A DNA stretch of 64,000 bases from IMG/VR virus record IMGVR_UViG_3300025872_000001. The stretch is one strand, 5' to 3'. The notes beneath the pieces are model-generated. The model did not search any database and was not told where the DNA came from. It saw nothing but the letters and a program-made list of their open reading frames with translations. The position numbers and the translations under genes were made by a program. Below, in pieces: positions 1-64,000 of this stretch (within the stretch, counting starts at the first letter, position 1; every line of letters begins with the position of its first letter). Origin of the DNA: a virus.

Positions 1-171
1 CGTTTCTTTGGCCTTGAAACCTCTACCGAGGTTATCAATGCTCGTCTTGTAAACTTTGGCCCCTCTCTTATCACTGTAGAGGACCGCAATGCTGGCTGCA
101 ACCGCCGATTCGCCAAGAATCAAGTAAAGGCCGTAACATTCCGAGGGTCAAGATATACAAGTTCGCGATAA
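1..171 (+). CDS. 3' part of a hypothetical protein (truncated by window edge)
   Basis: Frame 1 is open from base 1 to TAA at 169-171 (RFFGLETSTEVINARLV...) and is followed by a terminator. Confidence 0.6.
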   Translation, partial: RFFGLETSTEVINARLVNFGPSLITVEDRNAGCNRRFAKNQVKAVTFRGSRYTSSR

Positions 172-175
172 CAAT

Positions 176-202
176 AACCCCCGAGAAATCGGGGGTTTTT
201 AT
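176..202 (+). terminator. Intrinsic terminator
   Basis: AACCCCCGA-GAAA-TCGGGGGTT hairpin followed by a T-tract. Confidence 0.8.
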
Positions 203-227
203 TAAATATTTGTGTAAATATATCTAT

Positions 228-440
228 ATGCCAATCCCAACTCCCAGAAAGAATCAAGAAGAGGATCAATTTATTGCTTCCTGTATGTCTTCAGAAACTA
301 TGCTGAAAGAATATCCCAATCAAAAACAAAGAGCCGCAATCTGCTATTCGCAATTTAGCCGCAAGAAGAAAAAGAATGAAGGTTCTATGGACGAGACAAA
401 ATGGGATGAAAATGATGTTTCCAAAGTTATTATAGAATAA
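228..440 (+). CDS. Small phage hypothetical protein
   Basis: MPIPTPRKNQEEDQFIASCMS...QRAAICYSQF; ATG at 228 lies 10 nt after a GTGTAA box. Confidence 0.65.
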   Translation: MPIPTPRKNQEEDQFIASCMSSETMLKEYPNQKQRAAICYSQFSRKKKKNEGSMDETKWDENDVSKVIIE

Positions 441-452
441 ATTTAAACTACC

Positions 453-833
453 ATGATCACTTATAGATGGGAATTTCCCGCTTTAGACTGCGCTCCACTT
501 GAGAGTGGATTACCTGATGTAATTAAAACAATTCACTGGAGAATCACTGCCATTGAGCCAAAGAATACAGGAGAACTCGCTAGTGGCGAATCTCCCGAAT
601 ACTATTTCGCTTCGAGCATTGGCACCGTGTCTCTTGATCCTGTAACTGATACAGGAGCTTTCGTTGCATTCGATGCAGTTACTACTGGAATGGCCGCAGA
701 TTGGGTTTCGTCAAAGATCAATGTAACTGGTGAATTTGGCATTCAATCTGGCCTTGCCGCAGAAATTGAGCGTCAAAAGAATCCTCCAATTGTTCGCAAG
801 CAGATTGGCGTTTCTGGCTCCTTCCCTGTTTAA
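453..833 (+). CDS. Phage protein, probably tail-fibre associated
   Basis: MITYRWEF...DVIKTIHWRITA...FVAFDAVT resembles a family common beside tail fibres in aquatic phages. Confidence 0.5.
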   Translation: MITYRWEFPALDCAPLESGLPDVIKTIHWRITAIEPKNTGELASGESPEYYFASSIGTVSLDPVTDTGAFVAFDAVTTGMAADWVSSKINVTGEFGIQSGLAAEIERQKNPPIVRKQIGVSGSFPV

Positions 834-855
834 TATAAATATCTAAATAGACCTT

Positions 856-884
856 AAAGGCGCACAGAAATGTGCGCCTTTTTT
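856..884 (+). terminator. Intrinsic terminator
   Basis: AAAGGCGCACA-GAAA-TGTGCGCCTTT followed by T residues. Confidence 0.85.
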
Positions 885-933
885 GTTTATTTGTGTTTAA
901 TTATAACTGTGGTAGTTTATAATTTTGACTACT

Positions 934-1398
934 ATGCGCCTTAACTTTTATAAACCTAATAGATCAAATACTGGAACTGCATTATCATTTAATGTATCAT
1001 ATAAAGACAAAGATCAAACAAAGGGAGAAGGCCCAGATCTTTATGTCAGTTTTGTAAAACAAGCTGGATGGAATGACGAAACAAAGAAGGGTTCTTTTTC
1101 TGAAAATGCAAAGAATCCAGAAAAGACCGCTGCCTTAAAACTCAATCAGGTTGAGGCGGCATCAATGATTCGGGCCGTTAGACAATCAGCCAAATTTTCT
1201 ACTGTTCATGCTTACCAAGGCTCCACGACTTCAATTATGTTTGGACCTTATGTAAAAAAGAGTGGAGATAACGCCTTTTCATTTTCTATTAAAAAGGGAG
1301 AGCAATCTTTTCTAATTGGATTTGAACTTGGTGAGGCTGAACTTGTCGCTCAATATCTAGAGAACTATCTTCGTAAAAGCTTTGAAGTTTCCGAATGA
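934..1398 (+). CDS. Whirly/PC4-like single-stranded DNA-binding protein (putative)
   Basis: Two beta4-alpha repeats ending LKLNQVEAASMI and IGFELGEAELVAQYL; N-terminal FYK...ALSF; start placed at ATG 934. Confidence 0.45.
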   Translation: MRLNFYKPNRSNTGTALSFNVSYKDKDQTKGEGPDLYVSFVKQAGWNDETKKGSFSENAKNPEKTAALKLNQVEAASMIRAVRQSAKFSTVHAYQGSTTSIMFGPYVKKSGDNAFSFSIKKGEQSFLIGFELGEAELVAQYLENYLRKSFEVSE

Positions 1399-3296
1399 AA
1401 AAAACTGTAGTATTCCACAGTAATCACAGCCGAATTTTTACAGGTTTCGGCAAGAACATGAAAAATGTTCTTAGATATCTTTATAAGACTGGTAAATACA
1501 ATCTTATTGAATTTGCTAATACAAAATCAAAAGATGCGCCAGAATTAAAAACATTACCTTGGAAAGCTGTAGGAACGCTACCAGATTCAAATAAACTTCA
1601 AGAAATTGCGTCAGATCAATCTAAATTAAGGATAGCTACATATGGACTTAACGAAATAGATTCTCTGATCAAAGAATTCAAGCCAGACTTTTATATTGGA
1701 ATAGAAGATATTTGGGCCTTGTCGCCATTAGTTGAAAAGAAATGGTGGAATGATAATTGTATGATTTGGACAACTCTTGATTCAGTACCACTTTATACAG
1801 ATGCAGTAAAGATTATTCCAAAGGTTAAAAATTATTATGCTTGGGCTTCTTTCGCTGGTAAAGAAGCAGAGCGCCTTGGATATCCTAAAGGCTCCATTAA
1901 AACATTAAGAGGAGCCACAGAAACTTCCTCGTTTTATAGATTAAGCGATGAAGATCGCCTTTCTCTTAGAAAAGAATTTGGTCTTTCTGATGAATTTATT
2001 ATTGGGTTTGTTTTCAGAAACCAATTGAGAAAAAGCGTTCCTAATCTTTTACAGGGATTCAAATTATTTAAAGAAAAGAATCCTAAATCAAAAGCTAAAC
2101 TTTTATTGCACACTCACTGGGCCGAAGGCTGGGATATCCAGAAACTTATCAAAGATAATGAATTAAAAAATGAAGATATTTTAACCACATATTTTTGTAA
2201 AAAGTGCAAACAGTTTGAAGTTAAACCCTTTGAGGGTCAAAAGATTAGCTGCAAATTTTGTGGCGGCAAAGATACTGTAGAAACAACAAATATCACAAAT
2301 GGAGTAAGCGAGGCCCAACTTAATGAAGTTTACAATCTAATGGATGTATATTGCCATCCATTTACAAGTGGTGGGCAAGAAATTCCCGTTACAGAAGCTA
2401 AACTAACCGAATTGATTACTCTTGTTACTAATTATTCGTGTGGAGAAGACTTTTGCACAGAAGAAAGCGGAGGTATGCCTTTGAGTTGGAAACCTTATTA
2501 CGAACCTGGCACTAACTTTATAAAAGCTACCACCTTACCCGAATCTATTTGTGAAAAGATTGAACGAGTCTATAAGATGTCTTTTTCAAAAAGAAAAGAA
2601 ATGGGCAAAGTAGCCAGACAATTTGTGCTGGATAATCTTTCCGCTGAAGTTATCGGAAAGAAGTTAGAAGAAATAATTGATAATGCTCCACAAGTAGAAT
2701 GGAATTATAACTCTGATTTTGTACAACGTAATCCAAATTATAATCCTCCCGATATAGAATCAGACTCAGATTGGCTGATCAATATCTATAAAAATATTTT
2801 GCAAATGAATGTTGATGCTAATGACGATGGAGTAAAAAGCTGGATAAGTCAAATTAAAAGCGGCAGAACTAGAGATCAAGTTTTAGAATACTTTAGAAAA
2901 GTAGCGGCAAAAGAAAATAATGAAAATGCTAAAACAGAGTTCTCTGATTTACTTGACAAAGACGACAAGGGCAGAAGAATATTGTTTGTGATGCCTCAGA
3001 GCGCGGGAGATGTTTTTATGTCAACTTCTCTTTTACCATCTATTAAAAATCTGTATCCAGACTACAATATTTATTTTGCCACTAAACAAGAGTATTTAGA
3101 TATACTTGACTGCAATCCATTTATTCACAAAAAACTTATTTTTAATTCTTTTATGGAAAATCTTTTGACAATGGAAGGACATGCAAATGGAGATGGTTAT
3201 TTTGATATTGCCTTTTTGCCGTATATAGGTACGCAAAAAGTTTTTGATTATCAACATAACGGCAAAGACAAATTACAATTTAATACCAAGAACTAA
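1395..3296 (+). CDS. Multidomain glycosyltransferase (GT4-like, Zn ribbon, DUF4214-like, GT9 N-terminal-like)
   Basis: TGFGK; GFVFRNQLRKSVP; LNEVYNLMDVYCHPFTSGGQEIPVTEA; CKKC..CKFC insert; C-terminal QSAGDVFMSTSLLPSIKNLYP. Confidence 0.8.
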   Translation: MKKTVVFHSNHSRIFTGFGKNMKNVLRYLYKTGKYNLIEFANTKSKDAPELKTLPWKAVGTLPDSNKLQEIASDQSKLRIATYGLNEIDSLIKEFKPDFYIGIEDIWALSPLVEKKWWNDNCMIWTTLDSVPLYTDAVKIIPKVKNYYAWASFAGKEAERLGYPKGSIKTLRGATETSSFYRLSDEDRLSLRKEFGLSDEFIIGFVFRNQLRKSVPNLLQGFKLFKEKNPKSKAKLLLHTHWAEGWDIQKLIKDNELKNEDILTTYFCKKCKQFEVKPFEGQKISCKFCGGKDTVETTNITNGVSEAQLNEVYNLMDVYCHPFTSGGQEIPVTEAKLTELITLVTNYSCGEDFCTEESGGMPLSWKPYYEPGTNFIKATTLPESICEKIERVYKMSFSKRKEMGKVARQFVLDNLSAEVIGKKLEEIIDNAPQVEWNYNSDFVQRNPNYNPPDIESDSDWLINIYKNILQMNVDANDDGVKSWISQIKSGRTRDQVLEYFRKVAAKENNENAKTEFSDLLDKDDKGRRILFVMPQSAGDVFMSTSLLPSIKNLYPDYNIYFATKQEYLDILDCNPFIHKKLIFNSFMENLLTMEGHANGDGYFDIAFLPYIGTQKVFDYQHNGKDKLQFNTKN

Positions 3297-3297
3297 T

Positions 3298-4494
3298 ATG
3301 CACTTACTTGATCGTTACGCATTGTCATGCGGAGTTAAAATTGATACTCCGTTTATTTTAGAGCATTATTATCCAATAACCTTAGACAAATATGTTGCAT
3401 TTCAAACCAGTGGTAAAGGAAACTCTAGACAGTATGATTATTGGGGGAAAGTATTTTCTTTTATTAAAGAATATGCTCCAGAATATAAAATAGTTCATGT
3501 CGGTGTAACTTCTGATCAATCTGTTGCAGGTGTAGACCTTGATTTGAGAGGAAAGACAAACATAAAGCAGTTAGCTTATATTATTAAAAATTCCTCTCTT
3601 TATCTTGGAATTGACAGTCTCTCTACTCATTTAGCCGGTTATTATGACAAGAAAATTGTAGCTTTGTATTCTTATTGTTATGCTCAGAACTGTGCTCCCG
3701 TTTGGGGGAAAGAAGAAAATAAATCTTTAATAGAAGTTGATTGGGCAAAACATGGTAAGCCGTCTTTTTCTCTGAAAGAAGACAAGAAAAAAATAAATAC
3801 AATCATGCCAGAAACCATTGCTAAGTCTGCGCTGGATAAACTTGGAATTGCAAACCAGTTGGACAAAGTTAAAACTTTACATATTGGTAACAGTTATCAT
3901 ACTCCCGTTATCGAACTAATTCCAAATGGTGGGCCATTACCAGCAGTAATTAAAGATAAAATCTGCAACGTAAGAATGGACTTGTTCTTTAATGAAAAAA
4001 TTCTTTCCGGTTTAGCTTCTATTTGCAGTTTAAATATTATTACTGACCAAGAAGTCTCTCTTGAGATTTTAAATAAAATTAAATCAAAGATCGCCGCTTT
4101 GACGATTGTAGCTTCAGATAAAATCTCAATCAAATATCTTGAAGAAGCAAAAACTCTTGGAATTAAAATAATTTTAATTGCCGACGATAACAACGAGTGG
4201 GGAAGATTAGCCGAAAAATTCTTTGATTTTGGTCTTGACAAAGAAGATAAATTTGGTAAAAAGGATATAGAAAACTCAGATCAGATAAACGAACAATGTA
4301 TCTTTTCCTCCGAAAAGATTATTGTTTCGGATGGAAAAGTCTATGCTTCAAAATTATCATGGAAAAATGATCAGCCAAAGCTTGACAGATATTCAAAAGT
4401 AGTAGATGATCCAGACTTCTGGGAAGAGGCAGAACACTTCTATATTCTTAAAGATGAGCGAAACAACAAAAACTATCAGACCAACAGTTCGTGA
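3298..4494 (+). CDS. GT9 (heptosyltransferase-like) C-terminal domain protein
   Basis: DLRGKTNIKQLAYIIKNSSLYLGIDSLSTHLA is the GT9 C-terminal signature; ATG at 3298. Confidence 0.7.
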   Translation: MHLLDRYALSCGVKIDTPFILEHYYPITLDKYVAFQTSGKGNSRQYDYWGKVFSFIKEYAPEYKIVHVGVTSDQSVAGVDLDLRGKTNIKQLAYIIKNSSLYLGIDSLSTHLAGYYDKKIVALYSYCYAQNCAPVWGKEENKSLIEVDWAKHGKPSFSLKEDKKKINTIMPETIAKSALDKLGIANQLDKVKTLHIGNSYHTPVIELIPNGGPLPAVIKDKICNVRMDLFFNEKILSGLASICSLNIITDQEVSLEILNKIKSKIAALTIVASDKISIKYLEEAKTLGIKIILIADDNNEWGRLAEKFFDFGLDKEDKFGKKDIENSDQINEQCIFSSEKIIVSDGKVYASKLSWKNDQPKLDRYSKVVDDPDFWEEAEHFYILKDERNNKNYQTNSS

Positions 4495-5218
4495 TGAGCG
4501 CGGACTTCTCAACGGAGTAAATTACATCTTCAATAAAGATGGCACTATCAATTGGCGCGCAATGGTCAATCCAGCGCATCTTTACCCAAATAAGGATTGG
4601 TTTAATCGCAGAAATCAAGCTATCCCAGAGACTGCGGATGGACTACGCGACGAACAACTTTTAATTAAGTTGGGCGGCATCAAGGAGGTTGCAAAACTTC
4701 GCGGTTACTCCCGCGTCCACTTTCAGTTTCCAAAACTTGAAAGAGATTATGTTGTTGCTACATGCACAATTGATTGGATCAGTAGTTTTGAAACAAATGT
4801 TAATTCAACTGAAGATGAATGGAATGCTATTTCGTCTATGGATGTCGCAAATGCGACTTCTGAAAATACAGATGGCTTTGGCCAAAAGTTTCTTGAGACT
4901 ATCGCGGCCAATCGCGCATTTGTTCGTACAGTAAGAAATTATCTTGGCATCCATATCGTAGGCGAGGATGAAATCGCCAAAGGTAATGGCGCAAAGGCTG
5001 CCGCCTCGGCGGTAGATGGATCTGCCGATGTTTCTCCGCAAGGTATTCTTTCCAAGAAGTTTGCAGAAAATATTGGGGGCGAATTCTCTGATTTCAAAGT
5101 TTGGCTCCGTGAACTTTGGAAGTCTGAGTCTTATCGAAATGAAGAAGCGGCTAATTGGAAAGTCTGGTCTGATATTCCAGCCAAGGAAGCTCGCGCTCTG
5201 CTAAAGTTCATCAAGTAA
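4454..5218 (+). CDS. Putative single-strand annealing protein (Rad52/Sak-like)
   Basis: VVATCTIDW...ANAT...FLETIAANRAFVRTVRNYLGI..VGEDEI resembles the SSAP C-terminal helix motif. Confidence 0.45.
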   Translation: MSETTKTIRPTVRDERGLLNGVNYIFNKDGTINWRAMVNPAHLYPNKDWFNRRNQAIPETADGLRDEQLLIKLGGIKEVAKLRGYSRVHFQFPKLERDYVVATCTIDWISSFETNVNSTEDEWNAISSMDVANATSENTDGFGQKFLETIAANRAFVRTVRNYLGIHIVGEDEIAKGNGAKAAASAVDGSADVSPQGILSKKFAENIGGEFSDFKVWLRELWKSESYRNEEAANWKVWSDIPAKEARALLKFIK

Positions 5219-5688
5219 TGGTCAAGAGAATCTTAGATATCAAAGAACTCCGCTCCATCTTAACTGAGATGGAGCAGGGTGATTTGCTTAAAAAAGTTTT
5301 AAGCAAGCAGCGTCATATTGCTGGCGACTGGAATATCGATCATCTCAAGGATCAGATTTATCAGATTCTTCTGTCTTTTAAAGAGAATGCCGTTATATTT
5401 GTTTATTTTCAAAATGACAAGCCGGTTTCTATTTTTGTTGGTATTGTTACCCAAGATTGGGCTTGCGGCAAGATGGGCCTAAATGAAATTATTTGGGTTT
5501 CGGTTGGCAGGTCTAGGATAGGTGGCTTCAAAGTTATTGAGGCCGTTGAGCAGCATATTGTGGCAAAAGGTATTGACTTTTTGTCATGCCAGTATATGTG
5601 TAATGGCGGTGATCCAAGAGTCCAAATGTTTTATATGAACAGCGGATTTAATTTGGATACACTAACTTTTGTTAAGCGATACAAATAA
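5218..5688 (+). CDS. GNAT-fold acetyltransferase-like protein
   Basis: EIIWVS..RSRIGGFKVI...MFYMNSGF motif pattern. Confidence 0.55.
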   Translation: MVKRILDIKELRSILTEMEQGDLLKKVLSKQRHIAGDWNIDHLKDQIYQILLSFKENAVIFVYFQNDKPVSIFVGIVTQDWACGKMGLNEIIWVSVGRSRIGGFKVIEAVEQHIVAKGIDFLSCQYMCNGGDPRVQMFYMNSGFNLDTLTFVKRYK

Positions 5689-5760
5689 TTCTAGCGCCAA
5701 ATTTTCTTTTTGGGCTAATGATGGTTTTCATGTAAAACCATTTACCACTTTTTACTTTTT

Positions 5761-8061
5761 ATGAAAAAACTAATGACAGTAAAGAAGAGAAGCGGAGAAA
5801 TTGAGAAATTCGACGCTGACAAGATCAATAAAGTTTTAGAATGGGCTTGCACTGGCATTCACGACACCTCTTTCGAGGAAGTCGCGATGAACGCGAACCT
5901 TTCTTTCTTTGATGGAATATCTTCCAAAGATATTCACAATACATTGATTGAGGCTGCGGCTGGATTGATCTCTGAAGAAAAGCCTCAGTATCAATATGTT
6001 GCTTCTCGTCTTTTAAATTATCAGTTGCGTAAAGAAGTTTGGGGCGGCAAGAATGCTCCAAAACTTATTGATTTCGTAAAAGATAATATTAAAAATAAAG
6101 TCTATGATCCCGCCATTCTTGAGTGGTATGATGAGCGGGAGTTTCATAAGTTTGACGAGTGTCTTCGTCATGATCGTGATTTTAATTTTACATACGCTGG
6201 AATTAAGCAACTTTGCGAGAAGTATCTGGTTCAGAACAGAACTACCAAGAAGCTCTACGAAACCCCGCAATTTGCTTATATGCTGATTGCAATGACCTTG
6301 TTTAAGGATTATAAGGGAGAGCGTACCAACTACATCAAGAAGGCTTATAATTATTTTAGTCAACACAAGATTAATCTGCCTACACCTATCATGGCAGGGG
6401 TAAGAACTACTCTAAAGTCTTATGCTTCTTGCGCTTTGTTTACTGTAGACGATTCTCTTGACTCTATCTTTGCGAACAATAGTGCCATTGGATTTGCTAC
6501 CGCAAACCGTTATGGTATCGGTATTAATGCAAGTCGCCTTCGCGCCGTCAATGCTCCCGTTAAGGGCGGCATGGTTAGCCATACTGGCCCAGTTCCATTC
6601 CTTAAGATGTTTGAGTCTACCGTAAAGTCTTGCCATCAAAACGGCATTCGCGGTGGATCTGCAACAGTAAACATGGCTTGGTTCCATCATGATATCGAAG
6701 ACATTCTTGTATTAAAAAATAATGCTGGCACAGACGACAACCGTGTTCGCAAGCTCGACTATTGCATTGGATTTGATCGCACATTCTATGATCGTCTAGT
6801 TAAGAACGAAAGCATCACTCTGTTTTCTTATCATGAAGTTCCAGAACTTTGGAACAGCTTTGGTATGCCAGAATTCAAGGAGCTTTATGAAGCGGCAGAA
6901 AAAAACAAAAATCTTAAATTTAAAAAGACAATTAATGCCCGTGATCTTTTCTTCTTATTCTCTAAAGAGCGCGTAGAGACTGGTCGCATTTATTTGATGA
7001 ATGTTGACCATGCTAACTCGCATGGCTCTTGGAACGCTCAAGTAGACACTAGCAATTTATGCCTTGAGGTCAATCATCCCCTCAAGCCAATCAAGGACTT
7101 AAACGACCCCAACGGAGAAATCGGCGTTTGTATTTTGTCTGCCGTTAATCTCCTTGAGGTTGTGAAAGACGAGATGGAACCTGTATGCGAAATTATTGTT
7201 CGTATGCTTGATGCTCTGATCGATCATCAAAACTATTTCGTTCCTGCTGCTGCAAACTTTGCAAAGAATCGCCGCAGTCTTGGAGTTGGCGTTACTAATC
7301 TTGCTGGCTACCTTGCTAACATTGGAGTCAAGTATACCGACAAGAATGCCGCCAACAAAGCTGCTGCTATCATGGAGCTTGTGAGCTATAATCTCATTAA
7401 GGCTTCAGTTAAGATGGCTCAAGAGAAGGGGCCATGCGCCTTATTCTCTGAAACAAAGTTCTCAAAAGCCATTCTGCCAATCGATACTTATTGCAAGAAT
7501 ATTGATGAGTTTGTTACTGAGAAGCTGCATTGCGATTGGGAAGAACTTAGAAAGCAAATTAAAGCTCATGGTATGCGTCATAGCACCTTGACTGCTTTGA
7601 TGCCTGTTGAGTCTAGCTCTGTCATTCAGTCATCGACAAATGGCATTGAACCTCCTCGCTCCTTGATTTCTTATAAGCGTTCAAAGGCTGGAGTTATTCC
7701 TGTTGTTGTTCCTCACATCAAAAATAACAAGGATAATTATACCCTAGCATTTGAAATGCCCAACAATCAGGGGTATTTGAAGGTAGTTGCCGCTCTCCAG
7801 AAGTTTGTTGACATGAGCATCTCAACTAATCTTTATTATAATGCGACTCGTTATGCAAACAAAATCCCAAGTCAAGGAGAACTTGTCGGTGACTTAATGC
7901 TGGCTTATAAGTATGGAATTAAAAATCTTTACTACACAAATACATTTGACGGCGACACGCAGACCGCATTACATACGAAGCAGGAAGTTAAACAAGAAGT
8001 AAAAACTGAAGAACCGCAAGACGACACCCAAGGCTGCGCGGGTGGAGCTTGCACCCTATAA
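5761..8061 (+). CDS. nrdA: Ribonucleoside-diphosphate reductase class Ia alpha subunit
   Basis: N-terminal ATP cone (VKKRSG), PTPIMAG, QNGIRGGSAT, SNLCLE, TNGIEP, C-terminal CAGGACTL. Confidence 0.97.
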   Translation: MKKLMTVKKRSGEIEKFDADKINKVLEWACTGIHDTSFEEVAMNANLSFFDGISSKDIHNTLIEAAAGLISEEKPQYQYVASRLLNYQLRKEVWGGKNAPKLIDFVKDNIKNKVYDPAILEWYDEREFHKFDECLRHDRDFNFTYAGIKQLCEKYLVQNRTTKKLYETPQFAYMLIAMTLFKDYKGERTNYIKKAYNYFSQHKINLPTPIMAGVRTTLKSYASCALFTVDDSLDSIFANNSAIGFATANRYGIGINASRLRAVNAPVKGGMVSHTGPVPFLKMFESTVKSCHQNGIRGGSATVNMAWFHHDIEDILVLKNNAGTDDNRVRKLDYCIGFDRTFYDRLVKNESITLFSYHEVPELWNSFGMPEFKELYEAAEKNKNLKFKKTINARDLFFLFSKERVETGRIYLMNVDHANSHGSWNAQVDTSNLCLEVNHPLKPIKDLNDPNGEIGVCILSAVNLLEVVKDEMEPVCEIIVRMLDALIDHQNYFVPAAANFAKNRRSLGVGVTNLAGYLANIGVKYTDKNAANKAAAIMELVSYNLIKASVKMAQEKGPCALFSETKFSKAILPIDTYCKNIDEFVTEKLHCDWEELRKQIKAHGMRHSTLTALMPVESSSVIQSSTNGIEPPRSLISYKRSKAGVIPVVVPHIKNNKDNYTLAFEMPNNQGYLKVVAALQKFVDMSISTNLYYNATRYANKIPSQGELVGDLMLAYKYGIKNLYYTNTFDGDTQTALHTKQEVKQEVKTEEPQDDTQGCAGGACTL

Positions 8062-8063
8062 AA

Positions 8064-9119
8064 ATGAAAACTGTACTCAACACTGTAAACGTCGATTCTC
8101 TTAAGCAACCGCTCTTTCTTGGTGAAGACTTGGCGATTCAGAGATATGATCGCCTAAAGTATCCTAAGTTCTATGATCTTTATGATCAACAGATTAATTT
8201 CTTCTGGCGACCACAAGAAGTTAATCTGACAAAGGATGCGGCTGATTATAAGAATCTATCTCCAGAAGAGAAGTTCGTTTTCGATAGCAATCTTCGGTTT
8301 CAAACAATGACAGATTCGATGCTCTCCCGTAGCATTAACTCTCTTTCTGATTATGTCAGCAATCCAGAACTTGAGATCTGCATGAATGTTTGGTCATTCT
8401 TTGAAACTATTCATAGCAATAGTTATACATACATCTTGCAGAATGTTCATCCTGACGCCACAAAGTTCTTCGACTCTATTTTGGATGACAAGGAGATTGT
8501 CAAGAGGGCGCAGTTTATCTCCAACAAATACGACGCCTTGCTTAATACTAAGAGTAATGATCCAAGGCAGCAAATCTTTGATGCGCTTCTTTCTACTCAG
8601 ATCACTGAAGGCGTAACGTTTTATGTTTCTTTTGCTTGTTCGTTCTACTTTGGATATCGTGGAAAGATGGAAGGGAATGCTAAAATTATTAATTTAATTT
8701 CGCGTGACGAAAACCTTCACGTTGCAATTACTCAGAACATCATGAAGATTCTCCGCGATCAACCAAAGGAAGGCTTCCAAGATATCTTTAAGAAGAATGA
8801 AGATCGCATCTATGAGGCTTATCGCATGGCTGTAGATGCAGAAAAAGATTGGGCCGATTATTTATTCTCAAAAGGTAGTTTGATAGGTCTTACCGCTGAT
8901 TCGCTCAAGCATTATGTCGAGTGGCTTGCCGATAATCGTCTTACTTCTATGGGATATAAGAAGCTATACAACGCAAAGGGCAATCCTATTGCTGGATGGT
9001 TAGACAGCTTCTATGATAGCAAGAAGATTCAAGTTGCCCCACAGGAGACTGAGATTTCTTCTTACGTTAAAGGCGTAGATAGCAAGATTGACGAATCAGT
9101 GTTTGATATTAAATTCTAA
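8064..9119 (+). CDS. nrdB: Ribonucleoside-diphosphate reductase class Ia beta subunit
   Basis: FFWRPQEV, ETIHSNSY, EGVTFYVSFACSF, RDENLH, VAPQETEISSY. Confidence 0.97.
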   Translation: MKTVLNTVNVDSLKQPLFLGEDLAIQRYDRLKYPKFYDLYDQQINFFWRPQEVNLTKDAADYKNLSPEEKFVFDSNLRFQTMTDSMLSRSINSLSDYVSNPELEICMNVWSFFETIHSNSYTYILQNVHPDATKFFDSILDDKEIVKRAQFISNKYDALLNTKSNDPRQQIFDALLSTQITEGVTFYVSFACSFYFGYRGKMEGNAKIINLISRDENLHVAITQNIMKILRDQPKEGFQDIFKKNEDRIYEAYRMAVDAEKDWADYLFSKGSLIGLTADSLKHYVEWLADNRLTSMGYKKLYNAKGNPIAGWLDSFYDSKKIQVAPQETEISSYVKGVDSKIDESVFDIKF

Positions 9120-12100
9120 TTACTCAAGCGACAGTATAGAACCTCTAGAGTCGAGCCATTCCGTTTGATCGCGGAATATCTCGGCTCTTTCATTTGGTCT
9201 GATAATAGAGATCTCATTTCCTTCTGCATCCAATATATGTAGATTATGAGATGATCCTCTGTTCACGATTACAACGGAGTTGCCCTCTGCAACATCTGCT
9301 GGCATAACAATAGAGGAGTCTGTTCTTGGGGTAATTAAATTAATAGAATTCAATTTATCTTCTGGAAGCTCATATTCAGACTCTATTCTTTTTGCTTTTC
9401 CGCCACTACCTATTATTGTTGTGCCGTTGTATGTAAATTTTACTCCAATTGTTGCTGATTCTGCACCAATAGCAGTCCAATTGACGCTTGAGCCTAAAGC
9501 ATCTATTTGATAGTTAGCCCCATTTACAAGAGAATTAGTATGAATATTAAATGAATCTTGATCTTCATTTCTGCCCCCATCTACTTCAAATCGATTTGCT
9601 ACTGGATTAATTCTTTCAACAGGTTCAATTTCAAGATAACCACTTACGACATTTGAAATATCACCGGGACCAAAATCATCCCAAGGTCTAAATCTAAAAT
9701 AGTGCCATTTACCAGTTTCTAGACCTTCTGCTAATCTAATTGTATTTACATAACTTCTTGTTTTGTCGAGATTGACATAATTAAATTGATTGGTATGATC
9801 TACAATATCAGCTTCAAACACTCTTTTTACTTGTGCATCGCTACCGTTTATTGCTGTTCCATTGTATTCGAATTCTGTTCCAATAATAGGTGTTTGAGAT
9901 GGGCATCCAATAGCTTTCCAATTTACGCTGGAGCCGACATTCATAATTTCATACCAATTTCCATTAGCCATACCAGTATGATCAATAATTTCTGGAAAAC
10001 CTTGTCCAGTATATACATCAACGCTATAAACATCTTTATTTGATGTAGTATTATAACAGTTAAATATAATTTGGCCTTTTGAAACATCCTCTGGCAAAAC
10101 TGTAAATGAAATACCAGAAAATCCTGTTGTATTCGCAGCAGTTATAGTTTCGAGGTTGGCAATTCCAAGTGGATTTCCTTTAGTAGAGGGAACTTTTCTG
10201 CCCTCTCCACTACCATAAGCAGTAAAATGTTCTAGTCCCCAATCCTCAATCGATGTAGCCTTATCTACATTATCATTATAGTATTTGATTAAATCTTCAT
10301 AAGCATAAACATAGGCTTCATAATCAGCTTCTCCAGTTCCTTTATAATTAATTCCTACTCCAGCGCGCTCTGCCGTAGAAGTTATTCCAGTTCCATTATA
10401 ACCAGTTGCTGTTAAAAATGCTCCAGAAATATCCCTAAATGTTAATGGAACAGAATCATCTTCACTTCTAATTAATTCTCCATTTAAATCTCTAACTCCA
10501 GATCCAGATATTGTTCCTGTAGTAGTATTGTTTTCTGGATTCCATAATGCTATTCCAGTAAATGTGCTGTGGCCATAGTAGCCAGAAAGCACATAATACG
10601 GAGAGTTTTGATAAGAATCAATTACTTGAATCTTGTTATAATATGGATATTGATTATGGGCATAAAATGTACCTGTTTTAGTTAGGTTAGTATTATCTTG
10701 TACTATTACTCTTAAACCAAGTGATCTTGAGTATTCTACATTCTTTGCAGATTCAGTTTCTCTACTGAATAACTCTCCATTCATTTTTTGAGTTACTGTA
10801 TAAGATAAACCTTGATAATTTTCCTCTTGTTTTAATATTTGTCCAGCATTATCCAATATTTGAACTGTAACTTTTTGAGGAAGATCAACGAATGGATTTT
10901 CTAAAATTTGTTCCTTGGTTGACATAACCCCACCAGTAGGATCTATATATTTCCATCTGAAGGTAACATCCGCAGATGTAAAGTTGCCAACTCCCGCTCC
11001 AGCATAAAGTCCTCCTCCTAAATGAGCGATTTGATAATTAACTGAATTTTTATCAGCAGTATCAATTGTAAAGCCACTTGGTATTGTTGAAGTTATAGTA
11101 TAACCTCCTTGACCAGTTAAGGTCGCACTCGGCAATATGATTGCCCCAGTTTGGGCAGCGTCAATTGATAATAATTTATATAAAACCCCTTGAGAATAAA
11201 CATCAAAATCATACTGACCATAAGCTCCGCTTATTGGAACAGTTAATGTAGTTATGCCAGAAGCTACTGTATAAGCATCAGTTATAGAATCATATTCATC
11301 TCCAAGAGTTGAATAATCTGGTCTACTGACATAAACCTTGTAGCCTACAATTGGGCTACTTGTGCCTGACCAAATAATATGGACTCCAGTTCCTCCATAT
11401 CCGCTTACACTAACTATTCCAGATGGAGGATTTGGCTTGACGACTACATCGTATGGCCCTTGAACATAATAGCTAGGCGAAGTATCCATCATATCTTTTT
11501 CGATGAATTCTTCTTTGTCGCGCAAATATTCTATTCCTACAACAGAATATTGATTAGCCTCTTCTTCTTTTGTCGCAATAGTTTTATAAAGTTTCGGTTC
11601 TATTCCAGAGCCACTCAAAACATAAAGAGAACCTTCTGATATTAAATCAAGATTTTTAGGAGTTGTATCTACAGTTAGATTATAAAATCCTTTTTCATAT
11701 CCAGTTCCGTATATCAAACCGCTATAACCAATTCCATTTTCTTGAGCAAGTAATCTTAAATCACTTTGGCCCAAAGTCCCACCTCCAACATAAACATTTA
11801 AACCAAGAGCATTAAAAGCATTAGATACATGGGTAGATGTTAATGCTGAATTTGTATATATTTTTTCAGATCCGTAAAATCCTTTTGGCATTCCAACTGT
11901 ATAATATCCTAAAGAATTACCTTTTGACCATTTTGACTGAGCGGCATTACCATCAATAAAATCACTAGTAAATGCTAAAGCTGATTTTGTATGAGCTTTT
12001 GTGCAAATATAAGTTTCTGAATTATACTTGATAATATTACCAACTGCATACTCTCTGCCAGATTGCCATTCTTCGTAATTTGATTCGGCGCGATTACCAA

Positions 12101-14906
12101 AGTCAGCTTGAACAAATGTGTAATATGGTCTTAATCTTGTAAAGGCAAGAAGATCTCTATAAGTAAATACTAAACTTCCAGTATCATTTGAAGTTTTAGA
12201 TGCACGCTCAAGTATTCTGTAATTGCTATTATTGGCGCTTGTATCATTTTTTATTAAAGCGGCTAAATAACTACCAGCAGTAGCACTATCAGCGCCTAAT
12301 TTATAAATTTCTGTAGCAGCATAAGATGCAAATACAGATGGTACAGCTGTCTGCCAAGCAATTGGACTTCCATTAGATACTATTACAATCACTTCTCCAT
12401 TGTTTCTTCCTTCTATAAATGAGCCTATATCCGCTAAAGATGCACTAGTTGAACTTTGAGCAACAAAAGCTCCAGCGGAATTTAAAGCTATGGCTGTTAA
12501 GTTTGATGCCGTAGTTCCTCTCTGAACTCCATCTACATTAACTATACCATTTGATCCAGAAATATAACAAGTCCAATTAGGTTCAGAACCGATTACTTGA
12601 CCAGTTCCATCGATACCAGAAAAATTAATATCAATCTCCAAATCTGATAAAACTCCAGATACATTAGAGAATGTTAATGAATCCCATTTAGGATTGCCGG
12701 TTGCTACAGTATGTTCTGGGAAATAGTAAACCTCTCCAGTTAAAATAGTTTGACCAGTATATGACGCCCCAGATATTCTACCCTCTACTGGATAAACGTC
12801 AGTTACTACTGACTGCAATAGAAAATCACCAGTAAGTGTTAATGTGGCCCCATAAGAATTATCAACAACAGTATGTAAATTAAATTTTCGTGTTTGTCTT
12901 TGCCTTCTAGCTCTAATTTGCTCAAGCGTTCCAGTAAATCCTCCGTCGCTTCCAGTTAATGAATTTAAATCTGAAACAGAAAAATTTCCAGATGGAACAT
13001 GAATATATATTCCAGAAGCTAAATCTGGATGGAATTCTCCATCAATTTTAATTGTTTTAGCGTTTTCATCTATTTCAAGTATTCTTCCAAACGATCTTCC
13101 TACGTTTCTTACCTCATCGCTTACTCCGAAAATATCTCCTGGTTGTAGATATGCGCCCTCTAATCCCGCAGTAAATGTAACGGTATCAGATTCAAACATT
13201 GAACTGCATATAATATATCTACCAATTCGTCTTGCTTCTGATCGTGAAGTGCAGCCAGCAGCATTAACTTTAAATGGATTTAAACCAAAATTTCTTATTC
13301 CATCGACATCTTCAATGAATTCAACTTTAGTTTTAAAGTCATCGTACTTATCGTTGTAAGTTATTTCTACACTTGTGTATCTTTTGTTTTTAGCTGTTTC
13401 AGTATATACAAATGCTCCATCTTTAACATTAACATTGGCAAAATAAATGATTGGATCTTTTTTCTTGTCAGCGAAGAATGAAAAACCTTCAGTGTTCCAA
13501 TATATAATTCCTTTAAATATTGCCGCAACATCTTTAAGGATATTGTATGCTTCGTCTTTATTATAATAAATAATATTGCATGTATATCTTGGCTCAAGAC
13601 CGCCCTTGCCATCAGGAACGCCTCTAAATCTGCCATCATCATCTACGGCGTCACAATATCTACCAATATCATATAAAGTCCATTTATCTATTGAACTGTT
13701 GTCAATATAATTACCAAGACCATAATTATAATCAGTAACAATATCATATAAAATCCAAGCTGGATTATCTGTCCACGCTAATTTAAATGTGCCATCCCAA
13801 TCTCCGTAATAAATTTTATTACTATCATAAAAGTTTCTATCGCAGAATTGTTGTAACTTTATATCAGAATCGCTGGCGAGATTAAATTTTGCACCTCCAG
13901 TGTCTTCAGCTAATTCCCTTAAAGTTCTAGTACCAGAAAAATCAGGATCAGCGTGGAGATAATAAAATTGAATTCCAGCCTCTCTCGCTCTGTTCAATGA
14001 GATTTGATAAGTTTCTGGAGCCATTACTTCTGGTATATGACCAGAAAAATATATAACCTTTCTAACAGTATTGACCCAAAGTTTTTCTGTTACAGCTTCT
14101 TCTCCACTTTTACCGACTTCATCCGTTATACTAAATTGGGTTTTTCTAAAAAAGAAATTCGCAATACTTGTTTCTGAAGGATCGACTGTAGGCGATAAAG
14201 GAGATGCTGCTAGGGCATCGTCAAGTAATTTAATTAAATTTGTTTGATTTGCGCCGGTAGAATCTGGCGTCTCCATCTCAGAAAAGTTACTTGAAGAATA
14301 ATATGTAAAATTATTTATGGTCTCTTTTGTTGCTTCATTAACAATGAAATTAGTATTATTTGCTGCTGTTTGCCATATAGAAAATCTTACATTAGTATAG
14401 CCAGAAACAAGTTTAAAGATAAACTCTTTTAAATTTCTTCTTAATAATTTTCTGCTTCGTTCATTCATGTTTTGGTCAACCATGAATATAACATCAAGAG
14501 TATTTGGGTTTGCAGGATAATCTGGATTTGCAAAAACATATCTCCTATCTAAACCATTACCACCAAGAGGAAAATAGTTAGAAGGCACTTTAACCTTCTT
14601 CATTTTAACATCATACTGTCTTTCTGGGATACTGCTAAATGTTCTAGAATCAAATTTTAATCCAACATGCGCGGTTAATGGATAAGAAAAGTTTCTGTCT
14701 ACAACTTCATATATTCCATCTAATGAAACATCTCTTTTTACCAAAGGTGAAATAGTTTCTGGACTTCTCTTTTCTATAGTAATGTATCTATCTCTTCCAT
14801 TTTCCGAATCTGGAAGAACAAGTTCGTTTGATGTAATTAGCCCAGCTTGACTAACAATATTTGTATCAATTGTGTCGTCTTCTGTATTGTCGCCGTTTGG
14901 AGTCAT
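9120..14906 (-). CDS. Tail tip / central fibre protein, lambda gpJ-like (main part, with vWA insertion)
   Basis: FSYPLTAHVGLKFDS, VKVPSNY...WDGTFKLAWTDNPAWILYD, GLEPRYTCN, AAGCTSRSEARRIG, LQPGDIF. Confidence 0.9.
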   Translation of the reverse strand: MTPNGDNTEDDTIDTNIVSQAGLITSNELVLPDSENGRDRYITIEKRSPETISPLVKRDVSLDGIYEVVDRNFSYPLTAHVGLKFDSRTFSSIPERQYDVKMKKVKVPSNYFPLGGNGLDRRYVFANPDYPANPNTLDVIFMVDQNMNERSRKLLRRNLKEFIFKLVSGYTNVRFSIWQTAANNTNFIVNEATKETINNFTYYSSSNFSEMETPDSTGANQTNLIKLLDDALAASPLSPTVDPSETSIANFFFRKTQFSITDEVGKSGEEAVTEKLWVNTVRKVIYFSGHIPEVMAPETYQISLNRAREAGIQFYYLHADPDFSGTRTLRELAEDTGGAKFNLASDSDIKLQQFCDRNFYDSNKIYYGDWDGTFKLAWTDNPAWILYDIVTDYNYGLGNYIDNSSIDKWTLYDIGRYCDAVDDDGRFRGVPDGKGGLEPRYTCNIIYYNKDEAYNILKDVAAIFKGIIYWNTEGFSFFADKKKDPIIYFANVNVKDGAFVYTETAKNKRYTSVEITYNDKYDDFKTKVEFIEDVDGIRNFGLNPFKVNAAGCTSRSEARRIGRYIICSSMFESDTVTFTAGLEGAYLQPGDIFGVSDEVRNVGRSFGRILEIDENAKTIKIDGEFHPDLASGIYIHVPSGNFSVSDLNSLTGSDGGFTGTLEQIRARRQRQTRKFNLHTVVDNSYGATLTLTGDFLLQSVVTDVYPVEGRISGASYTGQTILTGEVYYFPEHTVATGNPKWDSLTFSNVSGVLSDLEIDINFSGIDGTGQVIGSEPNWTCYISGSNGIVNVDGVQRGTTASNLTAIALNSAGAFVAQSSTSASLADIGSFIEGRNNGEVIVIVSNGSPIAWQTAVPSVFASYAATEIYKLGADSATAGSYLAALIKNDTSANNSNYRILERASKTSNDTGSLVFTYRDLLAFTRLRPYYTFVQADFGNRAESNYEEWQSGREYAVGNIIKYNSETYICTKAHTKSALAFTSDFIDGNAAQSKWSKGNSLGYYTVGMPKGFYGSEKIYTNSALTSTHVSNAFNALGLNVYVGGGTLGQSDLRLLAQENGIGYSGLIYGTGYEKGFYNLTVDTTPKNLDLISEGSLYVLSGSGIEPKLYKTIATKEEEANQYSVVGIEYLRDKEEFIEKDMMDTSPSYYVQGPYDVVVKPNPPSGIVSVSGYGGTGVHIIWSGTSSPIVGYKVYVSRPDYSTLGDEYDSITDAYTVASGITTLTVPISGAYGQYDFDVYSQGVLYKLLSIDAAQTGAIILPSATLTGQGGYTITSTIPSGFTIDTADKNSVNYQIAHLGGGLYAGAGVGNFTSADVTFRWKYIDPTGGVMSTKEQILENPFVDLPQKVTVQILDNAGQILKQEENYQGLSYTVTQKMNGELFSRETESAKNVEYSRSLGLRVIVQDNTNLTKTGTFYAHNQYPYYNKIQVIDSYQNSPYYVLSGYYGHSTFTGIALWNPENNTTTGTISGSGVRDLNGELIRSEDDSVPLTFRDISGAFLTATGYNGTGITSTAERAGVGINYKGTGEADYEAYVYAYEDLIKYYNDNVDKATSIEDWGLEHFTAYGSGEGRKVPSTKGNPLGIANLETITAANTTGFSGISFTVLPEDVSKGQIIFNCYNTTSNKDVYSVDVYTGQGFPEIIDHTGMANGNWYEIMNVGSSVNWKAIGCPSQTPIIGTEFEYNGTAINGSDAQVKRVFEADIVDHTNQFNYVNLDKTRSYVNTIRLAEGLETGKWHYFRFRPWDDFGPGDISNVVSGYLEIEPVERINPVANRFEVDGGRNEDQDSFNIHTNSLVNGANYQIDALGSSVNWTAIGAESATIGVKFTYNGTTIIGSGGKAKRIESEYELPEDKLNSINLITPRTDSSIVMPADVAEGNSVVIVNRGSSHNLHILDAEGNEISIIRPNERAEIFRDQTEWLDSRGSILSLE

Positions 14907-14922
14907 TATATTATAATAAATT

Positions 14923-15495
14923 TTAACCTGTTATTGTAAATGTCCTTGTGTACCAAAATTTTTCCCTTGGATCACTTGGAGTTGAACTGGCAGACAATCT
15001 TACTGGAGCGTTATCTGGAGACGCAGCATCTATATAAACATAGTGTGTACCAATACTTAATTGTTGTGTTACCTCCGCTGGGATAACAAAAGAAAACTGT
15101 CCAACTCCATTTACTGAAATTTCAGATCCAGTTGCATAAACTTGATAAGGAATTAAATTTTTATCTACATTTTGTAAACCCACATCAATCTGAGCAACAA
15201 CCATTGTTGCTGGTTTAGTAATGTGTGAGCCTCCTCCGCTTAACAAATAAGTAGCTGTTCCACTTAATGTTATAGTCCCACCTCTTGCACAACTTGAATT
15301 AGATATTGTATTGAACACTGCGGCTGCTCCATCTCCAACTACACCAGGACTATAAATAATTCTTTCTGGAGCGGATGGAAAATAGTCTTTCTTTTCACGC
15401 TTTCTTAAATTATATATAATAGGCAATACCGCAGAATAATTTCTAGGATTAATTTGGGAAGCCATAACCTCCTCATATGTTTTTTGTAATGGCAT
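14923..15495 (-). CDS. Ig-like virion protein lying between the two J fragments
   Basis: Beta-rich (GGTITLSGTA, GQFSFVIP, GTHYVYIDA); starts 1 nt after the upstream stop. Confidence 0.6.
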   Translation of the reverse strand: MPLQKTYEEVMASQINPRNYSAVLPIIYNLRKREKKDYFPSAPERIIYSPGVVGDGAAAVFNTISNSSCARGGTITLSGTATYLLSGGGSHITKPATMVVAQIDVGLQNVDKNLIPYQVYATGSEISVNGVGQFSFVIPAEVTQQLSIGTHYVYIDAASPDNAPVRLSASSTPSDPREKFWYTRTFTITG

Positions 15496-15496
15496 A

Positions 15497-16399
15497 TTAG
15501 ACCTCTTGTACTTTGGTTATAACGTCAGCTAAAACTGTATCCCCAGATACTCCCACTAATCTTGCGCCTCTACTTCCAGCTACTATTGAATTTGTATTCA
15601 ATACGGCTCCACCTGTCGAAGAAGCAGAACCAACGTAAGATGCTGAATTGAATTGACCAAGTGGTTCTCCAAGCATACAGGCATATGGGCTTGTAACTGT
15701 TCCAAATATAGAATATTCTTTTACAATTATTTTGTTGCTGCCTTCAACTCCACAAGTTACAGATATTCTTAAATCTGTTGATCTGTTCATGCCCATTTTG
15801 CCTTGCTGCCCAGGACCAGAACCTTTATCAACTGTATCAAATAAAGATTCAATAATTAAACTTAATCTAATTTTTTTGACATCTTTATTTTTTATATGAT
15901 GCGTGTATACAAATGGATCTTTAGCTTCTGTAGGCCAGCCAGTTGCCCAACCTGTAAAATCTCTTATGGAACCATTGTTTGGATCTTGTCTATGGTCTGG
16001 AGATCCTGCTATTCCAGCATTATTAACGACTATTGGGCCTAGTAATTTAAAACTAGCTGGCTTCCATATATAAACATTTTTGAAGTTCTCCAAAGGTTTT
16101 TGATTTTCAGTTCCGAGGTTTATTTCCATTACTACGCTTCTAAAATTATATTTTCCATCATAGTTCATGACAGGAACTTTATTTAAATAAATTCCCTTTA
16201 ACATATCAAGACCGTAAACTTTTTTGCCAAATTGATCAACTAATCCATAAATTGGCCCTTCGCAAAGCAAATCAACAGACTCTGAAATAGAGATAGACTT
16301 CAACAAAGTTTGATCGGCTGGAGCGACTAAAGCTGGAATTGGCGCTTTATCTCCACCGCCTTTGCCTTTATAAAATCTATATGGATTTAAAATTTTCAT
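15497..16399 (-). CDS. gpJ-like N-terminal fragment
   Basis: KGKGGG, DLLCEGPIYGL, IYLNKVPV...YNF, LGTENQKPL, IFGTVTSPY. Confidence 0.85.
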   Translation of the reverse strand: MKILNPYRFYKGKGGGDKAPIPALVAPADQTLLKSISISESVDLLCEGPIYGLVDQFGKKVYGLDMLKGIYLNKVPVMNYDGKYNFRSVVMEINLGTENQKPLENFKNVYIWKPASFKLLGPIVVNNAGIAGSPDHRQDPNNGSIRDFTGWATGWPTEAKDPFVYTHHIKNKDVKKIRLSLIIESLFDTVDKGSGPGQQGKMGMNRSTDLRISVTCGVEGSNKIIVKEYSIFGTVTSPYACMLGEPLGQFNSASYVGSASSTGGAVLNTNSIVAGSRGARLVGVSGDTVLADVITKVQEV

Positions 16400-19041
16400 T
16401 AGGCGGTCTGAACTTTTTGAGAAAGAACTGGGTTGCCAATTCCTTTAAATGTAGTTGATGTAGATAGGAATTGAACGTTTATTTTCACGGGAGCAGAATA
16501 CAATGTTTGTTTATTATTTATATTAACTTTACATCTGTATCTAGCCTTATAAGAAGAATATCCACTTGATTTTGCTCCGCTCAATTCTGGGCGCTCCGCA
16601 ATAAATCTCACAATTCTATTAGAATCGGAAGATTTTTCTTCAGAGTATGTTATAAAATCTTCGACGACCTTTCCTGTGCCAGTTGCTGATGTTGAGTTTT
16701 TGACAAAAACGCTTTGGATATTATTTATCGGAGAGCCAATTGAAGTCCAATTGGTTGAATCTAATGAATGTATTTTATATTCTTCACCAGCAATCATTGA
16801 CGACACATCTAATACTCTTTTACCTATATCTGAAAACTTTTGATTTTTGGGGGTACTTGGATCAGGAAACCCGTGAAATAATTTTTCTTTTGGAACAGAT
16901 TGCCAATCAGAAAAAACACCATCTCTATTTGTGTCGTATCTATAATATATGCTGATTCCTTCGCTACCTCTTAAATCTTGAACTCTAGCTAATAAACGGT
17001 GATAACCGGCTGTCAAATACAATGTCGTCGTTGAAGAATTTAAAGCCGCAATTTCTGCATTAGATGGTTTTTGAACCCAAGGAGGATTCGCAAAACCAGA
17101 AAACATTCCATGCCCACTATAATATGCGCTTGCCAAAGTTGAATCTATATATAAATCTGAAGCATCATCTGAATCAAGTTTAAATTCATATGCTCCCACC
17201 AACATTACTCTGCCATTGCCTGTTCCTTGGGTTGAATTTTTATAAAATGTAGACCCAACTCTAGGAACTATAGCCGCACCATTTAAACCAGTGAATCCTA
17301 ATCCGCTCCATTGACCAGTATCTCCAATTTTTATAATTTCATATAGGCCAGTAGCAGTTCCAATTTCATATACATCTTTCACAAATGATTTACCGTCGCC
17401 ACCAACTGTTGGAACATAGAAGTACCCAATTAACTCCATACCATAATTGTCAACATTAGAATTAGAACCATTTAATGACTGCTCATTTAATGCGCTAACT
17501 TCACCAATATACGGCCCAGATTGATTTTTATAAGCTGGATAATCATTAAATAATGTATCCATCTCCGCAGTTGTTGTTGGACTCTCTACTCTAGTCCAAT
17601 ATGCGGATTCAGCAACAGGCGCACCACCAGCTAATTCTCCAGTTGTGGGCAAATGACCGGAAACTGGTGCGGTGCATTTATATAAATACTCTAAATTTGG
17701 AGGTAGAATTTTTCTCCAATATGCTGAATTAATTGTTAAACCATCTCCAGTTGGCGATTCTCCCGAAAATCCTGCTGCAACGATAGCTTGAAAGTATGTA
17801 TTTGTGTCTGATCCTGTTGGATAATTTACCAATTCTCCACTAAAATAATTATACCCACTATCCCAAACTCCAAATTTTAAATTATAAAATTGCGTAGGCC
17901 CGAACTTAACCAAATCTCCAACAGAATATTTTTGGAAATAACCAGTTTCATTGCTTTTTAAGTTCGCAAAATCTGATTGTACTTTAAAATCTGGAGTATG
18001 GTATGATCTCATAATCAAACCAGATTTTACTGCATATGGATTTTCTATAAAAACTTTCTTTCTTGAACTGTCATTGCTTAACTCCTCCCATTCATAAGTA
18101 ACATCTTCGTCAAAAGTAGTTAAATCTGGATTTGAAATAATCTCATTATTTCTTTTAACGACTACTTCTACTGGATTAGAAATAACTTTCGACGCACTAT
18201 TTGTTACTATATCTATATAAGAATTTAAAACATTGACGGAACAAAAAGTTACCGTATCTTCCATATCAACAGCTTGATTCGTAGAGAATTTATCTACTAC
18301 TGATCCAGCCGATTCAGCTTCATTTTCTGCAATCAATTCAATATAATCATTAGTTGGCTTATCAACAGGAGTCATCAATTGCTTAATATCAGTATTTAAA
18401 GCGTAATGGTCGATACTAGAACTAATTTGAGAGTGACCGATCTTTAATCGGCCATAGCCAACTGGGATCGCCTGTCCTTGGGCCGTATTAGATGGTTTAT
18501 TACCAAATAAATAAGACTTACCACCAGCTTGAACTTCTTGATTGAAATCTGGTTTAGGTGGTGGGAATAATAATCCCATTACTCCTTGTAAAGCTATACC
18601 TACGCCAAGGCTAAATAAAGCCGTACCTAATGCAGAAAATGAACCTGCGCCAGCAGCGCCCATTACTGTAGTCGATCCAATTCCTCCAAGTACGCTACTA
18701 AATCCAGCGCCCAAAAATCCTGCTGCTCCAGCAGTAGCGATGGTCAACGCTAATCCAACTGCAATTAAAGCTCCATTTTTTCCTGCACCCCAAACAATTG
18801 GTACAATATGAATTTCTTTTGGAGCTTTTTGAACTTCAATTTCTTTAGGATGCTGAATAACATTATCATCGACAACTATTCTATAATGAACTCCTTGTAT
18901 TGCTAGTCTCTTTATTTCATCTAGAAACCCCCTTCTGTTTGAATTGATCGCAAGAAAAGCTTCTTTAGGAGAATTTATATTAAATCTAAATTCCTCACCA
19001 AATTTATTTCGCAATTCGCCGTATAAATATACATTAGTCAT
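16399..19041 (-). CDS. Tail assembly protein I-like with C-terminal PA14 extension
   Basis: VYLYGELRNKFG, IHIVPIVWGAG, SYLFG..SNTAQGQAIPVGYGRLKIG; PA14 YEFKLDSDDASDLYID. Confidence 0.85.
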   Translation of the reverse strand: MTNVYLYGELRNKFGEEFRFNINSPKEAFLAINSNRRGFLDEIKRLAIQGVHYRIVVDDNVIQHPKEIEVQKAPKEIHIVPIVWGAGKNGALIAVGLALTIATAGAAGFLGAGFSSVLGGIGSTTVMGAAGAGSFSALGTALFSLGVGIALQGVMGLLFPPPKPDFNQEVQAGGKSYLFGNKPSNTAQGQAIPVGYGRLKIGHSQISSSIDHYALNTDIKQLMTPVDKPTNDYIELIAENEAESAGSVVDKFSTNQAVDMEDTVTFCSVNVLNSYIDIVTNSASKVISNPVEVVVKRNNEIISNPDLTTFDEDVTYEWEELSNDSSRKKVFIENPYAVKSGLIMRSYHTPDFKVQSDFANLKSNETGYFQKYSVGDLVKFGPTQFYNLKFGVWDSGYNYFSGELVNYPTGSDTNTYFQAIVAAGFSGESPTGDGLTINSAYWRKILPPNLEYLYKCTAPVSGHLPTTGELAGGAPVAESAYWTRVESPTTTAEMDTLFNDYPAYKNQSGPYIGEVSALNEQSLNGSNSNVDNYGMELIGYFYVPTVGGDGKSFVKDVYEIGTATGLYEIIKIGDTGQWSGLGFTGLNGAAIVPRVGSTFYKNSTQGTGNGRVMLVGAYEFKLDSDDASDLYIDSTLASAYYSGHGMFSGFANPPWVQKPSNAEIAALNSSTTTLYLTAGYHRLLARVQDLRGSEGISIYYRYDTNRDGVFSDWQSVPKEKLFHGFPDPSTPKNQKFSDIGKRVLDVSSMIAGEEYKIHSLDSTNWTSIGSPINNIQSVFVKNSTSATGTGKVVEDFITYSEEKSSDSNRIVRFIAERPELSGAKSSGYSSYKARYRCKVNINNKQTLYSAPVKINVQFLSTSTTFKGIGNPVLSQKVQTA

Positions 19042-19396
19042 ATTGTTTCTTTAATATATCTATATACTCTTTATTTACATGAGGCTTCTTGGGGAGCACC
19101 AGATTAAATTTTTTAGTTTCTTTGCTATAAATAACATAAGGTATGCAAGAATTTTCGCAATTAAATATATCAAACTTTGATTCGGCTTCGCCTGTTTTTG
19201 GATGAGTGTGGTAAATGGCGGCAAGTTTGCCACTTCTTATTTGTCTTAAAATTTCTAAAGGATGAATTTCAAATACATCATCTTTGTAAACTGCAACATT
19301 CTTTGCCGGTTCTGTTTTTAATTCGTCTCCATCGACAAATACAAAACCACAAACTTCGTTATCAGATGTATTAGCGTGATCAATTATAGATTGCAT
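19034..19396 (-). CDS. JAB/MPN domain tail protein (gpK N-terminal-like, no NlpC/P60 domain)
   Basis: EVCG and JAMM motif HTH-x7-SKFD. Confidence 0.85.
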   Translation of the reverse strand: MQSIIDHANTSDNEVCGFVFVDGDELKTEPAKNVAVYKDDVFEIHPLEILRQIRSGKLAAIYHTHPKTGEAESKFDIFNCENSCIPYVIYSKETKKFNLVLPKKPHVNKEYIDILKKQYD

Positions 19397-19397
19397 A

Positions 19398-20909
19398 TTA
19401 TGAGCTTATTGAATATTCTTCTGTACCAGGGAAGCCGCCGAATGGCAAATAATCTTGATTTCCAAATCTTAATCTGCATCCATCTATTGTTTTAGAGCAT
19501 TGATCTCCAGCCCAATGCTCTTTATTAAATGCGGGATGTTTTGCTCCGGTTGCGACATGAGTTTTGGCGCAAATATAAAATTTATACAATGGACTCCAAT
19601 TAGGATTTTCGTTTATATTTTTTTTAGCAACTTTAATATTTGTATTTTCAATGTAAACATATTCGCCAACTTTATAAGTTGCCCCATTTTGCCATCTACC
19701 ACGATTTAAACCGTCATTTAAAGCATCGTTGTTTAAACTTACCCAAGAAGAAATTTGACAAGAGTTAAAAAATCTTTCAGAAGTTGTTAATAAATTTTGT
19801 TCTCCCAAATCGTAATAAAATCTAGAAAAAGGAATGACTGCCCAACTTGAAGTGGTAACAGATGGCACTTTATAATAAACATTTAAACCATAACCTGGTC
19901 CTTCATGCTCGCGATGTCTTATGAAAATTCTATGATATCCCGCAGATAATGATACTGAGCCTTGCGTCCCTTTTGGAAGCACAGTTCCATTCGCAGGTCC
20001 AGGGCCATAATCAAAAGCAATTAATTTCCCATTTATCCACAGTTCCGCAGCATCATCTGGATTAAGACCAAATTCATAAACACCAGCTTGATCTACGTCA
20101 ACTTTAAAATAACCTATAAATTCATTTGCAGAATTAACAGTGCTTGAAACATTAAATGCTGACGCGATAGATTCAGACCCAGAAGTAAATGTAGCATTTG
20201 TGATTATACTTGTAAAAGTTGATGCTGTTGGCGTAACTCCACCAGCATTTGTATAATATCTTTTCAAAAGCCCAGCTTTAAAATCTAAGGCTTTTCTAAG
20301 GCGCATATCGTTTTCGTCAGCAACTGGCGGTCCCATATACCTACATCCATTGCCTCTGTAATGAAAAGAACAATATCTTGCCATTACTGTTCTTTTTGGG
20401 AAATTGACATTCTCTAACTCAAGTGGCGAAGCTAATTCAAATTCGACCAAAGCTCTACTTTCAGCCGACCTTCTTAGAATAAAAAACACCTGATCTTCTA
20501 ATCCAGCAGTAGAGTCTGCTGAACCGTATGGATTTTGATTATTAGAGAAATTTTGGTTATCTAGAAACTTAACAAAAGTTCTTTTTCTTACTATTTTGGC
20601 CCCAACTAAGTTGCTATAACGACGAATTAAGTTAGAAACGAAGAAATCTTGATTAGAAATGGACAATTTGGGTCTTGGTAAAGTACCATCTCCTTTACTT
20701 TCAAAACCCGAACTTTGTATTGGAAATGGCAGATACTCAACGCCTTGCCAATAAATCGACCCTCCTATACCGTTGGTGCCACCATGAACATAAAGTTTAT
20801 CGTCAGGTCTATTAATGTAATCATAGTAAATAACAAAAAACTCCAACAAAGCTGTTGGTTCCAGCGAAAAAAGCTCCGCATTAACTTTTTGATTAGAAGC
20901 CCTTGACAT
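19398..20909 (-). CDS. Minor tail protein L-like with PA14 insertion
   Basis: IYWQGVEY..FPIQSSGFE, LPRPKL, FELASPLE, CSFHYRGNGC...DQCSKTIDGCRLRF, LPFGGFPG. Confidence 0.9.
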   Translation of the reverse strand: MSRASNQKVNAELFSLEPTALLEFFVIYYDYINRPDDKLYVHGGTNGIGGSIYWQGVEYLPFPIQSSGFESKGDGTLPRPKLSISNQDFFVSNLIRRYSNLVGAKIVRKRTFVKFLDNQNFSNNQNPYGSADSTAGLEDQVFFILRRSAESRALVEFELASPLELENVNFPKRTVMARYCSFHYRGNGCRYMGPPVADENDMRLRKALDFKAGLLKRYYTNAGGVTPTASTFTSIITNATFTSGSESIASAFNVSSTVNSANEFIGYFKVDVDQAGVYEFGLNPDDAAELWINGKLIAFDYGPGPANGTVLPKGTQGSVSLSAGYHRIFIRHREHEGPGYGLNVYYKVPSVTTSSWAVIPFSRFYYDLGEQNLLTTSERFFNSCQISSWVSLNNDALNDGLNRGRWQNGATYKVGEYVYIENTNIKVAKKNINENPNWSPLYKFYICAKTHVATGAKHPAFNKEHWAGDQCSKTIDGCRLRFGNQDYLPFGGFPGTEEYSISS

Positions 20910-20939
20910 TTCCTTTTACCCTTAGATTATATTACACTC

Positions 20940-21422
20940 ATGGCTTTAAAAAACAAGATAAAAGTAGACTCATTTATCGTTGATAAGGTAAGAACCACCG
21001 ATATAACTCAGATATTGAGGCTTGCTGTGTTAGCTCAATCGTCTTTTGGTATAACCGACAAATCTGCTCCAACAGTATTTTTATATGAAAATAGCAACCT
21101 AATACGCAGAAATATGGATTTTTCCTTTGTTTTTCGAAATAGGATTGGTAATGTATTCGCGGCATTTATAATTGAACCTCAAACAACTGTTTCCGCTGAA
21201 TTAAAATTAGTTCTAACGGACCCAGATGTTCTTCACACTAAACTTCTTTACGATGAAGTTTATAAAAGTCTAGACTCAACCGGATTTAAAATGTTTTTTG
21301 TTAAGGTATATAAAAAACGTAAAAAAATTGATGCCTATTTAAAATATTTAAAAATTTATGGTTTCAATGAAACCTTAGAAGAAAATGATGAATTTGTGAC
21401 TGTGTGCCGCAAAAAGTCTTGA
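20940..21422 (+). CDS. Hypothetical protein, possibly GNAT fold
   Basis: 160 aa ORF; C-terminal YLKYLKIYGF. Confidence 0.45.
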   Translation: MALKNKIKVDSFIVDKVRTTDITQILRLAVLAQSSFGITDKSAPTVFLYENSNLIRRNMDFSFVFRNRIGNVFAAFIIEPQTTVSAELKLVLTDPDVLHTKLLYDEVYKSLDSTGFKMFFVKVYKKRKKIDAYLKYLKIYGFNETLEENDEFVTVCRKKS

Positions 21423-21453
21423 CATTTTATTTACCTCTGGCACATTACTGGTA
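21419..21453 (+). promoter_or_regulatory. Sigma70-type leaderless promoter
   Basis: TTGACA-N16-CACATT-N7-ATG(21454). Confidence 0.6.
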
Positions 21454-21831
21454 ATGAAGTTCGAAAGGCTAATTCAACTTGCCAGAAATCTCATTATCTA
21501 TGACGATATTGAGCTTCGCTGCCGACACTTTGCATTTATTCTAAATAAGAATAAAATTGTTTCGATTGGCAAGAACTCCAAGAAATCGCACCCAATCAAC
21601 CAAAAATACGGTTATTTTGATGGTAGCGGACTTCACGCAGAGGCTTGTGCGGTAATCAAATCTGGCAAGATTGATCACACCAAACATACATTAGTTACAT
21701 TTCGTATTGACAGAAACGATAAGGTTGCTATGGGTAAGCCATGCAAATACTGCGAAAAGCTGTTGAAAGATGTGGCTTTCAAAGAAATATTCTATTCAAA
21801 TGAGCGAGGCGAATTCGAAAAATCCAAATAG
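21454..21831 (+). CDS. Cytidine/dCMP deaminase-fold protein
   Basis: HAE and PCKYC zinc-binding motifs. Confidence 0.8.
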   Translation: MKFERLIQLARNLIIYDDIELRCRHFAFILNKNKIVSIGKNSKKSHPINQKYGYFDGSGLHAEACAVIKSGKIDHTKHTLVTFRIDRNDKVAMGKPCKYCEKLLKDVAFKEIFYSNERGEFEKSK

Positions 21832-22123
21832 ATTAGATGATGGTTTCGGTAATATCTGGTACAAATGCAACCTCAATGAAGATTGTGGCTTGCATATTGT
21901 ACGACCCGGCAAATCCCAATGCTGGTGCGACTCTATCGAAAAACTCTATTATGAATTTGATCTTGAGCGTTTTGGTTGGGCTGGCGACGGCTGGTACTTC
22001 TGGAATGATAATAGAAACATTTGTTATGGACCATACTCAAGTGAAGAAAACGCAAAGCGCCAATTTCTTAAATATTTAAAATTACTAGACAATGAACATT
22101 CTGATAATCGAAGCGACCAGTAA
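21800..22123 (+). CDS. Hypothetical protein
   Basis: Cys/Trp-rich ORF (GWYFW...GPYSSEENA) overlapping both neighbours. Confidence 0.55.
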   Translation: MSEANSKNPNRLDDGFGNIWYKCNLNEDCGLHIVRPGKSQCWCDSIEKLYYEFDLERFGWAGDGWYFWNDNRNICYGPYSSEENAKRQFLKYLKLLDNEHSDNRSDQ

Positions 22124-23084
22124 GCGAAAGCCTCTTGCAGAAGACTACAGTGATACATCTATTGTTCACTGTCGCAATAGTCTCATTTTGAAGAAGGCTT
22201 TGGGCGCAGACCTTCTCGACGGCGAATACTTCTTGCCAGAGGTATTAAAGAAACAGTACGATGTTATCATCTGCTGCTATGCTTCGCCTTATATGCCTCA
22301 CGTTCCTTATCGTCAAGTTCTAGAAAAGAACCCAAAGGCTCGTTACATCTGGTTGGTAAACGATCACGATGTTGAAGATAATCAGCTTTTGCGTTGGGGC
22401 ATTCAGAACATGGGATTGAGTTATGATATGATTTGCAATAATCCCAGAGAAGGTTATCGTCATTGGATCTTAAACAAGAACATTGCTGGTAAAAAACTTA
22501 ATGACTTTATTAACAAGTGGCTTACTGTTAATTTAAATTCATTAATTATGGACGACACTAGAACGCCAGTTGACATTTCAAATAAGAATGGCGTTATTTA
22601 TTATGGTACTTATCGTAAATGGCGCGCCGATTCATTTCAAAAGTTTTTGACTGAAGGAGTATTTCTTTCTGCGTCCAATAAGAATTGGAAGAAGTTCGAA
22701 GCTCTTGGCTGCAAATGCAACTACATACCAAAACTTGAGTGGCAAAAGAACAATGAGGATTTGCGCAAATTTAAATATTCAATTTATATTGAAGATGAAC
22801 ATACTCATACTCATTATGCTTTTCTTGCCAACCGCTTTTACGAATCTCTCATGTCTGATGTCGTGATGTTATTTGATGCCGACTGCTCCAATACAATCAA
22901 GCAGTGTGGTTATGTTATTCCAGAGTGCGTTATCGTTGACGATAGCAAACTTAAAAATGGTATAAATAATTATGCAAATTCTCTTGCCTTTCAAACTAAT
23001 CTGATGTATCAACAGACATTCTTCTCTCAAGCGATGGACGAAAAGACTACCGCAATCAATCAAATAAAAGAATTCATCAAATGA
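22092..23084 (+). CDS. GT-B glycosyltransferase resembling T4 DNA beta-glucosyltransferase
   Basis: VIYYGTYR and NRFYESLMSDVVMLFD resemble T4 BGT motifs (recalled, not aligned). Confidence 0.55.
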   Translation: MNILIIEATSKRKPLAEDYSDTSIVHCRNSLILKKALGADLLDGEYFLPEVLKKQYDVIICCYASPYMPHVPYRQVLEKNPKARYIWLVNDHDVEDNQLLRWGIQNMGLSYDMICNNPREGYRHWILNKNIAGKKLNDFINKWLTVNLNSLIMDDTRTPVDISNKNGVIYYGTYRKWRADSFQKFLTEGVFLSASNKNWKKFEALGCKCNYIPKLEWQKNNEDLRKFKYSIYIEDEHTHTHYAFLANRFYESLMSDVVMLFDADCSNTIKQCGYVIPECVIVDDSKLKNGINNYANSLAFQTNLMYQQTFFSQAMDEKTTAINQIKEFIK

Positions 23085-23356
23085 AATTTATAGCCCGATT
23101 CGTTATCCCAAACGTATCCGCTCAAAAAACGGGTATTGACACTACTAAAACCTATATCTCTGACATTGGAAGTCATAAAGCCTTGCGTAATTTTGTTGTG
23201 ATAACTTCTTTTGATTTAGAAAGGCCAATCTTGATGGAAGTATCGGAGTTTGAATATCTTGAAGATAGAATTGTATTTCGTGGCTGGCTAAATTATAATT
23301 ATACTGGTGAATCTTATTTATGCAAAGGCGCAGTTGAATTAAGATCATTTCTATGA
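23081..23356 (+). CDS. Hypothetical protein
   Basis: ATGA overlaps on both sides. Confidence 0.6.
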   Translation: MKFIARFVIPNVSAQKTGIDTTKTYISDIGSHKALRNFVVITSFDLERPILMEVSEFEYLEDRIVFRGWLNYNYTGESYLCKGAVELRSFL

Positions 23357-23580
23357 AATATTATAAGCCATTATGTACGTTTGAAGTAATTGCCGATAAT
23401 TATTATTATGGAGCAAAATCTCAAAAAGTTTTTCTTTACAAAGATCAAACGTTTAGCGTTTGGAACAAACAAAAAGATATGTTTGATTCTGAGTGCGAAC
23501 ATTGGGCTACTTATGATGGCTGGCTTCTTAAAATAGAGCGTCATCATTTAGCGCATCTTGAGGAAGTTAATAGTTTATGA
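23353..23580 (+). CDS. Hypothetical protein
   Basis: ATGA-coupled ORF. Confidence 0.6.
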   Translation: MKYYKPLCTFEVIADNYYYGAKSQKVFLYKDQTFSVWNKQKDMFDSECEHWATYDGWLLKIERHHLAHLEEVNSL

Positions 23581-24260
23581 TGACCATCAAAGAACAGGAA
23601 GATAAAGTTTTTGAAGAGATTACGAAAGTAAAATCTGAAATGGAAACAATTGTAGGCTTTAAGGTCACAAAGACTAATTTTAAAAAGGCCATCATTGAGA
23701 TGACAAAGAGGGCGGCGAATAAAGGTGATGTTTTATCTCAGTTATCCCCAGAGTCCCAAGAGAAGATCCAAAACTTCTTTTCTGTTTGTCAGCAATTTCT
23801 TGGCGAAGTTATTTGGCAAAATATAACTGATAAAAATATTAAGATTTATATTTCATATAAAGATAAGCCTTTAACTTCGTGGAATATTCCAATAGATGTG
23901 TTTTGTGGGAAACAAGAAGCGTATGACTTATCTCTCGCTATGATGGCAAAGAGTTTAACAGATTGCTTCTGGGCTTATTTTATATCTCCCACTCTTAGAG
24001 AAGCTGTAATGCAAGGAGACGAAACGGCAGTTAAAGCTATTTATCAATCTTTTAGCCGACCATCTATGGCGTCTGCCTTGAATAATCTTATAATGCTAAA
24101 AGAAAACTTTCCTGATTTTTATGAACACATTACCACCAAACTCGACATTATGACTGTTGAGAATATGGAGGAATTTATTAATAATAAAAATGAGCCTAGA
24201 AAAAGCAATAAAGCACGGCAAGGAAAAAAGAAAACCATATCAAGGATCAAAAAGGTTTGA
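23577..24260 (+). CDS. Hypothetical protein
   Basis: 227 aa ATGA-coupled ORF. Confidence 0.7.
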   Translation: MMTIKEQEDKVFEEITKVKSEMETIVGFKVTKTNFKKAIIEMTKRAANKGDVLSQLSPESQEKIQNFFSVCQQFLGEVIWQNITDKNIKIYISYKDKPLTSWNIPIDVFCGKQEAYDLSLAMMAKSLTDCFWAYFISPTLREAVMQGDETAVKAIYQSFSRPSMASALNNLIMLKENFPDFYEHITTKLDIMTVENMEEFINNKNEPRKSNKARQGKKKTISRIKKV

Positions 24261-24384
24261 TCGGACTTGCAGGAATCATGGTTCTTGCAAGTACTGCGAA
24301 AACAATAGATTACATTCTTCAAAAAGAAGAAGGCGTTCTGCTGATGAGCAGTTAGAGGAATATTTTGACGATCAAAGCGATTAA
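24190..24384 (+). CDS. Small basic Cys/His protein
   Basis: MSLEKAIKHGKEKRKPY...CRNHGSCKYC. Confidence 0.6.
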   Translation: MSLEKAIKHGKEKRKPYQGSKRFDRTCRNHGSCKYCENNRLHSSKRRRRSADEQLEEYFDDQSD

Positions 24385-24396
24385 ATAAATTGTGTA

Positions 24397-24861
24397 ATGT
24401 ATATTGTGAAAACTATCACATGTATATTACAAAGCTGCTTGCTTTTCACTAGCTTATGTGCTAGTGATATGGTTCATTCTTTCAAGTCTCCAGCATTCAA
24501 TGGAGTAAACTTTTCTGGTCACGCTATTACAATTGAAAACCTAGCTAGAACTAGAAAACAGTCAATAAAAGATATTGCTAAGTCTGAACTTGAGCAAGAA
24601 AAAATATTAGCCCAAAATACACCATTAAATAATTTTATAAATAACTTACAGGCAAGGATTTACTCTCAACTTGCCTCTCAAGTTACAGATCAAATTTTTA
24701 ATGCTGGAGGCGCCAATTTTGGCATCATTAATTTACAAGGAGGAGCAACCGTTACATGGCAAAAAAACGGAGATATGGTTACTCTTTTCATTGTTGACCC
24801 CGCCACAGGAAACACAACCCAAATACAAGTTCCTGTTGGCGTCTTAGCTCCAACTCCTTAA
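24397..24861 (+). CDS. csgF: Curli assembly protein CsgF-like (start may be GTG 24406)
   Basis: Signal peptide, then SDMVHSFKSPAFNG; FINNLQARIYSQL; IVDPATGNTTQIQVP; directly upstream of csgG. Confidence 0.8.
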   Translation: MYIVKTITCILQSCLLFTSLCASDMVHSFKSPAFNGVNFSGHAITIENLARTRKQSIKDIAKSELEQEKILAQNTPLNNFINNLQARIYSQLASQVTDQIFNAGGANFGIINLQGGATVTWQKNGDMVTLFIVDPATGNTTQIQVPVGVLAPTP

Positions 24862-25664
24862 TGAGATGGCTGGCAAGCCTCTTATTGCTTAGTTTAGTTG
24901 GATGTGCGTCTCTGCCAGAGAGACCAAATATCATAACTTTACCTAAATTGCAGACTTCTCCGCTTGAGGAGCAGCTTAAAAATTTACCTACGCCAGATAA
25001 CCCCAGAATGACAATCGCAGTTTATGCGTTTGCCGATAAAACTGGACAGCGCAAGACAGTTGATGCTTATGCTTCCTTTTCGTCAGCCGTAACTCAGGGT
25101 GCAGAAAGTTGGCTGATAGATGCATTGCGAATTGCAGGAGATGGCAAATGGTTCCAAGTTTTGGAACGCTCTAATCTAGATAATGTTATAAGAGAACGCC
25201 AACTTATAAATCAAACTAGAGAATCATTTCAAGGCAAAGACGCAGAAAAACTTATGCCGATGTTATTTGCTGGCATAATTGCAGAAGGAGGAATAATTGG
25301 CTACGATACTAATATTTTAACTGGTGGTGCCGGTGCCAGCCTTCTTGGTATATCTGGCAGCACTCAATATCGCAAAGATGTTGTAACTGTTTCATTACGA
25401 TTTGTCAGCGTTCAAACTGGCGAAATCATTCTGAGCGTTGCAGTTACAAAAACAATTTCCAGTGTGGCAGCTTCGGGCAACTTGTTTAAGTTCTATGAAC
25501 ATGGAGTAACTCCAGCGGAATCAGAGCTTGGTTTCACTGCAAACGAACCCAATACTATTGCGGTTAGAAGTGCGATAGAACAAGCAGTAATAGAAATCAT
25601 TAAACAAGGTCAAGAGTGTAAACTTTGGAAACTAAAACCTCAACCCCAAAACAATGAAAAATAA
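24861..25664 (+). CDS. csgG: Curli secretion channel lipoprotein CsgG
   Basis: Lipobox LVGC; AVYAFADKTGQRK, FSSAVTQGA, WFQVLER, EGGIIGYDTN..TGGAGA, QYRKDVVTVSLR. Confidence 0.92.
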   Translation: MRWLASLLLLSLVGCASLPERPNIITLPKLQTSPLEEQLKNLPTPDNPRMTIAVYAFADKTGQRKTVDAYASFSSAVTQGAESWLIDALRIAGDGKWFQVLERSNLDNVIRERQLINQTRESFQGKDAEKLMPMLFAGIIAEGGIIGYDTNILTGGAGASLLGISGSTQYRKDVVTVSLRFVSVQTGEIILSVAVTKTISSVAASGNLFKFYEHGVTPAESELGFTANEPNTIAVRSAIEQAVIEIIKQGQECKLWKLKPQPQNNEK

Positions 25665-26460
25665 ACTAATCGCGTTGTTTGTAACGTTGGTTTCCCTCGC
25701 TTTCGGGCAAAACCAACTTTACGTCAACCAGATCACAACCTCGGGAAATACAACCTTTGTACAGGTTGGATCTCTCAATAAAGTAGGTTCGTCTCAAACA
25801 CCCAGCAACATCACTGGAGACAATATCCTTTTCGAAATGAGACAAATGGGAAACAACAATACAACTGATTTCTCAATCATCGATGCCAACAATCTAAAAT
25901 TAGTTTCAGTATTCAATGGCAATACAAATACTCAAAAAATCTTTATGAGCGGCGCAAATAACAATATGAATTTACTGTTTAATGGAAACAATAATTCATT
26001 TCTGCTTAATAAAGATGTGACTGTTGACCATACATCCGATTCGGATACAACAAAAGCTACTGTTAGTTACAGCGACTTCAAGTTCAACGTAACTGGCAGT
26101 TCAAACGTATTTAAATTCGGCATTGAGAACGGCAAATATAATTATATTGATTATGAAGTAACTGGTAGCTCAAATACTATTAAATCTACCCAGATCGGTT
26201 TAGTAGCCGGTGGCTCAACAGCTAAAGATGGTCATGAACAAACTGTTACAATTACAGGTGGTTCTAATGATTTGACCATTTACCAAGCTGGATTGGAGAA
26301 ACAACTTTTTAATTATAATTTAACTGGTAGCAACAATACAGTTCGCATTGTTCAAACCACCACAGCATACTCACCATTAATGACGTTAAATACAAATAAT
26401 CAAAATGGTGTAGCTGGAGCGGCACAAACAACAGCGACAATTGTTCCTCCGACTAATTAA
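25654..26460 (+). CDS. Curlin-repeat secreted protein (CsgA/B-like)
   Basis: Signal peptide and many x-G-x-x-N repeats (QMGNNN, FNGNTN, MSGANN, VTGSSN, ITGGSN, LTGSNN); Asn/Gln/Thr-rich. Confidence 0.75.
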   Translation: MKNKLIALFVTLVSLAFGQNQLYVNQITTSGNTTFVQVGSLNKVGSSQTPSNITGDNILFEMRQMGNNNTTDFSIIDANNLKLVSVFNGNTNTQKIFMSGANNNMNLLFNGNNNSFLLNKDVTVDHTSDSDTTKATVSYSDFKFNVTGSSNVFKFGIENGKYNYIDYEVTGSSNTIKSTQIGLVAGGSTAKDGHEQTVTITGGSNDLTIYQAGLEKQLFNYNLTGSNNTVRIVQTTTAYSPLMTLNTNNQNGVAGAAQTTATIVPPTN

Positions 26461-27611
26461 TGAAAATAGCCGCTATATTTTTATTAGCGGCTTTATCTTG
26501 CTTCGCCTCTTCTGGTCAACTTACTGAAATAACTGGTCCGACGCAAATAACTAGAAAGAGCGAAAAAATCGAAGGTAAAGTCAGCGTTGGCGTCGAAATG
26601 AACGACGTAATAGAAACATTGCGAGGCCGCGCTGGCATTACTTTTGAAGACAATACTAAAGTTCAGATCACAGAATTTTCCAAGTTGAGGATAGACGAGT
26701 TTGTCTATGACCCCGCCAGTGGTAAAGGCAAACTGAATATGAAAGCAACATCTGGCACAGTTAGATATGCGTCAGGTCTAATAGCAAAGAATAGCAGAGA
26801 AAATATAAAAGTCCAAACTCCTACCGCAGTTGTTTCGGTTAGAGGTACAGACTTTTCAATGACAGTATCGGAGGACGGCAAGAGTTTAATTGTTCTTTTG
26901 CCGTCCATTCCGTTAGCATCTGGCATCAAGCCTGTCGTTGGTTCTATTGAAGTTGAAAATGCTGCTGGTAAAGTTGTTATGACACAACCATATCAGGCAA
27001 CCTTTGTCAACTCTAGTTTTAACGCTCCAACCGCTCCCGTCATTTTAAATTTCCAAGACGAATCGAAGATCAACAATATGATATTGCTTGAATCGCCCAA
27101 GTCAGTTACCCAAGGCAGTAAAGTGACCAAAAAGGAAACAAAAGAGAAAACTGATGACGGAAAGAAAGATGACGAGCCAAATAAAAAGAAAGAAACTAAA
27201 ACAGAGGTAGCTCAGGTAGAAAAGCCTAGCGAAGCTCCAGCGGAAACAGTTGTTGCACAAAATACACAGACTGAAACGCCAACTCAAGTTCCAGAAACTA
27301 AACTGGATATTAATGCAATCCAGCCGCAAGTTGTGCAAGCTGCGGCGGAAGAAGCAGTGGCAAAATCAACTCAACCTGCAACCCCAGCAGTTACAATAGC
27401 GCAACCCACCGCAACTTTAACTACAAACTTAGCTGTTAGCAAAGGATTTAAATCTAACGATGGCAAAACTGCCACACTTGAATTGCGAACAGAAAAAAGC
27501 GTAATAGTCTATACTGCTAGACTCAGCGACAACGTAAGCGTCAACGTCAACGGTGAGCCTTATGTATTAAATTTCGGAGAAAAATCAAAAGTAAACATTA
27601 CTCAAAAATGA
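26460..27611 (+). CDS. Secreted FecR-domain protein
   Basis: Signal peptide; ITFEDNTKVQITEFSKL, IKVQTPTAVVSVRGTDF, VVGSIEV; K/E/P/T-rich linker. Confidence 0.85.
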   Translation: MKIAAIFLLAALSCFASSGQLTEITGPTQITRKSEKIEGKVSVGVEMNDVIETLRGRAGITFEDNTKVQITEFSKLRIDEFVYDPASGKGKLNMKATSGTVRYASGLIAKNSRENIKVQTPTAVVSVRGTDFSMTVSEDGKSLIVLLPSIPLASGIKPVVGSIEVENAAGKVVMTQPYQATFVNSSFNAPTAPVILNFQDESKINNMILLESPKSVTQGSKVTKKETKEKTDDGKKDDEPNKKKETKTEVAQVEKPSEAPAETVVAQNTQTETPTQVPETKLDINAIQPQVVQAAAEEAVAKSTQPATPAVTIAQPTATLTTNLAVSKGFKSNDGKTATLELRTEKSVIVYTARLSDNVSVNVNGEPYVLNFGEKSKVNITQK

Positions 27612-29665
27612 GCAAATATAAATTATATTCTTTCTTGTTTTCATTCGCAGTTCTGCTGGGACTTGTTGCACTGCGCGTGAACGACCCATTTTTTATTGAG
27701 ACTGCTAGACTCAAAACTATTGATTATTATCAACGAACCCAACCAAAGCAAATAAGTGAAAACATTGTTGTGGTTGAGATAGACGAAAAGACTTTGGACA
27801 AAGAAGGTCAGTGGCCCTTTCCAAGACAAACGATTGCAAAAGCAATCAAAAAAGCATTCGATAACCAAGCGCAACTTGTTGTGCTGCCAGTTATCTTCGC
27901 AGAGAAAGATAGATTCAATGGCGACGACGAATTAACAGAAGTGTTAAAAACTTATCCTGTAATCTTGAGTCAGTCTGCCGCAAATAAAGGAAAAGGTCAA
28001 CCCGTTCCAAGAGGAGTTGCGACAATAGGAGAGAACATAAATGATTGGTTATTTGAATACAATGCGGCGATTGGACCGACAAAACAATTAGGTGAAGCTG
28101 CGGCTGGCGTTGGAATGCTTCTAACTGCACCAGAAGTTGATGGCGTAGTTAGAAGATTACCCCTAATCGTACAAATAAACAAAGAATTATATCCAACTAT
28201 ACCACTTGAGATGCTGCGCGTTTTGGCTGGCGATCCAAGCTACCAAGCTAGAATCAATGAAGCTGGAGTGGATGCAGTTAGAATACCCCAATTTAAAACA
28301 ATAAAAACAGATGAGCATGGGCGCGTCTGGATTAATTTTAAATACGAATTCCCATCCTTATCATTTGCTGATGCAGACTGGAGCAAGGTAAAAGACAAGG
28401 TTGTTATGCTTGCCCCTACCGCAGAGGGGTTATCAAACACTGTTGCAACCTCCGTAAATATAAGATATGGTTACGAAATACCGTTGTTTGTAGCTCAAAT
28501 GGTAGCAGATGACGCTAGACTAGAAAGACCCAGCCAATTTAATTTATATGAACTTTTGTATGGATCATTAGCAGGATTAGCCGTAATACTAATGCTTATT
28601 AGCGGACCTTATTGGTTAGCTGGGATTTTTTATGCAGTATTAGTTGCGGCTCCAGTTAAATTCGGATTCATGTCATTTGCCAAAGGTCAATTATTCGACT
28701 ATAGTTGGATAATTATTACGGTATCAGTGTTGTTTATGATCTCCGCTTTCTTGAGATTCATTAGCGAGTTCAAACAAAAACAATTAATTAAAAAACAATT
28801 CGGCACTTATCTTGCCCCAGCACTCGTAGAAAAGTTGCAGAAAAACCCAGGTTTGTTGCGTCTAGGTGGAGATGAACGCGAGCTTTCGATTATGTTTACC
28901 GATGTTCGCGGCTTCACTACAATCTCTGAACACTACGGTAAAAACGTTCAAGGCTTGACTATGATCATGAATAGGTACATGACTGCAATGACCGAATCGA
29001 TATTAAAAAATGACGGCACTTTAGACAAATACATTGGAGATGCACAAATGGCTTTTTGGAACGCTCCGCTTGACGACGCTAATCACGCCAAAAATGCTGT
29101 AAAGACAGCATTAGAGATGCTCAAGCGTCTCGACTCTTTCAATGAAGAAATCTCAAAAGAAGGCGTGCCGCCATTCGGCATGGGACTCGGAATCAATACT
29201 GGGAGCGTTGTCGTTGGTAACATGGGTAGTACACAGCGTTTTGATTATACTTGCTTGGGCGACCATGTTAATCTCGCCTCTAGATTAGAAGGGCAGTCCA
29301 AACCTTACGGAGTTAGAATTATAATCGGCCCCAGAACTGCCGAACATATTAAGAATGATTATCAAACACTTGAGTTGGATTTGATCGCGGTTAAAGGTAA
29401 AAAAGAAGGCGTCAAGATATTCACAGTTCTTGAAAACTCAATGGATGAAGATAAAATAAAACATATTTACAGAATGCACGATGGATTCCTTTGTGATTAC
29501 CGCACTCAGAAGTGGGACAATGCAATTGCTTTGGCAGAAAGCCTCCAGAAGAATAATCCAGAACTGAAAAAATATTACAGTATGATGATTGAAAGAATCG
29601 CGGAACTTCGTGAAAAAGGCTTGACAAAAGATTGGGATGGGGTATATGTTGCTACTTCAAAGTAG
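27608..29665 (+). CDS. CHASE2-domain membrane class III adenylate cyclase
   Basis: IVVVEIDEKTL..GQWPFPR, DGVVRRLPL (CHASE2); TM helices; FTDVRGFT, DKYIGDA, DYTCLGDHVNLASRLEG. Confidence 0.93.
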   Translation: MSKYKLYSFLFSFAVLLGLVALRVNDPFFIETARLKTIDYYQRTQPKQISENIVVVEIDEKTLDKEGQWPFPRQTIAKAIKKAFDNQAQLVVLPVIFAEKDRFNGDDELTEVLKTYPVILSQSAANKGKGQPVPRGVATIGENINDWLFEYNAAIGPTKQLGEAAAGVGMLLTAPEVDGVVRRLPLIVQINKELYPTIPLEMLRVLAGDPSYQARINEAGVDAVRIPQFKTIKTDEHGRVWINFKYEFPSLSFADADWSKVKDKVVMLAPTAEGLSNTVATSVNIRYGYEIPLFVAQMVADDARLERPSQFNLYELLYGSLAGLAVILMLISGPYWLAGIFYAVLVAAPVKFGFMSFAKGQLFDYSWIIITVSVLFMISAFLRFISEFKQKQLIKKQFGTYLAPALVEKLQKNPGLLRLGGDERELSIMFTDVRGFTTISEHYGKNVQGLTMIMNRYMTAMTESILKNDGTLDKYIGDAQMAFWNAPLDDANHAKNAVKTALEMLKRLDSFNEEISKEGVPPFGMGLGINTGSVVVGNMGSTQRFDYTCLGDHVNLASRLEGQSKPYGVRIIIGPRTAEHIKNDYQTLELDLIAVKGKKEGVKIFTVLENSMDEDKIKHIYRMHDGFLCDYRTQKWDNAIALAESLQKNNPELKKYYSMMIERIAELREKGLTKDWDGVYVATSK

Positions 29666-29687
29666 AACAACTTAACTGCAAATAAGT

Positions 29688-29939
29688 ATGAAATTTGAGA
29701 TTACTCAGGGTTGTACCGCATATGACTTTACTGTAGACGGAAAACGGTACAATGATCTTCCTTCGGAAGAAAAAGCAAAAATTATCGATCATGTTCTGGC
29801 AAAGGTGAAAGAGCAAATTCTTAATAATAATATGGCGTTTGAAGGAATCATGGAGCATTTTCAATATGATTATCATGAAATTGGCCCTAAATGCGGTCAA
29901 TGCGGAGACTCGGTAAGCAAAACAATCATTACTGTTTAA
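29688..29939 (+). CDS. Hypothetical protein with CxxC
   Basis: 83 aa; CGQCGD. Confidence 0.6.
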   Translation: MKFEITQGCTAYDFTVDGKRYNDLPSEEKAKIIDHVLAKVKEQILNNNMAFEGIMEHFQYDYHEIGPKCGQCGDSVSKTIITV

Positions 29940-30476
29940 ATGATTAATAATGTTTATAAGTTGTCTGAGGAAGAGCGCGCACTTGCTAAAAAACTCGGCA
30001 ATGCTCGCAACAACGCAAAACATGAATCGTTCCGAGATAAAGATCGATTTAAAATTAACAGAGAAAGCGGTTACTCTCATATCCTTGGCATCTCTGCTGA
30101 GATCGCCTACGCAGCTTTAACTAACCAAGAAATCGATACTAAAATTTATGATCTTGGTGATGAGATTGATTTTGATGGTGTTGAAATCAAGGCTGCGACT
30201 TGGCCGCATAAGAATATTGAATTAAAAATTCCTTTTGAAGAATACGAGAAAAAGAATCCTAAAATCTATGTTCTCGCCAGAATCGACAAAAATTACACTA
30301 CAGTTGAATTCATAGGCTCAATCTCAAGAAAAACATTTGATAAGTTGAAGTATTGCAAGAAGCACACCCAAGTGAATAATTGGTGCGTCAACGAAGATCA
30401 AATGTCGAAAGTTCTCGCTTTCTTCAAGGACGGCAAGTACGAGCAAAAAGAATTTAATTCAAAAAAAATCTCTTGA
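29940..30476 (+). CDS. PD-(D/E)xK nuclease-like protein
   Basis: GISAEIA...DFDGVEIK motif. Confidence 0.5.
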   Translation: MINNVYKLSEEERALAKKLGNARNNAKHESFRDKDRFKINRESGYSHILGISAEIAYAALTNQEIDTKIYDLGDEIDFDGVEIKAATWPHKNIELKIPFEEYEKKNPKIYVLARIDKNYTTVEFIGSISRKTFDKLKYCKKHTQVNNWCVNEDQMSKVLAFFKDGKYEQKEFNSKKIS

Positions 30477-30507
30477 CCCCGTTACATTTTGTGTCAGAGT
30501 AAGCACC
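30473..30507 (+). promoter_or_regulatory. Sigma70-type leaderless promoter
   Basis: A-tract, then TTGACC-N16-CAGAGT-N7-ATG(30508). Confidence 0.6.
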
Positions 30508-31413
30508 ATGCAACTCGCACTCTGCTGCATCTCCAACGTTCTTGCCGAGCAAGGTTACAAGTTCCAAACTATGACCTTGACTCGCTTCTTGTCGCTACCC
30601 CGTGCCGACGCTATTCGCACTCTCAGTGACCGCATCCTCAACAACTTTGTTGTCACCAATCGCATCATTCAGCATTGCGCCGACACCGGCATTGCTGGCT
30701 ACCGCTTGTCGTCCACGCTTACTCCTGTCATCGACCATCCTGACGTTAATCTTCGTCTCGACCAATTGCCCAACTGGTCTGACCTTCGCGCTGCTCTCGA
30801 CACCATCGCCGCTACTATCAAACGCACTGGTGTTCGCATTTCCGCGCATCCTTCAGAGTTCATCACTCTAACCAGCACTGACGACGCCGCTATCACCAAC
30901 AGCATTCGCGATCTCACTGCTCACGCTGACCTTTTCGACTTGCTCGACCTACCACTCGACTATCGCTCACCTCTCAACATTCATTGCCGTCAAGACGGCG
31001 ACCCTGCTGTTATCTCTGCTCGTTTCCTTTCCAACTTCAATCGTTTACCAGCCAATGTTCGCTCTCGTCTTGTGCTAGAGGTCAACGACAACGTTGACGG
31101 CACTTGGTCTGTATCCAACTTGCACAAGTATTTCTTCGTTCCTGCTGGCATTCCCATCACCTACGATTCCCTGCACCGTCAGTTCTGCAATCACGGCAAC
31201 GACGATGCCGCAGACTTTCACCTCGCCTACTCCACTTGGCCCACAATTCCTTTGTTTCATTATTCAGAAGGTATTGACAATACCCGCAAACACGCTATGA
31301 TGCCTCTCAATTCACCCAACAACTATGGCAAGCCCGTGTTCTTCGACGTAGAACTCAAAGGCAAAGACCATGCAATTTATCACATCCTCAACAATGCAAA
31401 CAAAAATCAATAA
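30508..31413 (+). CDS. uvsE: UV damage endonuclease
   Basis: YRLSS, RISAHPSEF, NIH, RLVLEVND, YDSLH, PLFHYSE, RKHA, DVELKGKD. Confidence 0.9.
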   Translation: MQLALCCISNVLAEQGYKFQTMTLTRFLSLPRADAIRTLSDRILNNFVVTNRIIQHCADTGIAGYRLSSTLTPVIDHPDVNLRLDQLPNWSDLRAALDTIAATIKRTGVRISAHPSEFITLTSTDDAAITNSIRDLTAHADLFDLLDLPLDYRSPLNIHCRQDGDPAVISARFLSNFNRLPANVRSRLVLEVNDNVDGTWSVSNLHKYFFVPAGIPITYDSLHRQFCNHGNDDAADFHLAYSTWPTIPLFHYSEGIDNTRKHAMMPLNSPNNYGKPVFFDVELKGKDHAIYHILNNANKNQ

Positions 31414-31738
31414 AGTTAGAGACCAAATTGTCAGTAAGCTCAATGAACTCGGTATCGAATTCTCCATAGAAGACATGGAGATCGAAAAGGCAGATTTTTC
31501 TGCCAAGCTAACTGGATACAAAATCGTTGCGACTAACTTGATGGGCTGTATCGTTCCAAACTTTCATAAGAAGCGCCCCGAATATTTAATCTTTAATGAC
31601 AAATTGGTTTCTCACCTCATTTCTGAAGGTTACGACGACACCTACATTGAGGAGCATGGCAAGATTTGGACTCACCTTTTCAAGCAGTCAGATTTCGTGG
31701 AAGTATTTAAGGAAGCCCATACATTTAAATTTAATTAA
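31394..31738 (+). CDS. Hypothetical protein
   Basis: Start placed at ATG 31394; in-operon ORF. Confidence 0.6.
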   Translation: MQTKINKVRDQIVSKLNELGIEFSIEDMEIEKADFSAKLTGYKIVATNLMGCIVPNFHKKRPEYLIFNDKLVSHLISEGYDDTYIEEHGKIWTHLFKQSDFVEVFKEAHTFKFN

Positions 31739-31740
31739 AA

Positions 31741-31986
31741 ATGAATCGCACTCTTTTATTTTCCTCTGTCAACGTACAAGAGATTTACAAGCTCTACGAA
31801 ATTTTGAACGCTGAGTTCTTGAAGAGGTTCAAGTTCTCCGCAGAGTTCCGAATCACCACCGTTTCTTCCTCGCGAGAGTTTTCTCTTTCTGTGGAAGATG
31901 CTTCTGAAGAAGAGCGTAACTGGTTGAAGGACGCGACCTTAAAAATTCTCGAAAGAAAGTTTGAAAAAGTAGTTGACGAAACGTGA
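31741..31986 (+). CDS. Hypothetical protein
   Basis: 81 aa in-operon ORF. Confidence 0.6.
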   Translation: MNRTLLFSSVNVQEIYKLYEILNAEFLKRFKFSAEFRITTVSSSREFSLSVEDASEEERNWLKDATLKILERKFEKVVDET

Positions 31987-32025
31987 TCCCTGTGGCATTC
32001 TTTGCCTGTAAATCAAATTGCTCCC

Positions 32026-34146
32026 ATGATTGTCAAATCCATCCAGCGAAACGTTGTTGAATCTCACGATTTCAAGTCTGAAATCGCGACCATCGATGCG
32101 AATGAGATGCGCTACATCTCGTCGCTTCTGCGGAATAACTACTCCAATGTCGTCTTGGCAACTGCACGCGAAACTATCGCCAATGCAGTTGACGCGAACA
32201 AGGGTTCGTCCCGTGACGTTGAGATCACTGCTCCCACTCGCGTAAGTCCCACTTTCGTTGTGCGTGACTTTGGCGCGGGGCTTTCCGAGTCTGATCTCTT
32301 TGGTCTCTACACCAAGTATGGTCGCTCTACTAAGCGCAGCGACAACGATTCAATCGGCGGTTTCGGCATTGGTCGTTTCGCGCCGCTATCGTATACTGAT
32401 TCGTTTACGGTTACGTCTCGTCACAAGGGTAACGAGATCGTTATCTCAGTGTACGTTGACGAGCATGGCGACACTCGTTTCACCAAGCTCTCTGACACCT
32501 CCACTTCTGAACCGAGTGGTGTTGAGATTTCCGTTGCGGTCAAGAGCGAGGATGTTTCCAACTTCGAATGTGAAATCAACAAGGTCATTCGCTTCTCTGA
32601 CGAGAAGTTTGTCTGCAAAGGTTTTTCGCGTTTACTCCCAGAGTGGGTGATCAAGAACGCTGATTGGGGAGTGGAGAGGAACAGACGCTCCGATCCCATC
32701 ATTGTGATGGGTGGCATTTCCTACCCGCTGAATCTTGACAGTCTTGCGAATCATCCAATTGCATCGTCAAAGATTTACAAGGCATTCTCCAACTCTTACG
32801 TTTCTAATTTCTTCGTCTTTTTCTTTCCAGTTGGCTCGGTTGCGCTGCACCACTCTCGCGAGAATCTAGAATACAACGCGCAGACCAAGAACTTCATTGC
32901 TCGCGCCATCTCTAAGCTGGAGACGGAAATCAAAACGCAAGTTCAAAAAGAAATCGATGCGATTTCCGACTCGGCAGAGTTCTTCAAAAAGTTGTATGCT
33001 TTAAGCGGCTCCAACAACCTTGAGTCGCTTTGCTGCGACGCCAATTATAACTTCACCGACGCGAATAAAAATGTAATTAAAATCAACGGAGATCCGATTG
33101 TTCCGTTGGCTATTTACAGAAAGTCGCGCAACACTCGCAATCTTGTGCGGTTGTCGAAGAAGACCCAGAACGTCGAAAAGACCATTAGTGCCAAGACGTT
33201 TTATGCTGGTGGAAACAACTGGCGCATCGTTATCAACGATAATGTTAAAAACATTCAAGATCGCGTTAATGGATTGATGAGTTCCAATGGAATCGATGGA
33301 ACAATCTATGTAGTTTCCCTTGCTGACGCCGAAAGCAAACTGCTTTACAAGCATAACTCTTGCGATCATATTCATCTCGCTTCTAAACTCACTCCTGTTT
33401 CACCCAAGAGCAAAGAGTTCAACAATATACGCAAAATCTTTTCCAATAGCCACTGGAGCTATAGTTTCAAGGAAAAGGTTCCAATGCCTACCGATCCTTT
33501 CTATTATGTTGATATCAAGCATAATGGCGGCAACAATTATGATATTCTTTTCGGAGACTTGAAGGATTTCGGCCAAAGTGACCTCAGACAGCTTTGGAAG
33601 ATTGCAAGGCATTTTGGTATCAACTACGATACTGTTTATGGTGTTCTTGACAGGACCGATCTACCTGCCCACGCTATCAATTTGCATGATGTTTTCATGC
33701 CCAAATTTAAGACTGCTATCGCCCAATTTAAATCAATTTTAAATACCAGAGAAGAGAAAGAAGTTCGTCGTGATGCCTTGCCAATGATCGCTCATTGGGA
33801 ACACTTCAGAAAGGAACTCCCTGACAATCACCCCATCTCAGTTTATTTTGATCTCTGGAATATCAGTGGAGACATAGATGCAGACAATTCTCCTTTCTCT
33901 GACGAACAGAAGAAAGAGTTCAATATCTTGTGCGATTTCCCTCGTAGGTGCGGCATCGATAAGGTTGTTCCCACTCTCGACCCAAAAATTTCCGAAAAAA
34001 TCAAAAAAGAAGCCTTGACAATCAAGGAGACTTATCCGATGATGTTCGCACTGTTCGAAGGTCGCTACGGCTCCTTCTACGGTATCCAGAACGCCAAGAA
34101 ATTAGTCCTCGACTACATCAATTTAGTTGATAATCGTAATTCCTAA
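32026..34146 (+). CDS. rIIA: RIIA-like protein (N-terminal GHKL ATPase)
   Basis: RETIANAVDA, VRDFGAGLS, YGRSTK...IGGFGIG, IVMGGISYP, HSRENLEY; followed by rIIB. Confidence 0.85.
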   Translation: MIVKSIQRNVVESHDFKSEIATIDANEMRYISSLLRNNYSNVVLATARETIANAVDANKGSSRDVEITAPTRVSPTFVVRDFGAGLSESDLFGLYTKYGRSTKRSDNDSIGGFGIGRFAPLSYTDSFTVTSRHKGNEIVISVYVDEHGDTRFTKLSDTSTSEPSGVEISVAVKSEDVSNFECEINKVIRFSDEKFVCKGFSRLLPEWVIKNADWGVERNRRSDPIIVMGGISYPLNLDSLANHPIASSKIYKAFSNSYVSNFFVFFFPVGSVALHHSRENLEYNAQTKNFIARAISKLETEIKTQVQKEIDAISDSAEFFKKLYALSGSNNLESLCCDANYNFTDANKNVIKINGDPIVPLAIYRKSRNTRNLVRLSKKTQNVEKTISAKTFYAGGNNWRIVINDNVKNIQDRVNGLMSSNGIDGTIYVVSLADAESKLLYKHNSCDHIHLASKLTPVSPKSKEFNNIRKIFSNSHWSYSFKEKVPMPTDPFYYVDIKHNGGNNYDILFGDLKDFGQSDLRQLWKIARHFGINYDTVYGVLDRTDLPAHAINLHDVFMPKFKTAIAQFKSILNTREEKEVRRDALPMIAHWEHFRKELPDNHPISVYFDLWNISGDIDADNSPFSDEQKKEFNILCDFPRRCGIDKVVPTLDPKISEKIKKEALTIKETYPMMFALFEGRYGSFYGIQNAKKLVLDYINLVDNRNS

Positions 34147-34168
34147 ACCACAATAATATAGTATCGTT

Positions 34169-35287
34169 ATGAATAAGCCAGCCTACATCATGCGTGACAA
34201 CTCCATCACCGTTTTCGTTGATGGTAAGCCACATACCGTGGATAGTTCGCACCCGAACTTCTCCTCGTTGCGCCAAGCTATCCTTGACGCTCAGTACGAT
34301 CTCATTCCTGAGTTGATCACGATTGAGAATAAGATTAAGAACATGACTCACGGTGCCATTGATATCTACGATGGTAAGCTGTTCCACAGCGGCGTGGAGG
34401 TTCACGGTGTTGTTGTGGACAAGTTGTTCGCGATGCTGAAGGAGGGGGCGAAGGACGCCGAGCCTCTGCTCAATTTCATTGATCGCCTCATGCAGAACCC
34501 TTCTGCTAACTCGGTCAACGAACTCTACACGTTCCTTTCTTACAAGAGTCTCCCTATCACTGCTGATGGAAAGTTCCTCGCCTACAAGGGAGTTAATAAT
34601 AATTTTTATTCGAAGCAGGGCAACAAAGACACGGTTGTTGTGTCTGGTAAGGTGTCTGCCGAAGGTTCGATTTACAACGGTGTTGGCGAAGTGATTGAAG
34701 TTGCTCGCCGCTCCGTGGATGATAACAAAGAAAATCACTGCTCTTTTGGTCTGCACGTTGGCAGCTACGATTATGCAAATAATTGGGCTGGTTCTGATGG
34801 GCGTCTCCTTGTGGTTGAGGTTGACCCTGCTGATGCTGTCAGCGTGCCGACTGATTGCGCTTACCAGAAGTTGCGCGTATCAAAGTATCGCGTCTTGTCC
34901 GACATCACTGCTGAACGTAAGGAGATTCCTGACGCTGTTTACAATGGCGGCGATGATTGGGATAACACTTGCGAGTGCGACGGTGATTGCGATACCTGCG
35001 ATTACGAGTCTGACGAGTCTGATGACTCCGATGATATCGAACAGAACGATGATACTTTTGAGTCGTTTATTCGCCTCAAGATTCGCAACTATATTGATGC
35101 CAAGCACACTGATGGAGTTTACCCTACCGTAAAGCAGATTCAAAGCCGAATGGAGGATTATAATCTTTCAGTCGATCAGATTCTGGACATTGCCACTCGT
35201 CAGTTGCCGTTCAATTCCACTAATTATTATGATCCTGATGGAAGCCCCATTCCCGTCAGTCAGATTCAGATTGTTCCCTCATTTTGA
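34169..35287 (+). CDS. rIIB: RIIB-like protein
   Basis: LMQNPSANSVNELYTFL, ITADGKFLAYKGV, CSFGLHVG, VEVDPADAVSVPTD..QKLRV. Confidence 0.9.
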   Translation: MNKPAYIMRDNSITVFVDGKPHTVDSSHPNFSSLRQAILDAQYDLIPELITIENKIKNMTHGAIDIYDGKLFHSGVEVHGVVVDKLFAMLKEGAKDAEPLLNFIDRLMQNPSANSVNELYTFLSYKSLPITADGKFLAYKGVNNNFYSKQGNKDTVVVSGKVSAEGSIYNGVGEVIEVARRSVDDNKENHCSFGLHVGSYDYANNWAGSDGRLLVVEVDPADAVSVPTDCAYQKLRVSKYRVLSDITAERKEIPDAVYNGGDDWDNTCECDGDCDTCDYESDESDDSDDIEQNDDTFESFIRLKIRNYIDAKHTDGVYPTVKQIQSRMEDYNLSVDQILDIATRQLPFNSTNYYDPDGSPIPVSQIQIVPSF

Positions 35288-35293
35288 TTAATT

Positions 35294-35554
35294 ATGAATA
35301 AAAATCCACTCGTTGAAAAGCTAGAGAATGCTTCCGAGACTGAACTCGACGTTGCATTTGCTCTACTCAAGTACAAGGAAATCGGTATCTACCGAAAGAT
35401 TAAGGGTCTCGCCCTTGCTTTTGGTCTGAACTTTGAGGAAGTCGTCAAGGGACTGCCTCAAGAGAATGGGCGACTCCTCGACAGGGAGACGCGCCACTTC
35501 ATTCACGATTTCATGCTGGCTCGCGCCAAGCAATTTCATACTCCCAATAACTAA
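35294..35554 (+). CDS. Hypothetical protein
   Basis: 86 aa in-operon ORF. Confidence 0.65.
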   Translation: MNKNPLVEKLENASETELDVAFALLKYKEIGIYRKIKGLALAFGLNFEEVVKGLPQENGRLLDRETRHFIHDFMLARAKQFHTPNN

Positions 35555-35877
35555 TGAACGAAGAAACATTTACTCCTTTGAGCGTAGATATTAAGCCTAA
35601 CTTGAACTGGTTTGAGGTTTGGAGCCTTGAGCAAGATGGTTCACTCAAGAATTGCGTGAACTTCTATGATCTTGCGCTGCAAAACTCAGTAACTTGGGCG
35701 CTTCAGTGTCTCTCTCATGAGAGTTCTCGCACTGACGATGCTTACGTTATTGTTCACTCTACGGTTGGCGAGGACAAGGAGATGGTTCGCTCCATCATTC
35801 CTGAGCCTACTGACAAGGATACAAAGTTCTATACAGTTCTGAATAAGTTCCGCGCAGCACTAAAAACAATTAATTAA
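35554..35877 (+). CDS. Hypothetical protein
   Basis: TAATG-coupled ORF. Confidence 0.65.
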   Translation: MNEETFTPLSVDIKPNLNWFEVWSLEQDGSLKNCVNFYDLALQNSVTWALQCLSHESSRTDDAYVIVHSTVGEDKEMVRSIIPEPTDKDTKFYTVLNKFRAALKTIN

Positions 35878-35885
35878 AAATCGAA

Positions 35886-36221
35886 ATGACCAGAGAGCAA
35901 CTGTTCGCGCATCATACCGAGTTGACCAACAAAGCACTCGGCATCATGAGAGCGAAGAACAATGATTACGCTGGCAGCAAGGGAGACAATCCCTTTGCAA
36001 ACTTCCAACGATGCGAATCAATGGGTGTTTGCTCCGCAGAGCAGGGTTTCCTTGTGAGGATCGTGGACAAGGTTTCTCGGCTCTCAACTTTTGCGAATGA
36101 TGGCAAGCTCGCCGTCAAGAACGAAAGCTACGAAGACGCTATTCTAGACATTATGAACTACTGCGTTCTTATGTCAGCTTACGTCAAGAGTAAGCAATTA
36201 GGACAAACTAACGCCAGTTAA
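35886..36221 (+). CDS. MazG-like / DUF1599 nucleotide-modification-associated protein
   Basis: KNNDYAG..NPFANF, RIVDKVSRL, ESYEDAILDIMNY. Confidence 0.7.
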   Translation: MTREQLFAHHTELTNKALGIMRAKNNDYAGSKGDNPFANFQRCESMGVCSAEQGFLVRIVDKVSRLSTFANDGKLAVKNESYEDAILDIMNYCVLMSAYVKSKQLGQTNAS

Positions 36222-36461
36222 TCTGTAACCGGCATCATAGGGCTTGATTGTCAGTCCCGTTGGCATACCAAGCTCTATGATTTTGCCGTTAAATTCTCTA
36301 ATCAAATGGTCAGAGAAGTCTCCGAATGTTGCGTTGCCACTTGCAGCGTAACCAGTTGCAGAATATAATCCAGTTATCTGGGTTTTGTATGCGGCCCAAT
36401 CACCAGAAACGGTGCTGAAGTTGCTGTGAATCTCTGCTTGGAGTAAACGTGGACTGACCAT
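36198..36461 (-). CDS. Hypothetical protein, possibly a late/virion gene
   Basis: Gly/Thr-rich like the tail genes; GTGTAA box 8 nt before ATG on the minus strand. Confidence 0.6.
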   Translation of the reverse strand: MVSPRLLQAEIHSNFSTVSGDWAAYKTQITGLYSATGYAASGNATFGDFSDHLIREFNGKIIELGMPTGLTIKPYDAGYRLTGVSLS

Positions 36462-36563
36462 ATTTTATTTTACACTTGAATGTCGCTATTTAGCATCGTA
36501 CTATTCATATTGCTAACTGTAAAATTATTGTCTAAACCAAATTATTTTATTAAAAAATAACCC

Positions 36564-36638
36564 GCCTCTATAGCACAGTGGTAGTGCAACAGTTTTGTAA
36601 ACTGTAGGTCGTTGGTTCGAATCCGACTGGAGGCTCCA
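36564..36638 (+). tRNA. tRNA-Thr(UGU)
   Basis: Cloverleaf; anticodon arm ACAGT-TTTGTAA-ACTGT; TTCGAAT; encoded CCA. Confidence 0.95.
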
Positions 36639-36643
36639 AAATT

Positions 36644-36997
36644 ATGAAAACTCGCAAGATATTAATCAGTTCCAATTTCGGTGGTTTCGGTTTAAGCGAT
36701 AAAGCCGTGGAGCTTTATCTTAACAAAAAAGGATTGGAGTTCACAACTCAAAAGAAAAGTTCAGCATTTTCTGATCGCCGTCTTATTTTTTATATTGATG
36801 GCGATTATTTTACCGAGCATGATTTAAGGCGTGATGATCCTGTTTTAATTGAAACAGTAGAAGAACTTGGCTTGGAAAAAGCTGCTGATTCTTATAGCTC
36901 ACTTAAAATCGTTGAAATTCCTTACGATGTTGAGTGGGTGCTTCAAGATTATGACGGCAATGAATGGATTGCTCAAAAGCATCGCATTTGGTCATGA
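36644..36997 (+). CDS. Conserved phage hypothetical protein
   Basis: FGGFGLS, RDDPVLIETVEELG, LKIVEIP, YDGNEWI. Confidence 0.75.
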   Translation: MKTRKILISSNFGGFGLSDKAVELYLNKKGLEFTTQKKSSAFSDRRLIFYIDGDYFTEHDLRRDDPVLIETVEELGLEKAADSYSSLKIVEIPYDVEWVLQDYDGNEWIAQKHRIWS

Positions 36998-37188
36998 GCG
37001 CACCAGCAATCGTTATCTGCCAATGCTGCGAGTATCAGTTCGATCCTAACGTAGAAGAATGTTATCAAGACATTGATGTTGGCTACGTTTGCAAAGATTG
37101 CAGTATTCAATTAAAATGGGCTTACGCCCACCTCAAAGTTAATGGTTTGAAACAATGTACAAAAGTGTTTAATCACAGACTCAAATGA
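36994..37188 (+). CDS. Small zinc-finger protein
   Basis: CQCC...CKDC; ATGA overlap. Confidence 0.55.
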   Translation: MSAPAIVICQCCEYQFDPNVEECYQDIDVGYVCKDCSIQLKWAYAHLKVNGLKQCTKVFNHRLK

Positions 37189-37457
37189 AACCACTTCCAA
37201 TTGAAATGAAAAATCATGGTTATTCCATGAAGCAGATCAAGCGCACCGACAAGGTTGCAATGTATTACAAATGCGGTGGCTACGAAGTTGTACTAGTTCA
37301 AAAGCACAACGGTTATGAAATTAAAGGAATTAAAATTGAACCCGCAGAGTACTTGCCCAAGGATGAGGATTTCGGTACGAAAGGCTGGTACTATGGTGGG
37401 CCAAATGCCCGCGAGGACGCTGAAAAAAAGTTTCGTGAACTCGAAAAAACCGCTTGA
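37185..37457 (+). CDS. Hypothetical protein
   Basis: YEV...EYLPKDEDFGTKGW. Confidence 0.65.
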   Translation: MKPLPIEMKNHGYSMKQIKRTDKVAMYYKCGGYEVVLVQKHNGYEIKGIKIEPAEYLPKDEDFGTKGWYYGGPNAREDAEKKFRELEKTA

Positions 37458-37509
37458 CGCAAGTTCAAGCATGAAGTATCTTCCCACTGTTCAATCAACA
37501 ACCACAATT

Positions 37510-37800
37510 ATGAGTAATCCAAAAGGAATTCACGTTTACGTCCTTGACAAGAAGGATCAGCGAATTGGTGTTCTCGCCGCCACCAGCAATGACCTTCACC
37601 CCGACACCGTTTATATCGGTTGGTCTCTTTGCAATTTCTCTCTTGGAGATCGCTTCGATCCAAAGCGGGGAGTTCAAATCGCTTATGAGCGGTCAAGCAA
37701 ATGCAGCATTGCACCGTTCCCAATGTCCTTGAATGATCGTTACGAGGCTTTCAAGTTCCGTTGCGAAAAGTATTTTAAAGACAAGCGCATCTTTATTTAA
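37510..37800 (+). CDS. Hypothetical protein
   Basis: GWSLCN..GDRFDPKRG; upstream promoter TTGACG-N17-TATCTT at 37454-37482. Confidence 0.65.
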   Translation: MSNPKGIHVYVLDKKDQRIGVLAATSNDLHPDTVYIGWSLCNFSLGDRFDPKRGVQIAYERSSKCSIAPFPMSLNDRYEAFKFRCEKYFKDKRIFI

Positions 37801-37801
37801 C

Positions 37802-38044
37802 ATGGACGAAAACGCTCCCTTGCCCAGCAACTCCGTTGATTCATTCAACGGTTATTCGGATGCGGCAGTTGCCGCCTCCACGATGAAGACTTACAACTTC
37901 ATCCTTGCCAAGTATCGTGATGAGTTCCAAGCTGCTCTGAACTATGACGAAAAGAAGGATCGCAAGTATCAAAATCAAATGCGCCGTCTTGCTCGGGAGC
38001 GTGAACGTCTAAAGAATCAAACCCAAGAACAGGTTTTAAATTAA
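37802..38044 (+). CDS. Hypothetical protein
   Basis: ATG at 37802 immediately after the upstream stop. Confidence 0.6.
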   Translation: MDENAPLPSNSVDSFNGYSDAAVAASTMKTYNFILAKYRDEFQAALNYDEKKDRKYQNQMRRLARERERLKNQTQEQVLN

Positions 38045-38053
38045 TTAAAACTA

Positions 38054-38128
38054 GCAGCAGTAGCTCAACGGTAGAGCGCCATCCTTCCAAGCTGGATGTT
38101 GTGGGTTCGAATCCCATCTGCTGCTCCA
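38054..38128 (+). tRNA. tRNA-Gly(UCC)
   Basis: Cloverleaf; CCATC-CTTCCAA-GCTGG with a 30-40 mismatch; CCA. Confidence 0.93.
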
Positions 38129-38133
38129 ATTTC

Positions 38134-38210
38134 GCGGGGATAGCTCAACTGGATAGAGCAGCAGTTTTCTAAACTGCTGGTTCCGAGTTCGATTCTCGGT
38201 CCTCGCGCCA
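38134..38210 (+). tRNA. tRNA-Arg(UCU)
   Basis: GCAGT-TTTCTAA-ACTGC; CCA. Confidence 0.93.
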
Positions 38211-38215
38211 ATTTA

Positions 38216-38291
38216 GGGGTGGTAGCTCAACGGTCAGAGCAGAGGACTCATAATCCTTTGGTTGTGGGTTCGAATCCCACCCGCCCCACCA
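38216..38291 (+). tRNA. tRNA with CAU anticodon (probably Ile2/lysidine type; Met possible)
   Basis: GAGGA-CTCATAA-TCCTT; paired 1-72, so not an initiator; CCA. Confidence 0.9.
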
Positions 38292-38308
38292 ATTTTTGTT
38301 CTTTCAAT

Positions 38309-38471
38309 TTCCTGAAGCTCGACTCGGACTCATAGATAGGTTGAAGATAGCAGCGTAGTTTCTGCTACTAATTTCGTGTTCTTGTTCTCACAACTCATAA
38401 CGCTTATACTACACGTTATGACGTTTTCCTGAGAATAATTGAGATTGGCCTCGTAAAGCTATGGGCAGGAA
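38309..38471 (+). ncRNA. Structured RNA, copy A of a tandem pair
   Basis: Nested stems TTCCTG/CAGGAA, CTCATAG/CTATGGG, TAGCAG/CTGCTA, CTAATTTC/GAGATTGG, TCATAACG/CGTTATGA; covaries with copy B. Confidence 0.8.
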
Positions 38472-38494
38472 TTCATTTTTTGTTCTTTTTTATT

Positions 38495-38662
38495 TTCCCG
38501 AAGCACGACTCGGACTCGTAGATAGGTTGAAGATGCTGACCGTAACACGTTAGCACTAATCTCAGTGTCATTACGCTCCAGCTTCCTTGTTAGGTGTTAC
38601 GAGCAAGGAAAAATGCTCTGTGTGATGAATGGAGATTAGCCTCGTAAAGCTATGAGCGGGAA
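38495..38662 (+). ncRNA. Structured RNA, copy B of a tandem pair
   Basis: TTCCCG/CGGGAA, CTCGTAG/CTATGAG, TGCTGAC/GTTAGCA, CTAATCTC/GAGATTAG, TTCCTTGTT/AGCAAGGAA; complementary loops CGTAACAC and GTGTTACG. Confidence 0.8.
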
Positions 38663-38669
38663 TTCATTT

Positions 38670-38744
38670 GGTTCTATAGCTCAATGGTAGAGCAGCGTCC
38701 TTTTAAGTCGTTGGTTCTGGGTTCGAATCCCAGTGGAACCACCA
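38670..38744 (+). tRNA. tRNA-Lys(UUU)
   Basis: GCGTC-CTTTTAA-GTCGT with a U30-U40 mismatch; CCA. Confidence 0.93.
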
Positions 38745-38750
38745 ATTTTA

Positions 38751-38922
38751 CTACACACGAACAAGGCTTAGGCCCGAAAGCTCCGAAATGATAACTCGGG
38801 AGGCAACGATGTCGCAAAAACGATATCGGCAAACAGGGATGGGTAGCGAGTGGTGATGCAGTAAAGAACTAACCGAATCACTGGCTCCAATATGCGTTTG
38901 GGCATTGAAATGCCAGTGGAAA
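38751..38922 (+). ncRNA. Candidate multi-stem structured RNA
   Basis: GC-richer intergenic stretch after tRNA-Lys with stems TCCGA/TCGGG, CGATGTCG/CGATATCG, AGTGGT/ATCACT, GGCAT/ATGCC. Confidence 0.5.
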
Positions 38923-38931
38923 TATTTTTTT

Positions 38932-39153
38932 ATGAGTTCACAAACTAAAAGCAAGCAAAGGTATGTTATTCTAGACAACGATTGTTACGAATATACTGTT
39001 CACAACAGTCTAAAGGAAGTTCATTCCAAAATTGAAGAGATTTTGGAAGATTGCGACCAAGACTATATTAACAGCCATATTTCCATTTTTCCTATTGGGA
39101 ATAAGGTTGATTTGTCAGTCAAAACTGAAGTTAGGATCAAGGGTTTAAATTAA
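38932..39153 (+). CDS. Hypothetical protein
   Basis: ATG at 38932; lies inside the tRNA cluster. Confidence 0.55.
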   Translation: MSSQTKSKQRYVILDNDCYEYTVHNSLKEVHSKIEEILEDCDQDYINSHISIFPIGNKVDLSVKTEVRIKGLN

Positions 39154-39160
39154 TTTTTAT

Positions 39161-39237
39161 TGTCTCGTAGCTCAATTGGTCAGAGCAAGCTCTTTATAAG
39201 GGCTAGGTTCTGGGTTCAAGCCCCAGCGGGACTACCA
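39161..39237 (+). tRNA. tRNA-Ile(UAU)
   Basis: AGCTC-TTTATAA-GGGCT; U1-U72 mismatch; CCA. Confidence 0.88.
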
Positions 39238-39278
39238 ATTTAGATGGAAAGCCAGCATTTGATTATTAACATCAATTA

Positions 39279-39635
39279 ATGAAGCAATGCCGCCGATGCG
39301 GGAGCAGGAAAGAAATCGAACAATTCCCATTTTTCTCTGGTCAGCAAACTGGTAGAAAAAATACTTGCAGTGAATGTACGAAAGAATTGTCTCGGTTAAG
39401 AGCGAAACTCAAAAGCGAAAATCCTCCTCCTGCTGCTGGCAATTGTCCGATTTGCGATAACCATACCGAAACTTGGATCTTAGATCACTGTCATTTTACG
39501 AATCAATTTCGCGGATACATCTGTAATAATTGCAATCTTGCCCTTGGAAGATTCAACGATGACGAAAAAATGTTGAGGAAAGCTATTGACTATCTCAATA
39601 GAGGCACTATACTAGCAGTAGATTACACGATTTAA
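39279..39635 (+). CDS. Endonuclease VII-family (His-Me) nuclease
   Basis: CPIC...LDHCHFTNQFRGYICNNCNLALG; N-terminal CxxC..CxxC. Confidence 0.85.
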   Translation: MKQCRRCGSRKEIEQFPFFSGQQTGRKNTCSECTKELSRLRAKLKSENPPPAAGNCPICDNHTETWILDHCHFTNQFRGYICNNCNLALGRFNDDEKMLRKAIDYLNRGTILAVDYTI

Positions 39636-39638
39636 TCT

Positions 39639-39724
39639 GGCCGCATGGTGGAATGGCAGACACTACAGACTTAAAATCTGTTGCCTGTAAAGGCGTATCG
39701 GTTCGACCCCGATTGCGGCTACCA
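39639..39724 (+). tRNA. tRNA-Leu(UAA)
   Basis: ACAGA-CTTAAAA-TCTGT; long variable arm; CCA. Confidence 0.95.
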
Positions 39725-39729
39725 ATTTT

Positions 39730-39945
39730 ATGACTCCTTCAATCACAAATCAACCAATTTTTAAGCCGCCTACCAATAGAGAAGTCTATATGGAGGATAT
39801 TATCCGAATGAAACTTGCGTTGTTTAGGGAAATGGAAGCACTCAAAATCACGATGCAAGTGAAAGACGAAGATAAGTTCAACGATAGTTTCTCTCTCTTC
39901 TTGGAAGAAAGTTTCAATTGGCCCGATTTTAAAAATCATAATTAA
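39730..39945 (+). CDS. Hypothetical protein (paralogue of 59512-59712)
   Basis: REVYMED...KF.D...FLE.SF..PD.KN.N shared. Confidence 0.65.
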   Translation: MTPSITNQPIFKPPTNREVYMEDIIRMKLALFREMEALKITMQVKDEDKFNDSFSLFLEESFNWPDFKNHN

Positions 39946-39947
39946 TT

Positions 39948-40202
39948 ATGGGCTGCGATAAATATTATTTAAAGGACGATTCTATTGTTGCTTTTTCTGA
40001 AGGCGACGACGACGTTGGTTGTCTTTGCACTTTTCCTCACAACGATGGATTTCAATTAAGCGAGGAAAGGGTTCGCTCTCTCGCTTATCTTGGAGCAACG
40101 GTTGCATTGCTAAAGCAAGGCGAAATTGATCACGGTTACATTCCTGCTTGTTTGCCCGATTGGGTAAGAAGCGAAATTGATCGCATAATTCTAAAGAAAT
40201 GA
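39948..40202 (+). CDS. Hypothetical protein (paralogue of 42079-42333)
   Basis: MGCDKYYL...CLCTFPHNDG...ERVRSLAYLGA...CLPDW shared. Confidence 0.7.
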   Translation: MGCDKYYLKDDSIVAFSEGDDDVGCLCTFPHNDGFQLSEERVRSLAYLGATVALLKQGEIDHGYIPACLPDWVRSEIDRIILKK

Positions 40203-40597
40203 AATTCACTCCCGATAACATTTCATCACTAGAAAAAAACCAAGTTTTTGTGTTTGGCTCTAACGAAGCTGGCATTCACGGTGCAGGAGCGGCGAAACTG
40301 GCTGAACAAAAGTTTGGGGCGATTAGAGGAATGGGCTATGGTCTCCAAGGTAAATCGTTTGGAATTCCCACCAAAGATACATTTATTCGCACACTTCCTC
40401 TTGACAAGATAGAGTTCTACGTCTACTCTTTCCTCACTGAAGCTATGGAATACCCAGATACAGAGTTCTTGCTCACGAAGATTGGATGCGGTCTTGCTGG
40501 CTATTCTGAAGATCAAATCGCAAATTTATTCAAAGATAAGTTCATTCCAGAAAACGTTACCTTGCCAGAATCATTTTTTAACATTATAAATTCATGA
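40199..40597 (+). CDS. Macro-domain-like phage protein (A1S_2505-like)
   Basis: VFVFGSNEAGIHGAGAA, TKIGCGLAGY. Confidence 0.75.
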   Translation: MKFTPDNISSLEKNQVFVFGSNEAGIHGAGAAKLAEQKFGAIRGMGYGLQGKSFGIPTKDTFIRTLPLDKIEFYVYSFLTEAMEYPDTEFLLTKIGCGLAGYSEDQIANLFKDKFIPENVTLPESFFNIINS

Positions 40598-40788
40598 AAC
40601 TCAAGATCAGTAAGAAAGATCAAAAGCTAGTAAAGAACTTCAAAAAGATTGTAGAAAAGAATAGAGAGATCGAAGATAGGTTGTTTGCCGCGCTCTCATC
40701 GAAGATGATGCTGACGGCTTCAGAAGAAGAAATTCTTTTCGACCACATTTATAACGATACTAACTGGACAGTTGAACTCGAAAGATAA
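40594..40788 (+). CDS. Hypothetical protein
   Basis: Coupled ORF. Confidence 0.55.
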   Translation: MKLKISKKDQKLVKNFKKIVEKNREIEDRLFAALSSKMMLTASEEEILFDHIYNDTNWTVELER

Positions 40789-40997
40789 TGAAAGCTACAT
40801 TAGAATTTAATTTACCAGAAGAGCAGACCGAGTTTATTCGCGCTTCACGCGCCGATATCGCTTGGGCTAAACTGCACGATATTGATATGCAGTTGAGGAA
40901 CTGGATCAAGCATGGTCACGATTTCAAATCAATTGAAGATTTGGCCCAGCACATTCGCACAGAAATCAATGAAGCTCTTGGAGTAATCGATGAATAA
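40788..40997 (+). CDS. Conserved small phage protein
   Basis: MKATLEFNLPEE...LRNWIKH. Confidence 0.65.
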   Translation: MKATLEFNLPEEQTEFIRASRADIAWAKLHDIDMQLRNWIKHGHDFKSIEDLAQHIRTEINEALGVIDE

Positions 40998-41487
40998 AGA
41001 CGTTCAATACTATAAAGACGAGGCTGATCGCTATCGCAGGATGTTTAATATGCGGTTCAGCGACCTCTACCGATCTGAAGATGATCTTAATCGTAGTCGT
41101 CTTGCAATTAAAGAAGATCAACGTCTTTATCGCAAGGTTGGCAAGAAGTTCGTGCCAGTTAATGATCCTTATGCTTATGATGGTCTCCGCAATGGCTTTT
41201 GGCTGATTCAAGTCAAGGATGGTTGCACTTCTATTCGTCAGGAAGTTTACCCCGACAATGCGTGTATTCATGCTGCTGCACGCTTAATGGAAAAAGAGCT
41301 TATAGAAATTATCCGTAAGGCTTGTGAAGCTCGCCCCAGCAAAACGCCGCTTTCTCCAGAAGAGAAAAAAGATTGGGATAAGTTTATCAAGAAGCATGGA
41401 GAGTCGTTCAATACTTTGCATTATCCTTCTATGCAAGAGAATGCAGAGAAGATAGTTAAAGTTCTTATTGGGGAGGCGCAACCATGA
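40990..41487 (+). CDS. Hypothetical protein
   Basis: LYRKVGKKFVPV; ends in EAQP. Confidence 0.65.
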   Translation: MNKDVQYYKDEADRYRRMFNMRFSDLYRSEDDLNRSRLAIKEDQRLYRKVGKKFVPVNDPYAYDGLRNGFWLIQVKDGCTSIRQEVYPDNACIHAAARLMEKELIEIIRKACEARPSKTPLSPEEKKDWDKFIKKHGESFNTLHYPSMQENAEKIVKVLIGEAQP

Positions 41488-41771
41488 GCGACCATTTAAT
41501 TGCCGAGGCGAATCGACACGCCAAGGCTCTACCTAAAATGACACTACCAACCACTAAACCAAACGACCTCGACCTCGCTTGGTACAGGCGCGAGTGCGAA
41601 TTGTTACAAGACCGAAATGAGGCGCTGGAGCGCGAGAACGCCGCGCTGCGGCAGACATTGGACACCGCAATAGTGTTGTTACGGAAGTGGAATAAAAATG
41701 ACGTAACCGATGATGTTGTTATTGATACAAGGAAGGCTATTTACGCTACCCTAAAGGAGGCGCAGCCGTGA
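41484..41771 (+). CDS. Hypothetical coiled-coil protein
   Basis: LERENAALR; GGAGG before start; ends in EAQP. Confidence 0.6.
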   Translation: MSDHLIAEANRHAKALPKMTLPTTKPNDLDLAWYRRECELLQDRNEALERENAALRQTLDTAIVLLRKWNKNDVTDDVVIDTRKAIYATLKEAQP

Positions 41772-42076
41772 GCAACACACCCAAAACCGACGCCGCTTGC
41801 GGCTGGGCGTGGGGCCATCATGGGAAAATTGAAAGCAGCGACTTGAAATGCTCACTGGATGGCCCATTCGTTCATTCGTCGGTTGCCCGCGAACTGGAGC
41901 GCGAGAACGTTAAACTGCGGAAAAACTTCATGTTCGCCGAAAGTGAGATCATCTTGTTGCGCGAAGATCGGGAGGAACTGCGAGAACTCGCTGCTCGCAT
42001 GGCTAAAGAAATGCGCGAGATAGATCATGAGTTTTGTTCTTTAGTGGATTACGACAACTTACAAAATAAAATATAG
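41768..42076 (+). CDS. Hypothetical protein (SxTPxTDA...ARELEREN type)
   Basis: GTG start after GGAGG. Confidence 0.6.
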   Translation: MSNTPKTDAACGWAWGHHGKIESSDLKCSLDGPFVHSSVARELERENVKLRKNFMFAESEIILLREDREELRELAARMAKEMREIDHEFCSLVDYDNLQNKI

Positions 42077-42078
42077 TT

Positions 42079-42333
42079 ATGGGCTGCGATAAATATTACT
42101 TACAAGGTATAGATTACCCAATGATGTTCTCGGAAATGAACGAGGACATTTGTTGTTTATGCACTTTCCCGCACAATGACGGCGAAACTCTTGATCCCGA
42201 AAGAGTTAGATCGTTGGCGTATCTTGGGGCGGCAGTTGTGCTAAACTCCAGAGGAGATGCGCCGCATGGGTTCATTCCTTCTTGTCTACCAGATTGGATG
42301 AAAAAGGAAATAGACCGAATCGTTTTAAAATGA
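42079..42333 (+). CDS. Hypothetical protein (paralogue of 39948-40202)
   Basis: Shared motifs as listed for the paralogue. Confidence 0.7.
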   Translation: MGCDKYYLQGIDYPMMFSEMNEDICCLCTFPHNDGETLDPERVRSLAYLGAAVVLNSRGDAPHGFIPSCLPDWMKKEIDRIVLK

Positions 42334-42518
42334 ATATTAAAGATTTCCTAGCTGAACTAACAGTTCTGTCAAACAAGTACGGCATCAAGATCGAAGGTTG
42401 TGGGTGTTGCGGATCTCCTGCGCTCACTGCAATCAAACCAGAAATGATGAACGGTAGTTACAAAATCAACGAAGAAAATGAAAATTTAACATGGATAAAG
42501 AACCAGACATCAAACTAA
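42330..42518 (+). CDS. Small protein with GCGCCGSP motif
   Basis: ATGA overlap at 42330. Confidence 0.6.
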   Translation: MNIKDFLAELTVLSNKYGIKIEGCGCCGSPALTAIKPEMMNGSYKINEENENLTWIKNQTSN

Positions 42519-42706
42519 CGGAAAAGGATTTTGAGGGTCAATCATTGTTGGGCGATTCAAATTCATCTAAAATAATTTATAGTCCCAAATGGCAATGGGA
42601 CATATTTGGTGGCAGAGAACTTGCCGTTACGTTGGGTTATACCCCTCCACTTTGGAGGCGAATCATTACTCGCATCTTTTTAGGTTCAAAATGGAAGCGG
42701 CTTTGA
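42491..42706 (+). CDS. Hypothetical protein
   Basis: PPLWRRIITRIFLGSKW. Confidence 0.55.
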   Translation: MDKEPDIKLTEKDFEGQSLLGDSNSSKIIYSPKWQWDIFGGRELAVTLGYTPPLWRRIITRIFLGSKWKRL

Positions 42707-42707
42707 T

Positions 42708-43739
42708 ATGAGATTCCATGTAGTCGCAATGCCTCAAAGTTTAACCACAAAATCGTTTTCGATGTGTGGTTTTAGTCAAAAAACTATACGTTTTTGTTGG
42801 ATGATGAAAGCGTTAGGGCATAAAGTTTTTTTGTACGCCGGTACAGAAAACGAAGCAGTTTGTGACGAACATATAATTTCATTCACGGAAGAAGATAGGA
42901 AAGAAATAATACAACAGTCTAATCATTACGCTTTTCCTTCTTGGAGTCCGCAACATCCAGTTTGGGTCAGAACAAATAAAGTTGTTGCCGAGCAAATAAA
43001 TGAAAGAAAAAATTCTGATGATATAATTTGTATTGTTCAAGGTTTATGCCAAAAGCAAATTGCTGAAACAATTCCAGAACTCAAAACAGTTGAATATGGA
43101 ATTGGCTACGAAGGTTTTTTTTCTAAATGGAAAATTTTTGAAAGTCATGCTTGGCGCTCTTATTGTGCCGGTAAATACTTAAATAAAAATTATTCGTATT
43201 TAAATGACGGGGTGATTCATAATTTCTTTGATGAAAGAGAATTTTGTCCAAGTTTTGAAAAGAAACCATATGCCCTCTTTGTAGGCAGAATAGCAAGTAT
43301 TAAAGGAATTGAAGAAGCCTGTTTAGCAGCATCAAAAGCTGGTATTAGTTTAAAAGTAGCTGGTAATGGCGATATTAATTTAATTAAATATGGAGCAGAG
43401 TATATTGGAGAGCCATCACTACAAGAAAGAAATAAATTAATGGCAGAGGCAATGGCTGTAATGTGTCCGAGTAATTTTTTTGAACCATTCGGAAATGTGG
43501 CGTGTGAAGCTCAATTATCAGCTACCCCAGTTATTTGCACAAATTGGGGAGGTTATACGGAAACAGTTGAAAGTGAAAAAACTGGTTTCAGATGCTCGAC
43601 TGTAAATGAAATGGCCGAAGCATTAAAAAATGTTTATAAACTTGACAAGCATTACATTTTGTATAGAGCGGTAAAAATGTTTTCAATGAGAAATAAAATG
43701 TTTGAATTCGAAAAATATTTTAATCGAATTTCAATGTAA
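42708..43739 (+). CDS. GT4 family glycosyltransferase
   Basis: LFVGRIASIKG, EPFGNVACEAQLSATPVI, SEKTGF. Confidence 0.9.
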   Translation: MRFHVVAMPQSLTTKSFSMCGFSQKTIRFCWMMKALGHKVFLYAGTENEAVCDEHIISFTEEDRKEIIQQSNHYAFPSWSPQHPVWVRTNKVVAEQINERKNSDDIICIVQGLCQKQIAETIPELKTVEYGIGYEGFFSKWKIFESHAWRSYCAGKYLNKNYSYLNDGVIHNFFDEREFCPSFEKKPYALFVGRIASIKGIEEACLAASKAGISLKVAGNGDINLIKYGAEYIGEPSLQERNKLMAEAMAVMCPSNFFEPFGNVACEAQLSATPVICTNWGGYTETVESEKTGFRCSTVNEMAEALKNVYKLDKHYILYRAVKMFSMRNKMFEFEKYFNRISM

Positions 43740-43751
43740 AGTATATTTACC

Positions 43752-44168
43752 ATGTACCAATACAAAGCCCAATTAATCAAAGTTGTCGATGGAGACACAA
43801 TTGAAGTTGACTTTGATCTGGGCTTTGGAGTTTGGCTGAGAAACCAAAGAATTCGTCTTTATGGTATAGACACTCCAGAGAGCAGAACAAGCGACAAAGA
43901 AGAAAAAGCTCGCGGTTTAATCTCCAAGGCTAAACTAAACGAAGTTCTTTCCAATTCTAAATACCTGACAGTAGAAACAGAAATCGACCCAGAAGAGAAA
44001 TATGGGCGCATTCTCGGCAGGATAGAGACAGATGATGGAGTTAATGTAAATGATTGGATGATAGAGCAATGCTATGCTGTTCCTTACAGTGGGGAGAATA
44101 AAAACAAAGTCCAAGAACTCCACAAAGCAAACGCCAAGAAATTAAAAGAGCGCGGCGAAATTTTATGA
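43752..44168 (+). CDS. Thermonuclease (SNase) family protein
   Basis: VVDGDT, RIRLYGIDTPE, EKYGRILG. Confidence 0.9.
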   Translation: MYQYKAQLIKVVDGDTIEVDFDLGFGVWLRNQRIRLYGIDTPESRTSDKEEKARGLISKAKLNEVLSNSKYLTVETEIDPEEKYGRILGRIETDDGVNVNDWMIEQCYAVPYSGENKNKVQELHKANAKKLKERGEIL

Positions 44169-44716
44169 AAAAAGACGTTAATTTTAAATCATATGTAGAA
44201 GAAGAATATCTCACGATAAAAGCATGGGATAATCCTTCTGATCCAGCACAGTTTGACGACGTAATGAAGTTCTCAAACTGTAAGTATATTCGTGTAGAAG
44301 GAGTTACGATAAATGGGGGCATGGAAGACTGCATTGACGCTGTAAGAGGCAAAGAATACTACTTTGAGAACCTCACATTGCACCCATTAAACAATGGAAT
44401 CACAATCAAAGGAAGCATTGATGGCTGGCATTTAAAAAACATTTTATTTGAGCGCAAGGGCAACGAATACACTATTGAGATCGGGCAGTACGACAACTAC
44501 TGGACCCCATCCACACCACCTACCCGCAATGGTACTATAGAGAACGTAAAAATGGCAGATGGGGGCAAGGTGACTGTCAGGATATGGGATGGCGAAAAAC
44601 CCGAACTTATCAACGCCCCTGACGTTAAGATCGTAAAGATTCCAAAGTTCATTTGGTTTCCTTACTTCATCTTCAGATCAATCCAAAGAAATGGGTTGAA
44701 ATTCTTCAAAAAATAG
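44165..44716 (+). CDS. Short beta-helix (pectin-lyase-like) protein
   Basis: DDVMKF, EDCIDAV, GITIKG repeats. Confidence 0.5.
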   Translation: MKKDVNFKSYVEEEYLTIKAWDNPSDPAQFDDVMKFSNCKYIRVEGVTINGGMEDCIDAVRGKEYYFENLTLHPLNNGITIKGSIDGWHLKNILFERKGNEYTIEIGQYDNYWTPSTPPTRNGTIENVKMADGGKVTVRIWDGEKPELINAPDVKIVKIPKFIWFPYFIFRSIQRNGLKFFKK

Positions 44717-44755
44717 ATTGACAAATTTTCAACAAAAACATAATATATACAAACT

Positions 44756-45055
44756 ATGAATAACATTAATCCTGAGCAAGCGTTGGCAAACTTTGCCGCA
44801 CTTCATCGTCAATCGCGTCTTCTTCCTGAGCAGCACGAAGCTCTGAAGGAGAGCCTCCAAGTTCTTGCTGGTTTGGCTAATCCCGCCAACAAGACCGAAT
44901 CCAAGCTGACACCTGACGTTGCCCTTAACAACTTCTTCCAGCTTTATACCCGCGCCACTGTAACTGTTGAGGAGCATGAGGCACTCAAGGCGAGCTTCAA
45001 TGTTATCGCTCCTTTGGCTCAAGCTGCCAAGCAGTCTGAGGCTCCAGCAAGCTAA
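44756..45055 (+). CDS. Small helical protein with an internal duplication
   Basis: Two repeats PxxALxNF...HEALKxSxxV. Confidence 0.7.
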   Translation: MNNINPEQALANFAALHRQSRLLPEQHEALKESLQVLAGLANPANKTESKLTPDVALNNFFQLYTRATVTVEEHEALKASFNVIAPLAQAAKQSEAPAS

Positions 45056-45082
45056 AATCTGATTAAAAAATAGCCCCAAACG

Positions 45083-45123
45083 CCCCCAAATTGGTAATCA
45101 AACGCTAATTTGGGGGTTTTTTA
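45083..45123 (+). terminator. Intrinsic terminator
   Basis: CCCCCAAATT...AATTTGGGGG followed by a T-tract. Confidence 0.7.
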
Positions 45124-45183
45124 TTACTTAATTTATGGTAATTTGGGGATATTTACCCAAAGTGTTTAATTAAAACTTTTAAA

Positions 45184-45432
45184 ATGAGCATCGATTTTTT
45201 ATTCGACGTTATTGTGCCACTTTTAGGTATGGGAATCATCTCTTGGTTCTTCATTTGGGTAGTAAAAGAGAACATTAAAATAGAAGAAGAGCAGAGTGAG
45301 AAACTGAGGCGAGAAATAGACCGTTTTGAGGCCGAAAAACTATCCAAAAAAATGAAGGATTCTACCGTCGAAATAGCAGTGAAAAAGCCCCAAGCGTTCA
45401 AGACCAAAAGAAAGCCTCAGAAAAAGCCTTGA
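45184..45432 (+). CDS. Small membrane protein
   Basis: N-terminal hydrophobic helix and basic tail. Confidence 0.55.
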   Translation: MSIDFLFDVIVPLLGMGIISWFFIWVVKENIKIEEEQSEKLRREIDRFEAEKLSKKMKDSTVEIAVKKPQAFKTKRKPQKKP

Positions 45433-45635
45433 CAAAGGCAAGAAACATGGGTAACTTTACCCCATGTTTAACACAGATAAGAATAGGTACATACATAAGA
45501 TAGAATATAGAAAGAATAAGGGAGAAAGATATAAGGAAGTAAGAGATAAGGGAAAGGTTAGTAATTGAAATACTACCTGCTCGGCTCCATTTTTTATTCA
45601 TTTTAATTCATTCTCACCATTTTAATAAAAATTCT

Positions 45636-45863
45636 ATGCTATTTGCTAGGCTCTCATCGTTTCTCCTTATATTAGTCTTATTCTTATTTGTTATTGTTCC
45701 GATAGCAGTGGTGTTAAGCCTTGTCACAATGATTGTTGTGTTTGTGGGCTACGCTAATGGAACATTAATGAACTTATTGAAACATAGAGAGGCGCTCTTG
45801 TCAATACATTATCTAACGAAAACTGTAAAAGAAAGTATTAAGAAGAACACGATAGATATTTGA
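45636..45863 (+). CDS. Small membrane protein
   Basis: Long hydrophobic N-terminus. Confidence 0.45.
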   Translation: MLFARLSSFLLILVLFLFVIVPIAVVLSLVTMIVVFVGYANGTLMNLLKHREALLSIHYLTKTVKESIKKNTIDI

Positions 45864-45897
45864 AACATGGCTTGACAAAGTGTAAATATGTGCAATC

Positions 45898-46539
45898 ATG
45901 AATAAGCTGGGGCTAAATATAGTGTTGGTGCTTTTGCTTTCTGGTTGCAACATGTTTACTAGAAACAATAGAACAGATAGTAAAGGAGAGAATATAAGTG
46001 CTAATGCCCCAATTTTTATAACTCCAAAGGCGAATGCTAACCCTGTAAATAAAGCAATCACGAATCCAGTCACGCCAAATAAACCTGCACAGGTAGTGTT
46101 CAATGCAGAGAACTATGTGATGGTAAAAGAAAAAGATTTAAATATATTAGTAGACCAAAAGACGAATGAGGTTTTATTAAATATTAAAAAATCAAACGCG
46201 AATGAGAAACAACCAAATAAGGAGTTAGATGCGGCGCTGGACAACCACATAAAAAAAACCATTGAACAGCCATCCGTTAGTTTAACGCCAAAAATTGTCC
46301 AATTAGCTCCTGTTGTTGAACCCGAAAAACCATCTAATGCCCCGGCAATTCACCCATTTTTCGCATTCATTATGACAACACTAATCATCTTAGCATTCAT
46401 CTTAACTGTAGGATATTTCTTCTTCATCAAGAAGAAGGCGTCCAATGAAACCCCAGCCCCCACCGCCCCAGAGACCCCCAAGGTGGCAACCGAAACCGCA
46501 CCCGAAAATCAATCCAACAAAGATACTGAAAAGGCGTAG
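45898..46539 (+). CDS. Lipoprotein with a C-terminal transmembrane helix
   Basis: Lipobox LSGC; TM FFAFIMTTLIILAFILTVGYFFFI; topology resembles a unimolecular spanin. Confidence 0.6.
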   Translation: MNKLGLNIVLVLLLSGCNMFTRNNRTDSKGENISANAPIFITPKANANPVNKAITNPVTPNKPAQVVFNAENYVMVKEKDLNILVDQKTNEVLLNIKKSNANEKQPNKELDAALDNHIKKTIEQPSVSLTPKIVQLAPVVEPEKPSNAPAIHPFFAFIMTTLIILAFILTVGYFFFIKKKASNETPAPTAPETPKVATETAPENQSNKDTEKA

Positions 46540-46563
46540 GATTAAAAATTAATTAAAATTCAG

Positions 46564-46598
46564 ATCACCCCTTGAGAAATCTTGGGGTGATTTTTTTT
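46564..46598 (+). terminator. Intrinsic terminator
   Basis: ATCACCCC...GGGGTGAT followed by a T-tract. Confidence 0.8.
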
Positions 46599-46656
46599 GA
46601 AATTTTTTTCAAAAACCGCTTGACGGGGGATTAAAATGTGGTACAGTTCCCCTCGT

Positions 46657-46896
46657 ATGAATAACACATCTACTGTAGTTAAGCGTGGTCGTGGTCGCCC
46701 TGCGGGTTCGACCTCTTTCGTCAACGTCAGTCTTGCTGACCTTGATCAGTTCGTTGGCACTGCTAGTGCCATTCCCGTGTCGCGTGTTTGGCTTCAAAAG
46801 ATGGGCTTGACAATCCAGCCGATCTCGCGCACTATTCAAGAAGCTGAAGGTGAGGACTCGACCCCGAAGGTGGAGTTCAAGATCTCCAAGCTCTAA
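46657..46896 (+). CDS. Small AT-hook DNA-binding protein
   Basis: KRGRGRPAGS; promoter TTGACG-N16-TACAGT at 46620-46647. Confidence 0.65.
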   Translation: MNNTSTVVKRGRGRPAGSTSFVNVSLADLDQFVGTASAIPVSRVWLQKMGLTIQPISRTIQEAEGEDSTPKVEFKISKL

Positions 46897-46907
46897 CCTA
46901 TACTCAC

Positions 46908-47843
46908 ATGAAACGTTTTGCTGAACTAGTCGGGCAAGAAGATGTCAAGAAGAAGTTGGGGTTTTACCTCGACGCCTTCTCTAAGACCCAGAAGTTTCCC
47001 TTCCTCCTGCTGACGGGGGCGAAGGGAATGGGCAAGACCGAATTCGCCAAGGAGACTGCGCGTGGCATTAATGCCAAGGACGGTGCGCCTCGCTCTTTCC
47101 TTGAAATCAACTGCGGCACGATCAAGAACGCGCAAGTGTTCTTTGAGCAAGTGTTCGCCCCAGTGATTCAAGGCAACGAGGTTACTGTTCTATTGGACGA
47201 ATGCCATGCGCTCCCCAAGGACTTGATGACTGTATTACTTTCTGCTTTCAATACCGAGAAGGCAGATGTGAAGCAGATCACTTGGCGCGACGGTATGTAC
47301 GAGTTCAACTTCAAGTTGCAAAGTTTTATGCTTGCGACTACTGAGGCTGACAAGTTGTTCGCGCCGCTCAAGGATCGCCTCACGCCTGTTGACTTCCAGC
47401 CGTACACAGTTTCGGATGTTGCTAAGATCGTAGAGAAGATGCTCCCTGACATCGCTTTCAAGGGTGATGTCTTGGAGAAGATCGCCTCCACAGTTCGTGG
47501 CAATGCTCGCTCTTCCGTGCAGCGTGCAAAGCAGATTGAACTCTACTGCGAGACCAAAGCAATCAAAGAGTTTGGTGTCAAAGAGTGGACTGATCTTTGC
47601 AACAAGATTGGTATCAACGCATCTGGTCTTAACAACACCGAGATTCAAATCCTGCGCGCTCTTAAAGATCGTGGGGACTGCTCGCTCAATATGCTGTCGG
47701 CCATTACTGGCATGAGTCGCTCCTCGCTCCAGCGTGACGCTGAAATCTTCCTGCTCCAGAAGGGCTACATGAAGATCGAAGGCTCCCGCAAGCTAACCGC
47801 CGCAGGGTCCAAAGTCTTAGAGAATCTTCAGAAGAAGGCTTGA
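46908..47843 (+). CDS. ruvB: RuvB-like AAA+ branch-migration ATPase
   Basis: FAELVGQ, GAKGMGKT, LDECH, ATT...PLKDR, RGNAR, C-terminal winged helix E.FLLQKGY. Confidence 0.85.
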   Translation: MKRFAELVGQEDVKKKLGFYLDAFSKTQKFPFLLLTGAKGMGKTEFAKETARGINAKDGAPRSFLEINCGTIKNAQVFFEQVFAPVIQGNEVTVLLDECHALPKDLMTVLLSAFNTEKADVKQITWRDGMYEFNFKLQSFMLATTEADKLFAPLKDRLTPVDFQPYTVSDVAKIVEKMLPDIAFKGDVLEKIASTVRGNARSSVQRAKQIELYCETKAIKEFGVKEWTDLCNKIGINASGLNNTEIQILRALKDRGDCSLNMLSAITGMSRSSLQRDAEIFLLQKGYMKIEGSRKLTAAGSKVLENLQKKA

Positions 47844-47846
47844 CAA

Positions 47847-48017
47847 ATGAAACACAAAGTCGCAATATGGATAGAAGGTGGCATGATACAGGGGATTCGA
47901 TCCTCCGTAGACATTGACATAGAGATTATTGATATCGATTGGGAAGGCGTAGACAGGGACGCTGCTGAACAGAAATGGGAACAATATCAAACTGAATTAC
48001 CTTTTAACACTGTATGA
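47847..48017 (+). CDS. Small acidic protein (56 aa)
   Basis: MKHKVAIWIEGGMIQGI...; below the ORF-track cut-off. Confidence 0.55.
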   Translation: MKHKVAIWIEGGMIQGIRSSVDIDIEIIDIDWEGVDRDAAEQKWEQYQTELPFNTV

Positions 48018-48175
48018 AAACATTCCGAGTACAATTCGTTGACGAAATCACTGCCAAGACAGAAGAAGATGCATACGAAGTTCTGCTTCGTTATCTCCGT
48101 GACTGTGCAGAGTATGGGGATGCTACCGCATTCCAATTTGAGGAAGTTGAACACAAAGAATATCAGACACATTAA
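48014..48175 (+). CDS. Small acidic protein (53 aa)
   Basis: ATGA-coupled; MKTFRVQFVDEITAKTEEDA. Confidence 0.55.
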   Translation: MKTFRVQFVDEITAKTEEDAYEVLLRYLRDCAEYGDATAFQFEEVEHKEYQTH

Positions 48176-48179
48176 AAAT

Positions 48180-48195
48180 TGTTCCACGTAGAACA
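48180..48195. promoter_or_regulatory. parS-like palindrome
   Basis: TGTTCCACGTAGAACA, one mismatch from TGTTCCACGTGGAACA. Confidence 0.5.
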
Positions 48196-48246
48196 TTTGT
48201 TGCGAAACCTCCCTACTTGCTTATAAGTGGGGAGGAAACGTAACAT

Positions 48247-48433
48247 TAACGACTTAGTCTTAAATAAATAAAAGGTGAATCAATAACGAGTTAATAGTAA
48301 ATAAATAACATATGGTAGGATTGGGGAAAATTCCCCAGCCGGGCCTGGCCCGGATTCACGAACCCTTGGCACGCAATGAGTTACAAAACTCGACAACCCG
48401 GATTGGTGAAGCGCTGGTATTCAACGAGTTACA
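48247..48433 (+). repeat. Four short direct repeats YAAYGASTTA
   Basis: Copies at 48247, 48284, 48374 and 48422. Confidence 0.6.
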
Positions 48434-48497
48434 CCGGGCCTGGCCCGGCTCTATATAGCGCTATAGTCAGCACTATATAGGCGGGGGGTTAGTTATA

Positions 48498-48824
48498 TCA
48501 TCCCTCGTAGTGAGCGTATGTATATACAGTCGGGAGACTGACCGCAAACTTTGCGGCGATCTCGTACAGGTGCAGGGCGCAATCCCTGCGGCGAGTGCGG
48601 CGGGGAAGCTTCTGAGCATAGAACGCAATCTTCCAGCGCTCATCTTCATTCAGCCAGCCGTTGCGCCTGTATAGAGTCACGGCAGACTCACGCGCAAACA
48701 TCTTCTCGGCTTCCTCCGGTGTCTTGTCGCTGTATTCTTCAAGATTCTTCAGAGCCTTTTCGATTCGCTTCTGTTGAATCTGATAACGGGTACGCATCCA
48801 CTCCAACTTGGTTTTGGTATTCAT
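48498..48824 (-). CDS. Protein with a C-terminal helix-turn-helix
   Basis: LYEIAAKFAVSLPTVYTY; start placed at ATG 48824. Confidence 0.6.
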   Translation of the reverse strand: MNTKTKLEWMRTRYQIQQKRIEKALKNLEEYSDKTPEEAEKMFARESAVTLYRRNGWLNEDERWKIAFYAQKLPRRTRRRDCALHLYEIAAKFAVSLPTVYTYAHYEG

Positions 48825-48889
48825 CGCAATTTTTTTTTGAGCAAAACAAACAAAAGTATTAAGAAAAGCGCAATTTGATAAAGCAAGGG

Positions 48890-48918
48890 AAAAAAGGGGG
48901 GCGCTGTCACCGCCCCCC
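48890..48918 (-). terminator. Intrinsic terminator after DUF932
   Basis: GGGGGGCG-loop-CGCCCCCC with a T-tract on the minus strand. Confidence 0.75.
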
Positions 48919-48924
48919 GTTTGA

Positions 48925-49689
48925 TCAGACCGCAACCTCCGGTTTGATGTCAACCGTCAAGTTCAGACCCGCGAAGGGGTCGAGGATGCTGTGCAGGGCT
49001 TGGCTACGCTTGGGCAGCGCGATCAGGTTGCCCTTGTACACCTCGGTGAAGGCGTTGTGCAGGGACCAGAGGTTGCGCGGGGCAAACTCCTCATGCGCGG
49101 GCTTCTCCCATTGGTCGAGAACGTCGGCAATCATCGTCTTGCCAACCGCGCCAGCGCGGTAGCCGCGCAGGATGAGGGTGCCAGCCTCGTCATCGGTGAG
49201 AGGGGTCGCCTCGTACTTGGCAACGCGAGCCTCCTGCTTGTTCCACATATCGGAGAGCGCGCCGATTCCACGCGAAACGATTTGCGGCAGATCGCGCAGG
49301 ACGTTGGTCGTGTGCTTGCGGGCAAACACGATCTCGTTATGGAAAACGAGATTGGAGCAGACAAACGGCGCATTGCCAGCGCAGAAGCCAGCAGGGAAGC
49401 ACTTGTCATGCGAGTTGCGCAGACCGACAACGGTGCCAGAGGAACCCTGCTTGCCCATGTCGATCTCGAAAAGACCGAAGTAACGCTGACCGAAACGGGC
49501 AGTCGTGTGCAGTTCCTGCTTGATCGCAAGACCCGCAACCTTCATCTGCTCGCGAAAGATCGAAACGAGGTTCGCGTGAGGGATCGGCTGATACGTCTCG
49601 GTGGCATTGGGTGTCGGAACCTTGGCGAGATCGGCAAGGCTGATTTGGGAATTGTCTGCGCCGCAGACATGGAGGTTTACGCTGTTCAT
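48925..49689 (-). CDS. DUF932 family protein
   Basis: TYQPIPH, GLRNSHDK, FVCSNL, RKHT, NLWSLHNAFTE. Confidence 0.85.
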   Translation of the reverse strand: MNSVNLHVCGADNSQISLADLAKVPTPNATETYQPIPHANLVSIFREQMKVAGLAIKQELHTTARFGQRYFGLFEIDMGKQGSSGTVVGLRNSHDKCFPAGFCAGNAPFVCSNLVFHNEIVFARKHTTNVLRDLPQIVSRGIGALSDMWNKQEARVAKYEATPLTDDEAGTLILRGYRAGAVGKTMIADVLDQWEKPAHEEFAPRNLWSLHNAFTEVYKGNLIALPKRSQALHSILDPFAGLNLTVDIKPEVAV

Positions 49690-49743
49690 TTTTTTATTTG
49701 GTTGAGGTTGACGAAAAGAAGTTTGGAGAGATTTGCGCAGAGT

Positions 49744-49935
49744 TCAAGAACTTTTTTGATTAATTTTCGCGGCGAATTCGGCGGCGTTGCGATCCGTTTC
49801 GTCGGCCCTTTCGTTGAGCCACTTCTGGAACGCTTGGTGGTCCTTGATCTCGACACCAGGAATCTTGTGATAGAAGGCGATGCTGGTGAGAGCGCCGCGC
49901 ATCGAACCGTACATGATAGGATAATCGTTATTCAT
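49744..49935 (-). CDS. Small hypothetical protein (leaderless)
   Basis: TTGCAA-N16-TAGACT-N7-ATG. Confidence 0.65.
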   Translation of the reverse strand: MNNDYPIMYGSMRGALTSIAFYHKIPGVEIKDHQAFQKWLNERADETDRNAAEFAAKINQKSS

Positions 49936-50142
49936 CGCGAGCAGTCTACAAGGTGCAGTTACACTTGCAAACTTTTTTTTGCGTTAAATTGAATTTTTTT
50001 TCGCGGAGCGTGGAACATTTTTGGCGTCGTGGAACATTTCATTTTGGAATGAACTCTCTTTTCGGCTTGACGGCCAGGCCGGGCCAGGCCCGGTTTGATA
50101 CAGCACCCTATATAGAGCGCTATATCAACCAGACTTTATATA

Positions 50143-50475
50143 TTAAAATGAGCGTCGAGCAAGAAGATTATTCTCTACATAATCCTTTGCATCCTTGAGC
50201 GAAGTGTTGGGGACAAGAGTGCGGACCGCTTTGATCAGAGCAATCTTGTTGGGGCAAATGCCCTTGCCAGCGCGATACTCTTCTTGAATGTTCATAGCTT
50301 CATCGTAAATCGATGCAATTGCATTGCGAACTTCGAAATCGAGAAGCGAATTGATCTTCGGGATCGAAGGGACAATAGGCTGTGACACAATGTCGATTTC
50401 GATCTGATGATGCTCCAGCCCAGTTTTGGCGGCGAAAGCATCGATGATGTCGGTTCTGTTGATGACGAGTTTCAT
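50143..50475 (-). CDS. Protein with a ribosomal bL12 C-terminal-like domain
   Basis: NKIALIKAVRTLVPNTSLKDAKDYVE. Confidence 0.65.
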   Translation of the reverse strand: MKLVINRTDIIDAFAAKTGLEHHQIEIDIVSQPIVPSIPKINSLLDFEVRNAIASIYDEAMNIQEEYRAGKGICPNKIALIKAVRTLVPNTSLKDAKDYVENNLLARRSF

Positions 50476-50479
50476 AGTA

Positions 50480-50692
50480 TTATGATTTGAGGAAGCCGTG
50501 ATGTTTGAGGAGATTTTCATACTCTGCAAGCAATTTCTTTTTGTCGCGAGTGCGGGAACTGCACATTTTGCGAACATGGTTGGAAACAGAACCGCGTGAA
50601 TTAGTCATGCCCAGAGTTTCAAGCTTAAGCGCGCTTCTGAAAGCGAGCAAGCGATATGCGAGAATAGCGGAGGGAGTGTCAGCAATGATCAT
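50480..50692 (-). CDS. Small basic hypothetical protein
   Basis: ALKLETLGMTNSRGS; in-operon. Confidence 0.6.
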   Translation of the reverse strand: MIIADTPSAILAYRLLAFRSALKLETLGMTNSRGSVSNHVRKMCSSRTRDKKKLLAEYENLLKHHGFLKS

Positions 50693-50927
50693 AGTAGTAA
50701 ATTGGAGCCGCGCTGCTCATCTCCTATATGATGAGTGATTAGGGAGTCTTCACGGCTTTGGTTTCTCCCCGTCAGCAAGAGAGAGAATGACAGAGTGTGC
50801 GCGGTGTGCAACATTTATTTTGAATTTATTTTCAGTTGCGAGAGAGATTTTGCTTGACACGCACAGCCGGGCCAGGCCCGGATGCCAAGCCGCAACCAAA
50901 AAGTTACAGCAAGGCTCCGATTTTTTA

Positions 50928-51443
50928 TTAGCTTTCTTCCTCGACTTCCTCCTCCCAACTAAACTCGTCAATTGCAATCTTTTTCCATGCATCAGTTGAA
51001 GAGTCGTCTTCGTGTTCTCCGGTTTGATACTCGCCACCTTCCCAAATGCTGTAGCCAACAAAGCCCATTCCCTCTTCAAGATAAGCAAGCTTGAATTTTA
51101 ATTCGGGGAACTTGGCTGACAATGCTTGAATCGCCATTTGAGGCGGCGACCATGCAGTTGTAAAGCACAGCACCATCAACGTCGGGTCGTACTGCTGGAT
51201 GTCAACTTCATCAATGTCCCACTTGGTTCCCCAATTCTGAACGCGCCAATCATACCAATCATACGCGCCATACTTCTCCTTGAATTCATTACGTTTGGCG
51301 TGCTTGTCGTTGAATGGTTCAGAGTCTTTCAACTCTTCGGGCATTGGGAGAATTTTATTGAACGAGAAAACGTCACCCATCCACTCATTAAAGCGCGTGA
51401 AGTCACCGCTGACATACAGGTTATTGGCACACCAGTTAGGCAT
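50928..51443 (-). CDS. DUF1281/YubB-like ferredoxin-fold protein
   Basis: MPNWCAN, DWYDWRVQNWGTKWD, FTTAWSPP, YLEEGMGF. Confidence 0.85.
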   Translation of the reverse strand: MPNWCANNLYVSGDFTRFNEWMGDVFSFNKILPMPEELKDSEPFNDKHAKRNEFKEKYGAYDWYDWRVQNWGTKWDIDEVDIQQYDPTLMVLCFTTAWSPPQMAIQALSAKFPELKFKLAYLEEGMGFVGYSIWEGGEYQTGEHEDDSSTDAWKKIAIDEFSWEEEVEEES

Positions 51444-51448
51444 AGGAT

Positions 51449-51631
51449 TTAATCGTTTAGGTTATTATCGTCGCAATAGATTGTCATTCCCTTGTCGTAA
51501 CCAGCCTTGTAATCGCTGCCAGCGTTGGGGCTGTTCATTTTTTTCACAGCCTCGTAATCGTATGAGCCTTTGTTGTAAGCATCAAGCACACCGCGCAGGT
51601 ATGCGTAGGTAGGTTCAATCATTGGTTTCAT
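51449..51631 (-). CDS. Small hypothetical protein
   Basis: YLRGVLDA...YKAGYDKG. Confidence 0.55.
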   Translation of the reverse strand: MKPMIEPTYAYLRGVLDAYNKGSYDYEAVKKMNSPNAGSDYKAGYDKGMTIYCDDNNLND

Positions 51632-51987
51632 ATTTGAGCAAAGATTCTTTTCCCGTAGATGGCAACGTAACGGGCATTTTTAATTGGCGACCCATCCTTT
51701 GCAAGCACAAAAGTGGAATACTTGTAGGGATTGTAAGTCACCTCCACAGAATTCTCGGGGATAACTTGGCTGATTGCTGTGCGGAGATAATTGTCCCAAT
51801 CGCCGCGCACCCATGCGTGAACATTCTTGCGCTTGTTCTTCAGCACACGCTGCCGCCCCGCCTCACTAACGTGGAACGTGGGGTTGTCGAGGGTAATCGC
51901 AGGGGCGTGGGCAATCACTTTCCCATTGACACGAATCGACAGCATGTGTTTATGCAGGTTGAAGTAGACTTCCGTTTTGATTTTCAT
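51628..51987 (-). CDS. Conserved phage protein
   Basis: VYFNLHK..SIR, VSEAGRQRVL..KRKNVHAWVRG, VTYNPYK. Confidence 0.75.
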   Translation of the reverse strand: MKIKTEVYFNLHKHMLSIRVNGKVIAHAPAITLDNPTFHVSEAGRQRVLKNKRKNVHAWVRGDWDNYLRTAISQVIPENSVEVTYNPYKYSTFVLAKDGSPIKNARYVAIYGKRIFAQI

Positions 51988-52202
51988 GATTCTTGTTCAG
52001 CAAACATTTCTTCCCAGACATGGGGAGGAGTACCAGTCATGATGAACTCGCGCTCATCAGCGGTCAAGAAAAAAAATGCTTCTTGAATCAGCGCGCCAAG
52101 ATCGCATTTCATCAAAGCCGTGGCGTATTGCTCTTCAGTCATCGTGGGAAAATCCATCGTGTAGATTTGCCCGTTGAATTGGCATCGTTTGGTTAGTTGC
52201 AT
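51984..52202 (-). CDS. Conserved small phage protein (leaderless)
   Basis: LIQEAF..LTADEREFIMTG; TTGCAC-N16-CACACT-N7-ATG. Confidence 0.7.
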   Translation of the reverse strand: MQLTKRCQFNGQIYTMDFPTMTEEQYATALMKCDLGALIQEAFFFLTADEREFIMTGTPPHVWEEMFAEQES

Positions 52203-52508
52203 GGTTAAGAGTGTGAATAAAAAATCCGTGAGTGCAACAGCAAAAGAAGAAACAACAAATAAATAAATACGAAATAATGCTTGACAACCCGCCGGGCCTG
52301 GCCCGGAATCCTCACCTGGTGCACCTGGCGAATAAAAAATCTGCGCTCTCGCGAAATTTTCGGTTTTCTGCCGGGCCTGGCCCGGATTATATAGCGCCTA
52401 TATAGCACTATACAATCACTATATAGTTTCGGTGGTGTTTAATGAAGGGCAACGAAACCTCCCCATGCCGCAAGCTCTCCTTGCGTACTATTCCACCGAA
52501 AAAATTAT

Positions 52509-52736
52509 TTAGTTAGCATAAGCCAAGCGGCCTTCTGTAGTCACTAGAGGGCGGCGACCTTCGGCTCCCTCTAGATACTCTATAACCTCCGCGCTAGTGG
52601 CGAGGCGCATATAAGAGTTAGGCCACCCCACAAGATCTTCCCGATGATAAGAGGTCGCGCATACACGCGGACCCGTTGCAATCACGCGCTCCACTCGGCG
52701 CGTCCTTGTATTATACCACAGTTGACCGTTTTTCAT
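52509..52736 (-). CDS. Hypothetical protein
   Basis: MKNGQLWYNTRTRRVERV; overlaps the upstream stop. Confidence 0.6.
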   Translation of the reverse strand: MKNGQLWYNTRTRRVERVIATGPRVCATSYHREDLVGWPNSYMRLATSAEVIEYLEGAEGRRPLVTTEGRLAYAN

Positions 52737-53239
52737 TTGTAGAAGATATGATGATTGATTTGAACCGTCTTGACAAGCTTTTTCGCCCAACTCGGGGAAA
52801 CTTTTTCGGCGTGATAATGCGTCGCGCCGTTGGTGTAATTCGTTTTCTGATTAACTAAAGCGAGAGCCTGTGACCATTTCGGATGGCGCTTTGCTTTCGC
52901 GATTCCGTCCTCGACGTTTTTTCCATTCCAACACGAAAATTGTTTCGGCGCGAGAATGACGGCAAGTTCCGTTTTATTCTTGGCGCGATTCGCGATCACC
53001 TCGCGAACCGCCGCCATTGCGCGGGGATCAGCCTCCCCACCCGCTTCCAAGATCAGAGTCGCCGCCACAATCTCCCCACGCGAGACGGTGACCGTGGTGG
53101 TCTGCCCCCGCAGCGATAAGACGGCCCCAAAAAGCAGCGTCAGCAGTAACAACCGAAAAACCGCGCAAAGCAAGATGCTTTTCAACAAGCTCGGTGTTCC
53201 ATTCATATTTTTGCAGGAGGTATGCGAATTGTCTTTCAT
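52733..53239 (-). CDS. Cell wall hydrolase (SleB/Hydrolase_2 family)
   Basis: LEAGGE, AVREVIANR, QFSCWN, TNGATHYH, INHHIFYK; N-terminal hydrophobic segment. Confidence 0.88.
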   Translation of the reverse strand: MKDNSHTSCKNMNGTPSLLKSILLCAVFRLLLLTLLFGAVLSLRGQTTTVTVSRGEIVAATLILEAGGEADPRAMAAVREVIANRAKNKTELAVILAPKQFSCWNGKNVEDGIAKAKRHPKWSQALALVNQKTNYTNGATHYHAEKVSPSWAKKLVKTVQINHHIFYK

Positions 53240-53248
53240 TTACTGATT

Positions 53249-53437
53249 TCATGAGGTGACCTTGGTGGCGTATTCTTCTGCGCGCTTTTCCATCTCAACA
53301 AGCTCGCGGTCAATCTTGGCGCGGAATTCCGCGACAGCCTTGCGGCTCATATTCACGGGGAGGTAAAGGTCGATACTCTTGAGGAGGCTTTCCATGCCGC
53401 CCTTGAGGTAGATTTCTTTGAGTTCGTTTTTGTTCAT
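53249..53437 (-). CDS. Small hypothetical protein (leaderless)
   Basis: TTGACG-N16-CACACT-N7-ATG. Confidence 0.65.
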   Translation of the reverse strand: MNKNELKEIYLKGGMESLLKSIDLYLPVNMSRKAVAEFRAKIDRELVEMEKRAEEYATKVTS

Positions 53438-53482
53438 GAGAGAGAGTGTGGAGATTTTTTTTGTTTCGTCAACAACTTTTTT

Positions 53483-53668
53483 TCACTTTTTGAACCAGCG
53501 GAAAACGGTGCGATTCGCGGAGGAAAATTCGACGATGTACTCCGTGAAGGTAGCGGGGACAATTTGGAAAACGTCGTTTTTCATGGCGCGAGCTTGGCAC
53601 GCTTTCCAAGCGAGTTCGCAACCCGAACCCTGCGCGATGATGATTGAAGACCAGCGGTAGTTTTTCAT
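53483..53668 (-). CDS. Small hypothetical protein (paralogue of 54665-54859)
   Basis: TTGACT-N16-CATTCT-N7-ATG; WSS.IIA.G..C...EYIV...RWF.K. Confidence 0.7.
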   Translation of the reverse strand: MKNYRWSSIIIAQGSGCELAWKACQARAMKNDVFQIVPATFTEYIVEFSSANRTVFRWFKK

Positions 53669-53871
53669 GAGAGAGAGAATGACGAAAAAATCCGTGAAGT
53701 CAAATTTTTTTTCAGATTTTTTTTTGGAGCGTGGAACATTCTGCGCGTCGTGGAACATTTCATTTTAAATTGAAAGTTCATTTTCGCTTGACGGCAGGGC
53801 GCCGGGCCTGGCCCGGATTTATATAACACTATATAAAGGGATGTAGAGTCCCTATATAGAGAGTCTATATA

Positions 53872-54141
53872 TCACTCGCCCATACTATAGTGGTCATCAT
53901 AGGCGGACCCGTAGTCCTCGTCGGTGCCGAGGCCAGCAGACGCGAGGGCATCCGCATCCGCCTCCGCATCGGTGCGGAAGCCGTCAAACGGCTCCTCCTC
54001 GTTGGCGGCGTTATAGGACGCCTGTAGGGTGTCGATGACCGCATCAAGCTGCGGCGCGTTCATCGCGTCGGCGGCATCGCGCAGCGCGGCGAGAACGAGG
54101 GAGGCTTCGGTGAGGGTGAGGGCGAGGTTGATCTGGTTCAT
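53872..54141 (-). CDS. Small acidic protein
   Basis: C-terminal DADALASAGLGTDEDY; TTTACC-N16-TACTTT-N7-ATG. Confidence 0.7.
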   Translation of the reverse strand: MNQINLALTLTEASLVLAALRDAADAMNAPQLDAVIDTLQASYNAANEEEPFDGFRTDAEADADALASAGLGTDEDYGSAYDDHYSMGE

Positions 54142-54190
54142 GGGGATAAAAGTAAGAAAAAATTCGTGCAGGTAAAGAAAAAAGTGAAAG

Positions 54191-54216
54191 AAAAAAAGGG
54201 GCGCTCAGAGCGCCCC
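54191..54216 (-). terminator. Intrinsic terminator
   Basis: GGGGCGCT/AGCGCCCC hairpin with a T-tract on the minus strand. Confidence 0.7.
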
Positions 54217-54375
54217 CGAATCGACAAGGGCCGCGAGGCGATCCCAAGCGGCGTCAACTTCGTCGTTGATGGCGTTGACCATATCAAACCAAGCGTGCAG
54301 ATCGGCGCGGTCAGCGTCGGTCAGATTGGCGTACTCGGCGGCGGCGTTGCTGGGGAGGGAGTTGATGAGGTTCAT
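54205..54375 (-). CDS. Small acidic protein (56 aa, leaderless)
   Basis: MNLINSLPSNAAAEYANLTDADRADLHAWFD...; TTGACC-N16-CATTCT-N7-ATG. Confidence 0.65.
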   Translation of the reverse strand: MNLINSLPSNAAAEYANLTDADRADLHAWFDMVNAINDEVDAAWDRLAALVDSGAL

Positions 54376-54664
54376 GAGAGAGAGAATGAAACTTTTTTCG
54401 GTGCGGTCAACTTTTTTTTCAGATTTTTTTCAGATTTTTTTTCAGAGTGTGGAACATTTCGCGCATCGTGGAACATTTTCGTGGAACATTTTTTTCTGCG
54501 TGGAACATTTTTTTTTCTTGACACGCGCCTGGCGCGGGGCCGGGCCTGGCCCGGAATCTTAGCCTGGTGCACCTGGCGAATAAAAAATTTACCGTCTCGC
54601 GAAATTTTGGGTTTTTCACCGGGCCTGGCCCGGATTTATATAGCGCTATATAAACCCTTATATA

Positions 54665-54859
54665 TTATTTACGAAACCAGCGCACAATTGTTATATGGCC
54701 CTTCGGTATAACAACTATATATTCCTCGCCCAACGCTTTAGCAATTTCGAAGTGGGTGCCACTCATTGCGTTTGCTTGCTGGGTAGCGAAGGCCGCAGCG
54801 CAATCCGCGCCGCGAGCAATTATCTGAGACGCCCAACCGTAGTGCATTTGTTTTTTCAT
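54665..54859 (-). CDS. Small hypothetical protein (paralogue of 53483-53668)
   Basis: TTGCGC-N16-TAAGGT-N6-ATG. Confidence 0.65.
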   Translation of the reverse strand: MKKQMHYGWASQIIARGADCAAAFATQQANAMSGTHFEIAKALGEEYIVVIPKGHITIVRWFRK

Positions 54860-54970
54860 GCTGCTACCTTACCAGAAAAACGGCCCCGCGCAAGTTTTTT
54901 TTCGCATTTTTTTCGATTTTTTTTCGCATTTTTTTCTTGCAAGTGTGCGCGCTGCGTGTATCTTTCCCGC
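54860..54970. promoter_or_regulatory. Divergent pair of leaderless promoters with T-tracts
   Basis: Minus strand TTGCGC (54893) / TAAGGT; plus strand TTGCAA (54937)-N16-TATCTT-N6-ATG. Confidence 0.7.
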
Positions 54971-55669
54971 ATGAAACTCAATCTCCTGTCAGTAGGTGCA
55001 GATGCCAAGACAAGCAAGGGCGAGGCTTTCGGATGGCTGACGGCTATTCTCTACCTTGCGCCAGCGCGCCAAGCTGGGCGCGGCGAAGTTTGCACGCATC
55101 GGTCAGCTGGATGCACGCTTGCGTGCCTCTACACGGCGGGGCGTGGTAAGATGTCCAACGTGCAGCAAGCGCGCATTCGGCGCACTCAATTATTTTTCGA
55201 TGACTTCGCGACCTTCAAGGCTCTTCTCTTCGCTGACATCCGCGCATTCGTTGCAAACTGTGAAAAGCAAGGGATGCGCGCTTGTGTTCGCTTGAACGGT
55301 ACAAGCGACATTGCGTGGGAGCGGCTGGGCGTGTTCGCTGCGTTCCCTTCCGTGCAGTTCTATGACTATTCGAAGAGTCCGATTCGTGCCTTGCAATTTG
55401 CCAAGGGCGCAATGCCGAGCAATTACCATTTGACTTTCTCGCGCAGCGAAAGCAACGAAGCGCAAGCAATCGACGTTCTCCGCGCAGGTGGCAACGTGGC
55501 GGTTGTGTTCGCGAACTACCTTCCCCCAACGTGGGAAGGGTTTCCCGTGGTGAACGGTGACGAAAGCGACTTGCGTTTCCTTGACAAGCGCAACGTGGTG
55601 GTTGGCCTCAAGGCGAAAGGCGCAGGCAAAAAAGATGCAACTGGGTTTGTCGTGACCGCAACGCTGTGA
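54971..55669 (+). CDS. GP88-like (radical-SAM-related) protein
   Basis: C-x6-C-x3-C (CTHRSAGCTLAC), VRLNGTSD, QFYDYSK, NYHLTFS, GDESDLRFLD, GLKAKG. Confidence 0.75.
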   Translation: MKLNLLSVGADAKTSKGEAFGWLTAILYLAPARQAGRGEVCTHRSAGCTLACLYTAGRGKMSNVQQARIRRTQLFFDDFATFKALLFADIRAFVANCEKQGMRACVRLNGTSDIAWERLGVFAAFPSVQFYDYSKSPIRALQFAKGAMPSNYHLTFSRSESNEAQAIDVLRAGGNVAVVFANYLPPTWEGFPVVNGDESDLRFLDKRNVVVGLKAKGAGKKDATGFVVTATL

Positions 55670-55707
55670 ACGCCGAGCTTTTCCCTCTTGTTTTGTTCTT
55701 AGTCCTT

Positions 55708-55732
55708 GCCCTTGCGTTACTTACGCAAGGGC
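55708..55732. terminator. GC hairpin, possible terminator
   Basis: GCCCTTGCGT-TACTT-ACGCAAGGGC. Confidence 0.5.
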
Positions 55733-55788
55733 GAAGAAAAAGATAAAAAATTCCTTGCAATGCGGGGCGCGTGTGCTATCTTAGCAGC

Positions 55789-55971
55789 ATGAAAAACAAA
55801 ATGATTATCAACGGTAAGGTGGTCGAAGATTACAAGCTGCACGTCGAAGGTGATTGCGGTGATGGCTCTTGGATTGAGTGGGCGAAGTTCGAAGATGGAA
55901 CAGAGCTAGAAGGTGAAGAGCTATTCGAATTCGAAAAAGTTTACTTGCCCGACTTGGTGTGGGGTAGGTGA
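55789..55971 (+). CDS. Small acidic protein (leaderless)
   Basis: TTGCAA-N16-TATCTT-N6-ATG; AKFEDGTELEGEEL. Confidence 0.65.
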   Translation: MKNKMIINGKVVEDYKLHVEGDCGDGSWIEWAKFEDGTELEGEELFEFEKVYLPDLVWGR

Positions 55972-56196
55972 CACCCTCCCCCATTAATTAAAAATCGCGA
56001 CCCGCGTTTCCGTGGGGGCGCGGGGGGGGTGGTATTTAGTCCGCTCTACCCCAATTTTAAATACCCTAAACTATCTCTTTATCTTCTTCTATATCTATCT
56101 TTATCCCTTTATATGTATACTATACTATGCATCTATGGGGGCTGTGGGGGCTTAATGTGTTATATACGATACGTTATTGGGGGTGTAAAAAGAAGT

Positions 56197-56406
56197 ATGA
56201 GAATCAATTCGGACATGGGTTTAGGAGCAGTAGCAAGAATGTATGAAAAGAACTCAACTTTAGGTTCAGTATCAAAGGCCGCTGATTGGTTTGGGGATGT
56301 GGAGAAGATAGATGAACTTAAAAAAGCATTAATAATGGCAATTGATTGCGGCAATTTCGATAAAGCTTTGTTTATACTTAAACAGTTACAAACTCTTAAA
56401 GCGTAA
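56197..56406 (+). CDS. Small hypothetical protein
   Basis: GTGTAA box 8 nt upstream of ATG 56197. Confidence 0.5.
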   Translation: MRINSDMGLGAVARMYEKNSTLGSVSKAADWFGDVEKIDELKKALIMAIDCGNFDKALFILKQLQTLKA

Positions 56407-56499
56407 CTATTTCTTAACTATCGCAAGATAGCCTACTGTAAGCATCAATATAAGAACAATAATCAACCAATCTGTTTCTAGATCGTTGTTCTTCTTCAC
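56407..56499 (-). CDS. 30-aa membrane peptide (putative)
   Basis: GTG start 8 nt after GTGTAA; WLIIVLILMLTVGYLAIV. Confidence 0.35.
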   Translation of the reverse strand: MKKNNDLETDWLIIVLILMLTVGYLAIVKK

Positions 56500-56693
56500 G
56501 GGGATATTTACACCCCACGCCCCCATTTATAGAAAATGGGGAAAATTCCCCAATTCTATTTGTTTAGGTGAACCGGGAAACCGGGGAGGGTCATTTTACC
56601 AATGATGAATAATATTAATTATAAGGGCAACATCAGCGATGATTGCTAAAATCATTAAAACAAATTGAAAGCGCTCACTCTTAGTGTCGAATT

Positions 56694-57242
56694 TCATTTT
56701 TTATTTATTATTTTTTTAAATCTTCTACTAGCTTGATTTTGCCCAATAACAATTTCATTAGTCTTGATATAGTCTATTTTACAATACGAAAGCGGAAGTT
56801 TATAGTAATTTATCTTCCAATTATTTACGATTTGCTGCAAAACTTTTTGATCCCATTTTTGGGGATTTTCATTATTTAGTTTTATCCACTCGTCTAATAA
56901 TTTAAAATTATTTTCAGTGGGCTTAAAAAATAATGTCCCAGACATTAACTCTTGGCGATAAAAACACAAACCAAGATCCTCATTGATTTGACAGAAAATG
57001 TCTGGAGATTTTTTTAAAACAGCATCTGCGTCAAGCCAAACCACCGGGGTATTTAACTGTTTAAGCTTTTCTTTTATTATATAGGCTTTATATTGACAGT
57101 TTTTTTCCCATGTGCCTTTATTTTCAAAAGGCACTAAATGTTCATCAGTAAATCCAAACTGTTTTAAAGAAATTCTTAAATTATTTATTTCTTTTTCGTA
57201 AGGAGTGTTTTTTGTATATCCGCTTACTATTTTGTAGTTCAC
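56694..57242 (-). CDS. GT-A glycosyltransferase
   Basis: VVWLDADA, SGTLFF, WDQKVLQ. Confidence 0.8.
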   Translation of the reverse strand: MNYKIVSGYTKNTPYEKEINNLRISLKQFGFTDEHLVPFENKGTWEKNCQYKAYIIKEKLKQLNTPVVWLDADAVLKKSPDIFCQINEDLGLCFYRQELMSGTLFFKPTENNFKLLDEWIKLNNENPQKWDQKVLQQIVNNWKINYYKLPLSYCKIDYIKTNEIVIGQNQASRRFKKIINKK

Positions 57243-57271
57243 TATTTTTTTGATTCAGTAAATCTTCAACC

Positions 57272-57904
57272 TTAATCAGTTTCCCTTCGTGAAGTGTGTA
57301 ATGTTCCTTCGGTATCCTCTGTAGTAATTGAGTTAGATCCATATAAAGTTTTAGTTAAACGGTCAATTTCTTCTTGGTCAAGGGGAAAGCGTTGGCCCCC
57401 GCGATATTCCTTAACTTGAATATAGCTTGGGACTTTATTTATGGTTACGCAACGGAGAAACTCTACCTTGCGGCGATTCTCTCTAAGTGGCAAATTATCA
57501 AACAGATAAACAAACTCTGCTGGCTCCAAATTAATTGATGGAGATTGGATATGCTCGCGAGCATAAATGTCATCCAGCGCGAAATTAAATTCAAAAAGCG
57601 CATTCATCACCTTTGCATACTCATAAGTAGCAATAGTCAACATGCGAACCTCCCCGATCTCGCGCAGTTTAGCGAGAAACTCCTTTGCGCCGGGTCTCAG
57701 GGATGTTTTATACTCATTGTCTTCAACTGTCACTGGCACCGCACACTTGCATGGTGTTTCATGATAATCATAAGTGTGAATTAACGTCTCGTCTAAATCA
57801 ACGAATATGTATGGCTTCATGTCTTTATTCCTTAAATAAAAATGATAAATATTATATCCATCTCTCGGATCGATGTAGATGGTAGGATATTGTAACTGGG
57901 CCAT
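57272..57904 (-). CDS. HAD-superfamily (NIF/FCP1-like) phosphatase
   Basis: FVDLDETLIH, LRPGAKEFL, LFDN; alternative start at 57820. Confidence 0.8.
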   Translation of the reverse strand: MAQLQYPTIYIDPRDGYNIYHFYLRNKDMKPYIFVDLDETLIHTYDYHETPCKCAVPVTVEDNEYKTSLRPGAKEFLAKLREIGEVRMLTIATYEYAKVMNALFEFNFALDDIYAREHIQSPSINLEPAEFVYLFDNLPLRENRRKVEFLRCVTINKVPSYIQVKEYRGGQRFPLDQEEIDRLTKTLYGSNSITTEDTEGTLHTSRRETD

Positions 57905-57917
57905 CTACTAGTTTACA

Positions 57918-58109
57918 CTAGTAGCTTTCTATGCCGTTCCTTACAAATCTTAAAATTGAATATAGCGATTCTTTGTAATCTTTGCCAGCATTAGGATACA
58001 GGCAAGCTCCAAGTAAAAATACTACTGTCATTATAGCGGCTAAAACTAGACCAATGCAAGCCCTTACTGGCATAAAAAGATATCTAATTATATGCTGGGT
58101 CATGTCCAA
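57918..58109 (-). CDS. Small membrane protein
   Basis: Single TM helix. Confidence 0.5.
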   Translation of the reverse strand: MDMTQHIIRYLFMPVRACIGLVLAAIMTVVFLLGACLYPNAGKDYKESLYSILRFVRNGIESY

Positions 58110-58696
58110 AAATATTGTCTATACTTAGCTACCCATATGATCATTTCTTCATCAAGCTTTTCAATCTTTTTTATTTTTTTACTCCATGTGTCGCGCCTTT
58201 TCTCAAAAGGTAATTCGTAATTTTCGTTAAGCAGATCAGAAACTTCTTTCATCATTTCTTCTCTGGTTATGGTAACATAATGATAATATTTTTTTAAGTC
58301 TCTTTCGAATTGACCCCTCTTATTCCTTGCTTTAAGTTGAGATTCGAAATGCTCAAAATACTTTTCGCGCTCAACAAGCTCTTTTATAGTTTGGATATTA
58401 AAATTTATAATGATTTCTGGCAAGTCTTCGTAGCGAGAAGGAAACACAATGTTCCTCATCTCTGTTCTTGGGTTTTTGACATAATGTTTTAACTTCCACC
58501 AAAAATCATTGATTTTTGTTTTCAATACCCAATACTCCATAGCAATAAATTCTCTAAAGAAATATTGAACTGGGTAATTCTTTTTGATCTTATTATCAAA
58601 CGTTTCCCAATCTTCCATAGAAAGAGCGAATGGTTTAATGTAAGTCTCAGTTGGCCAATACCAAACCCTTTTTGTTTCTATTTTTATATCTTTCAT
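58100..58696 (-). CDS. Hypothetical protein
   Basis: NYPVQYFFRE...RQYFWT; start placed at ATG 58696. Confidence 0.65.
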   Translation of the reverse strand: MKDIKIETKRVWYWPTETYIKPFALSMEDWETFDNKIKKNYPVQYFFREFIAMEYWVLKTKINDFWWKLKHYVKNPRTEMRNIVFPSRYEDLPEIIINFNIQTIKELVEREKYFEHFESQLKARNKRGQFERDLKKYYHYVTITREEMMKEVSDLLNENYELPFEKRRDTWSKKIKKIEKLDEEMIIWVAKYRQYFWT

Positions 58697-59274
58697 ATGT
58701 ATAAGCACCTCATTTTGCTGGCGAATCTTTCGACCATATCCCAAAAATTTATCCATATTTTATAATGCAAGAAACGATAGAATTTAGTATAAAAGAAATA
58801 TTTATTGATCCAACGCTTTTGTTCTTTTTCTATTTTTTCCTTCATTTCAGCATCGCGAGCTTTTCTTTCTGCATTGTCGGTCTTATCAAACTTAAACAGT
58901 TCAAGCTTTTGCAGTTTGCCGTCAGTGAATACCGCTTTAAATTCCACCCAGCAATCCCATTTATCTTGAACATTCATTAGAAATTCATAAAAATAAATCT
59001 CTCCGTGGAAATTTACTTTATCAAAATATGGACCTTTTCTTTCCATGAAGCCAATTCTATCCATAATGCTTTTTGCAGTAGGATCTCCAGCAATCCATTC
59101 TTCTGTCTTGTATTTTTCCTCAAACAGTTCGCCATTTTGAATGATGTAATGCGACATGGTGCAGTCCAAATCTTTTGTTTGGAATGACAAGTTGTTTTTA
59201 TCAATACCAAGGTCGATCATTTCCTGTGAGAAAGGAAGATCACCCGAAACAGAGATAGTGTCGAACATGCCCAT
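58693..59274 (-). CDS. Conserved phage protein
   Basis: MGMFDTI, FQTKDLDC, FHGEIYFY, EFKAVFTDGKL. Confidence 0.75.
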   Translation of the reverse strand: MGMFDTISVSGDLPFSQEMIDLGIDKNNLSFQTKDLDCTMSHYIIQNGELFEEKYKTEEWIAGDPTAKSIMDRIGFMERKGPYFDKVNFHGEIYFYEFLMNVQDKWDCWVEFKAVFTDGKLQKLELFKFDKTDNAERKARDAEMKEKIEKEQKRWINKYFFYTKFYRFLHYKIWINFWDMVERFASKMRCLYI

Positions 59275-59275
59275 A

Positions 59276-59509
59276 TTATTTTTTGGTTAATTTGAATGTC
59301 CCGTCAGATTGGTCGGTCCAAATGATTTCGTCGCCAACCTTCCAACCTAAACCATCCATCAAGACTTGAGGAATCTCAATGAATTGATCGCCGTTGTCAA
59401 GAGTTTTTACTGGAACAGTAGCTTTTTTAGCAAAAATTTCATCCCAGTTTTTTTGGAATTCCTCTTGAGAGACTGAGAATGGTCTGGGCTTAGATCCTTT
59501 ACCGTTCAT
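59276..59509 (-). CDS. AbrB/MazE-like small DNA-binding protein
   Basis: IEIPQVLMDGLGWKVGDEIIW; N-terminal GKGSKPRP. Confidence 0.6.
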   Translation of the reverse strand: MNGKGSKPRPFSVSQEEFQKNWDEIFAKKATVPVKTLDNGDQFIEIPQVLMDGLGWKVGDEIIWTDQSDGTFKLTKK

Positions 59510-59511
59510 GC

Positions 59512-59712
59512 TTAATTGTAATTCTTATAATCTGGAGAATCAAAAGATTTTTCTAGAAATTCCATCAAGCCATCGCTGAATTTATTGTCTGCCGTTACGG
59601 AATCAAACCAAATATCTCGTCTTTGCAGTTCTTCAAAGACTCTATTGTGGATCGCCTCAAGGTCTTCCATGTAAACTTCGCGGCTGACTTTTAATTTCTT
59701 TTTGGATTTCAT
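59512..59712 (-). CDS. Hypothetical protein (paralogue of 39730-39945)
   Basis: REVYMED motif. Confidence 0.65.
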   Translation of the reverse strand: MKSKKKLKVSREVYMEDLEAIHNRVFEELQRRDIWFDSVTADNKFSDGLMEFLEKSFDSPDYKNYN

Positions 59713-60398
59713 GTTACGGTTACTATAGAGAATTTTTTGTCTTTGTCAACATCAATTACCAAAGGTTTATTGGCTGGCATATACGATTCGTCGAGAAGAG
59801 AAGCATTTGCGTAAATTGTTTTTGGCATAACAAAACTACTTCCACCAGAAAAGTGGATATGTCCAAATACATGAAGTTTTGGTTGGACTCTTAAAGTAGC
59901 CTCAAATAAATCGACGCAGCCAACATGTTTATAGAAACCTTTTGCTTGAGGAGCGACATCGCACATTTTATGCGGTGGACCATGAGTGATAAGAACATCA
60001 GTTCCTTTAGGGATCATGTCCCAGTGCTTTTTAATTGGTTCGCCACGATCACGATTAAAAGCCCAATTAAAAAAAGTGGGCTGCACAGGACTACCCCAAA
60101 ACTTCAAACCCTCCAGTTCAATTCCAGAATCTTGAAGATAGTGAACTCCGTCAGGCATAGTCCTCAAAAAAGAATCTATGTCAGAAGGGTTGCCTTGTTC
60201 AAAATAAAGATCGTGATTACCAGCAATGAAAATTTTATGCTTGTGCGGGTGCGTGCCAAACCAATTGACGAATTTTAATGCATCAATGTATTGGCCATGA
60301 GAACAGAAATCTCCGCAATGGATTAAAACATCTCCATCTGGAACTTGTACCCCAAGATGAGAGCCATGTGTGTCTGACATTACGACTAATCTAGTCAT
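59709..60398 (-). CDS. Calcineurin-like metallophosphoesterase
   Basis: SDTH, HCGD, AGNHD, THGPP, FGHIH; promoter TTGACA-N16-TAAAAT-N7-ATG. Confidence 0.92.
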   Translation of the reverse strand: MTRLVVMSDTHGSHLGVQVPDGDVLIHCGDFCSHGQYIDALKFVNWFGTHPHKHKIFIAGNHDLYFEQGNPSDIDSFLRTMPDGVHYLQDSGIELEGLKFWGSPVQPTFFNWAFNRDRGEPIKKHWDMIPKGTDVLITHGPPHKMCDVAPQAKGFYKHVGCVDLFEATLRVQPKLHVFGHIHFSGGSSFVMPKTIYANASLLDESYMPANKPLVIDVDKDKKFSIVTVT

Positions 60399-60463
60399 AA
60401 ATATTATTTTACTTAATTTTTTTCATTTGTCAATAGGTTTTGAGAAAAGTGTAAAAGATTTAG

Positions 60464-60826
60464 ATGGAAAAAGAATTTAATGCATTCATTTCTGAGAACT
60501 CAGTGCTTCTTGTCGCTGGCGTAGCCTCTTTGCTTTTTAAAGAATTTATAATCAATATTGTCAAGAGTCTTATTTTTAGAATGACTTCTGGCTTAAAAGA
60601 GGATGATGTTCTTATCTTCTGGGACGGTTCTAAAAACCCAGCGAGAATTGTTCGGATTGGTTGGATGTCAACAACTTTGTTTCTTTACGATGTAAATGAG
60701 CAAGGTATAGTAACTGGCGGACACAGAATAACTATGCAAAATGTTAAACTTGAGAATGTTAAGTTGTTGAAGAGATTGTCTATGATTGATGAAGCTGACT
60801 TGAAAATGTTTAAAAAGGACAAATAA
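60464..60826 (+). CDS. Small membrane protein, MscS TM3/beta-domain-like
   Basis: TM helix, then NIVKSLIF..LKEDDVLI...IVRIGWMST. Confidence 0.45.
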   Translation: MEKEFNAFISENSVLLVAGVASLLFKEFIINIVKSLIFRMTSGLKEDDVLIFWDGSKNPARIVRIGWMSTTLFLYDVNEQGIVTGGHRITMQNVKLENVKLLKRLSMIDEADLKMFKKDK

Positions 60827-60835
60827 TAATTTGTC

Positions 60836-61657
60836 ATGGCTTACGTTTCGTACAATAACATCAGGGCTTTTCTTTCTGCTGGCGATTCACAAAGTTTATC
60901 GACAGGATCATATGATATTTTGTATGCATTAAATTTTAATGCCAGCAACACAACTCAATTAAAAAGGATTAAAAGAATTGGTCAAGAGCTTGATTATTAT
61001 ATTCAAACAGGTCCAAAAAGCGCATCAATTTCAACTTCGGTTATACCCGTCACTGGCGCTGACTTTAATCAGTTTACTGGATTTTTAGCTTTAACTGGAG
61101 ATTTTACAAGCGGTTCGTATATTCAAGTTCCTAATTACAGATTTGATAAATGTTTCTTAAAATCATTTGGGTTTTCTATGGAGCCTTGGAAACCAATTGC
61201 GGTAGAAATGCAATTTGATTCTTATGGGTTAGCTACTGGAGACGGAATTAATTCTTATGCTGGACAAGACTTTCCAACTGGCGCTCAAACAGGAATTGTT
61301 TCTCCGTTAAGAGGAATGAGTGTTACTCTTTCTGCTCCAAATTTTACTCAAACAATAAATCAATACGAAAATTTAAATTTTAACGTTGAAGTTGATCGTG
61401 CTCCAAATTTTGAAATAGGTGGAACTTATCCTGCTAAAGTGAGTGTTTCTAAAATTACAAAATCATTGCAAATTAACGGTATATCCAACATTGATTGGCT
61501 TTCTGACTATCAACCTAACACTACTGTCTCTGTGACAGTAGGAATGCCAGACGGCAACTCGTTTTCAGTTGCTGGAGTACTGAGTTCACAAAGTTTCTCA
61601 GTAGATGGCAATGGCGTAGCAAAAGGAGGGCTACAGATAGTCGAAGAGATGGTGTAA
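60836..61657 (+). CDS. Putative virion protein with two tail-tube-like repeats
   Basis: Beta-rich halves with RIGQ / FEIGG loops and CFLKSFGFSME / LSSQSFSVD ends. Confidence 0.45.
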   Translation: MAYVSYNNIRAFLSAGDSQSLSTGSYDILYALNFNASNTTQLKRIKRIGQELDYYIQTGPKSASISTSVIPVTGADFNQFTGFLALTGDFTSGSYIQVPNYRFDKCFLKSFGFSMEPWKPIAVEMQFDSYGLATGDGINSYAGQDFPTGAQTGIVSPLRGMSVTLSAPNFTQTINQYENLNFNVEVDRAPNFEIGGTYPAKVSVSKITKSLQINGISNIDWLSDYQPNTTVSVTVGMPDGNSFSVAGVLSSQSFSVDGNGVAKGGLQIVEEMV

Positions 61658-61661
61658 CTTT

Positions 61662-62432
61662 ATGGCAAAAAAGCCCAAGAAAACAAAATCGGCATCTACG
61701 GAAGTAATTATTCCGCAGATGAAAACAGAAATAAAATTCAAAGAACGCAAATTCAAATTCACTGAGAAACAACAACAACTATTAAAAATACTTTTAGGAG
61801 ACGAGACCAAAATAGTCTTTATCGCTGGACCAGCGGGGACTTCAAAGACTTTTATGGCAGTCTATGCAGCCCTTAACCTTATCAACCACAATGAAAAAGA
61901 TATTATCTATATTAGAACCATCGCTGAAAGCGGTGAAAAATCTCTTGGTTCGCTGCCAGGAACAGTTGGCGAAAAGTTTCAGCCATATCTGCTCCCTCTT
62001 GAAGACAAAATTCAAGAAATAATCGAACCAACTGATGTACATCGTTTAAAAGATGACGGAAGAATTTCTGCAACTCCCATTAACTTCTTAAGGGGCAGCA
62101 CTTTAACAGATAAAATCGTAATCGCAGATGAAGTGCAAAATTTTACCTTCAAAGAAATCACAACCCTACTTACTAGAGTCGGGGATGGGAGTAAAATTTT
62201 CTTATGCGGAGACTTTATGCAGTCAGACATCAAAGGTAAAAATGGATTTATCGACTTTTACGATCTATTTTCAGACGAGGATTCCGCGCAACATGGCATC
62301 TTCTCGTTTGAGTTTACAGAAGAAGATATAAAAAGAAGCGAAATTCTAAAATTCATTGTAAAGAAGATTAGAAATATTAATAATCATGAAGAGACAAGAA
62401 GAAAAGCTGTCCCTTTTGAGCAGTTGGGCTAA
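61662..62432 (+). CDS. phoH: PhoH-like ATPase
   Basis: GPAGTSKT, LGSLPG, FLRGST, DEVQN, TRVG, GDFMQSD. Confidence 0.92.
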   Translation: MAKKPKKTKSASTEVIIPQMKTEIKFKERKFKFTEKQQQLLKILLGDETKIVFIAGPAGTSKTFMAVYAALNLINHNEKDIIYIRTIAESGEKSLGSLPGTVGEKFQPYLLPLEDKIQEIIEPTDVHRLKDDGRISATPINFLRGSTLTDKIVIADEVQNFTFKEITTLLTRVGDGSKIFLCGDFMQSDIKGKNGFIDFYDLFSDEDSAQHGIFSFEFTEEDIKRSEILKFIVKKIRNINNHEETRRKAVPFEQLG

Positions 62433-62730
62433 TTTAATTAAAATTATGGGCGGCATGGCTATTGCCGCCCTTTTATTTTATTTGAACGCGACCTATGTAA
62501 AAAGAGACGATTTCTTACCAGTAGCTAAAGAGATTACTATTCAAGCAGAGCAGCTTTCTTATGTCAATGCAGAGGTTAAGAGCATATCGCGTCGCTTGTC
62601 AAAGATTGTAGATGACGAGGGCAAGCCAGTAAATACTGATAAGATGGTTGAAATTCAAAGAGATATAGCTACAATATTGGTAAAGCTAGAAAATCTCAGC
62701 GATAAACTTAACAAATTAGAAAAAGAGTAA
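62386..62730 (+). CDS. Membrane-anchored coiled-coil protein
   Basis: One TM helix followed by a coiled coil. Confidence 0.55.
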   Translation: MKRQEEKLSLLSSWANLIKIMGGMAIAALLFYLNATYVKRDDFLPVAKEITIQAEQLSYVNAEVKSISRRLSKIVDDEGKPVNTDKMVEIQRDIATILVKLENLSDKLNKLEKE

Positions 62731-62733
62731 TAT

Positions 62734-63105
62734 ATGGCAAGCGTTTTCTGTACAAATTGTGGAGGCAAGCATGAATATGTTGGATTTGCCCCAAACTTTT
62801 GTTCAAAATGTGGAAGTCCCATGAACGGGAAGGTTTCGACTCAATTACAGAAAAAGCCAGTTAGAACTGCAAGTTCTGAAGATATAGAGGATGAATCAGA
62901 AGACAACACAAGTGTCGACGAACTTCCCGATATCGATAAGCTTGATGTAGAAATCGAAATGGAAGGGGGCTTTAGGGCTTTTAATTTAGAAGATTTATCG
63001 CGTAACCCTCAAGCTGGAGCAAGGAAATTCGCTCCAAAAAGAGTTGGTGGGATAGACAGCTTGTCCCCCACCAAATATGGAAGCACAAAGGCGCGAGAAG
63101 ATTAA
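62734..63105 (+). CDS. Zinc-ribbon protein
   Basis: FCTNCG...PNFCSKCG; acidic tail. Confidence 0.75.
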   Translation: MASVFCTNCGGKHEYVGFAPNFCSKCGSPMNGKVSTQLQKKPVRTASSEDIEDESEDNTSVDELPDIDKLDVEIEMEGGFRAFNLEDLSRNPQAGARKFAPKRVGGIDSLSPTKYGSTKARED

Positions 63106-63787
63106 ATACGAAGACAAGCAAGAAGTTATCGATAGGATTATAGAAAAGCACAGATATATCTGGCAGCTTAAAGCTATTGCTTGGATGGATTATGAGGATG
63201 TTGCTCAAATCATTCGTTTTCACATTTCAAAAAAATGGAAAATGTGGAAGCAAGATCGCCCACTTGAACCTTGGATTGCGCGTATTACCGTAAACCAGAT
63301 CAAGAATCTTCTGCGCAATAATTACTCTAATTATGTTCGCCCTTGTTTATCTTGTAAGTTCAGCATGGGCAACGAACCTCCAGCTTGTTCAATAACTCCA
63401 AGCGGAAAACAATGTGGCGAATGCCCCTTGTATAGAAAATGGGAAAAGACAAAAAAGTGTGCATATGATGTGAAGCTTTCTGTCTCTATAGAAAATCATT
63501 CAGAGTCTGTACAGGGGATGAAAGATTTAAACTTTGATGTTTTATCAAGCGCACAGAGACTTCACGAAGAAATGAAACATCGTTTGGCGCCCAAACAATA
63601 TAAAGTTTATTCAAGGCTTTATATCGATGGCGCAGATGAGGAAAAAGTTGCAATGGAAATGGGATACAAAACGAATGAAAAGGGTAAGAAAGCTGGCTAT
63701 AAACAAATTAAAAATCTTAAAAAGTTATTTAAACAGATAGCGACTAAAATCTTACAAGACGAGGATATTTTAGGTGGCCAACAATAA
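63077..63787 (+). CDS. Sigma70/ECF-like sigma factor with a Cys-rich insertion
   Basis: Region 2-like DYEDVAQ...WIARITVNQIKNLLR; region 4-like LAPKQYKVY...EEKVAMEMG; CLSC..C..CGEC between them. Confidence 0.65.
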   Translation: MEAQRREKIKYEDKQEVIDRIIEKHRYIWQLKAIAWMDYEDVAQIIRFHISKKWKMWKQDRPLEPWIARITVNQIKNLLRNNYSNYVRPCLSCKFSMGNEPPACSITPSGKQCGECPLYRKWEKTKKCAYDVKLSVSIENHSESVQGMKDLNFDVLSSAQRLHEEMKHRLAPKQYKVYSRLYIDGADEEKVAMEMGYKTNEKGKKAGYKQIKNLKKLFKQIATKILQDEDILGGQQ

Positions 63788-64000
63788 AATAAGTTTCAGT
63801 GACGAAGACAAAAAGAGGATTATGGAAATCGCCAAGGAGTTTCCAGATCTAAATACTATTACGCGCAAATTTTTTAACGATGAAAATCTTGACGGCAGAA
63901 CAAAGCAAGGAATTGCGATCAGATCTTTGCTTGCCTCTAATAAAATACAATACAAAACATCTAAGTACGAAAAAGTTGGCGAACTCCCTCTCACTCCAGA
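63774..64000 (+). CDS. 5' part of a hypothetical protein (runs off the window)
   Basis: GTG at 63774 with an open frame to the window end (ANNKISFSDEDKKRIMEI...LDGRTKQG). Confidence 0.6.
   Translation, partial: MANNKISFSDEDKKRIMEIAKEFPDLNTITRKFFNDENLDGRTKQGIAIRSLLASNKIQYKTSKYEKVGELPLTP

Follow-up and report, generated by a model that had tools for sequence, protein, structure and literature searches.

Tandem copies of an uncatalogued structured RNA in the tRNA array of an uncultivated freshwater phage

Two non-tRNA units within a phage tRNA array

The DNA analysed here (hereafter the window) is a single stretch of 64,000 nucleotides from an uncultivated phage, and all of the DNA runs that contain it are freshwater metagenomes. 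The phage carries RIIA/RIIB, ribonucleotide reductase (RNR) and tail genes. Among cultured phages it is closest to Methylophilales phage Melnitz and Pelagibacter phage HTVC008M, with about 41-44% protein identity. These genes and relatives point to a T4-related phage. A tRNA array lies on the plus strand at 38054-38744, in the order tRNA-Gly, tRNA-Arg, tRNA-Met, copy A, copy B and tRNA-Lys. The two copies sit on the same strand as the tRNAs, between tRNA-Met(CAU) at 38216-38291 and tRNA-Lys(UUU) at 38670-38744. Copy A runs from the 5′ to the 3′ strand of its closing helix, P1, at 38309-38471, and copy B occupies 38495-38662, ending 7 nt before tRNA-Lys. A U-rich spacer, AUUUUUGUUCUUU, which is a candidate RNase E-type processing site, precedes copy A (38292-38304, exact match) and recurs 5′ of copy B with one mismatch (38476-38488). 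The same spacer is found 5′ of many array units in loci L039, L013 and L124 of other phages.

The copies are not coding, since no open reading frame of at least 40 amino acids overlaps 38212-38673 on either strand. They are not called by ARAGORN or by the Rfam tRNA model, and the 3′ tail, UUCAUUU, lacks CCA. No promoter-like or terminator-like site was found on the plus strand within 38054-38744. Overall identity between the copies is 59% and is clustered in the unpaired strands AAGCWCGANNCGGA, AUAGGUUGAAGA and CCUCGUAAAG. A core pattern of 27 nt has two occurrences in the 64-kb window and none in 100 shuffles. In the contigs of four metatranscriptomes, tRNAs (mostly those of other organisms) and the upstream open reading frame were covered. 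The RNA itself was represented in run X17 only, by one 41-nt piece (38522-38562) and a few low-depth traces.

Searches of the neighbouring genes with Pfam and PHROGs found no RNA-binding or RNA-repair gene, and none of these genes points to a partner, ligand or activity for the RNA. They identified only an endonuclease VII/HNH-type gene (39279-39635, plus strand; PF02945, E = 5e-16), located between tRNA-Ile(UAU) and tRNA-Leu(UAA). A similar Cys-rich open reading frame is present in L124 at about 17405-17755; the two probably encode homing endonucleases and thereby drive the exchange of cassettes. The tRNA-Ile (39161-39237, plus strand) carries the uncommon anticodon UAU and is also found in L013, L039, L042 and the RIIA relatives of the window phage. 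Between tRNA-Lys and the next open reading frame lies a non-coding stretch of ~185 nt (38745-38930, plus strand). In L013, the sequence after tRNA-Lys matches the final ~65 nt of this stretch (about 38866-38930) at 100% identity and differs from its first 120 nt. The shared part forms a long hairpin (CACUGGC...GCCAGUG), and the stretch may be another array RNA, a processing element or a terminator element.

A shared fold maintained by compensatory change

Single-sequence folding gives both copies one architecture. P1 (6 bp) closes the molecule and is followed by P2 (7 bp). The 3′ strands of these two helices are continuous, and their 5′ strands are separated by J1/2, a near-invariant bulge of 14 nt (38315-38328 in copy A, 38501-38514 in copy B). 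P2 leads into a three-way junction with two joining strands, J2/3 (12 nt; 38336-38347 and 38522-38533) and J4/2 (10 nt; 38449-38458 and 38640-38649). From this junction emerge a hairpin of 5-7 bp, P3, and, abutting it without a linker, a P4-P5-P6 arm of roughly 25 bp with two variable internal loops. The minimum free energy (MFE) fold of copy A yields P1, P3, P4, P5 and P6, and the fold of copy B is more stable than its shuffles (z = -3.5). The loop of P3 is complementary to the distal loop of P6 in each copy. In copy A, GUAGU (38355-38359) can pair with ACUAC (38408-38412), and in copy B, CGUAACAC (38541-38548) is an 8-bp Watson-Crick complement of GUGUUACG (38594-38601). All of the helices, shared unpaired segments and loop complementarities described in the original prediction were found at the positions given when the sequence was checked and folded.

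Homologues in other phages, described below, keep this fold through compensatory changes, as a covariance model and homologue search revealed. The covariation rests on a small family of about 11 sequences in five structural versions. In the model-fitted alignment, 97.3% of the 475 cells in 44 pairs are standard pairs, a figure favoured by fitting to the structure. Both sides change in 28 of the 44 pairs, a count that none of 500 shuffles reached, again on an alignment fitted to the structure. When the partners were slid by 1-3 columns as a control, pairing fell to 36-46%. Further, RNAalifold run on an unfitted MAFFT alignment independently recovered P1, P2, P3, P4 and P6 and found compensated changes in 23 pairs. 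Computed sequence by sequence, MFE folds of the arm follow the same plan in every case despite unrelated arm sequences between versions. Among 437 cells, 33 are G.U pairs, which would be A.C mismatches on the opposite strand, and the plus strand is therefore the folded strand. Compensatory changes in six helices, together with the loop-loop pairing and the strand-specific G.U pairs, indicate selection on a folded RNA. The proposal of a folded non-coding RNA class within the tRNA operon is thereby supported.

Conservation is distributed very unevenly over this fold. Across all versions, 33 of the 36 positions in the junction strands are invariant, compared with 10 of 62 in P3-P6 and two of 18 in the loops. 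Over ten sequences, the invariant positions comprise 11 of 14 in J1/2, 12 of 12 in J2/3 and 10 of 10 in J4/2. The contrast between invariant junction strands and variable arms and loops points to the junction as the functional surface. The arms and the loop-loop contact look like a scaffold. For the variable internal loops, a role as guides or decoys had been suggested; the loops change freely and the junction strands are conserved, and the suggestion finds no support. We also considered the AAA/AAG in J4/2 as a codon-like site for the tRNA-Lys anticodon, and dropped this idea because three A's are not significant.

Homologues and distribution

About nine further distinct homologues were found. 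All are on contigs of uncultivated freshwater phages, inside tRNA arrays and on the tRNA strand. Motif scans identified three IMG/VR contigs and ten metagenome contigs with the full motif set, which were reduced by removal of duplicates to 11 sequences (one of them partial) in five structural versions. The covariance model R1, for which ten sequences were used, recovers exactly the full-motif sequences and nothing else, and scores copies A and B at 169 and 144 bits. Version A comprises copy A and L001, which is 98% identical to it. Version B comprises copy B, the 94% identical L042 and the partial, near-identical copy in L013; version B′ is represented by L039, which is 72% identical to copy B. 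Version C includes L002, L016, L023 and L035, and version D L003. A tRNA or a unit that ends in CCA often lies within 0-7 nt of the RNA, and tRNA-Lys(UUU) adjoins it in five loci (the window, L016, L023, L035 and L042).

Other motif matches were discarded. The 50 matches in bacterial genomes were all chance matches in coding regions without the 5′ motif, and about 45 of the 55 metagenome matches were likewise chance occurrences in coding DNA. Seven unrelated loci from the motif scan (L004-L010) were rejected by model R1, the best of them scoring 11 bits.

Among cultured phages, neither blastn of the pair nor megablast of its 16-kb surroundings produced a match in 50,697 phage records, and a search of T4, Melnitz-3 and HTVC008M with model R1 was likewise negative. 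Two phage contigs, G001 (128 kb) and G002 (138 kb), contain one copy each, and both records are incomplete. Compared with the window phage, they have no detectable RIIA, while the RNR of G001 is only 24-27% identical and none was found in G002. The RNA core is identical even between phages that share no detectable RIIA. Conversely, model R1 found no copy in 18 loci from RIIA-related phages. Phages with 87%-identical RIIA possess a syntenic Gly-Arg-Met...Lys-Leu array without the RNA; in them, the slot of the copies holds tRNA-Ile(UAU) and a different folded unit of ~165 nt. The presence of the RNA in distant phages and its absence from close RIIA relatives show a cassette-like distribution, that of an accessory, exchangeable element whose core is under strong constraint. 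The family is rare, being known from about ten contigs.

Other small units in these arrays

The arrays contain further units that are not tRNAs. A second, unrelated folded unit of ~170 nt occupies the slot before tRNA-Lys at L124:17014-17184 and at L013:1157-1342 (minus strand), and is thus present both without the RNA studied here (L124) and alongside it (L013). Its 5′ hairpin is followed by GAAACC and by a long, branched closing stem (z = -3.4 and -3.1), and the unit in L013 has no match in Rfam. In L039, at least seven short non-tRNA units lie at 1200-2130 (minus strand), many ending in CCA plus AUUU, with the same U-rich spacer between them; two of these units have promoter-like TTGAC boxes. 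One segment of this region, L039:1322-1418, is homologous to L002:3165-3255, with 78% column identity. These freshwater phage tRNA arrays carry an entire repertoire of small RNAs that have not been catalogued.

After tRNA-Lys in L124 (17265-17375, plus strand) is a unit of ~110 nt that has T-arm-like segments, GGUUCGAUUCC and GGUUCAAUUCC, ends in CCACC and is not called by ARAGORN; it may be a tRNA-like RNA. In the G002 array, tRNA-sized units that end in CCA flank the RNA (L003:9780-9860 and 10290-10370, minus strand), also without an ARAGORN call. In a related tRNA array, at L016:3667-3859 (minus strand), a group I intron model matches below threshold (45.4 bits against a gathering threshold of 50, E = 1e-8).

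Comparison with known RNAs

The family had not been recognised in the original prediction, and Rfam 15 contains no match to it. At the gathering threshold nothing matched 38292-38669, and at E<=10 the window copies produced only a chance match to a snoRNA, at 20 bits. Across the homologue loci, Rfam found nothing above threshold except tRNAs.

The closest parallel in setting is provided by the species 1 and 2 RNAs of T4 (rnaC and rnaD), whose function is unexplained (PMC3014915). Like the pair in the window, rnaC and rnaD are tandem small non-tRNA RNAs within a tRNA cluster, on the tRNA strand. The likeness does not extend to sequence or structure: model R1, run over the T4 tRNA region with filters off, detected nothing, and rnaC scored 0 bits. 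Further, rnaC has a tRNA-like fold with a T arm, whereas the window RNA lacks both a T arm and a 3′ CCA and forms a three-way junction with kissing loops. A short match to rnaC (UCGGA...GGUUGAGAU) was rejected, as it falls within a helix in rnaC and the model gives 0 bits.

A released, trans-acting RNA as the favoured model

We propose that copies A and B are two paralogous genes of an uncatalogued family of ~165-nt non-coding RNAs that is carried as an accessory cassette, and that the RNAs are released from the array transcript, are stable and act in trans through their junction. We give this reading a probability of roughly 0.6. According to the model, the RNAs would be co-transcribed with the tRNAs of the array and freed by host enzymes, through RNase E-type cleavage of the U-rich spacers, with an RNase P cut at the 5′ end of tRNA-Lys setting the 3′ end of copy B. 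The layout of the array gives reasonable grounds for inferring release through tRNA processing, given that there is no internal promoter or terminator, that the U-rich spacer is conserved and that tRNA-Lys follows copy B so closely. The processed RNAs would then accumulate as stable species, as do the T4 species 1 and 2 RNAs. The geometry of the junction would be held by the variable arms together with the loop-loop contact, and its ~36 conserved unpaired nucleotides would present a surface that binds a partner for action in trans. We favour a protein as this partner and regard a small ligand as less likely.

The loop-loop contact and possible self-assembly

The complementarity between the P3 and P6 loops is present in every sequence, with shuffle probabilities of 0.0002-0.035 for individual sequences. 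Four loop versions exist: GUAGU/ACUAC, UGUAGC/GCUACA, (C)GUAACAC/GUGUUAC(G) and GUUUC/GAAAC. Loops from the same RNA form duplexes of 5-8 bp, compared with mostly 2-4 bp between versions (5 bp in one cross-combination). In register, one G-C and one U-A pair are fixed, and the next three pairs vary on both sides. The predicted covariation of this pairing consequently holds across the homologues as well as within the window. The copy in L042 is a mosaic in which A-type P1/P2 is joined to B-type P3-P6, which shows that the two loops travel jointly, as one module.

We consider it somewhat more probable that the two loops touch within one molecule than that they join different molecules. Contact between molecules is kept as a candidate because of ROOL and GOLLD, structured RNAs of phages and prophages whose function is unexplained and which often lie near tRNA islands. 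Their covarying kissing loops were at first taken as tertiary contacts and were then shown to be intermolecular (PMC12286853). If the same were true here, the RNA would self-assemble into a closed dimer or ring, much as phi29 pRNA does in a small format and ROOL and GOLLD do in a large one, and the orthogonal loops of copies A and B would let each copy associate only with itself. Such assembly is possible but unlikely in our judgement. It would suit the self-cognate covariation of the loops, the lack of complementarity between those of A and B (3-4 bp), the exchange of P3-P6 as a single unit in L042 and the precedent of ROOL and GOLLD, where covarying kissing loops near tRNA islands form quaternary bridges (PMC12286853). 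Helix lengths are also of interest, since the sum of P3, kiss and P6 tracks poorly with that of P4 and P5 in B-type RNAs and allows no clean intramolecular closure there. However, the lengths fit in versions A, C and D, and a U-turn in an internal loop could bring both loops together in one molecule. Moreover, most genomes have a single copy and so have no need of orthogonality, and intermolecular and intramolecular pairing leave the same trace in sequence data.

ROOL and GOLLD resemble the window RNA in their phage tRNA-island setting and covarying kissing loops. They differ from it in size and complexity, being multi-domain RNAs of several hundred nucleotides (many GOLLD RNAs exceed 800 nt) that form 8- or 14-mer cages, whereas the window RNA has 165 nt and a single junction. 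The Rfam models of ROOL and GOLLD do not match it.

The pRNA of phi29 is of similar size and likewise combines a three-way junction with a closing helix; its two loops drift in primary sequence but stay complementary through covariation. To our knowledge, this pRNA belongs to the phi29-type packaging motor and is absent from tRNA arrays. The window RNA, by comparison, is not matched by the Rfam pRNA model and sits in a tRNA array, and its loops may pair within one molecule.

Ligand binding, catalysis and selfish repeats as improbable alternatives

In contrast to the protein partner that we favour, the RNA might bind a small molecule. It would then be an aptamer without an expression platform, made in bulk to sequester a compound such as a host immune signalling nucleotide, and its tandem copies would increase capacity. 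The architecture suits this idea, with a three-way junction, near-invariant joining strands, variable arms and a peripheral loop-loop contact as in riboswitch aptamers, followed by a tRNA and not by a regulated open reading frame. Purine-class riboswitch aptamers, in particular, share the conserved junction nucleotides, variable arms and peripheral kissing contact. The window RNA is, however, more than twice their size, has no expression platform, lies next to a tRNA and matches none of their models. A riboswitch arrangement is likewise absent from the locus, where copy A leads into copy B and copy B, 7 nt further on, into tRNA-Lys, with no terminator or open reading frame. No riboswitch model in Rfam 15 matches even at E<=10, and the aptamer proposal is tied to no metabolic or defence gene and draws solely on architecture. 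We regard it as improbable.

We likewise consider it improbable that the RNA cleaves itself as a ribozyme or serves as a dedicated processing element, helping to cut the polycistronic tRNA precursor. The conserved junction does resemble a catalytic core, and in several loci P1 begins 0-2 nt past the CCA of the upstream tRNA-like unit. Theta/HDV-like small ribozymes adjoin phage tRNAs, which also speaks for this idea. On the other hand, the RNA matches no hammerhead, HDV-like, twister, pistol, hatchet or other ribozyme model at E<=10, and its 165 nt are large for that job. The tRNAs in the same arrays are linked by identical short AUUU linkers without such an element, and close relatives that lack the RNA process the same tRNAs.

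A DNA-level or selfish repeat without RNA function would fit the patchy presence and absence, the mosaic copy in L042 and the homing-endonuclease-type gene inside the array, but we set it aside as having almost no chance of being correct, given the compensatory changes in six helices and the loop pairing and the strand-specific G.U pairs. A released RNA that acts in trans through its junction is the reading that we favour.

Implications for phage tRNA arrays

Small non-tRNA RNAs have been known in phage tRNA clusters since the discovery of T4 species 1 and 2, and they are still unexplained. ROOL and GOLLD demonstrate that such phage RNAs can build unexpected RNA-only assemblies. What is new here is an uncatalogued, well-supported family of structured phage RNAs, whose length of 165 nt suits direct biochemical and structural work. 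With about ten contigs known and no clue to function, the family will have limited immediate impact.

There is a modest chance that the tRNA operon yields a compact RNA-only machine, in the form either of a small self-assembling ring or dimer with orthogonal loop codes that separate A from B assemblies or of a high-copy aptamer sponge with an invariant junction pocket for a small molecule. An aptamer sponge, if real, would give the protein sponges used by phages a first counterpart made of RNA. The family also offers natural material for experiments, as its four loop versions are ready loop-swap controls and as near-identical phages provide pairs that have or lack the RNA. Together with the small size and sharply defined core of the RNA, these controls and presence/absence pairs make the family a tractable route to the roles of the RNAs that phages keep in their tRNA arrays.

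Follow-up and report, generated by a model that had tools for sequence, protein, structure and literature searches.

Our analysis of the window, the whole 64-kb stretch of viral DNA, showed that the palindromic 15-mer CCGGGCCWGGCCCGG found between the small genes of one array consists of three tandem CCNGG pentamers, usually in the form CCGGG.CCWGG.CCCGG, a composition that goes beyond its earlier description as a palindrome. We tentatively propose, and judge to be close to an even call, that this (CCNGG)n box is a putative protein-recognition site in shuffle-prone early regulatory cassettes. The window contains 9 exact copies where 0 are expected, and the word appeared in 0 of 100 shuffles. 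As the initial annotation had claimed for nine intergenic palindromes within 6.3 kb, all copies lie outside the conserved minus-strand genes, at 48.3–54.6 kb and nowhere else in the 64 kb (Table 1); any ORF overlapping a copy is a short, unsupported shadow ORF. The motif given there, CCGGGCC(A/T)GGCCCGG, fits the window copies, but its strict W centre does not extend to the relatives, which have C or G. The conserved 64-nt spacer of two copy pairs (89% identical) and the perfect 20-bp AT palindrome at 54635 were both recovered.

Table 1 Features of the gene array and its intergenic cassettes (window coordinates).
Feature	Position	Strand	Remark
RuvB-like AAA+ gene	46908–47843	+	borders the array in all relatives; used as anchor
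TGTTCCACGTAGAACA	48180–48195	.	inverted version of the GTGGAACA box
Accessory palindrome GGGGAAAATTCCCC	48323–48336	.	abuts copy 1
(CCNGG)3 copy 1	48339–48353	.	exact match; convergent junction with plus-strand genes
(CCNGG)3 copy 2	48434–48448	.	pairs with copy 1; 80-nt spacer 48354–48433
About 17 small genes	48498–54859	-	blocks of 1–4
Classical intrinsic terminator in array	48896–48918	-	G/C hairpin and T-run
Second classical terminator in array	54197–54217
GTGGAACATT direct repeats	50010–50038; 53731–53759, 54449–54509	+	operator-like
CTTGAC boxes near the element	50066–50071; also 50853, 52280, 53787, 54517	+	GTCAAG in gene direction
4-unit element	50074–50093	.	CCAGG.CCGGG.CCAGG.CCCGG; includes copy 3 (start 50079)
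(CCNGG)3 copy 4	50867–50881	.	exact match
Copies 5 and 6	52292–52385	.	starts 52292 and 52371; conserved 64-nt spacer 52307–52370
Example array promoter	53666–53703	-	A-tract, TTGACT, N16, CATTCT, 7 nt, leaderless ATG
Further array promoters	54373–54410, 53435–53472, 52200–52237, 49933–49970, 48822–48886, 54857–54893	-
(CCNGG)3 copy 7	53802–53816	.	exact match
TATATAG / CACTATATA box cluster	53817–53875	.	between upstream stop codon and element
Similar TATATAG-type clusters	48449–48482, 50106–50144, 52386–52426, 54634–54666	.
Copies 8 and 9	54540–54633	.	starts 54540 and 54619; 64-nt spacer 54555–54618; 89% identical to 52292–52385

The array, with a GC content of about 0.5 as compared with 0.35–0.39 in its flanks, encodes DUF932, L5 gp82-like, L5 gp88-like and Api92-like proteins, a cell-wall hydrolase domain and many ORFans, and its division into blocks of 1–4 genes with their own promoters is as first described. 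The promoters follow the pattern A-tract plus TTGAC-N16-NANNNT directly at the ATG of each block, and the mRNAs are predicted to be leaderless, without a Shine-Dalgarno sequence. Their −10 box is non-canonical, and a canonical promoter scanner showed no enrichment. The paired repeat boxes noted earlier are present as 8 exact copies of GTGGAACATT, mostly 19 nt apart, and the TTGAC beside the palindromes is CTTGAC at five sites, a (T/C)GTCAAG box recurring beside the element. The suggestion that the palindrome occupies the position of a −10 box did not hold, since the gap between TTGAC and palindrome is not fixed and, depending on the relative, measures anything between 2 and 22 nt. This spacing also contradicts a plus-strand promoter with CTTGAC as the −35 box and the palindrome as the spacer or −10 box, for which no −10-like hexamer was found at 16–18 nt. 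Two other candidates were rejected. The TATATAG boxes, considered as T7/SP6-like or T4-late-like promoters, are confined to the array, and no single-subunit RNA polymerase (PF00940) was matched in a search whose control was silent. A sigma-54 enhancer reading was discarded because the TGGCACG-N4-TTGT box 62–89 nt past the element occurs in group B only, its −12 element is TTGT instead of TTGC, and the adjacent AAA+ protein is a RuvB homologue without GAFTGA.

The exact 15-mer was present in 65 distinct copies, together with 10 single-mismatch copies, in 448 kb, and it is unchanged in about 20 related viral contigs despite a coding DNA divergence of up to 35%. In relatives it always lies in the same array beside the RuvB-like gene; 11 of the 15 RuvB-anchored loci have 3–8 exact 15-mers, down to 71% protein identity, and in a 127-kb, 88%-complete relative every tandem CCNGG run falls within 3.7 kb beside that gene. 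Searches of cultured phages with the array (blastn) and with the tail and RuvB-like genes (tblastn) gave no close relative, the array matched no known RNA family, and the 15-mer was not found in any paper of the literature searched. Eight of the 10 mismatches are at free N positions (3 or 13) and none is compensated; they represent about six independent events, four of them at N positions (P ~0.005), and the central base is also free to vary. Stem-breaking N-position variants persist at orthologous positions. Because the mismatches fall at N positions without compensation, because the L131/L132 branch carries 2-unit versions that fold no better than shuffles, and because a 4-unit version exists, the conserved property is likely to be the sequence rather than the structure.

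On these sequence grounds we propose both protein binding at the box and a regulatory role for it. The nine palindromes are copies of a family-wide cis element, each sitting in a composite intergenic cassette that separates units of 1–4 genes, and the array would be the hyperplastic early (host-takeover) region of a large uncultured phage lineage. Read with the genes, a cassette opens where the preceding unit ends, with a real terminator in one subgroup and with TATATAG boxes in that of the window; next come the CCNGG box, a box of GTCAAG or −35-like type, GTGGAACA operator repeats along with A-tracts, and finally the TTGAC-N16-NANNNT promoter and a leaderless ATG. The box would act on double-stranded DNA as a strict sequence-specific site, each CCNGG being read by a candidate phage or host protein; it would mark the border of early transcription units on their upstream side, as a rule some 100–115 bp ahead of the −35 box, and may co-regulate or insulate them. 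Action at the DNA level is suggested because elements follow terminators and precede promoters: 22 of the 60 distinct elements lie, in the gene direction, 20–30 nt after a hairpin with a T-run and before the next promoter, and the preferred distance from element to next −35 box is 98–114 nt in subgroups with differing internal sequences. This constancy of spacing might be inherited from a common ancestral cassette and need not indicate constraint. For roughly half of the copies, most of which sit at the ends of arrays, no promoter is predicted close by, and in the window's subgroup, where no terminator precedes the element, it may be transcribed. A counterpoint to the proposal is that our searches yielded no candidate binding protein: no DNA-binding candidate emerged among the neighbouring and array ORFs (Pfam, PHROGs, NCBIfam, ESM Atlas), and neither a ParB for the parS-like boxes nor a C5-methyltransferase or clear CCNGG-family nuclease was found in relatives.

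Since most copies are perfect dyads, a structural role may also be considered, and we allow a minor but real chance that the element works by folding into a hairpin, either in RNA or as extruded DNA, and keeps neighbouring transcription units apart as a terminator, attenuator or 3' stabiliser. A single 15-mer folds as a 6-bp G/C stem with a 3-nt loop, the dyad extends to 55–60 nt in group B and L130 (z −3.5 to −6), and on the plus strand two of the nine window copies are scored as weak terminators. Junctions without a classical terminator are occupied by the element in the window's subgroup, while the two element-free junctions have one. A comparable case is given by the promoter-early stem-loop (PeSL) regulatory cassettes of T4-type phages (Arbiol et al. 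2010, PMC2839356; Comeau et al. 2014, PMC4122927), whose stem-loops terminate transcription in reporter assays (PMC2839356). However, none of the nine window copies is followed by a T-run in the gene direction, and the flanks in group B, T-rich before and A-rich after the element in both orientations, have the wrong polarity either way. The 22 elements behind a genuine terminator, the uncompensated and stem-breaking variants and the unfolded 2-unit versions also argue against a hairpin, as does the fact that ordinary terminators of the same loci vary freely in sequence. REP/BIME elements and intrinsic terminators resemble the box as G/C-rich intergenic dyads between transcription units, but the box differs from them in the missing T-run, the lack of compensatory variation and the word-level identity across diverged genomes.

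Outside the array, the sub-sites of the box are avoided across the family. For CCWGG, 12 occurrences were counted where 77 were expected, placing it lowest among the 16 comparable pentamers, and CCGG occurred 55 times where 149 were expected; this avoidance lends statistical support to the earlier idea of a link to restriction-type sites. Deamination of 5mC was rejected as the cause of the CCWGG loss, the deamination products not being in excess. It is conceivable, though we consider it unlikely, that the box is an interface with a CCNGG/CCWGG-specific restriction-type activity of host or phage, the sites having been erased everywhere but ahead of the early units. The boxes might then be protected or sensing sites tuning early (anti-defence) genes, or else break-initiated recombination hotspots at which cassettes would be shuffled with the help of the RuvB-like and endonuclease VII genes.

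The arrays of relatives differ by single-gene insertions, by one replacement and by a gene that lies on opposite sides of the same module, the 236-bp module being the unit of homology where this gene changes sides. Relatives also show a cassette inverted between two elements, and in L087 the 48339/48434 copy pair has collapsed to a single copy exactly at the element. The integron-like shuffling platform of the initial annotation is right in that the cassette region is plastic, with gains, losses and an inversion, and wrong in that it is not integron-like. The accompanying claim of recombination at the palindrome gained little support in the relatives: indel junctions between close relatives coincide with gene borders or with the promoter repeats CATGAGAGAGAG or GTCAAATTTT, the inverted-cassette junctions could not be placed at the 15-mer, and breakpoints within 10 nt of the element amount to 4% as compared with 2% at random, a mild enrichment.

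In our judgement it is quite improbable that the element is the crossover site of an integron-like recombinase, or a break site for a nuclease or junction resolvase that stimulates flanking exchange, one variant being that endonuclease VII cuts an extruded cruciform in concert with a RuvB-like motor. A palindromic site could support both deletion and inversion, the inverted cassette is bounded by two elements, tandem pairs are reduced to single copies exactly at the element, the adjacent gene was verified to encode a genuine RuvB homologue of full length, the window contains an endonuclease VII gene, and the avoidance of sub-sites elsewhere would fit a nuclease target. On the other hand, no integrase or resolvase came to light: in agreement with the original remark that no integrase is visible, neither tyrosine nor serine recombinases were found in the contigs of five relatives (one 88% complete; PF00589 and PF00239, with controls responding in 14 and 12 genomes) or in the scanned window ORFs. 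Moreover, the 15-mer is too short to depend on cruciform extrusion, and L131 lacks it as a dyad. Integron attC sites are imperfect dyads of 57–141 bp with R''/L''-L'/R' boxes, and their promoterless cassettes are expressed from a common Pc. The array shares with integrons co-oriented small cassettes, imperfectly repeated palindromic separators and a gene content that varies between relatives, but it has no IntI, its site is a perfect 15-bp dyad, each cassette has its own promoter, and the breakpoints are not at the site. Under the proposed protein-site reading, cassette gain, loss, transposition and inversion would come from homologous recombination between repeated cassettes, as in PeSLs, and site-specific recombination at the 15-mer would not be their source. 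A MITE-like palindrome-spacer-palindrome unit was also rejected, the flanks being co-duplicated without target-site duplication.

There is a slim chance that the boxes are a restriction- or modification-linked cluster of CCWGG, CCSGG, CCGG and GGCC sites, used as a decoy or protected platform, or as a sensor by which a host CCNGG-type enzyme or methylase is detected and early expression adjusted. The fixed CC and GG with a free N follow the logic of restriction sites, and owing to the 6-fold (CCWGG) and about 3-fold (CCGG) avoidance elsewhere, 35 of the window's 51 CCNGG sites fall in the 7-kb array. No convincing C5-methyltransferase that would protect these sites was found in the relatives, which fits this possibility. 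Nor was an EcoRII-C-type nuclease, Vsr or a clear CCNGG-family nuclease found (the CCNGG-family control was uninformative); the negative CCNGG-family result counts against it, and so does the clustering, which would leave no part of the genome more vulnerable than the early region. We know of no restriction decoy, platform or sensor of such a kind.

The early promoters read by the virion RNA polymerase of phage N4 are hairpins with a stem of 5–7 bp and a 3-nt loop, placed some 11 nt before the transcription start. Although the 6-bp stem, the 3-nt loop, the G/C-rich box in AT-rich surroundings and the probably early array match this geometry, a promoter of this type, or a pause signal in stepwise DNA entry, is very hard to credit, with the element 130 nt or more ahead of the start codons, sigma-70-like promoters directly at the genes, no polymerase match in the silent-control search, siphovirus-type tail genes, and persisting stem-breaking and 2-unit forms; the hairpin, ssDNA-promoter and staged-entry ideas raised at first thus gained no support.

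The earlier remark that a described system of such a layout is not known went too far, because the PeSL cassettes are a close analogue (PMC2839356, PMC4122927). In both systems, repeated intergenic cassettes made of a G/C stem-loop, an AT-rich tract and a sigma-70-like early promoter are clustered in a hyperplastic stretch with small ORFans, close relatives differ by insertions, deletions and replacements at or near the cassettes, and recombination probably occurs in the AT-rich or promoter part. Unlike the variable Gn-loop-Cn stem of PeSLs, however, the word here does not vary from (CCNGG)3; it precedes the −35 box by about 100 nt, a larger spacing that holds operator repeats, lacks a T-run, is often additional to a real terminator, and belongs to leaderless mRNAs without a Shine-Dalgarno sequence. 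The phage also differs from PeSL hosts in its lambda-like tail-tip genes, and a search for Gp23, the T4 capsid protein, gave no match (control silent). Our proposal would carry the idea of repeated cassettes through which accessory genes are both expressed and shuffled from T4-type phages over to an uncultured lineage, adding a further ingredient, a word-perfect (CCNGG)n in 3–9 copies per genome whose sub-sites are removed from the other 95%. This contrast between a box that is kept and sub-sites that are purged is a clean sign, open to testing, that a strong sequence-specific interaction takes place when infection has just begun, and the box could serve as a handy metagenome marker for the host-takeover/anti-defence array of this phage family.

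Short protein sites that are strictly conserved, occur in multiple copies and also recombine have a precedent in the stoperators of cluster A mycobacteriophages, the L5 gp71 sites with consensus GGTGGc/aTGTCAAG (PMC5712189). The box resembles them as a short conserved multi-copy intergenic word, recombination between stoperator copies likewise giving deletions, and the L5 gp82- and gp88-like genes of the array and the (T/C)GTCAAG beside the element are further points of contact. Stoperators are asymmetric, oriented with transcription and genome-wide, and they have a known repressor in temperate phages, whereas the CCNGG box is symmetric, is confined to one 4–7-kb region and lies upstream of promoters, and the search for a repressor found none. 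The accessory palindrome GGGGAAAATTCCCC also occurs beside elements in relatives, and a solitary copy lies at 56538.

The nine G/C palindromes noted between the array genes in the initial annotation are confirmed here and more sharply defined: the window has nine matches to CCGGGCCWGGCCCGG, with no further match in its 64 kb and none in 100 shuffled sequences. Its listed companions are also present, namely the CTTGAC boxes, eight exact GTGGAACATT boxes mostly spaced by 19 nt, two pairs of palindromes with a common 64-nt spacer (89% identical), a perfect 20-bp AT palindrome at 54635 among AT-rich TATATAG boxes, and small minus-strand genes grouped in blocks of 1-4. The repeat is weakly polar: on the plus strand, A(T/A)T comes after seven of the nine copies.

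The 15-mer consists of three CCNGG pentamers in tandem. The copy at 50079 belongs to a four-unit run, and two related contigs, L131 and L132, carry only two-unit versions at equivalent places (e.g. CCCGG.CCCGG, CCCGG.CCAGG and CCGGG.CCGGG). When 448 kb were searched without bias for 15-mers with at most two mismatches, 65 exact elements and 10 with a single mismatch were found in distinct contexts, and the variants stood in normal module contexts. Eight of the ten are changed at position 3 or 13, the N of an outer pentamer; when adjusted for orthology, about six independent changes remain, of which four fall on an N (P about 0.005). All ten are uncompensated, though each would leave the 6-bp stem mismatched at its centre, and two-unit elements fold no better than shuffled sequence, which argues that the conserved thing is the word (CCNGG)n and not a hairpin. 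The central base of the element is free to vary. Just upstream of the eighth copy, at 54523-54537, is another G/C palindrome of 15 bp, ACGCGCCTGGCGCGG, which has CCTGG at its centre. An accessory palindrome, GGGGAAAATTCCCC or GGGGAATTTTCCCC, often adjoins the element, and the window's array is flanked by one copy of it on either side.

Two scans of viral contigs, one with the 15-mer and one anchored on the RuvB-like protein, gathered about 20 related contigs. Groups A and B and the more distant L130 and L133/L134 have the same 15-mer in 3-8 copies per locus, always in an array next to the gene for the RuvB-like protein; one relative of 127 kb, 88% complete, has all its tandem CCNGG runs within 3.7 kb. 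The surroundings of the element vary between groups: TATATAG boxes and GTCAAG in group A; symmetric phased A-tracts (TTTTACAAATTTTTTACAA, element, TTGTAAAAAAAATGTAAAA) in group B, with parS-like boxes and TTGAC further out; TTTGCA/TGCAAA arms in L130/L131; and in L133, GTGGAACA boxes directly adjoining the element on both sides (around 12396, 14196 and 16065).

Features of the window and of related contigs (L numbers), and grouping of the relatives
Feature	Position or contigs	Strand	Remark
CCGGGCCWGGCCCGG copies	48339, 48434, 50079, 50867, 52292, 52371, 53802, 54540, 54619		pattern search
GTGGAACA boxes	window 48180-48195; 50010-50038; 53731-53759; 54449-54509
TTGGCACG-N4-(T/A)TGT box	L026 7771; L038 5000; L056 6744, 7542; L076 11820; L101 9683, 10481
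(T/C)GTCAAG box	window 50071, 50858, 52285, 53792, 54522; group B and L131 modules		minus-strand reading
GGGGAAAATTCCCC/GGGGAATTTTCCCC palindrome	window 48323-48336, 56538-56551; L039 8236, 8975; L095 6210; L123 12710
Insertion, 471 bp	50699		one gene
Gene replacement	50928-51443		border to border
Insertion, 264 bp	53433		junction is repeated TTCATGAGAGAGAGTGTG
Insertion, 325 bp	53715		junction within GTCAAATTTTTTTT
Gene loss	48498-48824		in L087
RuvB homologue	46908-47843	+	beside array
Endonuclease VII (junction resolvase) gene	39279-39635	+	within tRNA cluster
CsgF and CsgG (curli secretion) homologues	24397-25664	+
Sigma-70-family factor	63077-63787	+	phage-encoded; weak match, weakly ECF-like
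Group A	L039/L122, L074, L087, L121, L123, L124		85-99% identical to window
Group B	L026/L127, L038/L129, L047, L056, L061, L076/L095/L126, L101, L128		conserved genes 65-80% identical
More distant still	L130, L133/L134		RuvB-like protein 71-74% identical

The most likely reading, though one that we would place a little short of probable, is that early transcription units are bordered upstream by a candidate recognition site, the (CCNGG)n box, which would be read in a sequence-specific way at the level of DNA. Promoters of their own (A-tract, TTGAC, N16, C/T-A-N3-T, about 7 nt, ATG) serve the minus-strand array genes, and the mRNAs appear to be leaderless because the -10-like hexamer lies only about 7 nt before the ATG. 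Two classical terminators also lie in the array, at junctions without the palindrome. Such a leaderless promoter is predicted downstream of about 35 of 66 elements, the -35 box starting preferably 98-114 nt past the element (groups A, B and L133), and elements lacking one are mostly at array ends. A hairpin with a T-run stands 20-30 nt before the element, in gene direction, in 22 of 60 distinct elements, mostly of group B; at least 13 of these 22 have strong terminators there (-14 to -24 kcal/mol), and only five elements have such a signal on the opposite side. These 22 elements thus occupy the DNA that separates a terminator from the following promoter. Group A has no terminator ahead of the element, and TATATAG boxes occupy that place.

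A hairpin, terminator or insulator role of the box itself is unlikely. Two of the nine window copies are weakly terminator-like on the antisense strand, but none is followed by a T-run in gene direction, and the polarity of both flanks in group B does not suit termination in either direction.

The boxes that accompany the element differ in kind. In the window, the parS-like GTGGAACA boxes form 19-nt-spaced direct repeats and one inverted pair, TGTTCCACGTAGAACA; a search of five relatives' contigs turned up no ParB_N domain, and a ParB for these boxes, if any, would therefore have to be the host's. In group B, a TTGGCACG-N4-(T/A)TGT box at a fixed 62-89 nt after the element is sigma-54-like (-24/-12), yet has GT at -12; TTGGCACG is also present in the window's left spacer (48375). 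The (T/C)GTCAAG box, in gene direction, is common to all subgroups and sometimes lies in the loop of a terminator hairpin. It matches the stoperator consensus of L5, GGTGGc/aTGTCAAG (PMC5712189), in its 3' half, and L5 gp82- and gp88-like genes are in the array, but the match may be a coincidence.

L5-type stoperators are 13-bp, well-conserved, multi-copy repressor sites between whose copies deletions arise (PMC5712189), so a short, strict, repeated protein site can be both regulatory and an incidental substrate of recombination. They are asymmetric and genome-wide, whereas the CCNGG element is symmetric and restricted to the array.

The array had also been proposed to be an integron-like shuffling platform. 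When the window was aligned with L039, L087 and L074, genes were found gained, lost and replaced, but the breakpoints were mostly off the palindrome core: the element was a junction only where a tandem pair had collapsed to one copy (L087) or a second copy and its spacer had been replaced (L039). A 258-bp gene is found to one side of a 236-bp module in L026 and to the other side of it in L038, the module being the unit of homology; between L126 and L127/L128, an approximately 880-bp cassette bounded by two elements is inverted, parted from them by 145 and 383 nt of unalignable DNA. Over 125 breakpoints from ten pairwise comparisons, the median distance to an element was 185 nt, against 318 nt for random positions, and 4% lay within 10 nt of one, against 2%; the enrichment is for intergenic DNA and not for the element core. 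A recombination-hotspot role of the box is improbable. Cassette shuffling is supported, in a form like that of the PeSLs of T4-type phages, and the integron reading fails its defining tests, with no integrase, attC architecture or shared promoter; no tyrosine or serine recombinase was found in the five relatives' contigs, searched with positive controls, or among the scanned window ORFs.

In PeSLs, a G/C stem-loop, AT-rich DNA and a sigma-70-like promoter for early transcription make up a cassette that is repeated, chiefly in hyperplastic regions. ORFans are inserted, deleted and swapped, and mini-circles formed, when the cassettes recombine with one another, probably through their AT-rich part (PMC2839356, PMC4122927). 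The present array behaves alike at the level of the whole cassette. Unlike in PeSLs, however, the dyad here is an invariant word, and operator repeats stand in the roughly 100 nt that separate it from the promoter; no T-run belongs to it, and often there is a real terminator besides. The transcripts are leaderless, and the phage is apparently not T4-type.

The element is made of sites that the phage otherwise avoids. Against a maximal-order Markov expectation with the elements masked, no 4-bp palindrome in the window is avoided more than CCGG (27 observed, 75 expected), and avoidance of CCWGG is strong too (16 against 49). Outside the arrays, in 113 kb drawn from the window (1-46000 and 56000-64000) and six relatives, CCWGG (12 against 77) has the lowest ratio among the 16 XYWY'X' pentamers, 0.16, the runner-up being 0.65, and CCGG reaches 0.37 (55 against 149); GGWCC, GCGC and CGWCG are at normal frequencies, and deamination products show no excess. 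The 7-kb array nevertheless holds 35 of the window's 51 CCNGG sites, nearly all in intergenic modules; the element is thus retained against a genome-wide pressure removing its sub-sites. The depletion of CCWGG and CCGG is a classic restriction-avoidance signature, which would point to host enzymes specific for CCWGG and CCGG. The link with restriction sites is statistically real; we regard a restriction-linked role of the box, such as the methylation or restriction sensor envisaged earlier, as the most doubtful of these alternatives. Neither a phage C5-methyltransferase nor a ParB was found, nor an EcoRII-C-type nuclease, for which the control was uninformative, nor a convincing Vsr.

The window is a portion of a large phage genome with lambda-like tail-tip genes, including a 1928-aa J-like protein, and genes for ribonucleotide reductase, rIIA, UvdE, PhoH, seven tRNAs and several glycosyltransferases. 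Array DNA, tail gene and RuvB-like gene had no close match among 50,697 cultured-phage records; the only cultured phages having a distinctive gene in common with it are Methylophilales phage Melnitz and Pelagibacter phage HTVC008M. CsgF/CsgG homologues are known from pelagimyophages and Melnitz, and their presence suggests a Gram-negative host. The sigma-70-family factor is kept in all five relatives' contigs (G001-G005). On its left the array adjoins the gene for a full-length homologue of RuvB (E = 2e-15 to the Thermotoga protein), and it encodes DUF932, L5 gp82-like, cell-wall-hydrolase and Api92-like domains together with ORFans. Its GC content (48.5-54.9 kb) is about 0.5, against 0.35-0.39 in the surroundings; with its neighbours (46000-56000) it is about 0.46-0.52, against about 0.35-0.39 for the genome, and 30-42 kb is also higher (0.41-0.46). 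Non-coding DNA at the right edge of the GC-rich island (55975-56170) contains C-runs, G-runs and short pyrimidine-rich repeats (TATCT/CTTTATC). The GP88-family gene (54971-55669, plus strand) probably starts at ATG 54971, leaderless and with the promoter TTGCAA-N16-TATCTT, rather than at 54695. While the window has this gene outside the array, it is within the array in L038 and flanked by two elements in L095.
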